Positions 1 to 64,000 of a stretch of DNA of 64,000 nucleotides are shown one piece after another. The notes beneath the pieces are model-generated. The model did no database searches and was not told the origin of the DNA. It was given only the letters and a program-made list of their open reading frames with translations. Each line of letters opens with the position of its first letter. Position 1 is the stretch's first letter. The DNA is from Mustelus asterias (lineage: Eukaryota), in contig NW_027590121.1 of assembly GCF_964213995.1 (NCBI RefSeq), forward strand, positions 1,736,001 to 1,800,000, given 5' to 3'. A program made the position numbers and the translations under genes.

Positions 1-176
1 AGACACACACACACACACCTGAGTCAGAGTGCTCCAGTGCACAGTGGAAAGAGCTTTAACCAGTTACACAGCTTGAAAATACATCGCAGCATTCACAGCG
101 GGGAGAGATTGTACCCGTGTTCTGTGTGAGATTTAACTGATTGTTTAAACTACAGAGTCACAAGGACACCCGCACC

Positions 177-848
177 ATGGAGAAACCGTGGAAATGTGGG
201 GACTATGGGAAGGGATACATGTGCCCATCTCGGCTGGAAATTCATCGACGCAGTCACACTGGGGAGAGGCCCTTCAGCTGCTGTGTGTGTGGAAAGGGAT
301 TCACTCAGTCATCCGAACTGCGGACACACCAACTAATTCACACTGGGGAGAGGCCCTTCACCTACTCTGTGTGTGGGAAGAGATTCAGTCAGTTATCCAA
401 CCAGCAGAGACACCAGCGAGTTCACACTGGGGAGAGGCGGTTCACCTGCTCTCAGTGTGGGAAGAGATTCACTCGTTCAACCACCCTGCAGAAACACCAG
501 CGAGTTCACAATGGAGAGAGGCCGTTCACCTGCTCTCAGCGTGGGAAGGGATTCACAAACTCTTCCAGGCTGCAGAAACACCAGCGAGTTCACACTGGGG
601 AGAGGCCGTTCACCTGCTCTCAGTGTGGGGAGGGATTCAGAGTCTCATCCCACCTGCTGAGACACCAACAAACTCCAGGGGTTGGATTCTGCTGTTATTG
701 TTTCTGCTCTCAATTACATCCAGGACTGCATTTTGTTCATTCTCACAGTTGGTCAATGGGGAGGGTCAGAGGGTTTCTTTCTGCTGGACTGGCAGGTCTC
801 ACGACTTTGCCTCCAGTGGCTGGTGCTCGGAGGTTAAGAGATATTTAG
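177..848 (+). pseudogene. Decayed C2H2 zinc-finger gene (about 6 fingers)
   Basis: ATG at 177 (MEKPWKC) followed by HTGERPF-linked fingers. Zn-ligand losses are visible (CGDY, TYSVC, CSQR), and a deletion in the last finger makes the frame run into sequence that is 3'UTR in the paralogs. Confidence 0.75.
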
Positions 849-1160
849 TCAGCATTTCTGTTTGAAACCCCCCAAATGTTCATCCAATTTCCTTTGTAAT
901 TGTTTATTGTCTCCACTTCCTCCACCCTCGTAGGCAGCGAGTTCCAGGTCATTACCATTCGCTGCATCAGAATATTCTTCCTCACATCCCCCCTTCCTCT
1001 CTGACCCAAAACCATAAATCTGTGTCCCCCTCATCCTTGTCCCTTCAGCTAATGGGAACAGCTTTTCTTTGTCCACCTTATCTAAACCTGTCAGAATCTT
1101 GTCCACCTCCATCAAATCTCCCCTCAACCTCCTTTGCTCCAAGGGAAACAACCCCAGCCT
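849..1160 (-). mobile_element. CR1-type LINE 3' ORF2 fragment
   Basis: Translation RLGLFPLEQRRLRGDLMEVDKILTGLDKVD is the typical CR1 ORF2 C-terminal motif; inverted paralog at about 30700-31010. Confidence 0.85.
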
Positions 1161-1980
1161 GACATCGACAATAAAGAACAAACTCACAGAATATGTTAAT
1201 ACCTGAAATTAAATGGGAATGTTTAATTTCTGTTTTAAAGATATTGTGAATATACTTTCCTGGACAATAAAGAAATAACTCACCTTGGCTGTGGATGAAT
1301 GGAATATATCAATCTGGTATCCACCTACAGTTAGTGAAAGTCTGGAATGTGTAGCTGGAAATCCCTCCCTAACAGCACTGTGGGTGTACTTACACCTCAG
1401 GCATTGTAACAGTTCAGGAAGGCAGTGTTGGCGCTGATCGTGGCCGAGGCAGCTACAGACAGCCACATATTCTGTTATAATTGAAGGACTGCAGATTGAA
1501 TGTGAGGCATTCTGGGACTGGACTATCTTGACCACATTCGTGTGACTGTTCAGTTTCTGCAATCACGGACCATTAAAGCTGCTTAGCAGGGCCCCGACAG
1601 AGGACCTGGTGAGAATATTTACTCAGAATGAATTAGAATTAAACTTATTCCAGGATCGGCTGGTGTTCAGCGGCTGAGATACTTGAATCTGTAAAAAGGG
1701 GGTCTGACCAATCAACGAACGATGATAGGTAGTTGGTTCAAAGCGTTCCCAGGCATTATTTGAATTATTTTATCATACATTTATGACCTGATAGTCGGTG
1801 AAGTGACGGTATACTCCAAGTAGCACTGGATTGAAAAGCGGACCTCTGAGAGTAGATTCTAATGTTTATAATCCTATCCAAGCATGGCCAGTGAAAAATC
1901 AGAGCTCGAGTGGGGACCTGATGGGTCTCTTACCTGCCATTTGGAAACTAACAGTAAGAAACTTATCGATACAATGATAA

Positions 1981-2155
1981 GAGAATAGAGCCAATGTTTT
2001 GAGTCTGGATGACACTTCAGAAGAGCTCTTATGAAGGGTCACCCAGACTGGAAACATTGGCTCTATTCTCTCTCCACAGAAGCTGTCGGATCTGCTGAGA
2101 CTTTCCAGCATTTTCTATTTTTGTTTCAGATTCCAGAATCCGCAGTATTTTACTG
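1981..2155. mobile_element. Short Penelope-derived element with inverted (palindromic) terminal repeat and degenerate hammerhead core
   Basis: About 90-bp imperfect palindrome 1981-2070 centred on GAGCTC; the core (ttatga-agggtc..gact-ggaaac) matches related copies at 33790, 40680, 41185 and 55180. Confidence 0.55.
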
Positions 2156-2619
2156 TTATGATAAAATGATTAGTTCTGATTGGAATCCCCACGACCCTCC
2201 CGCAAAACAGAGGGAGTGGTGGCAAAGGGAGAAAAAGGATAAGGATGATAAAGGCTGGGTTCTGATTCTCATGTAGAACTAACAAAACGAGTGAATCAGT
2301 TTATAAAGAACAGAAGTGACCCATCCCAAACAAAAACTGATCAAATTAAAATTATTCGGTTGAGGAAGAAAACAAAAAGAATAATCGATGAAGTTTAAAA
2401 TTAAGTTTGTTTTGTTGTTCGAGAAGATTTTAAAAATTATGTAAAGTGACGTAATTGTGTGCCATGTTTTTTCTGCTCACTCCCCACCCCTTTAGGTTCT
2501 GTAGAAAAGTTAACCCTTTCAGCAGACAGTTCATTTGTTTTTAAATCGCCCAGAAACTTATGTCTATTTTGCTTTATAATTGAGGATTCATGGGAACCAG
2601 TTCAATGTGGAAATTTTAA

Positions 2620-3100
2620 GCATAGCCACCAAGACCATATTCACTTGCGGTGTGACCCCGAGTCAGGAACAGTTTCAGAATCAGCAACCATTACTGAGAA
2701 CATGGCAGAGGGTCATGCTGCTGTGGATGTTCACCAGGAAATGGTTCCAGCTTTGCCAGTTGACTCTGCTGTGGGAGTGGAAGAGGAATGTTCATGTACA
2801 GATTCTCAAACTACCTCTTCACCTCCCATTCCAGAAACACCATTACAAGATTTACCAGTGGTATTGTACAGGTTGCAATGCAACCACAAAGCTCCTGACA
2901 GACTTCCGTATTGTTAAAGACATTACTTTGTTGTATTTCTGTCCTGATGGGGGATTGAAATTTAAGGGGAGGAGAAGTGTTACAGAGTGTTCTTCTCAAC
3001 CTTTCTCCCTTCTGAGCACATGCGGGCTTTGGGCGGGGTTTCAGTCTGCAAGTCCAGGCTGGTTCCAATGCTCCTGTTTCCTTTTGTTTGCCAATGATTT
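2620..3100 (+). mobile_element. Gypsy LTR-retrotransposon 3' remnant (end of pol, polypurine tract, start of LTR)
   Basis: Near-identical inverted copy of 27230-27690, which is contiguous with an integrase. Purine tract AAGGGGAGGAGAAG is followed directly by TGTTAC at about 2978. Confidence 0.65.
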
Positions 3101-3414
3101 TTAAACGTTGTTATTTATTTATATAAAGAACATTCTGCTTTTAACAATGCATTTGACTCCCTTATCTGTGGACTGAAGTTCCCACAATTGTAAAGCAGGA
3201 GATTAGTTAAATGGACAGCCTGAATTGAGAGACAATTAAAGAATAAATGATTCATTAATACAGATGTTAGAAAGGCTGGAAATGTAAATTTGAACACAAA
3301 AGTTTATAACTTTCAGAATTATAAACATTAAGAATGGTAAAAATGTTGTGGGGATTATAAGACGTTCCCTTCTGAGGACAACAGAATAGAAAAAAACAGA
3401 CAAGACTTGTTAGC

Positions 3415-3720
3415 GTGGCACGGTGCCACAGTGGTTAGCACTGCTGCCTCACAGTGCCAGGGACCTGGGTTCGATTCCTGGCTTGGGTGACTATGCGGAG
3501 TCTGCACGTTCTCTCCGTGTCTGCGTGGGTTTCCTCCGGGTGCTCCAGTTTGTTCCCACAGTCCAAAAGACGTGTGGGTTAGGTGGATTGGCCATGTTGA
3601 ATTCTCAATCAGTGCATCCGATCAGACGCCAGAGTGTGGCAACTAAGGGATTTTCACAGTAACTTCATTGCAGTGTTAATGTCAGCCTACTTGTGACAGT
3701 AATAAATAAACTTTAATACT
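3415..3720 (+). mobile_element. tRNA-derived SINE (HE1-like head, AATAAA-type tail)
   Basis: Head cagtggttagcactgctgcctcacag...gggttcgattcc has pol III A/B boxes; many copies in the window. Confidence 0.85.
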
Positions 3721-4034
3721 TTGTTAACCTTGACTGGAGGGAATGAATCGGCTCCTGTTCAAGATGTCTCAACATTGAATGACTGATGTTAACCAATTAT
3801 TGGTCGACACTCAGGCTACCCCAAGCTAAGAGATATCGTTTGAGAGAAAGAATTGTCTTAAAATTCAGACAATGTGCAACTAGCTAAAAACCAAACCAGT
3901 TTCATTATTGACAAGTTATCGACCAATTGGCTAATTCCCAACAATTGGCTGAGCTGGGCTTTCTACATTCTGAAAGTATAAAAAAGGGGATTCAAGAAAC
4001 CAATTTGGCAAAAGTTTTCAAAAATTCAAGGTTT

Positions 4035-4300
4035 TTTTTAAGTTTATTTATTAGTGTCACACATTCACACTGCAATGAAGTTACTCTGAAAATCCCCCAG
4101 TCGCCACTCTGGCGCCTGTTCGGGTAAACTCAGGGAGAAGTTAGCATGCTCAATGTACCTAACCAGCAAGTCCTTCGGTCTGTGGGAGAAAACCCACACA
4201 GACAGGGGGGGAATTTGCAGACTCTGTACAGACAGTGACCCAAGGCGGAACTCAAACCCGGGTCTCTGGCGCTGTGAGGCAGCAGTGCGAACCACTGTGT
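4035..4300 (-). mobile_element. tRNA-derived SINE fragment
   Basis: Reverse complement of the SINE head and tail seen at 3415. Confidence 0.75.
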
Positions 4301-4756
4301 CCTACAGAGAGGTGTTGGGAGCTGTTGATTTTACAAGTTATCCATGTTCTCAGAGCCACCACTTCATGTCCTGGTCTGAGAGGGATGGAGAGAAGTTAAA
4401 GTTAAGCTTTCTCCTTTACTGTTGATCGATACTTTGCTTTTTTATCTTTCTGACTTGTTACATTTTTAATGGTGAATAAACTTTCTGAATTCACCATTTA
4501 AAGTGTTCTTTCTTGCCATATGGTTAAGTCACTGGAACCTGGGTGAGTTATGATTAGGGAGGTTGTTGTAAACAAGTGAACCCCATAAATCTTAGTTCAA
4601 ACAAATCAAAATTCTTACATATGGAATGCAATCCTTTATTCTGAGAGAAATTGAACATTGAAGTAAAGATGTTCTGCTTCAGTTATACAGGGCGTTGCTG
4701 AAACTGCATCTTGAATAGTGGCTGCAGTTTTTGTCTCCTATTAAACAAAGGATTGG

Positions 4757-5065
4757 AGAATCCCTACAGTACAGACAGAGGCCGTTCTGTCCATCGAGTC
4801 TGTACCAAACACCATCCCATCCAGGCCCTATTCCCATAACCACATGCATTTACTCCAGCCAGTCCGCCTGACACTAAAGGTCAATTTCGCATAGCCAATC
4901 AACCTAACCCACACATCTTTGGACTGTGGGAGGAAACCGGAACACCCGGGTGAAACCCACGCAGAGAATGTGCAAACTCCACACAGACAGTGACCCGGGC
5001 TGGAATTGAACCTGGGTCCCTGGTGTTATGATGCAGCAGTGCTAACCACTGTGCTGCCGTGCTGT
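4757..5065 (-). mobile_element. HE1-like SINE
   Basis: Full tRNA-like head plus CR1-like tail; orthologous copy at 25372-25685 in the inverted duplication. Confidence 0.85.
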
Positions 5066-5449
5066 CCCATTTCATAAATACCATGGAAGCAGTTCAGAGG
5101 AGGTTTACTAGATTGATTCCCAATCCAGTAGTGTGAAATATTAACACTGTTTCTCTCTCCATAAATGTTGCCAGACCTAATGCATTTTTCCAGTCCTTTC
5201 TGTATTTATTTCAGATCTACCTGTGGTGGTAGGAAAAATATTATTTATTATCCAGGATAAATAAATGTCCTTCATCAGCTTTTGTGGATCATTTCAGTGG
5301 AAATGTGCTCTCCCAGGCTCAAAAAAGCAAAGTCGTGAGACCGGCCAGTCCAGCAGAAAGAAACCCTCCGACCCTCCCACTTCACCAACTGTCAGAATGA
5401 ACATGGTTCAGTCCTGGATGTGATTAATAGCAGCATCCAACCCCTGTCA

Positions 5450-6292
5450 TCATTTGTGAACTCGCTGGTGTCTCCGCAGGCTGGATGACTGAGTGAATCC
5501 CTTCCCACACAAACAGCAGGTGAACGGTCTCTCCCCAGTGTGAACTCGCTGGTGCTCCCGCAGGCTGGACGATGTTCTAAATTTCTTTGTGCAGTGAGAG
5601 CAACTGAACGGTCTCTCCTCAGTGTGAGTGCGCTGGTGGATAACCAGATCCCGAGAACTTTTGAAACCACTGCCACAGTCAGAGCATTTAAAGGGTCTCT
5701 CCTGGGTGTGAGTGAGATTGTGACTCAGCAGGCTGGATGAATGAGTGAATCCCTTCCCACACACAGAGCAGGTGAACGGTCTCTCCCTGGTGTGAATTCG
5801 CTGGTGCTCCCGCAGGTGGGATGATGTTCTAAATGTCTTTGTGCAGTGAGAGCAGCTGAACGGTCTCTCCCCAGTGTGAATCCGCTGGTGGATCGTCAGT
5901 TCCCGAGAGCTTTTGAAACCATTTCCACAGTCAGAGCATTTAAAGGGTTTCTCATTGCTGTGAGTGACTTTGTGTTTTGACAGATTGGATAACTGCATAA
6001 ATCCTTTCCCACACACCAAGCAGATGAATGGTCTCTCTCCAGTGTGAACGCGCTGGTGTCTCTGCAGATCGGGTAAATGAGCGAATCCGTTCCCACACTC
6101 AAAGCAGATGAATGCTCTTTCTCCAGTGTGAACCAGCCGATGTCGCTGCAGATGATATAACCGAGTGAATCCCTTCCCACACACAGAACAGGTGTACGGC
6201 TTCTCTCCAGTGTGAATACGTCGATGAATTTGCAGCTCAGAGGGGGTTTTGCAACCCTTCCCACAGTCCCCACATTTCCACGGTTTATCCAT
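5450..6292 (-). CDS. C2H2 zinc-finger protein, 280 aa, 10 intact fingers, no effector domain seen
   Basis: Uninterrupted ORF from ATG with ten CxxC-x12-HxxxH units. Predicted splice acceptor (ttttacag) at about 6672 upstream. Confidence 0.9.
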   Translation of the reverse strand: MDKPWKCGDCGKGCKTPSELQIHRRIHTGEKPYTCSVCGKGFTRLYHLQRHRLVHTGERAFICFECGNGFAHLPDLQRHQRVHTGERPFICLVCGKGFMQLSNLSKHKVTHSNEKPFKCSDCGNGFKSSRELTIHQRIHTGERPFSCSHCTKTFRTSSHLREHQRIHTRERPFTCSVCGKGFTHSSSLLSHNLTHTQERPFKCSDCGSGFKSSRDLVIHQRTHTEERPFSCSHCTKKFRTSSSLREHQRVHTGERPFTCCLCGKGFTQSSSLRRHQRVHK

Positions 6293-6454
6293 GTTGCAGG
6301 TGTCCTTGTGTTGCTCCAGGTTTGACCATCAGTTGAAGTCTCACACAGAACAAGATTATAGTGCCCTGCTGTGATGGTGCAATATTTTTTCAGGCTGTGT
6401 AACTGGGAGGCTCTTTCCACAGTCACTGCATGGGAAAATCTCAGTTGATTTTGT

Positions 6455-6488
<34 letters not shown>

Positions 6489-7106
6489 CAGTCCTGTTCC
6501 AGTCACAATGATGCTTAAAGACTGCTGAAGCCGATAGAACAGAGAAACATTTCTCCTTCTGGATTCAAAGACCGAAGATATTCAGGTCCCGATGAATTGA
6601 GTGACTCTGTTGATGTTGATGTGATGTTTGGTTTGAGATTTCTGTCTGTAAAATCCTCAACTTCTGATGTCCTGTAAAAGGAGTTTACAAAGGTTATCAC
6701 TGTCAGTACAGGATAGAAATTCAGAACAGACAGTTCTAGTTTCTATGGAACATTATTTCCTCTCTCATTCCCTAAGAGCTGTAAATCTCCATCCCACACA
6801 CTCTCCCTCCATTCTCACTCTGCTGTATCTAATATTCACCCTCCCAATTCTCCTGTCGGTGCTGATTGAGGCTGATTGACAGATCCATGCTCACTGCTTC
6901 CTGTCCTGGACAGAGAGAGCTGGAAATCTCCATGCAGGCTGCCAGACAGATATATGTCTATCTGACTGGACTAACTATGTGTGGAACATACCAACTGGAT
7001 TCACTTCCTTTCCCTTCAGTTGCTGCAAGTCCCCAATATCCCCCAGAATGAGAAAAGAAATGGAAAGGGGGAGAAAAGAAAAAGTGTTTTACTCACAGAT
7101 GTTGGC

Positions 7107-7488
7107 CTTTTTTAAGGTCAAACCAAATAAACAAACTCAAGTTAAATCAGGACAAAGTAAAAGGGGCAGCTCCCCAAAAGGAGGGGGAGCAGCCCAAACA
7201 AAAATCAAAGTACAAAGGAAACTTAAAAACATCAAATCATAATGTGATTATCAGGGTCAATAATGCACCCCAACCCCTGCAGTGCCCAGCGGGGGCGGAA
7301 GGCGTCAAGCGCACCCATGGACATCGCATGTTCCCTCTCCAGGGACACCTGGCCGCGAACGTAGCCACAGTAGAGGGGCAGACAGTCAGGGTGGATGGCC
7401 CCCTCGATCGCCTGCTGCCTGGACCGATAAATGGCGCGCTTTGCCAGGCCCAGGAGCAGGTTCACAAGGAGGTCGCCATCCCGACCCT
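7107..7488 (-). mobile_element. Tx1-clade non-LTR retrotransposon 3' fragment (ORF2 C-terminus plus 3'UTR)
   Basis: Translation LLLGLAKRAIYRSR...VSLEREH...FRPRWA resembles the Tx1/L1-like ORF2 end. The T-rich 3'UTR ends GACCTTAAAAAAG directly before GCCAACATCTGTGAGT. Confidence 0.75.
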
Positions 7489-7727
7489 CTCTGTGTGGGT
7501 TTCCTCCGGGTGCTCCAGTTTCCTCCCACAGTCCAAAGATGTGCGGGTTAGGTTGATTGGCTATGCTAAAAAAATTGCCCCTTAGTGTCCTGGAATGCGT
7601 AGATTAGAGGGATTAGCGGGTAAAATATGTAGGGATATGGGGGTAGGGCCTGGGTGGGATTGTGGTCGGTGCAGACTCGATGGGCCGAATGGCCTCTTTC
7701 TGTGCTGTAGGGTTTCTATGATTCTAT
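7489..7727 (+). mobile_element. HE1-like SINE, 5'-truncated
   Basis: Matches the body and tail of other copies. Confidence 0.8.
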
Positions 7728-7729
7728 TG

Positions 7730-8150
7730 TCCCTCTGAAGACAGAGGTTCTGAACCAGCCCCTGAAACCACGCCCATTGTGACCCGCCACCGACAGCAGC
7801 GCATGCGCTCTCCTTCCCCGCTGAAACAAGATGGCGGCCGATAACCGGGGCCTGTTCCCGAGATAAAAGCCTTGGAGCTGTAAACCCAGGACCTGCAGGG
7901 TCTTATTCGGGCCGTGCGGCCTACAGCGGATGTTTGTGAAGCCATAGCTCCCTCCCTCCCCCGACTCCCGGCTCCATTTCTCCCGCAGCGCCACCGACTC
8001 ACCCGTTGAAAAAAGCAGCTCCCGCACTCACAGGGCTCCGAGCAAAGTGGCACTGCGCACGCTCCAGATATAGCATTGCGCCTGCGCAATGGACTCCTGT
8101 GGAATGAATAGGACACTTTCATACCCGCAGGGGCACCTGGGAATTAACGG
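7730..8150. promoter_or_regulatory. CpG-rich promoter/first-exon cassette
   Basis: CpG-dense, with an NRF1-type GCGCATGCGC (about 7799), a YY1-type AAGATGGCGGC (about 7828) and a minus-strand donor GGTGAGT (about 7997-8003). Direct paralog at about 50285-50720. Confidence 0.6.
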
Positions 8151-9064
8151 CGTCATTGTCAAAGACAATAATAGAAAATTATCTTGTGCAATTAAGATCA
8201 AATAATTTTTTTAAATGCATTCCTCGGAATTTGTGCGCTGCCATTCTCCATTTATAAAATTGATTTAAACCAGTGTTCTCCTGTGGGAATACCCCGAGTT
8301 TTTAAAACTTTTCCCACTGGTTTCCTCCCCTCTCTTTGCTCTCCTGAAGGTGCTCACACTGGTTGGGTAAATCCCACAGAGACTGGTTTCTTTCACTTTC
8401 TTTCTCCTGATGCTGGATATTCTGTTTTATGGAATGATACATCACAGATGGAAACCATTTGGCTCATCCTGCCCAGTCGGGCTGTCTTTAAGATCTATCC
8501 AATTAATCCCACAGCCCTGCTGGCAGAGTGAGAACAATCTATATATACTGCAGCAATGCAGGAGGTGAATGGAAAATGTTTTCCAGTTGCATACCTCTCA
8601 GACACACTCACCCCAGAAAGATAAATTGGCCTGTGTACTAAGCAGATATTAAGGTTCCACTTAGAATTAAAACAGAAGGTGCTGGAAAAATGCAGCAGTC
8701 GCCAGGGCCGAGTTTATGGTCAAAATGATGGTGCTGAGCTGCCGTTAGAAAATAACCAGCAATCCAACAAGCCACTCAAAATATTGAATCAAACAAAATT
8801 GATCAAAGATTGAGCCAAAGTATTCTGTTTTCCAACATGGTGCTATGATTTTTTTGTGATGGTTTTAATATTCTCACAATTACCTGGTGTAGTCCGGGTT
8901 TATTTTATACTCATTCCAACCCATCGCTGTCCATGAAGCACATTACCCCCACTCTGATTCTCCATCCCATCAGAGACAACTCAGTCACTGACTGGAAATT
9001 AGGGCTTTTAATGAGAGCTCTGACAACCGAGAATGCACCGTCGGCAGAATAAACCCGAGCTCAC

Positions 9065-12000
9065 AAACCCCAGACAGTGAACATTATCCCCCCCAGACCC
9101 GAATATAAAACAGTGAACATTATCCCCCCCAGACCCGAATATAAAACAGTGAACATTATCCCCCCCAGACCCGAATATAAAACAGTGAACATTATCTCCC
9201 AGACCCAAATATAAAACAGTGAACATTATCCCCCAGACCCAAATATAAAACAGTGAACATTATCCCCCAGACCCGAATATAAAACAGTGAACATTATCCC
9301 CCCCAGACCCGAATATAAAACAGTGAACATTATCCCCCCCAGACCCAAATATAAAATAGTGAACATTCTCCCCCAGACCCAAATATAAAACAGTGAACAT
9401 TATCCCCCAGACCCGAATATAAAACAGCGAACATTATCCCCCCAGACCCGAATATAAAACAGTGAACATTCTCCCCCCAGACCCGAATATAAAACAGTGA
9501 ACATTATCCCCCCCCAGACCCAAATATAAAACAGTGAACATTCTCCCCCAGACCCGAATATAAAACAGTGAACATTATCCCCCAGACCCGAATATAAAAC
9601 AGCGAACATTATCCCCCCAGACCCGAATATAAAACAGTGAACATTATCCCCCCCAGACCCGAATATAAAACAGTGAACATTCTCCCCCCAGACCCGAATA
9701 TAAAACAGCGAACATTATCCCCCCCAGACCCGAATATAAAACAGTGAACATTATCCCCCCCAGACCCGAATATAAAACAGTGAACATTATCCCCCAGACC
9801 CGAATATAAAACAGTGAACATTATCCCCTCCAGACCCGAATATAAAACAGTGAACATTATCCCCCCCAGACCCGAATATAAAACAGTGAACATTATCCCT
9901 CCCAGACCCGAATATAAAACAGTGAACATTATCCCCCAGACCCGAATATAAAACAGTGAACATTATCCCCCAGACCCGAATATAAAACAGTGAACATTAT
10001 CCCCCCAGACCCGAATATAAAACAGTGAACATTATCCCCCCCAGACCCGAATATAAAACTGTGAACATTATCTCCCAGACCCGAATATAAAACAGTGAAC
10101 ATTATCCCCCCCAGACCCGAATATAAAACAGTGAACATTATCCCCCAGACCCGAATATAAAACAGTGAACATTATCCCCCCCAGACCCGAATATAAAACA
10201 GTGAACATTATCCCCCAGACCCGAATATAAAACAGTGAACATTATCCCCCCCAGACCCGAATATAAAACAGTGAACATTATCCCTCCCAGACCCGAATAT
10301 AAAACAGTGAACATTATCCCCCAGACCCGAATATAAAACAGTGAACATTATCCCCCAGACCCGAATATAAAACAGTGAACATTATCCCCCCAGACCCGAA
10401 TATAAAACAGTGAACATTATCCCCCCCAGACCCGAATATAAAACTGTGAACATTATCTCCCAGACCCGAATATAAAACAGTGAACATTATCCCCCCCAGA
10501 CCCGAATATAAAACAGTGAACATTATCCCCCAGACCCGAATATAAAACAGTGAACATTATCCCCCCCAGACCCGAATATAAAACAGTGAACATTATCCCC
10601 CAGACCCGAATATAAAACAGTGAACATTATCCCCCCCAGACCCGAATATAAAACAGTGAACATTATCCCCCAGACCCGAATATAAAACAGTGAACATTAT
10701 CCCCCCCAGACCCGAATATAAAACAGTGAACATTATCTCCCAGACCCGAATATAAAACAGTGAACATTATCCCCCCAGACCCGAATATAAAACAGTGAAC
10801 ATTATCCCCCCCAGACCCAAATATAAAACAGTGAACATTATCTGCCAGACCCGAATATAAAACAGTGAACATTATCTCCCAGACCCGAATATAAAACAGT
10901 GAACATTATCCCCCTCAGACCCGAATATAAAACAGTGAACATTATCTCCCAGACCCGAATATAAAACAGTGAGCATTCTTCCCCAGACCCAAATATAAAA
11001 TAGTGAACATTATCCCCCAGACCCGAATATAAAACAGTGAACATTATCCCCCCCAGACCCGAATATAAAACAGTGAACATTATCCCCCAGACCCGAATAT
11101 AAAACAGTGAACATTATCCCCCCAGACCCGAATATAAAACAGTGAACATTACCCCCCCCAGACCCGAATATAAAACAGTGAACATTATCCCCCCCAGACC
11201 CGAATATAAAACAGTGAACATTATTCCCCCCAGACCCGAATATAAAACAGTGAACATTATCACCCCCAGACCCGAATATAAAACAGTGAACATTATCCCC
11301 CAGACCCGAATATAAAACAGTGAACATTATTCCCCCCAGACCCGAATATAAAACAGTGAACATTATCCCCCAGACCCGAATATAAAACAGTGAACATTAT
11401 CCCCCCCAGACCCGAATATAAAACAGTGAACATTATCCCCCCCAGACCCGAATATAAAACAGTGAACATTATCCCCCAGACCCGAATATAAAACAGTGAA
11501 CATTATCCCCCAGACCCAAATATAAAATAGTGAACATTATCCCCCAGACCCGAATATAAAACAGTGAACATTATCCCCCCAGACCCGAATATAAAACTGA
11601 ACATTATCCCCCAGACCCGAATATAAAACAGTGAACATTATCCTCCAGACCCGAATATAAAACAGTGAACATTATCCCCCCCAGACCCGAATATAAAACA
11701 GTGAACATTATCCCCCAGACCCGAATATAAAACAGTGAACATTATCCCCCCCAGACCCGAATATAAAACAGTGAACATTATCCCCCCAGACCCGAATATA
11801 AAACAGTGAACATTATCCCCCCCAGACCCAAATATAAAACAGTGAACATTATCCCCCCCCGCAGACCCGAATATAAAACAGTGAACATTCTTCCCCAGAC
11901 CCAAATATAAAACAGTGAACATTATCCCCCCAGACCCGAATATAAAACAGTGAACATTATCCCCCCCAACCCCGAATATAAAACAGTGAACATTATCCCC

Positions 12001-13030
12001 CAGACCCGAATATGAAACAGTGAACATTATCCCCCCCAGACCCGAATATAAAACAGTGAACATTATCCCCCCCCCGCAGACCCGAATATAAAACAGTGAA
12101 CATTCTTCCCCAGACCCAAATATAAAATAGTGAACATTATCCCCCAGACCCGAATATAAAACAGTGAACATTATCCCCCCCAGACCCGAATATAAAACAG
12201 TGAACATTATCTCCCAGACCCGAATATAAAACAGTGAACATTATCCCCCAGACCCGAATATAAAACAGTGAACATTATCCCCCCCAGACCCGAATATAAA
12301 ACAGTGAACATTATCCCCCCAGACCCGAATATAAAACAGTGAACATTATCCCCCCCCGCAGACCCGAATATAAAACAGTGAACATTCTTCCCCAGACCCA
12401 AATATAAAACAGTGAACATTATCCCCCCAGACCCGAATATAAAACAGTGAACATTATCCCCCCCAGACCCGAATATAAAACAGTGAACATTATCTCCCAG
12501 ACCCGAATATAAAACAGTGAACATTATCACCCAGACCCGAATATAAAACAGTGAACATTATCCCCCCAGACCCGAATATAAAACAGTGAACATTATCCCC
12601 CCCAGACCCGAATATAAAACAGTGAACATTATTCCCCAGACCTAAATATAAAACAGTGAACATTATCCCCCCCAGACCCGAATAGAAAACAGTGAACATT
12701 ATCGCCCAGACCCGAATATAAAACAGTGAACATTATCCCCCCCGGACCCGAATATAAAACAGTGAACATTATCCCCGCCAGACTCAAATATAAAACAATG
12801 AACATTATCCCCCCCAGACCCAAATATAAAACAGTGAACATTATCCCCCCCAGACCCGAATATAAAACAGTGAACATTATCCCCCAGACCCGAATATAAA
12901 ACAGTGAACATTATCCCCCCCAGACCCGAATATAAAACAGTGAACATTATCCCCCCCAGACCCGAATATAAAACAGTGAACATTATCCCCCCCAGACCAA
13001 AATATAAAACAGTGAACATTATCGCCCCCA
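9065..13030 (+). repeat. Satellite/minisatellite array, 34-36 bp unit (AGACCCGAATATAAAACAGTGAACATTAT plus C5-7), roughly 110 copies
   Basis: Directly visible tandem repeat with no unique spacers. Confidence 0.98.
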
Positions 13031-13479
13031 TACTTGAATCCAAAATTGTCCTGATGGATTCAGACAGCATTATCACAATATTCCAAACGTGTTTTTTCCA
13101 GGAATAGATTCAGCGCCTGCATCACTGGAGGCCAGAGATACTCTCCTCAAACTCGGCTCATGTGAGGAATCCCTCCAATGAGGCTCAGGAATGCGCCAAC
13201 CAGAGTCACGTGACAACCAAGTGTGTAACTGAACAAACTAGCGCAACGTTGAAGATGTGTTTCAGTGTGAAATGATTTGTTTAACCTGTTGCTTCAGATT
13301 TGAGAGAAAATGTCCCTTTCTGGGGTAATTTGACCTTGACCCAGGCACTTTTCAGATCGGAAAGTGATGGCCTTTAGCACAATCACAAGGCTGCACAATA
13401 CAGAGGGAACACTAATCTGTTTCATTCTGAAACTATGTCGTGGTTACACGAGTGATACTTTCCACTAATTAGCTGCCAG

Positions 13480-14062
13480 CACCATGCAGACGCGATGACA
13501 ACGGATGAATGAACACCGCTCGACAATCACCAGGCAAGACTGTTCTCCTCATGTGGGGGAGCACTTCAGCAGTCACGGGCATTCAGCCTCTGATCTTCGG
13601 GTAAGCGTTCTCCAAGGTGGCCTTCACGACACACGACAACGCAGAGTCGCTGAGCAGAAACTGATAGCCAAGTTCCGCACATGAGGACGGCCTAAACCAG
13701 GAACTTGGGTTTATCACACTATCAGTAACCCCCACAGCTTGCCTGGACTTGCAAAATCTCACTGGCTGTCCTGTCTGGAGACAATACACATCTCTTTAAC
13801 CTGTGCTTAATGCTCCCTCCATCTCTTTAACCTGTGCTTAATGCTCCCTCCACTCACATTGTCTGTATCTTTAAGACCTGGCTGGCTGTAGAGATTCGCA
13901 TTCTAATCAGTATTCTGTAACTTGATTTCCGTGTCTCTGTGCCCTGCTTGAGAGCAGATTTCCACTCCATCTGACGAAGGAGCAGCGCTCCGAAAGCTAA
14001 TGGTATTTGCTACCAAATAAACCTGTTGGACTTTAACCTGGTGTTGTTCAATCTCTTACTAT
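13480..14062 (+). mobile_element. Penelope-like element 3' fragment (GIY-YIG C-terminus plus terminal repeat)
   Basis: Encodes RMNEHRSTI...GEHF...RRVAEQKLIAKFRT-type GIY-YIG end; the terminal repeat carries a hammerhead motif. Confidence 0.85.
13967..14003 (+). ncRNA. Minimal type I hammerhead ribozyme in Penelope terminal repeat
   Basis: CCAT-CTGACGA-A-GGAGC agc GCTCC-GAA-AGCT-A-ATGG: stem I, catalytic core, stem II and palindromic stem III. Confidence 0.75.
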
Positions 14063-14311
14063 GAATATCTTTGCCAGTGCAGTGCCGGGTCCTGTTGAGA
14101 GTTCCTGAATTAAAAAAATCACATATGGTGCATTCAAAAAGGGACACAGCAACCCTGAAAATCAGTGACATTTCAGAACATTAAACTTCAGCCAGTTGTA
14201 GTGATTGTTAATGTCAGCAGAAACAAACCAAATATTGTCAGACTATCAATCCTGGATGTGATTAACAGCAGCAGTAACTGCAAAATCCAACTCCTGCAGA
14301 CAATTGTGAAC

Positions 14312-15238
14312 TTACAGATGTGTCAGCAAGTGGGATGACCGAGTGTATCCCTTCCCACACACAGAGCAGGTGAATGGCCTCTCCCCAGTGTGGGTGAGCT
14401 CGTGTAAATGCAGGCTGCCAGACTGAGTGAATCCCTTCCCACACATGGAGCAAGTGAATGGTCTCTCCCCAGTGTGAGTGCGTTGATGTGCAGTGAGGAT
14501 TGATAACTGCCTGAAACTCTTTCCACAGTATGTGCAAATAAATGGCTTCTCCTCAGTGTGAATTCACTGATGTGACAGGAGGCCGGATGAATTGGTGAAT
14601 TCCCTCCCACACGTGGAACAGGTGAACGGCCTTTCCCCAGTGTGAACTCGCTTGTGTGCACTGAGGTTGGATGAAGACCTGAACCTCTTTCCACAGGAAG
14701 TGCAGCTGAACGGTCTCTCCTCTGTGTGAACTCGCTGGTGTGACAGCAGGTTAGATGACAGAGTGAATCTCTTACCACACACAGAACAGGTGAATGGCTT
14801 CTCTCCTGTGCGAATTCGCTGGTGTGACCAAAGACCGGATGGCCCAGCAAAATCCTTCCCACACAAGGAGCAGGTGAACGATCTCTCCCCAGTGTGAACT
14901 CGCTGATGTGCACTGAGGTTGGATGAACATGAGAACCCCTTTCCACAGGTGGAGCAGCTGAACGGCCTCTCCTCAGTGTGAATTCGCTGGTGTAACAGCA
15001 GGTGGGATGAGGTAGTGAATCCTTTCCCACACACAGAACAGATGAATGGCCTCTCTCCAGTGTGACTGTGTCTATGGTTTTCCAGCAAGTATGGATAATT
15101 GAATCCTTTACCACAATCATCACATTTCCATGGTTTCTCCATTTTCCCAGCCCCAATGTGACCGTGTCGATGGGTTTCCAACCGGGATGGATGATTGAAT
15201 CCTTTACCACAATCCTCACATTTCCACGGTTTGTCCAC
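14312..15238 (-). pseudogene. C2H2 zinc-finger gene with premature stops
   Basis: The finger array is cut by CGA>TGA at 14564-14566 (paralog at about 60470 has CGA) and by a second TAA near 14312; fingers continue in frame between them. Internal ATG at 15142. Confidence 0.8.
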
Positions 15239-16221
15239 GGTGCTGGTGTCCTTCTGTCTCTCCAGGTTGGATGATTAGTTGAAGCCTCATCCACATATAC
15301 ACCATGTGTATGGTTTCTCCCCACTGTGAATGGTGTGATGTTTTTCAGGCTGTGTTACTGGTTAAAGCTCGATTCACAGTCAGTTCACTGGAGTGTGTGT
15401 GTGTATGTGTGTCTCAGTTCTTTTTCTGTCACATTGAATTTTGAAATTTTCTCCCACTGACAAAACAGGGAATGATTTCTCCCTCCACTGTCAAAAGCAA
15501 TCATATTCAGGTCATGATGAATCGAATGGCTCTGTCAGACTTTGATCTGAAGTTTAGTTTGAGTTTCCTGTCTGTGAATCCTCCTCTTGTAGCTCCCTGC
15601 AAAAAGAGTTTTAAAAAACTACTTCAGAACTGACAATTTCAGTTTCCACGAAACATTTCTCCATCTTATTTATCTTGAGCTGTAATCCCCATCCCACACA
15701 CTCTCTCTTGTCCCTCAGCTGAAATCAAACTCATTGCCCCATCTCCACTCTGAGCTCAGCTCCCTCTCCCTCCAGCTGGATTCAGTCCTCCAGACCATGT
15801 GCAGATTGAGAGTACAATCAAGGAGTCAATTATTTTCCTTCCAAGTCAGGGGACGTGCAGCCCCACTGACTCTGTTGTTACCACAATAGTCACATGTGCT
15901 CTGCCCACCAATGAAACACCACAGTGACCATTAACATGGGCCTGTTCCGAGGAAAGGCTCCATTTTATTTGTGCCACAACAGCAGGGGAATTACCTCCTG
16001 CACAGGCACAAAGGTATCATCAGTCACAGAAAATAATTGCAGCTGGTGTCTCAAACCTCATTTTACCATTTGCTCCCAGACATTCTCAATTCAATTTTGA
16101 AATGCAAACTGAAATCTGGCATTTTGTGGTAAATTAAAAACACATTCTCATGGTCATTTTCAGAATGACTATTCCCGAGAACTAATTCCCAAGTCAGTAA
16201 ATTAAAATTCTCATCAGCAAT

Positions 16222-16553
16222 GACGGCAGCACAGTGGTTAGCACTGCTGCCTCACAGCTCCAGGGACCTGGGTTTGATTCCCAACTTGGGTCACTGTCTG
16301 TGTGGAGTCTGCCCGTTCTTCCCATGTCGGCGTGCGTTTTCTCCAGATGCTCCGGTTACCTCCCATCATCCAAAGATGCGCCAGTTAGGTGCATTGGCCG
16401 TGCTAAATTGCCTCTTCGTGTCCTGGGATGAGTAGGTTAGAGGGATTAGCAGGTTACATATGTGGGGTTACGGGAACAGGGCCGAGGTGGGATTGTTGTT
16501 GGTGCAGACTCGATGGGCCGAATAACCTCCTTCAGCACTGTAGGGATTCTATG
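16222..16553 (+). mobile_element. HE1-like SINE
   Basis: Full head and tail; absent from the paralogous site at about 58925. Confidence 0.85.
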
Positions 16554-16949
16554 AAATACTTTGGGAGAATTGCTATTTTAATGGGTATTTTCACAAATGC
16601 TATAAAATGATTTTTCAAAACAAATTAATATTTTCTTCAACAGATGATGAATAAATAAAACGTATTTAATAAAACAACCACCCAGTGTGGGGTTCAGGAT
16701 TCTAACTCGGGGTTTCTGAGCTCCAGGAACCACTAACTGAACCAGCCAGGAATTGTCTCCACAAAACTTCCCCAACTCCCTCCCGGGAAAAAGCTGCAAA
16801 CTCGGGAGCTGCAGCTTTTTACTGGGGGTGTTGGGGCCTCCAGCGGGTGTTTGTGAATCCTCCCCGCCCACCTCCCAGGGTTTCCTTCCTTCCCAGAGAT
16901 CAGAGTCCTCATTGATTTGAGGCCAAAGTGTAACCTCTTATTTATTGTC

Positions 16950-17600
16950 CCCCTCCCCCATCCTCTGATGTGAACCATCCTCCAGTGGCTGAGCCAGGAT
17001 GGGGCCGTTAACCTGGGCCTGTTCCCGGGAGGGAGGGAGAAGCCCCGCAGCTGCAAACCAGGGAGCTGACAATGATTCTGAAGGGTTTGCGGATCCACAA
17101 AGTGTTTCCAAATCCTCCCAGCCACCGCCTAACGCTGACTCCGCTTCTCCGGGACAAACAAGCGCCAAGGACAGCAATGACACTGCGCATGCTCCACATC
17201 ACAATGCCCGGGGACTGATTGACGGCAGCTCCGGTCCAATAGGAAGAGGGGGCAGGACTGGGGGACCGAGCGGGAGCGGCTGGTCCTCCAACCAATCGGA
17301 GTGAACGAGGGGCGGGACCTGAAGCATGCGCAGTACGGGTAATGGCGACGGACAGACGGATGGTTTTTACTCGGAAGCGAGATCAATCCGAGGTAGAGGG
17401 CGGCGTGCGGGGAATCTTAAATGTGGCGGGTGGGTGGAGAGACTTTGTAAACATGTTGTTCAAACCCAAACCCCGGAAATGAACTTCCCGGTCCCCCCCT
17501 TTGTACCAAATGGAGCGGCAGCTTGTAGTGTTAGACCCGGGCTGACTGCCGCCATTGAGGCTGCATGTGGGAGGCCGGCAGGGATTGTGATCGGAGAGTG
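16950..17600. promoter_or_regulatory. CpG-rich promoter cassette
   Basis: CCAAT boxes (about 17237, 17292), GC box GGGGCGGG, GCGCATGC motifs and ETS-like CCGGAA. Inverted copies at about 37620-38260 and 58190-58550. Confidence 0.6.
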
Positions 17601-17607
17601 AAGCCCT

Positions 17608-17770
17608 GACGTCACAATGGAATGGGTGAGGGTGTGACGTTACAATGGAATGGGTGAGTGTGACATCACAATGGAATGGGTGAGAGTGTGACATCACAAT
17701 GGAATGGGTGCGAGTGTGATGTCACAATGGAATGGGTGATAGTGTGACGTCACAATGGAATGGGTGAGGG
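17608..17770 (+). repeat. 28-bp tandem repeat x6 containing TGACGTCA (CRE-like)
   Basis: Unit TGAC(G/A)TCACAATGGAATGGGTGAGAGTG; about 4 copies in the paralog at 37500-37610. Confidence 0.9.
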
Positions 17771-17821
17771 TTCCAGATGAGCTGAGACTGGGCTGGAGTC
17801 GGGCGATGACACTGACATGTG

Positions 17822-18115
17822 ACCCGGTGGCACAGTGGTTAGTGCAGCTGCCTAACAGCGCCAGGGACCCGGGTTCAATTCCAGCCTCGGGTCATTGTCT
17901 GTGCAGAGTTTCTACATTCTCCCCGTGTCTGTGTGGGTTTCCTCCGGGTGTTCCGGTTTCCTTCCACAGTCCAAAGATGTGCTGGTTCGACGGATTGGCC
18001 ATGATAAATTGCCACTTGGTATCAGGGGGATTAACAGGTAAATATGTGGTTAGGGCCTGGATGGGATTGTTGTCGGTGCAGGCTCAATGGGCTGAATGGC
18101 CTCCTTCCACACTGT
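17822..18115 (+). mobile_element. HE1-like SINE
   Basis: tRNA-like head; orthologous inverted copy at 37155-37447. Confidence 0.85.
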
Positions 18116-18744
18116 ATTTTATTATTCATTATTGTTAATTAATTACTATTAATGCATCTATGAATGAAGGTGGTCTTGATGATGATGTGGACATGTGGCT
18201 GGAAGCTCATCTTGGGATGAACTATTTCACCCTGGTTGTGAACAGCCTGGTTCAGCCTCAGACAGTTGCCAGGAGGAGAGATAAAGTTGTTGGTGAGGGA
18301 GTGGAGTTTGTAGTGGGGACTGAACACAATGGGTTCAGTCTTCCCAGTATTTATATGAAATAAATTTCTGTTCTTTCAGTACTGGATGTCAGACAAGTCA
18401 GGATGGTGTGTGAGTTGGAGAGGAACTTGGAGCTGATGATGTTCACAGGGTTTGGAAATTCATAGAAATCATAAAAACCCTACAGTGCAGAAGGAGGCCA
18501 TTCGGCCCATCGAGTCTGCACCGACCACAATCCCACCCAGGCCCTTCCCCCATATCCCTACATATTTTACCCACTAATCCCTCTAACCTACGCATCTCAG
18601 GACTCTGAGGGGCAATTTTTAGCATGGCCAATCAACCTAACCCGCACATCTTTGAATTCTGTCAAAGTTCCTGTTGATTTGTAGATGTATAAAATCTCTC
18701 TCCTCACCTCCGGCCTCTCCTACTTCTCTCTGTTTCCACTCAGA

Positions 18745-19133
18745 GTGTGGAGATGCCGGCGTTGGACTGGGGTAAGCACGGAAAGAAGTCTCACAACACC
18801 AGGTTAAAGTCCAACAGGTTTATTTGGTAGCATAAGCCACAGGCTTTTGGAGCGCTGCCCCTTCATCAGGTGAGTGGGAGTTCTGTTCACAAACAGGGCA
18901 CAGAGACACAAACTCAATTTTCAAGATAATGGTTGGAATGCGAGTCTTTACAGGTATTCAAGTCTTAAAGGTACAGACAATGTGAGTGGAGAGAGGGTTA
19001 AGCACAGGTTAAAGAGATGTGTATTGTCTCTAGCCAGGACAGTTAGTGAGATTTTGCAAGTCCAGGCAAGTCGTGGGGGTTACAGATAGTGTGACATGAA
19101 CCCAAGATCCCGGTTGAGGCCGTCCTCATGTGT
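18745..19133 (-). mobile_element. Penelope-like terminal-repeat fragment
   Basis: Reverse complement of the 13680-14060 family sequence; orthologous copy at 36340-36726. Confidence 0.8.
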
Positions 19134-19349
19134 GATTGACAGATCCATGCTCACTGCTTCCTGCCCTGGACGCAGAGTGCTGAAACTTTCCATGCAGGCT
19201 GCCAGACAGATAAATGTCTACATTACTGGAGTAAAAATGTGTGGAATATACAGATTCACTTCATTCCCTTCAGTTGCTGCAAGTCCCCAATTTCCCCCAG
19301 AATGAGGAAAGAAATGGAAAGGGGGAGAAAAGAAAAAGAAAAGAAAAGA

Positions 19350-19834
19350 TGTTGCCCAGAGGCGGAAGTTTCACTCTGAAGCTTATTGGCCAACGTCCGC
19401 ATTGTGACGCCACGATAGAGCGTCTGAATCAGCCAATAGGAATCTCTCTGCTCCGCAGTGACGTCTCCGGGTTCCAGTGCGCAGGCCCGGGCGCGCGGAC
19501 CCGGGAGCCCCGCCCCCACCCATTGTTCCCCTCCCCCTACACCACATCGAACCAAGGTTTCCAGGCACCGGCTGACGGCTCCGTCAGAGAAGCCGCTCGG
19601 GGATCTCCCCCTCTCCCCGGCCCGGGACTGCAAATGTGCGAGGGAGAGGGGAAGCTGCGCATGTGCGGGGGAGAACCCACCCTCTGATCTTCATGCTGAG
19701 GTGTTGACCAATGGGAAGAGTTGGAGGACCGGAAGGACTCTGGTCTTCCACCCAATCAGAGCGCGGGCTTTGTGTGAATGAAGATTGATCTTCAGATAGA
19801 CTGAAACTTCCTCCTGTCGCCAACATCTGTGAGT
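19350..19834. promoter_or_regulatory. Bidirectional-looking CpG promoter with exon-1 end and splice donor (GTGAGT at 19829-19834)
   Basis: CCAAT/ATTGG boxes on both strands, TGACGT, GC boxes and TGCGCATG; homologous intron-like sequence leaves from both ends. Inverted copy at about 35600-36130. Confidence 0.6.
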
Positions 19835-21697
19835 GGGAAAGATTGGATTGTCCAGCCAGTCCACCATATTGGCCGTTCGCTTTGCGTGTTGGCCAGTATA
19901 GTGTGCTCCAGGCAGGGGGCGGGCAGAGGATAAGGAGTTCAAGGCGGGCTTAATGCGCGCCTTGCGGTGAGCTTTTGGAAATGTGGCCGCTGGGAGGAGC
20001 GCCTTGGTCGGCGTGAAGTTTCTGTTTCAAGTGCTTGGGTTCGTGACTTGTGCAAGAACTTTTTGTTTCGGCTGGGGCTTGTTGAATGCTGCTCTCGCTG
20101 GGATTCCTGTGCCTTGAAAGGCGTGGCCCAGGTAGATGCAATCTCGGAAGACCCAAGCCAGGGAGGAGCCATTTGGGAACTATGGTTTCGGAAGGTTCAG
20201 CCGCGGAAGGTGTGACCCCAGACGGTGCAGCCCCAGTGGGTGTGATTTTGGAAGTTCTGGCCCGGAGTGGTGGACTTTGGAGGACTGTAGTTGAGCGTTG
20301 TCGACTTCGGACGGTGGAATGTTGATGGGCGAAGCTCTGGAAGGCGATGCCTCCGAAATGTTTCACAATTGTATGGTTGTTCATGGATTGTTTGTTATTG
20401 TAATATGTGGTTTTCCTGTTATGATAGTTGGTGGTTTGTTCCGGCCCCCGTCTATTTTCTTGCGTTATTTGTGGCCTGGGGGGCATCCCCCCCTGGATAA
20501 AGTCACCCCCGGGGGGTGTGACATCCACTTGGGGAAAGTTCTGGGTGGTGAAGCCCCGGACATAGTAACACCAGAGGGATTTTTATTCTCCGGGAGAAAA
20601 ATTGGGAAGGCAGGCCCGAACTGAGTACCCTGGAGAGACTCTCCCACCGCCCCGGCTGAAATTCCGGAAGGGATTCCGGATTGAGTAGGTTCGGGGTGGT
20701 TTCCCCCATTTCCCCCCTCCGGCTGAACATCCGTAAGGTGTAACCCCCGGATATGAGTACCACTGGAGGGTTGCATCCCCCGGCAGGTGGACAAACCCAG
20801 GGGACGGTGCCCTTATGCTTCAGTGTTTATTTTTTGTTGTGTACAGTTGTAGTGTTGTGTTAATGTTTGTAGATTTGTAGATTATGATTTGTAAATGGAG
20901 GTGTATTTTGAGGGCAATGCCCTGGAAAACTGTAATTGATGATGAACCCTTCCGAAATGGAAGGTAGTAATTGATAAATGGATGGTGTTAGCCATTGGTA
21001 ATGTATTTTTCAGATTTGTTCTTTGTTCATTTGTAATTGTTTTGTAATATCGTGTTTGTACTAACCAACGGAAAATCTTTGCATTGTTTGTGGCCTGGGG
21101 GGTATCCCCCTCCCCCCCCCCCTGGATAGAGTGACCCCCGGGGGGTGTGACATCCAGTTGGGGAAAGTGTCCGGGGCACCCAGAGGGGTAACACCGGGGG
21201 GGTTTTGTTCTCCGGGAGAAAAATTGGGAAGGCAGGCCGAATTGAGTATCCCGGAGAGCTTTTCCCACCGCCCCAGCCGAAAATCCGGAAGGCAGTCCGG
21301 ATTGAGTAGGTTCGGGGTGGTTTTCCTGTCCCCCCGCCTCCAGTCGAACATCCGTCAGGTGGAACCCCCGGACCTGAGTACCTCTGGAGGGTTGCATCCC
21401 CCGGCAGGGGAAAAACCCAGGGGACGGTGCCCTTATGCTTCAGTGTTTATTTTTTGTTGTGTACAGTTGTAGTGTTGTGTTAATGTTTGTAGATTTGTAG
21501 ATTATGATTTGTAAATGGAGGTGTATTTTGAGGGCAATGCCCTGGAAAACTGTAATTGATGATGAACCCTTCCGAAATGGAAGGTAGTAACTGATAAATG
21601 GATGGCGTTAGCCACTGGTAATGTATTTTTTTCACATTTGTTCTTTGTGTATTTGTAATTGTTTTGTATTAACGTATTTGTAATAAACAAAAAGAAA
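19835..21697 (+). mobile_element. Unclassified A-tailed element, copy 1 (with internal duplication of the 3' module)
   Basis: Starts right after GCCAACATCTGTGAGT and ends AATAAACAAAAAGAAA; absent at the paralogous empty site (about 35595-35630). Confidence 0.7.
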
Positions 21698-21712
21698 CCA
21701 ACATCTGTGAGT

Positions 21713-22951
21713 GGGAAAGATTGGATTGTCCAGCCAGTCCACCATATTGGCCGTTCGCTTTGCGTGTTGGCCAGTATAGTGTGCTCCAGGCAGGGGGCGG
21801 GCAGAGGATAAGGAGTTCAAGGCGGGCTTAATGCGCGCCTTGCGGTGAGCTTTTGGAAATGTGGCCGCTGGGAGGAACGCCTTGGTCGGCGTGAAGTTTC
21901 TGTTTCAAGTGCTTGGGTTCGTGACTTGTGCAAGAACTTTTTGTTTCGGCTGGGGCTTGTTGAATGCTGCTCTCGCTGGGATTCCTGTGCCTCGAAAGGC
22001 GTGGCCCAGGTAGATGCAATCTCGGAAGACCCAAGCCAATAAGGAGCCATTTGGGAACTATGGTTTCGGAAGGTTCAGCCGCGGAAGGTGTGACCGCAGA
22101 CGGTGCAGCCCCAGTGGGTGTGATTTTGGAAGTTCTGGCCCGGAGTGGTGGACTTTGGAGGACTGTAGTTGAGCGTTGTCGACTTCGGACGGTGGAATGT
22201 TGATGGGCGAAGCTCTGGAAGGCGATGCCTCCGAAATGTTTCACAATTGTATGGTTGTTCATGGATTGTTTGTTATTGTAATATGTGGTTTTCCTGTTAT
22301 GATAGTTGGTGGTTTGTTCCGGCCCCCGTCTATTTTCTTGCGGTATTTGTGGCCTGGGGGGCATCCCCCCCTGGATAAAGTCACCCCCGGGGGGTGTGAC
22401 ATCCACTTGGGGAAAGTTCTGGGTGGTGAAGCCCCGGACATAGTAACACCAGAGGGATTTTTATTCTCCGGGAGAAAAATTGGGAAGGCAGGCCCGAACT
22501 GAGTACCCTGGAGAGACTCTCCCACCGCCCCGGCTGAAATTCCGGAAGGGATTCCGGATTGAGTAGGCGGGGTGGTTTCCCCATTTCCCCCTCCGACTGA
22601 ACATCCGTAAGGTGTAACCCCCGGATATGAGTACCACTGGAGGGTTGCATCCCCCGGCAGGTGGACAAACCCAGGGGACGGTGCCCTTATGCTTCAGTGT
22701 TTATTTTTTGTTGTGTACAGTTGTAGTGTTGTGTTAATGTTTGTAGATTTGTAGATTATGATTTGTAAATGGAGGTGTATTTTGAGGGCAACATGCACTG
22801 GAAAACTGTAATTGACGATGAACCCTTCCGAAATGGAAGGTAGTAACTGATAAATGGATGGCGTTAGCCATTGGTAATGTATTTTTTCACATTTGTTCTT
22901 TGTGTATTTGTAATTGTTTTGTATTAACGTATTTGTAATAAACAAAAAGAA
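21713..22951 (+). mobile_element. Unclassified A-tailed element, copy 2 (about 1.24 kb, single 3' module)
   Basis: Near-identical to copy 1 at offset 1878, with the same 5' start GGGAAAGATTGG and the same tail. Confidence 0.7.
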
Positions 22952-23066
22952 ACCAACAGTGTTGTTGGGTGTGTTAGCAGCATTGAATTTGCTGCTGCAA
23001 ATCGTCAACATTTCTTTGCATGTGAAAGCACTGGTTGAAAGAACTGAGCAGCTTTCTCTGCCCTGT

Positions 23067-23137
23067 GCATTGGTGGTTCAGTGGTAGAATTCTTGCCTGT
23101 CATGCGGGAGGCCTGGGTTCGATTCCTGGGCAATGCA
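23067..23137 (+). tRNA. tRNA-Gly(GCC)-derived copy with GTC anticodon, probably a pseudogene
   Basis: 71 nt with 6 differences from vertebrate tRNA-Gly-GCC as recalled (4 CpG>TpG, anticodon GCC>GTC at 23099-23101, one acceptor-stem mismatch). A/B boxes are intact and TTTT follows at about 23148. Confidence 0.9.
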
Positions 23138-23950
23138 AAGCCGCTTCTTTTACCTTAAAAGAGGCCCACATCTGTGAGTAAAACACTTTCTTTTCTCCCC
23201 CTTTCCATTTCTTTTCTCATTCTGGGGGAAATTGGGAACTTGCAGCAACTGAAGGGAAAGGAAGTGAATCCAGTCTGTACATTCCACACATTGTTAGTCC
23301 AGTCAGATAGACATAGATCTGTCTGGCAGCCTGCATGGAGATTTCCAGCTCTCTGTGTCCAGGACAGGAAGCAGTGAGCATGGATCTGTCAATCAGCCTC
23401 AATCAGCACCTTCAGGAGAATTGGGAGGGTGAATATTAGATACAGCAGAGTGAGAATGGAGGGAGAGTGTGTGGGATGGAGATTTACAGCTTTTGGGGAA
23501 TGAGAGAGGAAGAATGTTCCACAGAAACTAGAATTGTCTGTTCTGAATTTCTATCCTGTGCTGACATTGATGAATTTTTCAAACTCGTTTACAGGATATG
23601 AGAAGGTGAGGATTGACAGACCAAAATCTTGAAACAAACATCACATCAGCATCTGACACCCTCACTCAATTCATCGGACCTGAATATTATCAGCCTTTGA
23701 ATCTAGAAGGAGAAATGTTTCTCTGTTCTGTCTGCGTCAACAGGCCTTTAATATCAATGTGACTGGAAAAGCACCAAGGCACAGATACTCCCGAGTGACA
23801 GTGTTCCACTGCACTGAGTGTGGAAAGAGCTTTAACCAGTTACACAGCCTGAAAATACATTGCAGCATTCACAGCGGGGAGAGACTGTACCCGTGTTGTG
23901 TGAGATTTAACTGATTGTTTAACCTGGAGAGTCACAAGGACACCCGCACC

Positions 23951-24961
23951 ATGGAGAAACGGTGGAAATGTGGGGACTGTGGGAAGAGATACAGAGCTCC
24001 CTGTAAACTGGAAATTCATCGACGCAGTCACACCGGGGAGAGGCCATTCACCTGCTCTGTGTGTGGGAAGAGATTCACTCGGTTATATAATCTGCAGCGT
24101 CATTAGCTGGTTCATACTGGAGAAAGAGCGTTCATCTGCTTTGAGTGTGGGAACAGATTCGCTCATTTACCCGATCTGCCGAAACACCAGCGTGTTCACA
24201 CTGGAGAGAGACCATTCACCTGCTTGGTGTGTGGGAAAGGATTTATGCAGTTATCCAACCTGTCGAAACACAAAGTCACTCACAGCAATGAGAAACCCTT
24301 TAAATGCTCTGACTGTGGGCGTGATTTCAAAACCTCTCGGGAACTGATGATTCACCAGCGCATTCACACTGGGGAGAGACCGTTCACCTGCTTGGTGTTT
24401 GGGAAAGGATTTACGCAGTTATCCAACCTGTCAAAACACAAAGTCACTCATAGCAATGAGAGACCCTTTAAATGCTCTGACTGTGGGAGTGGTTTCAAAA
24501 GCTCTCGGGAACTGATTACCCACCAGCGCATTCACACTGGGGAGAGACCGTTCAGCTGCTCTCACTGCGCAAAGAAATTTAGAACGCCATCCCACCTGCG
24601 GATACACCAGCGAGTTCACACTGTGGAGAGACAGTTCACCTGCTCTGTGTGTGGGAAGGGATTCACTCAGTCATCCAGCCTGCAGAACCACAATCTCACT
24701 CACACCAATGAGAGACCATTTAAATGTTCTGACTGTGGAAGTGATTTCAAAAGCTCTCGGGAACTGATGATTCACCAGCGCATTCACACTGAGGACAGAC
24801 CGTTCAGCTGCTCTCACTGCTCAAAGAGATTTAGAACGTCATCCCACCTGCGGATACACCAGCGAGTTCACACTGGGGAGAGACCTTTCACTTGCTGTGT
24901 GTGTGGGAAGGGATTCACTCAGTCATCTAGCCTGTGGACACACCAGCAAGTTCACAAGTGA
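23951..24961 (+). pseudogene. C2H2 zinc-finger gene, 12 fingers, in-frame TAG at 24104-24106
   Basis: Two ORFs in the same frame; paralog of 5450-6292 with one extra finger pair. Predicted intron 23174-23594 (GTGAGT...TTTACAG). Confidence 0.8.
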
Positions 24962-25371
24962 TGACGGGTTGGATTCTGCTGTTATTCCTGCCATTAATCA
25001 CATCCAGGACTGAACCATGTTTATTCTTATAGTTGGTGAAGTGGAAGGGTAGGAGAGATTCTTTCTGCTGGACTGGCCGATCGCACGACTTTGCTTCCAG
25101 TGGGGCTAATGCTCTTTGAGCCTGGGAGAGCACATTGCCACTGAAATGATCCACAAAAGCTGATGAAGGACATTTATTTTATCCTGGATAGTAAATAGTG
25201 TTTTTCCCCCCACTACAGGTAGATCTGAAATAAATACAGAAAGGACTGGAAAAACGCAGCAGATCTGGCAGCATCTGTGGAGAGAGAAACAGAGTTAACA
25301 TTTCACACTACTGGATTGGGAATCAATCTAGTAAACCTCCTCTGAACTGCTTCCATGGTATTTATAAAATG

Positions 25372-25685
25372 GGGCAGCACAGTGGTTAGCACTGCTGCCT
25401 CACAACGCCAGGGACCCGGGTTCAATTCCACCCTGGATCACTGTCTGTGTGGAGTTTGCATGTTCTCCCCATGTCTGTGTGGGTTTCATCCGGGTGCTCC
25501 GGTTTCCTCCCACAGTCCAAAGATGTGCGGGTTAGGTGGATTGGCTATGCTAAATTGACCCTTGTGTCGGGGGGATTAGCAGGGTAAATGTGTGGGGTTA
25601 TGGGAATAGGGTCTGGGTGGGATGCTGTTTGGTACAGACTCGATGGGCAGAATGGCCTCTGTCTGTACTGCAGGGATCCTACGAT
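25372..25685 (+). mobile_element. HE1-like SINE
   Basis: Head and tail match the family. Confidence 0.85.
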
Positions 25686-26271
25686 CCTTTGTTTAATTGG
25701 AGACAAAGCTGCACCCGGTGTTCAAGATGCAGTCTCAGTAACGCCCTGTATAACTGAAGCAGAATATCTACTTCTATGTTCAATTTCTCTCGTAATAAAG
25801 GATAGCATTTCATTTGTGAGAATGTTGATTTATTTGAACTAAGACTTATGAGGTTCTCTTGTTTACAATAACTCCATAACTGTCAATCACACCAGGTTCC
25901 AGTGACTTAACCATGTGGCTCGAAAGAATACTTTAAATGGTGAATTCAGGAAGTTTATTAACCATTAGAAATGTAACAAGTCAGAAAGATAAAAAAGGTA
26001 AGTATCGATTAACAGTAAAAGGAGAAAGCTCAGCTTTAACAATTGAATGTATGAACTGATGAAATGTTATGGGGAGAAGGCAGGAACATGGGGATGAGGA
26101 GCACATCAGCCATGATCGAATGATGGAGCAGATTCGATGGGCCGAATGGCCTAATTCTGCTCCAAGATCTTATGAACAGATTTCTCTCTATCCTTTTCAG
26201 ACCAGGACATGAAGTGATGGCTCCGAAAACATGGATAACTTGTAAAATCAACAGCTCCCAACACCTCTCTG

Positions 26272-26725
26272 TAGGGCACAGTGGTTTGCACTGCTGCCTC
26301 ACAGCGCTAGGGCCTGGGTTCGACTCCCGGCTTGGGTCACAGTATGCACATTCTCCCCATGTCTGCGTGGGTTTCCTTCAGGTGCTCCGGTTTTCTCCCA
26401 CAGTCCGAAAGACATGCTGGTTTTCAGAGTAACTTCAATGCAGTGTTAATGTAAGCCGACTTGTGACACTAATAAATGAAGTTCCTGGGAAAATCCCCGA
26501 GTCACCGCACTCTGGCATCTGTTTGGGTTACACTGAGGGAGAATTTAGCATGGTCAATGCACCGAACCAGCACATCTTTCGAACTGTGGGAGGAAACCAG
26601 AGCACCCGGAAGAAAACCAGGCGGACACGGGAACAACGTGCAAAGTCCACAGAGTCTCCCAAGCTGGGAATCAAACCCAGGCCCCTGGCGCTGAGGCAGC
26701 AGTGCTAACCAGTGTGCCACCGGGC
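26272..26725. mobile_element. Two tail-to-tail SINE fragments
   Basis: Plus-strand head at about 26272 and minus-strand head ending at about 26725. Confidence 0.7.
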
Positions 26726-27229
26726 CACCCTAACAAGTCTTGTTATGTTTTTTCCATTCTGTTGGCATCAGAAGGCAATATCTTATAATTCCCACAGCAT
26801 TTTAACCATTCTTTATAATTCTAAACTTTATAAACTTTTGTGTTCAAATTTACATTTCTAGCCTAACATCTGTATTAATGAATCATTTACCCGAACAGGC
26901 GCTGGAGTGTGGTGACTAGGGAATTTTCACAATAACTTCATTGCAGTGTTAATGTAAGCTTACTTGTGACTGATAAACTTTTTTAAAACAATCTTTGTTG
27001 CTATTCGACCACATTGGCTTCACACTCCCCACAGCCCCTCTGCCCGTTTCACACTCATTTTCGCTGGAATCATTTATTCTTTAATTGTTTTACAGTTCAA
27101 GCTGTCCATTTAACTAATCTGGCTGTTTTACAATTGTGGGAACTTCACTCCACAAATAAGGTAGTAGAATGCATTGTTAAAAGCAGGATGTTCTTTATAT
27201 AAATTAAAGACAAAGTTTAAAACTCATTG

Positions 27230-28600
27230 GTAAACAAAAGGAAACAGGAGCATTGGAACCAGCCTGGACTTGCAGACTGAAACCCCGCCCAAAGCCCGCA
27301 CGTGCTCAGAAGGGAGAGAGGTTGAGAAGAACACTCTGTAACACTTCTCCTCCCCTTAAATTTCAATCCCCCATTAGGACAGAAACACAACAAAGTAATG
27401 TCTTTAATAATACGGAAGTCTGTCAGGAGCTTTGCGGTTGCATTGCGACCTGTACAATACCACTGGTAAATCTTGTAATGGTGTTTCTGGAATGGGAGGT
27501 GAAGAGGTAGTTTGAGAATCTGTACATGAACATTCCTCTTCCACTCCCACAGCAGAGTCAACTGGCAAAGCTGGAACCATTTCCTGGTGAACATCCACAG
27601 CAGCATGACCCTCTGCCATGTTCTCTGTAATGGTTGCTGACTCTGAAACTGTTCCTGACTCGGGGTCACACCGCAAGCGAATATGGTCTTGGTGTCTGTG
27701 AACAACTCTTCCGTTTTACAGTCTCACCACCCAAGACCACTTTGGTTTAAAATTATTCCCGGTAACCACCTTTAGTTACTCCCAAAGTTTCTGATGTAAA
27801 CCTGATCACCCGGTTTGAACTGCCTCTCTTTGGCGCGGTAGTCGTGTCCCTCCTTCTGCTTCTCTTGTCTCCTGCTCACTTTTGCTCTGAGATCTGGATG
27901 AAGCAGATCCAGATGAGACTTCAACCTTCTACCTAAAAATTCCACAGGAGAGAGTCCGGTTGTGGATTGTGGTGTGATGCGAAACTGGAACAAAAATCTT
28001 GAGAGCTTGTTCTTAAAGTATCGCCTGCGATTCTCTTCAATCCCTCCTTCAGAGTTTGAACAGCTCTTTCTGCTCGCCCATTTGTACAGTAAGAAGTTTA
28101 ACAACACCAGGTTAAAGTCCAACAGGTTTATTTGTTAGCAAATGCCACGAGCGAACAAATGCATTTGCGAAGAAATAAACCTGTTGGACTTTAACCTGGT
28201 GTTGTTAAAACTCTTACTGTGTTTACCCTAGTCCGACGCCGGCATCTCCACATCATGCAGACCATTTGTAGCCAGACGAAACGGTGCAGTACGCACATGG
28301 CGTAGACCATTCCTTTACAGGAATTCCTGAAACACCTCACTTATTAACACAGTGTCATTATCTGAAACAAGCCAATCTGGTAACCCAGGGCTTGTGAAAA
28401 TTTGACAGAGCTTCTCTATTGTCACAGGAGCTGGAATATTACTCATGATCTGTGCTTCCAACCATTTTGAATGCACATTTACAACGACCAAACACATGTG
28501 ATTCATGAAAGGCCCCCTCAAAGGCCACATTTATTCTGGACCACGGCCGATCAGGCCACTCCCAAGGATGAAGTGGTAATGTACCCAGTGTGTTGTGCCT
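27230..28600 (-). mobile_element. Degenerate Gypsy-type integrase plus PPT/LTR start, interrupted by Penelope terminal repeats (about 28085-28256)
   Basis: GPFMNHMCLVVVNVHSKWLE...GLPDWLVSDN and LSRFLFQFRITPQSTTGLSP are integrase core motifs. Confidence 0.85.
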
Positions 28601-30034
28601 GATTCAATCGACAAACAGTTTATTGAGTTACGCCAGCGGGGAGAAGCCACAGGGGCTGACCATGCGCAACTCCACCCAACAAAGAATATCATCAATTCTT
28701 ATACAGTTACTCAGCTCATCCCGGCTGGACACAATCCAATCAGAATGGTGATAGATTACATACATTATAGGTTCAATAAAATTAGTATCTGGGCATTATG
28801 GGGCTTTGTGATCATCTCATGGACAGGTGCCCCCATCATGATGCTTTCCAGACCCCCCTTGGGGGGGGTCTTTCTTGGGCTTTCTTTGTCCATAGACTCC
28901 CTTAGTTAGAAATGGGATGGATTAAAAGTTCTCATGGACGTCAGCACCCTTCCTTTGTTTTAGTCTAATGACCATATGGTCTGGGAACATTTCTATTTAA
29001 TACTCTCTCTTTTTAAACTCTTTTCTTCAGTATCCAATTCCAGAATTTTCCTTTTCTTTGTGTTACTTGCGTCAGGAATAAATCTTTGGACCTGACAGGA
29101 AGTTTAACCCAGGATTGGTCATAATCATTTCACATGTGTCAAATTTTAAATAACCATTACAAATTAAAACTCTCATTCTCACATGGGTGAATTGTATCCG
29201 GATTAAAATTCCCACATGTTTAGTAAAATATCCTGGAATCCTGTCTCTGGCCAGTAAATATGGCTCCAGGTTCATAACTTCTGAACAAAAAAAGTTTTAT
29301 TGATCACACTTCCTTTTTTAAAAATCTGTTTGATTTAAATCACAGACAGAAAACCTCAAAGCTTGAAGCGTTTAACCCACAAATATCATCCATACACAAA
29401 CAGAGAAACTTAACATGTGCTTTACAACAACAATAACCAAAATTAATTACTTAAGCGTTCTTGTGATTCTGTTTTTAAACTTCCAAAAATGCCTTTAATT
29501 AAAGACTCAAGGTAAGGTTAATTCCCCAGAAAGATAAACCTTAACAAATGTAGCCCAAAACAATAATAAAACACATCTACAAACATCCACATAAAACAAA
29601 CAAAACACACAGATTCTCACAGCTCGTAAATTTCAAACAATGAATCCTCAGCATTCTCTCTCGCAGCTATAGCTTCTTAAAGCGACAGAGCGCTACAAGC
29701 TCACAACTCCTTGATTAAAATAAGATCCAAGATCCTTCATTATAACTTAACCTTTTTAAAGCCAACTTACAAGGACTGATTTTAGAGGCAACATCTTTGT
29801 TGATTTAAAACCCCAAACACGTTACACCCAAACACCGGCAAAATCTTTGTTCTTTATCTGGGGATAAAATTCTCAGTTATTCCAAATTCCTCCAGGCTAT
29901 GCTTAATATTTCCCCATTTAACTTATTCCCAGAAATCCTCAATTATAAACTAAAATAGACACGAGTTTCCGGGCAGTCACAGGAATATGGTCAAGATAGT
30001 CCAGTCCTACAATGCTTCACATTCAATCTGCAGT

Positions 30035-30373
30035 CATAGAAACCCTACAGTACAGAAAGAGGCCATTCGGCCCTTCGAGTCTGCACCGACCACAATCTCA
30101 CCCAGGCCCTACCCCCATATCCCTACATATTTTACCCGCTAATCCCTCTAATCTATGCATCCCAGGACACTAAGGGGCAATTTTAGCATAGCCAATCAAC
30201 CTAACCCACACATCTTTGGACTGTGGGAGGAAACCGGAGCACCCGGAGGAAACCCACGCAGACACGGGGAGAATGTGCCAACTCCACACAGACAGTGACC
30301 CAAGCCAGGAATCGAACCCAGGTCCCTGGAGCTGTGAAGCAGCAGTGCTAACCACTGTGCTACCGTGCCGCCC
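30035..30373 (-). mobile_element. HE1-like SINE (young, full length)
   Basis: Near-identical to 34365-34705; absent from the paralog at about 1480. Confidence 0.9.
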
Positions 30374-31019
30374 CTTCAATTATAACAGAATATGTGACTG
30401 TATGTAGCTGCCTTGGCCATGGTCAACTCCAACCCTTCTTGAACTGCTGCAATGCCTGAGGTATACGTCCACCCACAGTGCTGTTAGGAAGGGACTTCCA
30501 GCTGCATATTCCAGACTTTCACGAGACTGTACGTGGATATCAGATTGATATATTCCATTCAACCACTCCCAAGGTGAGTTATTCCAATTCCTTTATTGTC
30601 CAGGACAATATATTCACAATATCTTTAAAACAGAAATTCAACATTCCCATTTGATTTCAGGTATTAACATGTTCTGTTAGTTTGTTCTTTATTGTCGATG
30701 TCAGGCTGGGGTTGTTCTCCTTGGAGCAAAGGAGGTTGAGGGGAGATTTGATAGAGGTGGACAAGATTCTGACAGGTTTAGATAAGGTGGACAAAGAAAA
30801 GCTGTTCCCATTAGCTGAAGGGACAAGGGCAAGGGGAGACACAGATTTCTTATTTTGGGTCAGAGGTGCAAGGGGGGCAGTGGGGGGTTGAGATGTTAGG
30901 AAGAATATTCTGATGCAGCGAATGGTAATGACCTGGAACTCGCTGCCTACGAGGGAGGAGGAAGTGGAGACAATAAACAATTAAAAAGGAAATTGGATGG
31001 GCATTTGGGATGTTCCAAA

Positions 31020-32075
31020 CAGAACGAAGAACAAAGAAAATTACAGCACAGAAACAAGCCCTTCGGCCCTCCAAGCCTGTCGCAACCATGCTGCCCGTCT
31101 GAACTAAAACCCCCTACCCTTCCGGGGACGATATCCCTCTATTCCTATGCTATTCATATATTTGTCAAGACACATCTGAAAAGTCACTATCTTATCTGCT
31201 TCCACTACCTTCCCCAGCAACGAGTTCCTGGCACCCACCACCCTCGGTGTAAAAAAAACCTGCCTCGTACATCTCCTTTAAACCTTGCCTTATGCACCTT
31301 AAACTTATGCCCCGAGTAATTGACTCTTCCACCCTGGGAAAAAGCTTCAGATTATCCACTCTGTCCATGCCCCTCATAATCTTGTAGACTTCTATCAGGT
31401 CGCCCCCCTCAACCTCCGTCGTTCCAGTGAGAACAAACCAAGTTTCTCCAACCTCTCCTCATAGCTAATGCCCTCCACACCAGGCAACATCCTGATAAAT
31501 ATTTTCCGTACCCTCTCCAAAGCCTCCACATTCTTCTGGTAGTGTGGTGACCAGACTTGATTCCAAGTACGGTCCAACAAAGGTTCAATAAAGCTGCAAC
31601 ATGACTTGCCAGTTTTTAAACTCAATGCCCCGGCCGATGAAGGCAAGCATGCCGTATGCCTTCTTATCTTCTCCACCTGCATTGCCACTTTCAATGACCT
31701 GTGTACCTGTACACCCAGGTCCCTCTGCCTATGAATACTCTTAAGGGTTCTGCCATTTACTGTATATTTCCCATCTGTATTAGACCTTCCAAAATGCATT
31801 ACCTCACATTTGTCCGCATTAAACTTCATCTGCCATCTCTCCGCCCAAGTCTCCAACTGATCTATATCCTGCTGTATCCTCTGCCGGTCCCCATCGCTAT
31901 CCGCAATTCCACCAACCTTTGTGTCGTCCACAAACTTACCAATCAAATCAGTTACATTTTCCTCCAAATCATTTATATACATTACAAACAGCAAAAGTCC
32001 CAGCACTGATCCCTGAGGAACGTCACTTGTCACAGCCTTCCATTCAGAAATGTACCTTTGCACTGCCAACCTCTG
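31020..32075 (-). mobile_element. 5'-truncated CR1 LINE (RT domain to 3' tail)
   Basis: VPQGSVLG..LF..YINDL..KFVDDTK RT motifs and a TTCTTTG-type tail; absent from the paralog at about 850. Confidence 0.92.
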
Positions 32076-32320
32076 TTTTCTTCTGACTAAATATCTCTAA
32101 ACTTCCTAATACCCTGTCACTCTGTGATCCTTGTGACATTTGAAACCATGTATTCGCAAAAAGACTCAAAGAGCATCAGCCCACTGGAGGCTGAGACCGG
32201 CCAGTCCAGCAGAAAGAAACCCTCTGCCCCTTCCCATTGACCAACTGTGAGAATGAACAAAATGCAGTCCTGGATGTAACTGAGAGCAGAAACAATAACA
32301 GCAGAATCCAACCCCTGTCA

Positions 32321-33247
32321 TCACTCGTGAACTTGCTGGTGTATCCGCAGGTGGGTTAACCGAGTGAATCCCTTCCCACACTGAGAGCAGGTGAACGGCC
32401 TCTCCCCAGTGTGAACTCTCTGGTGTGTCCGCAGGTTGGATAACTGAGTGAATCCCTTTCCACACTGAGAGCAGATGAATGGTTTCTCCCCAGTGTGAGC
32501 TCGCTGGTGTCTCAGCAGCTGGGATGAAACGCTGAAACCCTTCCCACACTGAGAGCAGGTGAATGGCCTCTCCCCTGTGTGAACTCGCTGGTGTGTCCGC
32601 AGGTGGGTTGACTGACTGAATCCCTTCCCACACTGAGAGCAGGTGAATGGTTTCTCCCCAGTGTGAACTCTCTGGTGTGTCTGCAGGTTGGATGACACAG
32701 TGAATCCCTTCCCACACTGAGAGCAGGTGAATGGTTTCTCCCCAGTGTGAACTCGCTGGTGTGTCCGCAGTTCGGATAATCGAGCGAATCCCTTCCCACA
32801 CTGAGAACAGGTGAACGGCCTCTCTCCAGTGTGAACTCGCTGGTGTCTCTGCAAGTCTGATAACTGAATGAATCCCTTCCCACATTGAGAGCAGGCGAAT
32901 GGTTTCTCCCCAGTGTGAACTCGCTGGTGTATCTGCAGGTCGGATAATCGAGTGAATCCCTTCCCACATTGAGAGCAAGTGAACGGCCTCTCCCCTGTGT
33001 GAACCCGTTCGTGTGTCCGCAGGTTGGATGACTGAGTGAATCCCTTCCCACACTGAGAGCAGGTGAATGGTCTCTCCCCAGTGTGAACTCGCTGGTGTGC
33101 CCGTAAGCTGGATAACTGATTAAACCCCTTCTCACACTGAGAGCAGATGAACGGCCTCTCCCCAGTGTGACTGCGCCGATGAGCTTCCAGCTCTGATGGG
33201 GTTCTGTATCCCTTCCCACAGTCCACACATTTCCATGGTTTCTCCAT
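32321..33247 (-). CDS. C2H2 zinc-finger protein, 308 aa from ATG, 11 intact fingers
   Basis: Uninterrupted array of 84-bp finger units; predicted acceptor (ttttacag) at about 33598. Confidence 0.92.
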
Positions 33248-33919
33248 GATGCAGGTGTCCTTACCTCTCTCTTGGGTGGACAATTAGTTGAATTTCGTCC
33301 ACATGCAGAACAAGATTACAGTCTCTACCCGCTGTGAATGGTGTGATATTTATTCAGTCTGTGTAACTGATTAAAGCTCTTTAGTCAGTGCATTGGAACA
33401 CCCTCACTCGAGTGTGGCAGAGTGTTGATGCTTTTTCACTCACACTGACATTTCAAATCTTTTCAAATCGACAGACTGGACAATCATTTCTCCTTCTGGA
33501 TTCAAAGTCCGATGATATTGAGGTCCCAAGGGATACGACTCTGTCACGTCTAGACGTGACGTTTGAGATTTCGGCCTGTGATTCCTCTTTCAATATCCTG
33601 TAAAATGAGTTTCCAAAAGTCATCAGTGTCAGTACAGGATAGAAATTCAGAACAGACAATTTCTATGGAACATTCTTTCCTCTCTCATTCCCCAAAAGCT
33701 GTAAATCTCCATCACACACACTCTCTCCCCATTCTCAGCAGATCTGGCAGCATCTGTATGGATAGAAAAGAACTGATGTTTCAGAGTTTTGATAAAGGGT
33801 CATTTCGACAAGAAACATCAGCTCTTTTCTCTCCTTACAGATGCTGCCAGACCTGCTGAGATTTTCCAGCATTTTCTCTCTTGGTTTCAGATTCCAGCAT
33901 CCGCAGTAATTTGCTTTTA

Positions 33920-34900
33920 TAAGGCTGCAGATACCTCCTCCCAAGTAACATGCGTGTGCCCAAGACATCACCACTTGTTCCCCTTATTTCTTTCGCACCC
34001 ATGGTGCTCTCCGCAGTAAACACAGAGGAGAAGTATTCATTAAAAATCTCACCCATCTCCTGTGGCTCCACACACAGATGGCCACACTGATTTTTAAGGG
34101 GATCTATTCTCTCTCTCGCCACCCTTTTACTCTTAATATAGCGATAGAACCTCTTGGAATTTTCTTTAATCTTACCTGCCAGATCCATATCATACCCTCT
34201 TTTTGTCCTCCTGATTTCCCTCTTCAGTATTTTCTTACACTTTTTATAGTTAGAGTGATTCACTTGTCCCCGATTGCCTAAACCCAATGTATGCTTCCTT
34301 CTTTTACCTGACCAGAGCCTCAATGTCCCTTGTCTGCCAGAGATCCCTAAATTTACCATTCTTTCATAGAAATCATAGAAACCCTACAGTGCAGAAGGAG
34401 GCCATTCGGCCCATCGAGTCTGCACCGACCACAATCCCACCCAGGCCCTACCCCCACATATTTTACCCGCTAATCCCTCTAACCTACACATCCCAGGACT
34501 CTAAGGGGCAATTTTTAATCTGGCCAATCAACCTAACCCGCACATCTTTGGACTGTGGGAGGAAACTGGAGCACCCGGAGGAAACCCACGCAGACACGAG
34601 GAGAATGTGCAAACTCCACACAGACAGTGACCCGAGCCGGGAATCGAACCCGGGACCCTGGAGCTGTGAAGCAGCAGTGCTAACCACTGTGCTACCGTGC
34701 CGCCCTTCATCTTAACAGGAATATACTGCCCCTGGACTCTTGATATCACACTTTTAAAACCTCCCATTTGCCAGTCATTCCTTTCCCTTCAAACAAACTC
34801 ACCTAATCGACATCTCCTCGATCCTGCCTAATGCCCACAAAAGTGGCCCTGCTCCAGTTTAGGGCCTTGACCTGTGGATCTGTCCTATCTTTTTCCAGAA
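33920..34900 (-). mobile_element. CR1 ORF2 internal fragment interrupted by an HE1 SINE (34365-34705)
   Basis: KIKENSKRFYRYIKSKR...NEYFSSVF is the typical CR1 ORF2 inter-domain region. Confidence 0.8.
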
Positions 34901-35499
34901 CTATTTTGAAACTATTGGTGCTCCCAATAGTGCTCCCTGACTGACACTTCAGTCACTTGCTCGACCTCTTTTCTTAACTGTCTAATAGAAAGTGAGTCCA
35001 GGAATTGATAATGAAAAATAAGGAGCTGGGAGGTGAATTGAACAAGTATTTTGCCTCGGTGTTCACAATAGAGGATACAGTTAAAACTCAGAAACAGCTG
35101 GAAATCAGAAAACAGAAGTGTGGGATGAACTCTGAAAAAGCACAATTCCCAGGGAAGTGGTCCTCAGCAAACTGTTGGAGCTGTGGCCTGATGAGTCCTC
35201 GGGTCCTGCTGGGCTTCATTCTCGGGTCTTAACAGAGTGAGATAGTTGATGTGTTGTTCAATTTTCTAAAATTCCCCATCGGGAATTGGATAAAGGGAAA
35301 CCGGTGGATGCGCTGTACTTAGATTTCCAGAAGACATTTGATGAGATGCCACATCAAAGGTTATTGCAGCAAATAAAAATTCATGCTGCGGGGATGACAT
35401 ATTGGCGTGGATAGAAGATTAGCTAACAGCAAACAGTGGGCAGAAATGGAGCATTTTCTGGTTTAAGAGAGAGAGAAACCTGGGCCAACCTTTCCAGAG

Positions 35500-36340
35500 T
35501 CTGCACCCTCCCTGGATTCACTTCCTTTCCCTTCAGTTGCTGCAAGTCCCCAATGTCCCCCAGAATGAGAAAAGAAATGGAAAGGGGGCTGAAGAGAAAG
35601 TGTTTTACTCATAGATATTGGCGACAGGAGGAAGTTTGAGTCTGTCTGAAGATCAATCTTCATTCACACAAAGCCCGCGCTCTGATTGGCTGGAAGACCA
35701 GAGTCCTTTCGGTCCTCCAACTCTTCCCATTGGTCAACACCTCAGCATGAAGATCAGAGGGTGGGTTCTCCCCTGCACATGCGCAGTCCCAGGCCGGGGG
35801 GAGGGGGAGATCAGCAAGCGGCTTCTCGCTCTGGCCGGAGCCGCCAGCCGGTTGCCTGGAAACCTTGGCTCGATGTGGTGTAGGGGGAGGGGAACAATGG
35901 GTGGGGGCAGGGCTCCCGGGTCCGCGAGCCGGGCCTGCGCACTGGAACCCAGAGACGTCACCGCGGAGCAGAGTGATTCCTATTGGCTGATTCAGGCAGG
36001 ACTCCATTGTGATGTCACAATGCGGAAATTGTCCGATGAGCTTCAGAGTGAAACTCCCTCCTCTTTTGTCCCGACTTCATCTGAGTTTGTTTATTTGGTT
36101 TGACCTAAAAAGAGGGCAACATCTGGGAGGAAATCAATGTTTCCCCCTTTCCATTTCTTTTCTCATTCTGGGGGAAACTGGGGACTTGCAGCAACTGAAG
36201 GAAATGGAGTGAATCCAGTCTGTATATTCCACACATTGTTACTCCAGTAATGTCGACATATATCTGTCTGGCCGCCTGCATGGAGATTTCCAGCTCTCTG
36301 TGTCCAGGGCAGGAAGCAGTGAGCATGGATCTGTCAATCA
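35500..36340. promoter_or_regulatory. Inverted paralog of the 19.1-19.8 kb promoter cassette, lacking the 3.3-kb insert
   Basis: Sequence similarity by eye; the empty site reads (minus strand) CCTGTCGCCAATATCTATGAGTAAAACAC. Confidence 0.7.
36064..36114 (+). mobile_element. About 50-bp Tx1-like 3' terminus
   Basis: TGAGTTTGTTTATTTGGTTTGACCTAAAAAGAG matches the 3'UTR end of the 7107-7488 element; absent at the paralog at about 19357. Confidence 0.7.
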
Positions 36341-39300
36341 CACATGAGGACGGCCTCAAGCGGGACCTTGGGTTCACGTCACACTACCTGTAATCCCCAC
36401 GACTTGCCTGGGCTTGCAAAATCTCACTAACTGTCCTGGCTGGAGACAATACACATCTCTTTAACCTGTGCTTAACCCTCTCTCCACTCACATTGTCTGT
36501 ACTTTTAAGACTTGAATACCTGTAAAGGCTCGCATTCCAACCATTATTCTGTAAATTGAGTTTGTGTCTCTGTGCCCTGTTTGTGAACAGAACTCCCACT
36601 CACCTGACGAAGGAGCAGCGCTCTGAAAGCCTGTGGCTTATGCTACCAAATAAACCTGTTGGATTTTAACCTGGTGTTGTGAGACTTCTTACTGTGCTTA
36701 CCCCAGTCCAACGCCGGCATCTCCACACTCTGAGTGGAAACAGAGAGAAGTAGGAGAGGCCAGAGGTGAAGAGAGAGATTTTATACATCTACAACTCAAC
36801 AGGAACTTTGACAGAATTTCCAAACCCTGTGAACACCATCAGCTCCAAGTTCCTCTCCAACCCACACACCATCCTGACTTGTCTGACATCCAGTACTGAA
36901 AGAACAGAAATTTATTTCATATAAATACTGGGAAGACTGAACCCATTGTGTTCAGTCCCCACTACAAACTCCACTCCCTCACCAACAACTTTATCTCTCC
37001 TCCTGGCAACTGTCTGAGGCTGAACCAGGCTGTTCACAACCAGGGTGAAATAGTTCATCCCAAGATGAGCTTCCAGCCACGTGTCGACATCATCATCAAG
37101 ACCACCTTCATTCATAGAAACATTAATAGTAATTAATAATAATGAATAATAAAATACAGTGTAGAAGGAGCCCATTCAGCCCATCGAGCCTGCACCAACA
37201 ACAATCCCATCCAGGCCCTATCCACATATTTACCTGTTAATCCCCCTGATACCAAGTGGCAACTTATCGTGGCCAATCCGTCTAACCGGCACATCTTTGG
37301 ACTGTGGAAGGAAACCGGAACACCCGGAGGAAACCCACAGACACGGGGAGAATGTAGAAACTCTGCACAGACAGCGACCTGAGGCTGGAATTGAACCCGG
37401 GTCCCTGGCGCTGTTAGGCAGCTGCACTAACCACTGTGCCACCGGGCCACATGTCAGTGCCATCGCCCGACTCCAGCCCAGTCTCAGCTCATCTGGAACC
37501 CTCATCCATTCCATTGTGACGTCACACTCTCACCCATTCCATTGTGACCTCACACCCTCACCCATTCCATTGTGACATCACACTCTCACCCATTCCATTG
37601 TGACGTCAGGGCTTCACTCTCCGATCACAATCCCTGCCGGCCTCCCACATGCAGCCTCAATGGCGGCAGTCAGCCCGGGTCTAACACTACAAGCTGCCGC
37701 TCCATTTGGTACAAAGGGGGGGACCGGGAAGTTCATTTCCGGGGATTGGGTTGGAACAACATGTTTACAAAGTCTCTCCACCCACCCGCCACATTTATCA
37801 TTCCCCGCACGCCGCCCTCTACCTCGTATTGATCTCGCTTCCAAACTAAAACCGTCCGTCCGTTGCCATTACCCGCACTGCGCATGCTTCAGTCGCAGCC
37901 CGGCCCCGCCTCTCATTCACTCCGATTGTTTGGAGGACCAGCCGCTCCCGCTCGGTCCTCCAGCCCCGCCCCCTCTTCCTATTGGCCCGGAGCTGCCGTC
38001 AATCAGTCCCCGGGCATTGTGATGTGGAGCATGCGCAGTGTCATTGCTGTCCTTGGCGCTTGTTTGTCCCGGAGAAGCGGAGTCAGCGTTAGGCGGTGGC
38101 TGGGAGGATTTGGAAACACTTTGTGGATCCGGAAACCCTTCAGAATCATTGTCAGCTCCCTGGTTTGCAACTGCGGGGCTTCTCCCTCCCTCCCTCCCGG
38201 GAACAGGACCAGGTTAACGGCCCCATCCTGGCTCAGCCACTGGAGGATGATTCACATCAGAGGATGGGGGAGGGGGACAATAAATAAGAGGTTACACTTT
38301 GTCCTCAAATCAATGAGGACTCTGATCTCTGGGAAGGAAGGAAACCCTGGGAGGTGGGCGGGGAGGATTCACAAACACCCGCTGGAGGCCCCAACACCCC
38401 CAGTAAAAAGCTGCAGCTCCCTGCAGTGACCAGAGAAAATAATTGATTGATTTTATTTTCAATCTGTAAAAAAGAACTGAACCCAGCCAGAATAGAGGGT
38501 AGGAGAAAATATTTGTGAAGATCTTTCACACTGGGTTTGCCAGGCTGACCAACTCTCTCAGAGAAAATGAAAGGACATCCTTCATGAGTCTGTCGGAGCA
38601 GGTGAGCAGTATTGTGTGCGGTGCTGCTGGAACTGTGTGGGTGGACACGGGCTGGTTGGCAGCCAGAACAGTAGGAAGAGGGTGCTGCACTGATCCATCT
38701 TATGGGTGAAACAGCGCCCATACGCCATGCAGCCTGGCACACTGGAGTCATGGGACAATCCAGTGAAATATGAGATGATTGGTCAATGTGGGAGTTGGTT
38801 GCAGGACAGGGAGGAGGGAAAGTGTTCAGGATGAGGATTTACTGCTGCACAGGAACAAGTGAGGAAACGATGTTCCACAGAAAGTAGTTTCAACTTCCAG
38901 TATCCGCAGTAATTTGCTTTGATTCCAGATAAACTTATTGGACTTTAACCTGGTGTTCTGAGACTTCTTACTGTGCAAACTCCACAGAGACAGTCACCCA
39001 CCGCTGGAATCGAACCCAGACTCAGTGAGGCAGCAGTGCTAACCACTGTGCCACAGTGAGGGTAGTTTGCCGCAAATTTCGGGTGATAACAATGGGCTGG
39101 ATGTTGCTCAGAATGTGGAGCACTGCAGCAAAGTACAGAGAGACAGAGCAGCAGACTGGACTGAGAAATGGAGTCTGCAGACTGGAACTGGCAGCATGAG
39201 GAGAGGTTATTTAGTCTAACACTCACAGCAATCTACAACCCACCCCCATTACCGAGACAGTGAGACAGAGATTACAAACACTCACCAACACAGCTCCAGT

Positions 39301-41259
39301 GAAACGTCCCAGGAAAAAGGGGGAACCTGTGGCGGTTCCTGTCCTGAAATAGCCCCAGGGCTGTCACTCAAACCCCCAACCCGGCCCAGTTCACAGCTCA
39401 GCCTCTCAGCTTGCAGCTTCTTGCACCTTGAGCCAACCCTGTCCAGGTGTGGGAGGGATGTGGAACCACAGAGTGGGGGGAGGGGTGACCTCCTGCTGTG
39501 CCCCAAATAGTTTCTCCTTCCCCTCCCCCTTGGCGCTCTCAGCTCTCAATGCGGGTGTGTTGATGGACATTGCAGAGCCTCACTGAGCTGCGCCTGTCCC
39601 TTATCCTGGGTCACCCCCTCCCCCTGGGTTCAGTGTGTTCAGTTCGGTGCTTCTTTCCCTGCTGAACCTTCGGTTAATCAAAAACAGAAAGTGCTGGAAA
39701 ACCTCAGCAGGTCTGATCGCATCTGTGATCATCCAGACTGGAAGCATTAACTCCATTCTCTCTCCACAGATGCTGTCAGACCTGCTGAGATTTCCAGCAT
39801 TTTCTGTTTCTGTTTCAGATTCCAGCACCCGCAGTATTTTGCTTTTATCTTCATTTAAACAAGTATTCTTTGATGGCCTTTACCCTCCGTGCTCCTTTCC
39901 AGAGCTTCCCACCTTCTGCTATTGTCCCTGACTCCCACATTAACTGTCATTCCTTCCCTTTATCCCGCTCACATCCCGCTCGAAACTCAGGCTCAGAGTT
40001 TTCCCGCCATCTCCCCCTCCCCCAGCTCCCACATCCCAACACCCGGAATCTCCAGCCCAGCGGTTCCAGTTTGTCTGGTTTGAGTTCAGATTTGCCGCAG
40101 CACCGACAGGATTTCACTTCAAACCAGCCGGAACTGACTGCTCACAAATCCCTAAATGTTTCTCCAGCAGCCCGGGCTTGTTAATGTTGTTTAAAGTCAG
40201 CGCCCAAATGCAGTTACTCTCCTCAGTTTAAAAAACTTCTCCGTTTAATCCAAAGTATTATTCGCACCAGACATAAACACAAAATTGTGAACGTTACCCA
40301 CCGCTCCGCGCCCCCCGCCCCCCCCCCCCCCCCCCCCGCCCGCCCCCAACTCCCCCCGCCCCCCCCCCCTCCTCCCCCCGCCCCCCCCCCCTCCTCCCCC
40401 CGCCCCCCCAACGAGACCCGAGCTGGGGTGTCCTGAGTAAGAGACATCTGTTTCGGGTGTGACAATTCTTACACATTCTCTGGTTGACATCAAACGGAAA
40501 ACGCTGGAAATTGCCCCCATTACCGAGACAGTGAGACAGAGATTACAAACACTCACCAACACAGCTCCAGTGAAACGTCCCAGGGAAAAGGGGGAATCTG
40601 TGGCTGTTCCTGTCCTGATATCGCCCCAGGACTGTCACTCAAACCCCCAACCCGGCCCAGTTCACAGCAAATTGCTGCTTTTGTCAAAAGGGTCACTTGG
40701 ACTCGAAACGTCAGCTCTTTTTGTCTCCTTACAGATGCTGCCAGACCTGCTGAGATTTTCCAGCATCTTCTCTTTTGGCTGGAAATACTCAACAAGTCAA
40801 GCAGCCTCTGTGGAGAGAGAAACAGACTGAATGTGACCTGTCATTGGAACTGGGAAATATAATATTATTTCTCGCAACTGAAAGAGACACTTTACAGCCT
40901 TCAGAACAAAACTGAGCTCAACAATTTTACACCACAATCTCTGCCCCCATTGTGATCTGTGTTTCGTTGCTGCTTTTTTCACCTCATTTCCCTCTTGTTT
41001 TCTTTACTTTACATTCAGACTATCGCTCACCGGCTATTCACACCTCATCCAGAACATCTTTTGTGTCTTTACTTGTCCCAGTACCACTCGCTTTGGTCTT
41101 GGGCCGTGAAACATTTTGTCAGTTTGCAGATCTTTCATTTTGTTCTTCTCCACCTCCCTCTCTCAATTCTTCAGAGGTCAGTCTTTGACAAAGGGTCATC
41201 TGGACTTGAAACGTCAGCACTTTTCTCTCTTGACAAATGCCCGTGACCGCTGAAGTGCG

Positions 41260-41712
41260 TCATGGGCATTCAGCCTCTGATCTTTGGGTAAGCATTCTCC
41301 AAGGCGGCCTTCAGGACACACGACAGCGCAGAGTCGCTGAGCAGAAACTGATAGCCAAGTTCCGCACACATGAGGACGGCCTAAACCGGGATGTTGGCTT
41401 TATGTCACACTGTCAGTAACCCCCACAGCTTGCCTCCTGGACTTGCTGGCTGTCCTGTCTGGAGACAATACACATCTCTTTAACCTGTGCTTAATGCTCC
41501 CTCCACTCACATTGTCTGTATGATTAAGAACTGGTTGGCTGTTGAGATTTGCATTCTAATCAGTATTCTGTAACTTGATTTTGTGTCTCTGTGCCCTGTT
41601 TGAGAGCAGATTTCCACTCCATCTGACGAAGGAGCAGCGCTCCAAAAGCTAATGGTATTTGCTACCAAATAAACCTGTTGGACTTTAACCTGGTGTTGTT
41701 AAAACTGTTACT
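41260..41712 (+). mobile_element. Penelope-like 3' fragment
   Basis: Encodes HGHSASDL..RRVAEQKLIAKFRTHEDGLNRD; hammerhead GAAA is mutated to AAAA. Confidence 0.85.
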
Positions 41713-41769
41713 CTAAGTATATCCCCATAGCTCCGGGTGGGAGTGGAATTGATGATTTCTTGACTGTCT

Positions 41770-42380
41770 GTCTGCACTGCTGCCTCACAGTGCCAGGGAC
41801 CCGGGTTCAATTCCCAGCTTGGGTCACTGTCTGTATGGAGTCTGCACGTTCTCCCGTGTCTGTGTGGGTTCCCTCCGGATGCTCCAGTTTCCTCCCACCG
41901 TCTGAAAGATGCGCTATTTAGGTGCATTGACCCAAACAGGTGCTGGAGTGTGGCGACTAGGGGAATTTCACAGTAACTTCATTGCAGTGTTAATGTAAGC
42001 CTTACTTGTGACTAATAAATAAATTTAACTTTTAACTTTAATTTTGTGAACTCATAGAATCGTAGAATCTTACAGTGCAGAAGAAGGCTATTCAGCCCAT
42101 CGAATCTGCACCAACCACAATCCCACCCAGGCCCTATCCCCGTAACACCACATATTTAACCTGCTAATCCTCCTAACACTGGGGTCAATTTTGCATGGCC
42201 AGTCAACCTAAGCAGCACATCTTTGGACTGTGGGAGGAAACCGGAGCACCCGGAGGAAACCCACGCAGACACAGGGAGAATGTGCAGACTCCGCACAGAC
42301 AGTGACCTAAGCCAGGAAATGAACTCAGGTCCCTGGTGCTGTGAGACAGTAGTGCTAACCGCTGTGCCACCATGCCGCCC
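41770..42380. mobile_element. Two adjacent SINEs (41770-42040 plus; 42052-42380 minus)
   Basis: Family head and tail matches. Confidence 0.8.
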
Positions 42381-43299
42381 TCATCTCCTTGAACAAATAG
42401 TAAATTGTAGAGATTATAAAGTTTGAATTGTAATATCTAATGGTGTAAAGTATCTGGGAGCAGAGTGGATGTGATAAAGGCTGGAATACAGACTGTGGGA
42501 ATGAGGCTGAAACTGCTGTGCTCAGTGAGTGGTTCTTATTGGAGGGAGGGATGTAGCGGGATCTTCCTTGTTACTCCACTTACAGGCCGATGTTTGAGGG
42601 TCTGCCGATAGCTGTGAGTGTCTCTCTCTTACAGGCCTTGAAATTTCAAAGGCTGGGGAATGCTGCACTGGGGCAACTCCACAGGAGAGAGCGCTGAACC
42701 AGGCTCACCGTTTATACCTGACCGGTAACCTGATACTTATATCACACAGCCATCCCAAAACCACCACCAAGGCCTGAGTGATTCTCTCCATTGTCAGTGG
42801 GACAACGGCCACCCTGCACCCACTCCACTCGTGTAGGTCTCCAAGAGAGAGAACAGAGAGACTCTGTTCTTTATCTCCTGACCAGCAGTCTCCCTTGAGT
42901 GAGTGGGTTCGAATCGCTCAGATCACCCTCGGTTCCAGACTCCGGATTTATGATAAGGGATATTGAAACTGTGACCTCGTCAGAGTGCACTGATGAGAGA
43001 ACAAGAGGCAAGACGGACTCCAAATGAGTTTCAAAACTTACAGTGATTTATTTAACAATAAAATCAACCTCTTCAATACCCCACCACACATGAATAAAAC
43101 TTATACTTCATACTACACTATGGGAGAAATGCTAATGGGTACAACGTATTACTGAACTTTAAAATTACAATACACCACCCCTCCCCTTGCCTCAACCTCT
43201 ATCCTATCCTCAGGAGCTTCGCAAGTTTGGCTGGGATACTCACAATTCTAAAAGGGGTTCCTTTGTGGTCGGCTCAAATGTCTTAGTGCAGGGTCAAAA

Positions 43300-43790
43300 C
43301 TGAAGAGAGCTCGGTCCTGCTGGTCTGCTTCTCAGCTTGCGATTCTGGAAGAGAGCTTGGTCCTGCTTGTCTGTGTCACTGCTTGCGATTCTGGAAGAGA
43401 GCTTGGTCCTGCTTGTCTGTGTCCCTGCTTGCGATTCTGGAAGAGAGCTTGGTCCTGCTTGTCTGTGTCCCTGCTTGCGATTCTGGAAGAGAGCTTGGTC
43501 CTGCTTGTCTGTGTCACTGCTTGCGATTCTGGAAGAGAGCTTGGTTCTGCTTGTCTGTGTCCCTGCTTGCGATTCTGGAAGAGAGCTTGGTCCTGCTTGT
43601 CTGTGTCCCTGCTTGCGATTCTGGAAGAGAGCTTGGTTCTGCTTGTCTGTGTCCCTGCTTGCGATTCTGGAAGAGAGCTTGGTCCTGCTTGTCTGTGTCC
43701 CTGCTTGCGATTCTGGAAGAGAGCTTGGTTCTGCTTGTCTGTGTCCCTGCTTGTGATTCTGGAAGAGAGCTCGGTTCTGCTTGTTTGACT
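43300..43790 (+). repeat. 46-bp minisatellite, about 10 copies
   Basis: Unit CTTGCGATTCTGGAAGAGAGCTTGGTCCTGCTTGTCTGTGTCCCTG. Confidence 0.95.
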
Positions 43791-44181
43791 CTGAGCTCAA
43801 TTTAACAAAAACACCTTCCCTGTCCCAATAGGTGATTTTCAAGGACAATGGGGCTTTCGATCACCGGCAGTTTCAGTTTAATTTAGTCAAGTCCACACAC
43901 AAAAGGCTGGAACTGCCTTGACCCCCCGTGGGTCGTTATTTCAATGTCTTCTGTGGGTGGGCCGATTTCTGTGGTCATGGACTCCCTGCTGGTCTGTTTA
44001 TGTCCTTTGTCCTTCTGATGATTCGATTACTGGTGTGTCTGCCTTTTTGGCCACTTGCATATTCAGTGGGCTCACACCTTTTTTTCTCTTAGCACAGTCC
44101 ACCGACAGGTTATGTTTGTCCTGCTGAACCTTCTGGGAGGTTTTTATCAGCCAACAGCCAGAGTTGGCCACTTTTAAACTG

Positions 44182-44755
44182 CTATGACAACGGATGAATG
44201 AACACCGCTCGACAATCACCAGGCAAGACTGTTCTCTTCCTGTTGGGGAGCACTTCAGCCGTCACGGGCATTCAGTCTTGGATCTTCAGGTAAGCGTTCT
44301 CAGCCTTCACGACACACGACAGCGCAGAGTCGCTGAGCAGAAACTGATAGCCAAGTTCCGCACACATGAGGACGGCCTAAACCGGGATGTTGGATTTATG
44401 TCACATTATCAGTAACCCCCACAGCTTGCCCCCTCGACTTGCAGAATCTCACGAGCTGTTCTGTCTGGAGACAATACACATCTCTTTAACCTGTGTTTAA
44501 TGCTCCCTCCACCCACATTGTCTGTACCTGTAAGACCTGGCTGGTTGTAGGGATTCGCATTCTAATCAGTATTCTGTAACTTGATTCTGTGTCTCTGTGC
44601 ACTGTTTGAGAGCACATTTCCACTCCATCTGATGAAGGAGCAGCGCTCCGAAAGCTTATGGTATTTGCTACCAAATAAACCTGTTGGACTTGAACCTGGT
44701 GTTGTGAGACTTCTTACTGTGTTCACCCCAGTCCAACGCCGGCATCTCCACATCA
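44182..44755 (+). mobile_element. Penelope-like 3' fragment with intact hammerhead motif (44625-44661)
   Basis: GIY-YIG C-terminal peptide MNEHRSTITRQDCSLPVGEHF; CCAT-CTGATGA-AGGAGCAGCGCTCC-GAAAGCTT-ATGG. Confidence 0.88.
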
Positions 44756-45164
44756 CTTTTAAACTGTCAGGTTTCTCCTGAGTCCTTTTAAAATATGGAG
44801 GATTGCCCTGAAACTTACAGGGATGGGAGGAGGGAGAAAGGGATGGATGGTGAGAGGGAGGGATGGAGAAGGGAGGGAGAGTGAGGTGGATGGGGGGAGA
44901 GAGGGATGAATGGGGGTGAATGTGAGAAGCTGAAGTTTACATTTGAAGAGGTTCCCAGTCACTCTGATCAGCTGAACTGGGGAAGCTTTTGCGCAGACTG
45001 CACTGCTGCTGTTTCCCCTCCTGTCCACCAGGGGTCGCTGTAGGCCTCCCAGCTGCTGCTCCTCCCAGTGTCACCTCTTGCCCACTCCGGCCCCTCCAGT
45101 ACACCTCACTGGAGCCCCAGGCCATTCTTGCCATCCTGCCAGGTCTCGGGTACTGAGGCCAATA

Positions 45165-45467
45165 GTAAAGTTTATTTATGTGTCACAAGAAGGTTTACAT
45201 TCACACTGTAATGAAGTTTCTGTGAAAATCCCCCAGTCACCACACTCCGGCACCTGTTCGGGTACATTGAGGGAGAATTCAGCATGGCCAATGCACCCTA
45301 ACCAGCACATCTTTTGGACTGTGGGAGGAAACCGGAGCACCCGGAGGAGACCCACGCAGACACGGGGAAAATGTGTAAACTCCACACAGTGACCCAAGCT
45401 GGGAATCAAATCCAAATCCCTGGCGCTGTGAGGCAGCAGTGCGAACCACTGTGCCACTGTACCACCC
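45165..45467 (-). mobile_element. tRNA-derived SINE
   Basis: Family match. Confidence 0.8.
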
Positions 45468-46883
45468 AGTGCTCTAAGGTTAAGTTTCTTCTTCAAACCT
45501 AAGAAGATCCAGTGTCACATCAGGACGGGGAAAAAGGAGTCCATTGGCTTCAGATGGATAATGGTAAAAGTTAATATCCCAATGTATTCACTTTATTCCT
45601 TCAAGCTGAGGTTTACAAAGTGAGAATTCCGCTGTTTACAGCAGTGACTAAATAAGCAATGACACTCATCCTATATTTAAATTAGTCTGGAATACACCTC
45701 AATTTCACACAGGTTAACATTTTTCAAGCATTTGGAACCCCAAATGTCTGCTGATGTGTCATCCAGAGCTGTTTTCCTGGCAGTTTGTGTCAGTAGTAGG
45801 CTGCCGTTACCATCCACTCTTGGGCAGGGTGAGGAGACAGCTCCGACACCGACCTCAGCTGGAATGGGGATTGAACCATACATTAGTCCGCAGGCCAGCA
45901 ATGCTGCAGGAATTGCAGAGGGGCTGCACAGAGGTCCAGAATTAGAAGAGGGGGTTGTGGAGATGGAGGAAGCATCTGCAAGACATGGGGACATTTTGGA
46001 TTATCTCAAAATTACAGAATGTGGGAGACCAGTCAGGAATGTGTTGAAATTGTCAAGTCTGGCAGTAATGTGTGGATGTGGGATTCAGCAGCAGATGAAG
46101 GGCTGCACGGTGGAACAGTGGTTGGCACTGCTGCCTGACAGCAGTGGGTTTCTGTGTACGTTCTCCCTGTGTCTGAGTTTCCTCTGGGTGCTTCCGTTTC
46201 CTCCTACATTCCAAAGATGTGCAGGTTAGGTGGATTGGCCATGTTAAATTATCCGTTAGCGTCCAAAGATGTGTAGGTTAGGGGGGGTTAGCAGGGTAAA
46301 TGCACAAGGGTACAGGGCCCATCGAGTCTGCACCGACTCTCCAACAGAGCATCTTACCCAGGCCCTATCCCAGTAGCCCCACATATTTATCCCGCTGTTC
46401 CACTGTGTTACTTATTCATTACAATAGGGACCAGAGTCTGAGGTTATAAATGGGTGAGTTTACTCCAATAGTAATTCTTTCGACATCTGACAAGTTTACA
46501 GCTATTAACATCCTGCCTATCAAATAGCTCCAGCCTACATATGAGAGAACCAACATTCAGAGCTTTCAAATCCTTATCCTGAAGTTACAAAACAGACTTT
46601 AGTCATCGGCCTGCTGATACATCGGCACATTCACACAGGGGTGGATTGGACTGTGATCTGTTTATTGTTCATCTTTAGTTCAATACAGTTTCTGAGTGAT
46701 TTAAATTTAAAACAAGGTCTGCAGGCGTGAAGATTTATTGACACATGAATGAGAGATGCTGTGGGGTATTCTACAAGTCCAACAGGGCTGATTTACATCA
46801 GATAAACTCCAACTATCAGTATAAACATAATTTAGTTGGGATGTAATTAACAGCAGCAATAACAGCAGAATCACCCCCTGTGA

Positions 46884-48089
46884 TCACTGGTGAACTCGCT
46901 GGTGTCTCACCAGGTTGTGTGACTGGGTGAATCTCTTTCCACACATTGAACAAGGGAACGGCTTCTGCTCACTGTGAACTTGTTGGTGTCTCAGCAGAAT
47001 GGATGACCGGGTGAATCCTTTCCCACACTCAGTGCAGGTGAACGGTTTGTCCTCAGAGTGATTTCGCTGGTGTGCGAGCAGAAGTTTTCTGCTTTTAAAG
47101 CTCTTCTCACAGTCAGAACATTTGAACGGTCTCTCATTTGTGTGAACAAGTTGGTGTGAAGTGAGAGAGGATAAACAAGTGAATCCCTTCCCACACACAG
47201 GGCAGGTGAACGGCCTCTCCCCAGTGTGAATTCGCTGGTGTACAGTGAGGTCGCCTGATCGCCTGAAGCCAGTCCCGCAGTGAGAGCATGTGAATGGTCT
47301 CTCGTCAGAGTGAACACGTTGATGGTGACGTAGTTCCTCAGAACTTTTATAGTCCTTCCCGCACTCTGGACATTTAAACGGTCTCTCTTCACTGTGAACT
47401 CGTTGGTGTTTCTGCAGGTTGGATGATCGGTTAAATCCCTTCCCACATTCAGAGCAGGTGAATGGCCTCTCTCCAGTGTGAATGCGCTCATGTGCCACAA
47501 GGTGGAATGATGTCCTGAACCCCTTCTGGCAGTGGGAGTAGCTGAACGGTGTGGAACCGGTGTGAATGTACTGGTGCTCCCGCAGTGTGCGTGGAGTTTT
47601 AAAACTCTTTCCACACTCAGTGCATTAAAACTCTCTCCTGACGGTGTGAACTCGCTGGTGTCTCTGCAGGGCAGAGAAATCTGTGAATCCCTTCCCACAC
47701 TCAGAGCAGGTGAATGGCCTCTCCCCTGTGTGAATGTGCTGATGTATCAGCAGGGCCGATGACTGAGTAAATCCTTTTCCACATTCGGAGCAGGTGAACT
47801 GCCTCTCCCTGCTGTGAATGCGCTGGTGTATCAACAGGCCAGCTGTCTGAGTGAATCCCTTCCCACACACAGGGCAGCTAAAAGGTCTCTCTCCAATGTG
47901 AGTGCGTCGGTGATTTTCCAGGTCAACTGGATAATTGAATCCTTTCCCACAGTCTCCACATTTATACGGTCTCTCCCTGGTGTGACTGCGCTTGTGTCTC
48001 GACAGGCCAGATGATCGATTGAAGCCTTGTCCACATACAGAACACATGTACAGTGTCTCCTCTCTGTGAACGGTGCATTTTTCTTCCAT
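46884..48089 (-). pseudogene. C2H2 zinc-finger gene (about 14 fingers) with a single in-frame TAA at 47625-47627
   Basis: The two ORFs share a frame and fingers continue across the stop (F*CTECGKSF). ATG at 48089; predicted acceptor at about 48196. Confidence 0.8.
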
Positions 48090-48759
48090 GTTCAAAGGCC
48101 GATGATGTTCAGATCCTGATGAATCAAAGCTCCCTGTCTGATCTTGATGTGATCCTTGATTTACAATTTTCTGTAATTCCTCACCTTCTAATCCCCTGAA
48201 AAATGAATTGAAAACAGAAAGTGGGAAACATGAGAGACAAGCCATAAATATACAAAGACAAAATGTGAAACTGAGTTGATCTAATCTGGTAAATTGTGGG
48301 ATTGGGACTAGGAAATAGTGGATATGAAAGCTGCTGGATTGTGACAAAGCCTCAAACTGTTTACCAATGCACTGAGGGAAAGGAACCCTCCACCTCTTCA
48401 GAGCCAACAACAAGAATCCAGCCTTTATGCGTGAAGAGGGAGAGGTCGGGAGGAGGGTGACGGAGAGAGATTTTATACATCAGCAACTCAACCAGGATTT
48501 TGGCAGAATCTCCTAAACCCACAATCTTCCCCACCTGGAAGTACCAGAGCAGCTGCGACATGGGAAAACCTCACAACTCCCTGACTTGGACAAATATCAC
48601 TGTCCCTTCAACGTGACTGGGTTAAAATTCTAATACTCTTGCATTGTGGGAGCACCTACGGACTGCAGAGGTTCAAGAAGAAGGCCAACTATCACCATCA
48701 CAAAGGACAATTGGTGATTGGTAACATATGATAGTAATAGTCTGTGATAGTAATTCATG

Positions 48760-49118
48760 ATGTGGAGATGCCGACGTTGGACTGGGGTAAACACAGTAAG
48801 AAGTTTAACAACACCAGGTTAAAGTCCAACAGGTTTATTTGGTAGCAAAAGCCACACAAGCTTTCGGAGCTCTTAGCCCCTTCTTCAGGTGAGTAGGAAT
48901 TCTGTTCACAAACAGAGCTTATAAAGACACAGACTCAATTTACATGAATAATGGTTGGAATGCAAATACTTACAACTAATCAAGTCTTTAAGAGACGAAA
49001 CAATGTGAGTGGAGAGAGCATCAAGACAGGCTAAAAAGATGTGTATTGTCTCCAGACAAGACAGCCAGTGAAACTCTGCAGGTCCACGCAACTGTGGGAG
49101 TTACAAATAGTGTGACAT
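48760..49118 (-). mobile_element. Penelope-like terminal repeat (different subfamily) with hammerhead motif
   Basis: Minus strand reads CAC-CTGAAGA-A-GGGGC taaga GCTCC-GAAAGCTT-GTG. Confidence 0.75.
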
Positions 49119-50259
49119 TTTATAGTAATAAAATTCATTACAGTAATTATAGTAATTCATTACAGATACCTGGGTCTTGTCAGTAATGTCCACTTTCAAA
49201 TAATTTTTTATTTTTTTTGCAAATCTGTATGAAACCTGCAAGTTCATACATTCATAAGATATAGGAGCAGAATTAGGCCATTCCGCCCCTCAAGTCCGCT
49301 CTGCCATTCAATCCTGGCTGATATGCTCCTCATCCCCATTTTCCTGCCTTCTCCCCATAACCTTTCAACCCATTACCAATTAAAAATCTGTCCAACTCCT
49401 CCTTAAATTACTCACTGCCCAGCATCCACCACACTTTGGGGTAGCAAATTCCACAGATGAAAGGAAAACAAGGAAACAAAACCCATGACCGCTACAATCT
49501 AGGAGGACAAGGACAGTGGACAGATGGGAAAACCACTACCTGTAAGTCCCCCTCCAAACCACTCACCATCTTGACTTGGAAATATGTCACTGTTCCTTCA
49601 CTGTCATTGGATCAAAACCCTGAAATTCCCTCCCTAACAACACTATGGATGTACCTACACCACATGGATTGCAGTGATTCAAGAAGACAGCTCACCACCA
49701 CCTTTTCAAGGGCAATAAATGCTAGTCTCGCCAACGACTAGAATCCATTGAATGATTTTAAAAATGACTTGGAATATCCATGAGAAAACAATCCTGACAG
49801 TTACTCAAATAAATACTTCACTCAGTCACACCAGCTTCCGAGTTTACATTTGACTGGAGTGGTTGGATTTTGCTGTCATTGCTGCTGTTTGTGGAAAACC
49901 TTGGGGCAAACTCCACACAGACAGTGACCCGAGCCGGGAATCAAACCCGGGACCCTGGAGCTGTGAAGCAGCAGTGCTAACCACTGTGCTACCGTAAAAG
50001 ATAAAGGATCTCAAATTTAAGATGAAGAGAGATCTTTTCTCTCAGCGGGTTGTTGATCTTTGGAACTCTGTCTTCACCAGTGAGGATTGGAGGCAGGTCA
50101 TTGAATATATTCAAAGCTGAGGTTTTGATCCACAAGAAAGTCAAGGGTATGGACGGGGTGGGGGTAGCAAAGTAGACATGATCTTATTGAATGATGCAGC
50201 AGGCTCGATGGGCCGAATGACGGGCTCCTGTTCCGAATTCTTATTCTGATGTTCTTGGG

Positions 50260-50720
50260 TAGCTGCGCATGCGCCCTGCTGCCTATTGACCCTCTGAAGA
50301 TCGAGGTTCTGAACCAGCCCCTGAAACCACGCCCATTGTGACCCGCCACCGACAGCAGCGCGTGCGCCCTCCGTCCCCGCTGAAACAAGATGGCGGCCGA
50401 TAACCGGTGCCTGTTCCCGGGATAAAAGCCTGGCAGCTGCAAACCCGGGATCTGCAGGGACTTATTCAGGCCGTGCGGCCTACAACGGATGTTTGGAAGC
50501 CATAGCTCCCTCCCTACCCGACTCCCGGCTCCATTTCTCCCACAGCCCAACCGACTCACCCGCAGAAAAATGTTCCAACTCCCACACTCGGAAGACTCCG
50601 AGCAAAGCGACAGTGCGCACGCTCCAGATATAGCATTGCGCCTGCGCAATAGGCTCCTGTGGAATGAATAGGACACTTTCACACCCGCAGGGGCACCTGG
50701 GAATTAACGGCGTCATTGTC
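50260..50720. promoter_or_regulatory. CpG promoter/first exon, probably of the 46.9-48.1 kb ZNF
   Basis: NRF1- and YY1-type motifs; the minus-strand donor GGTGAGT at about 50554-50560 faces the acceptor at about 48196. Confidence 0.55.
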
Positions 50721-52169
50721 AAAGACGATAATAGAAAATTATCTTGTGCAATTAAGATAAATTAATTTTTAAAAATGCATTCCTCGGAATTTGTGCGCTG
50801 CCATTCTCTATTTCTAAAATTGATTTAAACCAGTGCTCTCCTGTGGGAATACTCCGAGTTTTAAAAACTTTTCCCACTGGTTTCCCTCTCTCTCTGCTCC
50901 CCTGAAGGTGCTCACACTGGTTGGATAAATCCCACAGAGACTGGTTTCTTTCACTTTCTTTCTCCTGATGCTGAATATTCTGTTTTATGGAATGATACAT
51001 CACAGATGGAAACCATTTGGCTCAAACGACTTATGATAGTGTCAATGGAGAGGAACTGTTTCCCAGAAGCAGGAGGGTCTGTCGATGGAGAGAATCTATT
51101 TCTCAGGTGCAGGAAGGTCTGTCGATGGGGAGAATCTATTTCCCAGATATTGGAGGGTCTGTCAATAGGAAGAAACTGTTTCCCAGGTGCAGGAGGGTCT
51201 CTAAGCAGAGGACGCACGGATTTAACATAATTGACAACATTACTGGAGGGGGTGATGAGGATAAGTTTTTACACAATTTGATTTAATCTGGAATGCAAAC
51301 TGACAGGTGCTAGAATCAGGTTTGATAGTAAATTTCAAAGGGAATTGGATAAATACCTGCAGAGGGTAAATTGACAGAGTTATGGTGAATGGGATTAATT
51401 GGACAATTCATTCATCTTTGTGACATTCTGAATGTTTCTCTCCTGAGGTGTTAACATTTGATCTTTTCAATCACAATGTGTCTCAAACAGAAGAGCAAAA
51501 CATTGGGTTTGATGAGCTGTCAGGTCTGTTTCCCATGTGACTGTGTAACTTAAGAATTGCAGATAACCATGAGAAGGAACTGAATATTTTCAGTTCCTCG
51601 AACAGATAAAGCGCAGATATCAGAAATCTCTGGAGTTCCCCATGTCCTCATTATTCTCCCCTTGAGTATAACAGCTCTCAGTCAAGCAGAATCAGTAACA
51701 CATGCCTCTGCCATGATGTCTGCATTCCTATTTTACCACTCACCTCCCAGTGACACTCGGCATAACACAGAAACCTCAAAATATCATTGCTCCCTTACAC
51801 CTTGTCCTCCTATTACAATCAAATGTTTGTTGAGCCTCTTGTCTCTCTTAATGTCAGATTACCTGCAGGCAAAATGACCTCAGACATTGGAACCGATCTT
51901 TGTGATTATTATTATTACACCAGATTCCAATCAGCCCCAGGAGCTGCAGTTGTAAAATACAGCAAAATTGAAATAACAGGCAGGTTATTGTCAAATAGTT
52001 AGTGGCAGAGTGACACATAACAGAATTGGAATCTATTATATCAATAGACCATGACTCACTCGCTATCAAATGAGACCCAAACTTTGGTTATGGTGCACTA
52101 GATACTGAGTGTATTATCATTACATTGGACCCCTGGACCGAGAATACCTGATGCTAAAATGCCACCCCT

Positions 52170-53835
52170 ATTGCCTTCCATGGGAGTTCACCTCTTAGCC
52201 TGACAGCAGTTTACTTCCCACCCCATGCAGACGTGAAGACCACGCTGGACGAAATATACACTACCACAAATAGTCTTGAGACGAAACCTCCTGAGGCCTT
52301 GTTCATCTTAGCTGAAACTTCAATCAGACCAAGCTCAAGGGCGTTCTACTAAGATACCAGCAACACATCTCCCGTTCCATCAGAGGCCCAAACATCCTAG
52401 ACCACTGCTATACAAATATCAAACATGCCTACCACTCTATCGCCAGCCCACATCTTGGCAAATCACGGCTGTGCTCTCCTGCTTAAAAGCAAAATCTGAA
52501 ATAGAAGAATCTGTCAAAGAACGTCGTGCAATGCTGGTCTGAGGAATCGGATGATCTCCTACTGGACTGCTTAGCGCCAATAGACTGAATAGTATTTAAA
52601 AACTGTGACCAGCCTGAATGAGTACACCACTACAATAACTGACTCATTAGTAAGCGTGTAGAAGACTGTGTGCCAAAGAAGCAAATCCACATGTTTCCCA
52701 ACTGGAAACCATGGATGAACAGGGAGAGCCACTGTCTGCTGAAGTCCAGATCTGAGGCGTTCATGTCAGGCGACTCTGACCTATACAAGACAGTAAGAAG
52801 TCTCACAACAGCAGGTTAAAGTGCAACAGGTTTATTTGGTAGCACAAGCTTTTGGAGTGTCACTCCTTCAGATGAAGAAAGAGTGACACTCCGAAAGCTT
52901 GTGCTACCAATTCAACCTGTTGCACTTTAACTTGGTGTTGTGAGACTCCTTACCGTGCCTACTCCAGTCCAACGCCAGCATCTCCACATCATCAATATAA
53001 GATAGCCAGGTATGATCCATCAAAGATGCCAAAAGACAGTACCGGACCAAGCTAGAGTCCCACATGGACTCCTGCCGACTATGGCATGGTCTGCAAGGCA
53101 TAAAAGGCTATGAGTTGATCGCAGGCAAAATTACCAGCTCCAATGCACCCCTCCCCACTGAAGTCAACACATTCTATGCCCGTTATGAGCAAGAGGTCAG
53201 TGAGAGCACGCCCCCCATCCCAGAAGCTTCCGATGAACATGTATCCGAGGTCACCAGTGCAGACATCAGAGCAGCCTTCTCAAAAGTCAACCCATGGAAA
53301 GCAACTGGCCCAGACAGGGTACCCGGATGAGCACTCAGGTCCTGCGCAGACCAGCTGGCAAGGGTATTCACAGACATCTTCAACCTCTCTTTCCAACAAT
53401 CTAATGCCCCTACCTGCTACCTGTACAGGAGTGAGATAGAGAATCTGGTGAACTGGTGTGGCAACAATAATCTCTACCTCAATGTCAACAAAACAAAGGA
53501 GATTGTCATTGACTTCAGGAAGCGTAAAGGAGAACATGCCCCTGTCTACATCAATGGGGACGAAATAGAAAGGGTCAAGAGCTTCAAGCTTTTAGGTGTC
53601 CAGATCACCAACAACCTGTCCTGGTCCCCCCATGCTGACATTATAGTTAAGAAAGCCCACCAATGCCTCTACTTTCTCAGAAGACTAAAGAAATTTGGCA
53701 TGTCAGCTACGACTCTCACCAACTTTTACAGATGCACCATAGAAAGCATTCTTTCTGATTGTATCATGGCTTGGTATGACTCCTGCTCTGCCCAAGACCG
53801 CAAGGAACTACAAAAGGTTGTGAATGTAGCCAAAG
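52170..53835 (+). mobile_element. Rex1/Babar-type LINE remnant, internally deleted and interrupted by a palindromic Penelope piece (about 52790-52992)
   Basis: WC..NNL.LNVNKTKEIVIDFRK...FYRCTIESIL...WY is characteristic of the Rex1 RT C-terminus. Confidence 0.85.
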
Positions 53836-54499
53836 AAAAACCAGGCAGCGTGCCTTAATGACTATCATCCTGTGGCTCTGACAAAGCAACTTTTTGTGAT
53901 TCATGCACAAGGACATCCAGGTTCCTCTGCACAGCAGAATGCTGCAATTCTTTACCATTTCAATAATAGTCCATTTTGCTGTTATTCCTACCAAAATGGA
54001 TGACCTCACATTTACCAACATTGTACTCGATTTCTGTTGGCAAAATAGGTTGCATGCTTACTTTTTAATTATGCAATGTTCAGAGCACTAAATTTGACAC
54101 ACAGAATCATAGAATCCCTACAGTGCAGAAGGAGGCCATTCGGCCCATCAAGCCTGCACCGACAACAATCCCACCCAGGCCCTATCCCAATAACCTTATG
54201 CCCTGACACAAAAGGGGCAATTTACCATGGCCAATCCACCTAACCTGCACATCTCTCAACTGTGGGAAGAAACCCACGCAGACACAGGGAGAATGTGCAA
54301 ACTCCACACAGTAACCTGAGGCTGGAATTGAACCCAGGTCCCTGGCGCTGTGAGGCAGCAGTGCTGACCACATGCGACCAATAACCAAGGACATGGCAGA
54401 CATGACCAGTGTGTGAATTGCTGATGAATGGTCTTGTCCCTGTTGTTCCAATCTGTGTCCACAAAGGGACAATCCAATGGCAGAGCCATTGCCCAGCAT

Positions 54500-54850
54500 T
54501 CACTGCGGGAGCTGCTGCGCATGCGCAATGTCAGGCTGTGATTGGAGCATGCGCAATGCAGGTGCTGCAGCTTGACGGAAGCGTGAGGAGCTCGTGTGGC
54601 TTTTGCAACGGGTGAAATAAAACACCGAGTGTGGATGGGGAACAGAGCCGGTGGGTGGAGAGATTTCATTAACACCGGACTCGGCTCGCAAAGTTCGAGT
54701 AAAAATCTAACGGTCCCCCATTTGGACCGAGAGGATTGTTCGGTAGTTCTCTCGGTGTGGGGCCTGGCTCGCCGATCGCCATCTTTATAAGGGGCAATGT
54801 TCCGGTAAGGACGCTGCCATCTTTATAGGGGGCAATACCAGTCGCAGGAG
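54500..54850. promoter_or_regulatory. CpG promoter upstream of the 55.8-kb ZNF
   Basis: TGCGCATGCGCA, ATTGG, CGGAAG and two GCCATCTT (YY1-type) motifs. Confidence 0.55.
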
Positions 54851-55821
54851 AGAACTTTATGCATTTCTATGTTAAAAGCAAAATACTGAGGGTGCTAGAA
54901 ATCTGAAATAAAAACCGAAAATGGTGGATTGCTACCCTGGGCTGACAGTAATGCATTTACAGGATACGCAAAAGAGAGAATTCACAATTCAAAACATTGC
55001 ATCTAGATTCAGTCGATTCATCAAGATCATTGACCTTTGAATGTGTAAAGAAGCTGTTCTGTCTGTGGGAAATGATTTCAGCTATCAATGCGTCTGGTAT
55101 TTGAAAATAAGAATGATAATTTCAAAATCAAGATTCCGCTTGACTGGAAATCATGGCAAAGTACTGCAGATGCTGAAATCTGACGAAGGGTCATCCTGAC
55201 TCGAAAAGTTGGCTCTATTCTCTGTCCACAGATGCTGTCAGATCTGCTGAGAGTTTCCAGCATTTTCTGCTTTTGTTGTGACTGGGAATCAATGTGGGTG
55301 AGCAGGCACTGAGGTCTTGGGGCTAACTGGACTTGCTGTCATAGAGTCACACAGCACAGAAAGAGATCCTTCAGCCCATAAGTGAACAAGTGAGGAAAAA
55401 ATGTTCCACAGAATCAGAATTGTCTATTCAGAATTTCTGTCCTGTACTTCCGAGGATTAATTTTATAAACTCCTCTTACAGGCTATGAGAAAGGGAGGAA
55501 TTCCAAACAAGAACATCAAACCAAACATGACATCCAACATCTACTCACTTGATTCATCAGCACTTGAATATTGTGGACCTTTGAATGTGGAATGAGAAAT
55601 GTTTCTTTGTTCTGTCTGAGGATTTCAAACTGGAAGTTTTGAAACAATTGACTGGAAAAGCACTGAGTGAGAGTGTTCCAGTGAACTGACTGTGGAAAGA
55701 GCTTTAACCAGTTATACAGCCTGATAAAACATCACAGCATTCACAGCAAGGAGAAACTGTACAGTTTGGACAAGGTTTCAACTGATTGTCCAATCTGGAG
55801 AGTCACAAGGACACTGGCATC

Positions 55822-56493
55822 ATGGAGAAACTGTGGAAATGTGGGGACTGTGGGAAGGGCTTCAATTACCCAAAGCTGAGAAAACGTTATCATTGTCACA
55901 CTGATGAGCCACCATTCACCTGCTCTGTCTGTGGGAAGCAATTCACTCAGTCATCCCACCTCACTGACCATCAACTTGTACACAGTGATCAGAGACCTTT
56001 TAAATGCTCTGATTGTGTGAAGACGTTTAAAAGCAAGAAGCATCTGGTAGCACATCAGCTTGTTCACACTGGGGAGAGGCCGTTCCTCTGCTCTGTGTGT
56101 GGGAAGAGATTCAATCGGTCATCCCACCTTCTGACACATCAGCAAGTTCACACTGGGGAGAGACCATTCCTCTGCTCTGTATGTGGTAAAGGATTCATTC
56201 AGTCATCCCAACTTCTGAGACATCAGCGAGTTCACACTGGGGAGAGGCCATTCACCTGCTCTGAGTGTGGGAAGGGATTCAGTCAGTTGTCCGACCTTCT
56301 GGTACACCAACGAGTTCACACTGGGGAGAGGCCATTCACCTGTTCTGTGTGTCGGAACAGCTTTGCTCAGTCATCTACTCTTCAGAGACACCAACGAGTT
56401 CATACTGGAGAGAGGCCATTCACCTGCTCTGAGTGTGGGAAGGGATTCATTCAGTTATCCGACCTTCTGAGACACCAGCAAGTTCACAAATGA
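55822..56493 (+). CDS. C2H2 zinc-finger protein, 223 aa, 7 intact fingers plus 1 degenerate
   Basis: Open frame from ATG 55822; predicted acceptor (ctcttacag) at about 55481. Confidence 0.82.
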   Translation: MEKLWKCGDCGKGFNYPKLRKRYHCHTDEPPFTCSVCGKQFTQSSHLTDHQLVHSDQRPFKCSDCVKTFKSKKHLVAHQLVHTGERPFLCSVCGKRFNRSSHLLTHQQVHTGERPFLCSVCGKGFIQSSQLLRHQRVHTGERPFTCSECGKGFSQLSDLLVHQRVHTGERPFTCSVCRNSFAQSSTLQRHQRVHTGERPFTCSECGKGFIQLSDLLRHQQVHK

Positions 56494-57014
56494 TTGTAGG
56501 ATTTGGAGTTTGTCATTGCTGCTTTTAGAGACATCCAGGACTGAACATGTGGCTGTGTAACCTGAGGTGTGTAAGAAATGTGTCCCAGCCACGCTCTTCC
56601 ATGGTTCAGTGGTCCTGGAGGCAGAACAGAAACTCCTTTACAACTGGGTTTAGAGTCAGGAAGAACAATGGTGAATATTGGAAATGTGATGTGAAGTCAG
56701 AGATTGGTGTTAAATTGGGATCTGTTCCTGACTGAGACTCTGAGAATAAATAGAAATGTGGAATGAACATTTAAAATGTTTGTGATATTCCTGATCTATC
56801 ATTATCAGACAATAACAACACTCTACATTTATATTGTCTCTTTAACAGAGTAAATGTGAAAACTGACACTGTTTTCAGATGATGTCACTGATGGGAATAT
56901 GTTGATAAGAAATGAGAGGCCAAGCCTCTGGAGACACCAGAGGTAAGTGTGGGAATGGGAAGGGAAGATATTATAAGTGATTCTCTGACTCTGATTGAAG
57001 AGAGAAGAATAGGT

Positions 57015-57310
57015 TTAAAGTTTAATATTTCTTTATTAGTTTCACAAGTAGGCTTACATTAACATTGCGATGAAGTTACTATGAAAATCCCCCAGTCGCC
57101 ACATTCCTGCGCCTGTTTGGGTACACTGAGGGAGAATTTGGCATGGTCAATGCTAACCAGTACATCTTTTGGACTGTGGAGGAAACCAGAACATCCGGAG
57201 GAAACCCACACAGACAAGAATGTGCCGACTCTGCACAGACAGTGACCCAGAATCGAACCCGAGTCCCTGGTGCTTGAGACGGCAGTGCTAACCACTGTAC
57301 CACCGTGCCG
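57015..57310 (-). mobile_element. tRNA-derived SINE
   Basis: Family match. Confidence 0.8.
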
Positions 57311-57319
57311 TCCATGTAG

Positions 57320-57575
57320 AACCAGGAGAGAGTAGCCCCACCCAGCTGGACGACAGTGGAGAGGGATGGAGCAGAATGATGTGGGCGACCTTGCCAAAGG
57401 CTGCAAATAGGTCGAGGATAAAAAGGGAAAGTTCATTTTTGTTGCAATCACATAGGATGTCAGTGCGGACTTTGATAAGAGCTGTTTCAGTAATGTGACA
57501 AGGCAGAAACCTGATTGGAGAATTCAAAAATGTAGTTCTGGGAAAGATGGCCTTGGGTTTTGGGAGAAGACAAAA
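57320..57575 (-). mobile_element. L2-type LINE RT fragment
   Basis: ETALIKV..DIL......LDL.AAF..V.H.ILL motif. Confidence 0.7.
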
Positions 57576-57584
57576 CATTCAGAA

Positions 57585-57840
57585 TGAATGAGGGGGCGGG
57601 GCTGGAGGACCGAGCGAGAGCCGCTGGTCCTCCAACCAATCGGAGTGAATGAGGGGGCGGGGCTGGAGGACCGAGCGAGAGCGGCTGGTCCTCCAACCAA
57701 TCGGAGTGATTGAGGGGCGGGGCTGGAGGACCGAGCGAGAGCGGCTGGTCCTCCAACCAATCGGAGTGAATGAGGGGCGGGGCTGGAGGACCGAGCGAGA
57801 GCGGCTGGTCCTCCAACCAATCGGAGTGAATGAGGGGCGC
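57585..57840 (+). repeat. 60-bp tandem repeat x4, each with a GC box and a CCAAT box
   Basis: Unit GAATGAGGGGCGGGGCTGGAGGACCGAGCGAGAGCGGCTGGTCCTCCAACCAATCGGAGT. Confidence 0.92.
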
Positions 57841-59899
57841 GGCTGAGGGCGAGTTGCACTGTGGTAATCTGGAGCATGCGCAGTGCCGATCACTGGGGAT
57901 TGAGGCGGTTGAGGAAATATTCAGTCCGGGCGATAACACCGGGTAAATCAGGAATGAGTGATGGAGCCGGTGGGTGGGCGGACTTGGAGGCTTCATAAAA
58001 GTCCCGTGTAGGCCGCAAGCCCCCAATGGGAAGCTCGGATTCGATATTTGAACCGTTGAAAAGTTGTTCGGGCTTTTCCCCCGATTCAGGCCCGGGTGAA
58101 CGACCGCCATCTTGACAGTGTGCGGCCGAGCGCACGCGCAGACAGAGGGAGCTCCAGGCTCAGCTCCCCCCCCCCCCCCCAATCAGTCTGACTGGTTGGA
58201 GGACCAGCCGTTCCCGCTCGGTCCTCCAGTCCCGGCCCCCCCTCCTATTGGTCCGGAGCTGCCGTCAATCAGCTCCCGGGCATTGTGATGTGGAGCATGC
58301 GCAGTGTCATTGCTGTCCTTGGCGCTTGTTTGTCCCAGAGAAGCGGAGTCAGCGTTAGGCGGTGGCTGGGAGGGTTTGGAAACACTTTGTGGATCCGCAA
58401 ACCCTTCAGAATCATTGTCAGCTCCCTGGTTTGCAGCTGCGGGGCTTCTCCCTCCCTCCCGGGAACAGGCCCAGGTTAACGGCCCCATCCTGGCTCAGCC
58501 ACTGGAGGATGGTTCACATCAGAGGATGGGGGAGGGGGACAATAAATAAGAGGTTACACTTTGGCCTCAAATCAATGAGGACTCTGATCTCTGGGAAGGA
58601 AGGAAACCCTGGGAGGTGGGCGGGGAGGATTCACAAACACCCGCTGGAGGCCCCAACACCCCCAGTAAAAAGCTGCAGCTCCCGGGTTTGCAGCTTTTTC
58701 CCGGGAGGGAGTTGGGGAAGTTTTGTGGAGACAATTCCCGGCTGGTTCAGTTAGTGGTTCCTGGAGCTCAGAAACCCTGAGTTAGAATCCTGAACCCCAC
58801 ACTGGGTGGTTGTTTTATTAAATTATTATTCATCTGTTGAAGAAAATATTAATTTGTTTTGAAAAATCATTTTTATAGCGTTTGTGAAAATGTCCATTAA
58901 AATAGCCATTTTTCCAATGTATTTCTGATGAGAATTTTAATATTACTGATTTGGGAATTGATTCTCGGGAATGGTCATTCTGAAAATGATTATGTTTTAA
59001 TTTATTCCATAATGCCAGAAGTCAGTTTGTATTTCAAATGTAATTTAGAATGTCTGGGAGCAAATGTTAAAATGAGGTTTGAGACACCAGCTGCCATTAC
59101 TTCCTGTGACTGATGATACCTTTGTGCCTGTGCAGGAGGTAATTCCCCTGGTGCTGTGGCACAAATAAAATGGAGCCTTTCCTCGGAACAGGTCCGTGTT
59201 AACGGTCACCTTGTTGTTTCAGTGGTGAGCAGGGGAAGTGTGGCCATTGTGGTAACAACAGAGTCGGTGGGACTTCATGTCCCCTGACCTTAAAAGAAAA
59301 TAATTGACTCCTTGGTTGTACAGTCAATCTGCACATGGTCTGGAGAACTGAATCCAGCCAGAGTGACAAGGCAGAGGGAGCTGGTCTCAGAGTGGAGACA
59401 TGAAATGGTGGAGATGGGGCAAGGAGTTTGATTTAGACCAGGGACAAGGGAGAGTGTGTGGGATGGGGATTACAGCTCAAGATAAATGAGATGAAGAAGT
59501 GTTCCATGGAAACTCGAATTGTCTGTTATGAATTCGTTTTTTAAGCTCTTTTTGCAGGGAACTAGAAGAGGATAGGAAACTCAAACTAAACTTTAGGTCA
59601 AGGTCTACAGAACCATTTGATTCATCGTGACCTCAGTATGATTGCTTTTTACAGTGGAGAGAGAAATCATTGCCTGTTTTGTCAGTGGAAGAAAATTTTA
59701 AAAATTCAATGTGGCAGAAAAAGACCCGAGACTCACACCCCCAAGTGAGAGTGTTCCAGTGAACTGACTGAAAAGAGCTTTAACCGGTTACACAGCCTGA
59801 AAAAAATCTCACTATTCACAGTGAGAAGAAACCATAAACGTGGTCCGTATGGGATGAGGCTTCAATTGATCATCCAACCTTGAGAGACACAAAGTCACC

Positions 59900-60735
59900 T
59901 GCACCGTGGAAATGTGAGGATTGTGGTAAAGAATTCAATTATCCATACTTGCTGGAAAACCATAGACACAGTCACACTGGAGAGAGGCCATTCACCTGCT
60001 CCGTGTGTGGGAAAGGATTCACTACCTCATCCCACCTGCTCTTACACCAGCAAATTCACACTGAGGAGAGGCCATACAGCTGCTCCACCTGTGGAAAGGG
60101 GTCCTCATATTCATCCAACCTCGGTGCACATCAGCGAGTTCACACTGGGGAGAGATCGTTCACCTGCTCCTTGTGTGGGAAGGATTTTGCTGGACCATCC
60201 GGTCTTTGGTCACACCAGCGAATTCACACAGGGGAGAAGACATTCACCTGTTCTGTGTGTGGTAGAAATTCACTCTGTCATCTAACCTGCTGTCACACCA
60301 GCGAGTTCACACAGAGGATAGACCGTTCAGCTGCACTTCCTGTGGAAAGAGGTTCAGGTCTTCATCCAACCTCAGTGCACACAAGCGAGTTCACACTGGG
60401 GAAAGGCCGTTCACCTGTTCCATGTGTGGGAGGGAATTCACCAATTCATCCGGCCTCCTGTCACATCAGCGAATTCACACTGAGGAGAAGCCATTTATTT
60501 GCACATACTGTGGAAAGAGTTTCAGGCAGTTATCAATCCTCACTGCACATCAGCACACTCACACTGGGGAGAGACCATTGACTTGCTCCGTGTGTGGGAA
60601 GGGATTCACTCAGTCTGGCAGCCTGCATTTACACGAGCTCACCCACACTGAGGAGAGGCCATTCACTTGCTCTGTGTGTGGGAAGGGATACACTCGGTCA
60701 TCCCACTTGCTGACACATCTGCAAGTTCACAATTG
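59900..60735 (+). pseudogene. C2H2 zinc-finger pseudogene (about 10 fingers), inverted paralog of 14.3-15.2 kb
   Basis: 1-bp deletion frameshift near 60264; the first finger and ATG are deleted relative to the paralog. Confidence 0.85.
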
Positions 60736-61469
60736 TCAGCAGGAGTTAGGTTTTGCAGTTACTGAGTTACTGCTGCTGTTAATCACATTCAGGATTGAAA
60801 TTCTGACAATATTGGTTTGTTTCTGCTGACATTAACAATCCCTACAATTGGAATTCTGCTTTAATATTCTGAGATGTCACTGATTTTCAGGGCTGTTGTG
60901 TCCCCTTTTAAACGTACTATCTGTGATTTTTTTGTTTGTTTTATTCAGGAACTCTTTACAGGAACTTGTTTATAATACATTTTCCTTCAATCTGAAATTG
61001 ACGTTTGGTACAAACGACAATTCAGTGTCTGAAAGATTCCACTGATTAAGATTTCCAATGAGAAAATGCTGACAATTCTTACTGACTTACACATTCTTCA
61101 CAGTGACACTTCCACGATCACATTAAATTGTCAAGGAACATAAAACAATGCACAGATACTTGTTGGTACTGAACTTGAATATTGCTGAAAAGAGAGACAT
61201 GTTGCTGAATCTTTTCAGCATGCACTCATCAGGACAAACGGAAGAATGCCAAATTTTAAATGATTGCAATTTATACTACAGGAGAAAAGGGTGCTAATTG
61301 GTGAACTCTCATTGACTTGAAGCTTTGCCATGGAGAAACCAAGAGGAGATTGTAGGTTTCTCAAGCTTCTGGGAAATTCAAAAAAGGTACAAGGCTTTTG
61401 TTTGCAGGGAAAGGATCGCTGCATATATATATGTATGTCACTTCTCGCAAATGTAACTGAGCCGTATTA

Positions 61470-63135
61470 TGAACTCGACTGACGAAGGAAGGGCTGTGGA
61501 TGTTGTCTATATGGACTTTAGTAAAGCGTTTGACAAAGTCCCTCATGGTAGGCTAGTGAAAAAGGTTGGATCTCATGGGATAAAGGGGGAGGTGGCTAGA
61601 TGGGTGGAGAACTGGCTTGTCATAGAAGACAGAGGGTGGTAGTGGAAGGGTCTTTTTCCGGCTGGAGGCCTGTGACTCATGGTGTTCCGCAGGGCTCTGT
61701 ATTGGGACCTCTGCTGTTTGTGATTTATATAAATGATCTGGAAGAAGGAGTGACTGGGGTGATCAGTAAGTTTGCGGACGACACAAAACTGGCAGGACTT
61801 GCAGATAGTGAGGAACATTGTCAGAGGCTACAGAAGGATATAGATAGGCTGGAAATTTGGGCAAGGAAATGGCAGATGGAGTTCAATCCTGATAAATGCG
61901 AAGTGATGCATTTTGGTGGGAATAATGTAGGGAGGAGCTACACGATAAATGGAAGAACCATAAAGGGTGTAGAGACGCAGAGGGACCTGGGTGTGCAAGT
62001 CCACAGATCTTTGAAGGTGACGTCACAGGTGGAGAAGGTGGTGAAGAAGGCATATGGCATGCTTGCCTTTATAGGACGGGGCATAGAGTATAAAAGTTGG
62101 GGTCTGATGTTGCAGATGTATAGAACGTTGGTTCGGCCGCATTTGGAATACTGCGTCCAGTTCTGGTCGCCACACTACCAGAAGGACGTGGAGGCTTTGG
62201 AGAGAGTACAGAGGAGGTTTACCAGGATGTTGCCTGGTATGGAGGGGCTTAGTTATGAGGAGAGATTGGGGAAACGGGTTGTTCTCCTTGGAAAGACGGA
62301 GGATGAGGGGAGACTTAATAGAGGTGTATAAAATTATGAAAGGCATAGATAGGGTGAACGGTGGGAAGCTTTTCCCCGGGTCGGTGGTGACGTTCACGAG
62401 GGGTCATAGGTTCAAGGTGAAGGGGGGGAGGTTTAACACAGATATCAGAAGGGCATATTTTACACAGAGGGTCGTGGGAGCCTGGAATGTGTTGCCGGGC
62501 AAGGTGGTGGAGGCGGACACACTGGGAACGTTTAAGACTTATCTAGACAGCTATATGAACGGAGTGGGAATGGAGGGATACAAAAGAGTGGTCTAGTTTG
62601 GACCAGGGAGCGGCGCGGGCTAATTGTTCTTTGTTTCTCGTTTCAAGGCTTCATTCTATGATCATCTTGCTGGTGCCAGTACAGAGCGAGACTGCGGATA
62701 GTTGGGAACCTGTCTCGGGGGCAGGGAATTCATATGGTGTTCGTGGAAGTGGAAATTAATAGGGTTGGGAAGCATTTTCCGATCAGGGCCAGTGTGATCT
62801 CCTGGACTCGTTTCGATCGCCTCAGGGGGTCGGAGAGGAATTTCCCAGATTTTTTTTCCCCATATTGGCCCTGGGGTTTTCACTTTGGGTTTTCGCCTCT
62901 CCCTGGAGATCACATGGTCTGGAATGGGGGTGTGGGGGTGAGTTAATAGGTTGTGATGAACAAAGCATCGTAGCTGTGAGGGACAGCTCGGTGGATAGGA
63001 TATTGGTATGTAGATAGGCTGGAAAATTGGGCGGGGATCCTGGATTCAGGATTCAATCCTGGACCGGGGAGCGGCGCGGGCTTGGAGGGCCGAAGGGCCT
63101 GTTCCTGTGCTGTATTGTTCTTTGTTCTTTGTTCT
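61470..63135 (+). mobile_element. 5'-truncated, fairly young CR1 LINE with extended 3'UTR
   Basis: RT motifs GVPQGSVLGPLLF, KFADDTK and RPHLEYCVQFWSP, few disruptions, (TTCTTTG)n tail. Confidence 0.93.
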
Positions 63136-63344
63136 TGTTGTTGATTATCTTCAATTGATTGAGTGTAGCTATTAGCACACTCAGGATTGTTCAGCAAGTG
63201 CTGCCCAATCTGTAATCACAGTAAACATTGTATTTTTGGTTTTGTGAGTGTGGGCTGCTGAAAAGAAAATCACTACCTATTATGAACAAATCAAGGAACA
63301 TGCTGTTTTATTCTGTCAGCCATTTACTGGGCGAGCCGGCACTG

Positions 63345-64000
63345 TAATGTTCACCATTTTATATTCAAATCTGGGGGGGATAATGTTCACTGTTTTATAT
63401 TCGGGTCTGGGAGATAATGTTCACTGTTTTATATTCAGGTCTGGGGGATAATGTTCACTGTTTTATATTCGGGTCTGGGAGATAATGTTCACTATTTTAT
63501 ATTCGGGTCTGGGAGATAATGTTCACTGTTTTATATTGGGGTCTGGGGGATAATGTTCACTGTTTTATATTTGGGTCTGGGGGATAATGTTCACTGTTTT
63601 ATATTGGGGTCTGGGGGATAATGTTCACTGTTTTAGATTCGGGTCTGGGGGATAATGTTCACTGTTTTATATTCGGGTCTGGGGGGGATAATGTTCACTG
63701 TTTTATATTCGGGTCTGGGTAGATAATGTTCACTGTTTTATATTCGGGTCTGGGGGATAATGTTCACTGTTTTATATTCGGGTCTGGGGGATAATGTTCA
63801 CTGTTTTATATTCGGGTCTGGGGGATAATGTTCACTGTTTTATATTCGGGTCTGGGGGATAATGTTCACTGTTTTATATTCGGGTCTGGGGGGATAATGT
63901 TCACTGTTTTATATTCGGGTCTGGGGGATAATGTTCACTGTTTTATATTCGGGTCTGGGGGATAATGTTCACTGTTTCATATTCGGGTCTGGGGGATAAT
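63345..64000 (-). repeat. Second array of the 34-36 bp satellite in inverted orientation (runs off the window end)
   Basis: Exact reverse complement of the 9-13 kb unit. Confidence 0.97.

Follow-up and report, generated by a model that had tools for sequence, protein, structure and literature searches.

In the whole stretch of DNA analysed here (64,000 nucleotides, hereafter the window), C2H2 zinc-finger open reading frames (ORFs) form a cluster that is interspersed with repeats. Within it lie two copies of a GC-rich segment of 460–480 bp, copy 1 at 19358–19834 and copy 2, 92.9% identical to it, at 35607–36064, both with CCAAT boxes. Copy 1 has 60% GC and a CpG observed/expected ratio of 0.73, against 0.43 for the window; the ratio for copy 2 is 0.57. 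Each copy carries the same short motif at both of its ends, facing outward, and, judged from its letters, the segment would be a two-way promoter.

There are five motif-bearing ends (including one at 7 kb), all of which point to sequence homologous to zinc-finger splice acceptors, degenerate downstream of 36 kb. The 7-kb end holds a filled target, CCAACATCTGTGAGT, made up of the motif and a possible splice donor (7091–7105, minus strand), within a host flank (6873–7105, minus strand) that is common to four paralogs at 88–96% identity and continues to a splice-acceptor-like region and a C2H2 zinc-finger ORF with 10 zf-C2H2 stretches (5450–6328, minus strand). In segment copy 1 the left end (19347–19356, minus strand), paralogous to the 36-kb site, holds no insert; the right end is filled, and beyond it a C2H2 zinc-finger ORF follows the 23-kb site (24107–24961, plus strand). 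In copy 2 it is the end at 35621 that is empty and the end at 36116 that is filled. The paralog of the 36-kb site, at 19.36 kb, had already been described as empty, and the alignment bears this out: compared with the filled site, precisely 49 nt are absent from it, and there is no duplication. The empty target at 35.6 kb (CCAATATCTATGAGT, 35607–35621, minus strand), which the sequence-only reading did not mention, is the paralog of the 7-kb and 23-kb sites and lies upstream of a C2H2 zinc-finger ORF at 32321–33283 (minus strand); it differs by two substitutions in target and donor, which may have freed the site from targeting or may be mere drift.

Of the five ends, only those at 7 kb and 23 kb have a GTGAGT donor after the motif; the corresponding letters are GGGAGG at 36 kb, ATGAGT at 35.6 kb and a pyrimidine run at 19.36 kb. 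The label of exon-1 ends, given to these sites earlier, is therefore not supported as it was stated, with a donor at only two of the five paralogous ends; for those two, at 7 kb and 23 kb, it is plausible from the sequence. The junctions lie in a non-repetitive motif 10–25 nt upstream of a pyrimidine-rich run, not inside the run. An Rfam search found no family at the target, its sole find being the tRNA at 23067–23137, which is part of an insert; a U2-like reading of the target, based on the common ATCTGT, was set aside, as it has no Rfam support and CCAACA also occurs in empty sites.

At least three other zinc-finger genes in the window have promoter types without the target motif. A duplicated promoter-like class for other zinc-finger genes, lacking the motif, is found at 7724–8466 and 50283–51024, and another at 16553–17316, 58171–58925 and 37886–38421. 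The window also contains a satellite array (9074–13100 and 63345–64000) with a unit of ~35 bp, as estimated by eye, whose blocks are 92–95% identical and in opposite orientation, and a ~92-bp tandem repeat with long open frames on both strands (43302–43787).

Inserts at the filled ends

The insert at 7 kb (7106–7489, minus strand) is the 5'-broken 3' end of a Tx1-like LINE, comprising the ORF2 C-terminus and a 3' UTR that is rich in T and contains one GC stem-loop (fold z −2.25; 3 of 200 shuffles do as well). It terminates in AAAAAAGG, where the majority of the family has AAAAGAGG, without poly(A). The ORF2 end that had been reported for this copy is indeed there, as an intact open-frame end of 84 aa (7486–7235, minus strand) followed by a stop (7234–7232), and it is Tx1-like through a homology link of two steps. 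The 84-aa fragment has no Pfam match; over its 84 aa it is 65% identical to the C-terminal end of P0064, a protein with an RT end and a zf-RVT domain that both score below the cut-off. P0064 in turn shows 36% identity over 618 aa to P0069, a protein of 1304 aa with Exo_endo_phos and RVT_1 above the cut-off and zf-RVT (zinc knuckle) below it. The best of nine PDB matches to the first 243 aa of P0069 is LTx (81.8 bits), which exceeds the wild-type L1 endonuclease (63.8 bits) by a gain located in the hairpin loop. LTx is an L1 endonuclease with the Tx1L loop (PMC1950540), and the extended endonuclease hairpin loop of Tx1L type is accordingly found in the relative P0069 only, which stands at the mentioned 36% from P0064. 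By this two-step link the 7-kb piece would be the ORF2 end of an L1/Tx1-type LINE, Tx1-like in kind, and membership of the family in the Tx1 clade is likely.

No full-length copy of the LINE lies within the 64-kb window, a search of the JGI metagenome and viral collections found neither the tail nor any locus coding for a relative, and the protein searches, one of which covered only 2283–5000 aa, did not find the family's own endonuclease/RT and yielded no named Tx1 reference protein. Upstream, the place of the 5' junction is taken by a 5'-truncated interspersed repeat with 20 local matches (7490–7727, plus strand), which joins the LINE copy to the other promoter type (paralog 50283–51024); with the junction lost to this repeat, a target-site duplication is not scorable at 7 kb.

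Pieces of the ORF2 end are also present in five predicted host proteins (P0070, P0026, P0042, P0058 and P0006), one of them named KIF25, from the white shark; P0070 is a white shark gene model with a piece of the LINE family, and P0006 consists of a similar ORF2-end piece in a long tandem array. These occurrences may be mis-annotation, exonisation or a LINE-derived minisatellite. A whale shark paper reports Tx1-like repeats in sharks (PMC8455134); together with P0070 this makes an origin of the window in a cartilaginous fish probable.

The insert at 36 kb is a Tx1 tail of 49–51 nt (36065–36115, plus strand), identical to the 7-kb tail at 44 of 51 positions and inserted without duplication; host-type GCAACATCT follows directly at 36116. 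The first target base is G here, as in the site's own empty paralog, and C at the other filled sites, and because the 36-kb base matches the local host paralog, the motif belongs to the host sequence. At 36060–36115 the two arms of an 8-bp inverted repeat, CCTCTTTT ... AAAAGAGG, formed partly by host and partly by element letters, enclose the 49-nt insert and may have guided its 5' junction.

The 23-kb site is more elaborate. Its halves (the left ending at 19834, the right running from 23164) are 3.3 kb apart and enclosed by a 16-bp direct repeat, of which the left copy, GCCAACATCTGTGAGT (19819–19834, plus strand), has a context identical to the empty 35.6-kb site, and the right copy (23164–23179, plus strand) is identical to the left at 15 of 16 positions and runs into the host flank. 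Between them, all on the plus strand, lie module U+A of the non-coding element X (19835–21064), with CCAAT and GC boxes at its start and a T-rich end, followed by CCAAC at 21065; module B (21079–21697), 91.7% identical to A, which ends in AATAAA and an A-rich run and is followed by the 15-nt target CCAACATCTGTGAGT at 21698; a second U in tandem, joined to an A/B hybrid (21698–22952), followed by CCAACA at 22953; a piece at 22959–23151 comprising 108 nt of no assigned origin, a tRNA gene copy (23067–23137) and a 14-nt trailer ending in TTTT; and, fused to it, a 13-nt Tx1 tail, ACCTTAAAAGAGG (23152–23164). The second X copy was rejected as an independent insertion, its 99.1% identity in U and its A/B hybrid marking it as a recent tandem copy. 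Read simply, the stack represents three insertions in turn at the same base; each used whichever intact target then lay furthest to the right, and they left duplications of 15–16, 5 and 6 bp.

A Tx1-like 3' end had been proposed at this site as well. The tail is present, but only 13–16 nt are common with the 7-kb tail and what stands upstream of it is a tRNA gene copy, which ARAGORN assigns to Asp by its anticodon (GTC) and which scores 46.7 bits with the Rfam tRNA model; its body presumably resembles tRNA-Gly. By analogy, the fusion of tRNA and tail looks like the chimeras of small RNAs and LINEs that arise by template switch. Element X has a promoter-like start, a 620-bp GC-rich module and a T-rich end with AATAAA; none of its five frames has a Pfam match, there is no usable Atlas match, and its Rfam matches are all below threshold, so that it was rejected as a coding sequence or known RNA. 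It was also rejected as a solo LTR, in spite of a readable TGT...ACA, since these letters are host target in the empty paralogs and no matching short flanking duplication is present. Element X (19835–22952) is a candidate for a non-autonomous partner of the LINE.

Position of the junction and independence of the insertions

The tail ACCT(T/A)AAAA(G/A)AGG, that is, ACCT(T/A)AAAAGAGG, has three matches in the 64-kb window at no more than one mismatch, whereas 100 shuffles average 0.16 and never reach three. All three tails adjoin the target (C/G)C(A/C)ACATCT at paralogous segment ends; the strings of the three tail/target junctions first noticed in the sequence-only reading are present at all three of its places. 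The exact 10-mer target G[CG]CAACATCT matches five times in the window, where 0.31 matches are expected, and four of these matches are paralogous; the fifth, at 29787, is unrelated and, with neither a tail nor a paralogous flank, was taken as chance and not as a further target site. With one mismatch there are 22 matches, the paralogs 23164 and 35622 included. CCAAC occurs in the window at a frequency of 0.0012 per site and [CG]CAA at 0.0071, and none of the three tails stands at any of the ~200 other sites beyond the target among the 214 [CG]CAAC sites.

Sequence-specific insertion is favoured by reciprocal occupancy, by the 16-bp target-site duplication, by the presence of more 3' ends at the same base and by the stacked copies in contigs of three other organisms described below, and is thereby better supported than in the sequence-only reading; the junctions themselves are real, and site-specific insertion by a Tx1-like LINE probably accounts for them. 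As the best explanation it was anticipated correctly; the exact junction was not, and likely lies one base further right. The G that had been counted as a target base is better read as the end of the element or as a microhomology of 1–2 nt: the 3' ends of modules A and B in the 23-kb stack halt directly before CCAAC without a G, which would move the nick by that one base. The best reading is that the junction lies immediately 5' of (C/G)CAAC and that the target is regenerated at every insertion. The hallmarks of target-primed reverse transcription (TPRT) found here are a common 3' end on copies of 13, 49 and >380 nt and a duplication of 0 bp at 36 kb and 16 bp at 23 kb.

How many events these sites represent is a separate matter. 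The earlier count of only two clearly independent insertions (23 kb and 36 kb) holds, now by virtue of the reciprocal occupancy of two segments that are 92.9% identical, which implies that two insertions took place once the segment had been duplicated. At 7 kb and 23 kb the genes form an inverted duplication, with flanks 95–96% identical that end in the tail. A single event at 7 kb and 23 kb would require a later swap of nearly the whole LINE for a tRNA locus, and we lean towards the 7-kb insertion being a third independent event, with a confidence only somewhat above even.

Contigs from three other organisms (X1, X10 and X12) were aligned to positions 6870–7489; the best word share among 21 runs was 0.53, which does not imply the same species. 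The aligned contigs, 4566 in X1, 7191 in X10 and 3125 in X12, are spread over LINE and host flank, and thousands of contigs on both regions indicate that both are high-copy. Summed contig depth is not a copy number, and a contig may stop at the tail, so that these depths carry no estimate of the share of copies at the target. At position 7109 the letter that differs from the 7-kb copy (G) makes up 99.4% (X1), 97.9% (X10) and 99.7% (X12) of the depth, so that AAAAGAG is the usual end of the family, from which the 7-kb copy deviates. Among the best 12 of 20 joints, four reveal a tail end, giving seven tail ends in total over the three organisms, and all seven go on into CCAA, CCAAC, CCAACAT or CCAACATC; in two of the seven the flank lies in unaligned letters and is unselected, while the other five were found by alignment to the window flank and are biased. 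The criterion of target specificity in PMC4494074, one sequence type in >20% of flanks, concerns the share of copies genome-wide. Several of the tail ends in these joints are followed immediately by another truncated copy, forming stacks of tail, target and truncated copy, in which the shortest tails measure ~9 and ~25 nt. Among the best 18 of 1289 loose ends, X12 provides one empty promoter site (3 contigs, agreement 0.91), and X10 provides 47 contigs that match through CCAA only and then have unlike flanks (agreement 0.35). These 47 diverging contigs, the main result against a strict reading of the target, fit stacks with a 4-bp duplication or, equally, sites outside zinc-finger genes.

Mechanism and alternative explanations

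On balance we favour, with a confidence moderately better than even, that a high-copy Tx1-like LINE integrates by TPRT at one base of a sequence that is repeated at the two-way promoter ends of a zinc-finger multigene family. Against this stand the 47 contigs of X10 that diverge after CCAA, and the zinc-finger genes of the window, three or more, whose promoters lack the motif. The junctions to be accounted for have a fixed 3' end at a single base, 5' truncation to 13, 49 and >380 nt, and duplications of 0, 5–6 and 15–16 bp. The chemistry of TPRT consists of a bottom-strand nick, priming of reverse transcription at the RNA 3' end and a second nick downstream (PMC3747384). Following that of APE-type LINEs, the ORF2 endonuclease would nick the bottom strand at the base before (C/G)CAAC, a position presumably set by the endonuclease, given that RNAs with unrelated ends halt at this one base; the RNA end AAAAGAG(G) would be primed with a G microhomology of 1–2 nt, and the second nick would fall 0–16 nt downstream. 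Each insertion leaves an intact target 3' of itself, and later insertions stack there. The order at 23 kb would have been U+A, then B, then the chimera of tRNA and tail, with element X placed by the same machinery in trans or by a sister family, and the chimera possibly formed when reverse transcription switched template from the tail to a Pol III transcript terminating in UUUU. A multicopy gene family may offer a low-cost landing site in open chromatin.

The promoter ends could instead be hot spots of a genome-wide preference for a short motif (CCAA or SCAAC), owing to the motif itself, to open germ-line chromatin and to tolerated damage. This agrees with the 47 contigs of X10, which stop matching right after CCAA among the loose ends mentioned, with the abundance of [CG]CAA and with the weakened specificity described for other families (PMC4640811); the window tails, however, avoid the ~200 other [CG]CAAC sites, and variable short duplications followed by the next insert give the same pattern of loose ends, such stacks being directly seen, which leaves this explanation unlikely. 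More doubtful is that RNA–DNA pairing, with a lax endonuclease, determines the site: source copies in the target would be read through, and RNA ending in GAGGCCAAC... would anneal to the nicked target. The absence of poly(A), the fixed end AAAAGAG at 97.9–99.7% of depth and the continuation of all tail ends in the joints examined into CCAA are in keeping with it, as is the host G at 36 kb if the primer spans a mismatch, and read-through target RNA helps the integration of R2 and others, according to work cited in PMC4494074. Modules A and B, with their unrelated A-rich ends, nevertheless halt at the same base, which points to a nick defined by protein.

Two further alternatives concern the nature of the host sequence, and both appear very improbable. 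The target may be the terminus of a transposon or repeat that has escaped recognition and moves along with zinc-finger genes, in which case the insertions would follow an ordinary Tx1 habit, since many Tx1 targets are transposons (PMC4494074), and the host flank itself is very high-copy in X1, X10 and X12; yet each of the five motif ends adjoins either the segment rich in GC and CCAAT or what has replaced it, and faces sequence like a zinc-finger acceptor, and Rfam has no family at the target. Alternatively, one old insertion could have been copied among paralogs by gene duplication or gene conversion. The inverted duplication of the 7-kb and 23-kb genes, the similarity of their flanks up to the tail and the tandem duplication of X are what passive copying would produce, but the reciprocal occupancy, in which each side has its empty paralog, contradicts it for 23 kb versus 36 kb, and the unlike insert lengths, the unlike duplications, the host-type base at 36 kb and the new stacks in other organisms also speak against it. 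The reading that we prefer, TPRT at one base of the promoter ends, could be extended to a Tx1 lineage specialised on the promoters of a rapidly evolving zinc-finger family, presumably a transposon-silencing repertoire, where, inserted at a single base that separates promoter from coding exon, it would use them for its own read-through transcription and knock out or separate repressor genes as a counter-defence, with mutation of the host target (the empty 35.6-kb site) as the answer; we regard this extension as rather unlikely.

Significance and relation to known target-specific elements

If the 5' ends of a protein-coding multigene family are truly the target of a LINE, the "safe haven" idea becomes wider, and the LINE would be a direct mutagen driving birth-and-death turnover of the zinc-finger genes of cartilaginous fishes. 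It would also provide a testable case of a transposon striking a gene class linked to transposon control; a passage of a 2019 review states that no transposon-encoded counter to KRAB zinc fingers was known (PMC6719617). A new APE endonuclease specificity, (C/G)CAAC, would be on offer for work on site-specific gene insertion. Should the preference be for CCAA genome-wide only, this would be one more Tx1 family, of modest significance.

Tx1 families are often target-specific, and tandem insertions enclosing a duplication have been described (PMC4494074). In the literature consulted, the recorded targets comprise RNA genes and spacers, satellites and microsatellites, and transposons, those hit by LINEs at a single base being RNA genes, telomeric or simple repeats and other transposons (PMC4494074, PMC4640811, PMC3706591, PMC6719617, PMC10547256, PMC3747384, PMC1950540, PMC8455134, PMC7265360), and the copies of SINEU-1B in introns of a multicopy RING/B-box gene family are mentioned there without that family being a target (PMC4494074). 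Tx1 site specificity is thus already known, and a protein-coding multigene target was not found described in the literature searched, which yielded no LINE targeting zinc-finger gene starts and no shark Tx1 targets. Such a target could be on record in Repbase, in subscription journals or in the supplementary files of PMC4494074, outside that scope.

A close parallel is Tx1L of Xenopus laevis, the type element of the Tx1 clade. Like the family described here, it is an APE-type LINE with a precise 3' junction, its endonuclease is sequence-specific (PMC1950540), and its hairpin loop is near-identical in the full-length relative P0069. It differs in that its target is the DNA transposon Tx1D, in place of a zinc-finger promoter end with a duplication of 0–16 bp. 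The crocodilian Tx1-Mar and SINEU share with the present case a target common to an autonomous Tx1 group and its non-autonomous partners, tandem insertions enclosing a duplication, the occurrence of both duplicated and unchanged targets, and the gain of small-RNA sequence by template switch (PMC4494074). Their target, however, is Mariner, and SINEU has a poly(A) end and U1/U2 heads, whereas the tail here is AAAAGAGG and a tRNA gene copy is what was captured.

Keno (U2 snRNA), Mutsu (5S rRNA), Dewa (tRNA-Leu spacer) and Kibi and Koshi (microsatellites) resemble this family in using a multicopy host target, but the targets given for them are RNA genes, spacers and simple repeats, none of them a protein-coding gene family (PMC4494074, PMC4640811, PMC3706591). 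In contrast to the first three, the target here is not a snRNA, 5S or tRNA locus by Rfam, and unlike those of Kibi and Koshi it is not a (TC)n or (TTC)n microsatellite. Tf1 is a promoter-preferring transposon. P element, Mutator and mPing likewise insert near gene starts, in open chromatin (PMC6719617). The preference of all four is regional and belongs to other classes of transposon, whereas in the present case it is for a single base of one gene family.
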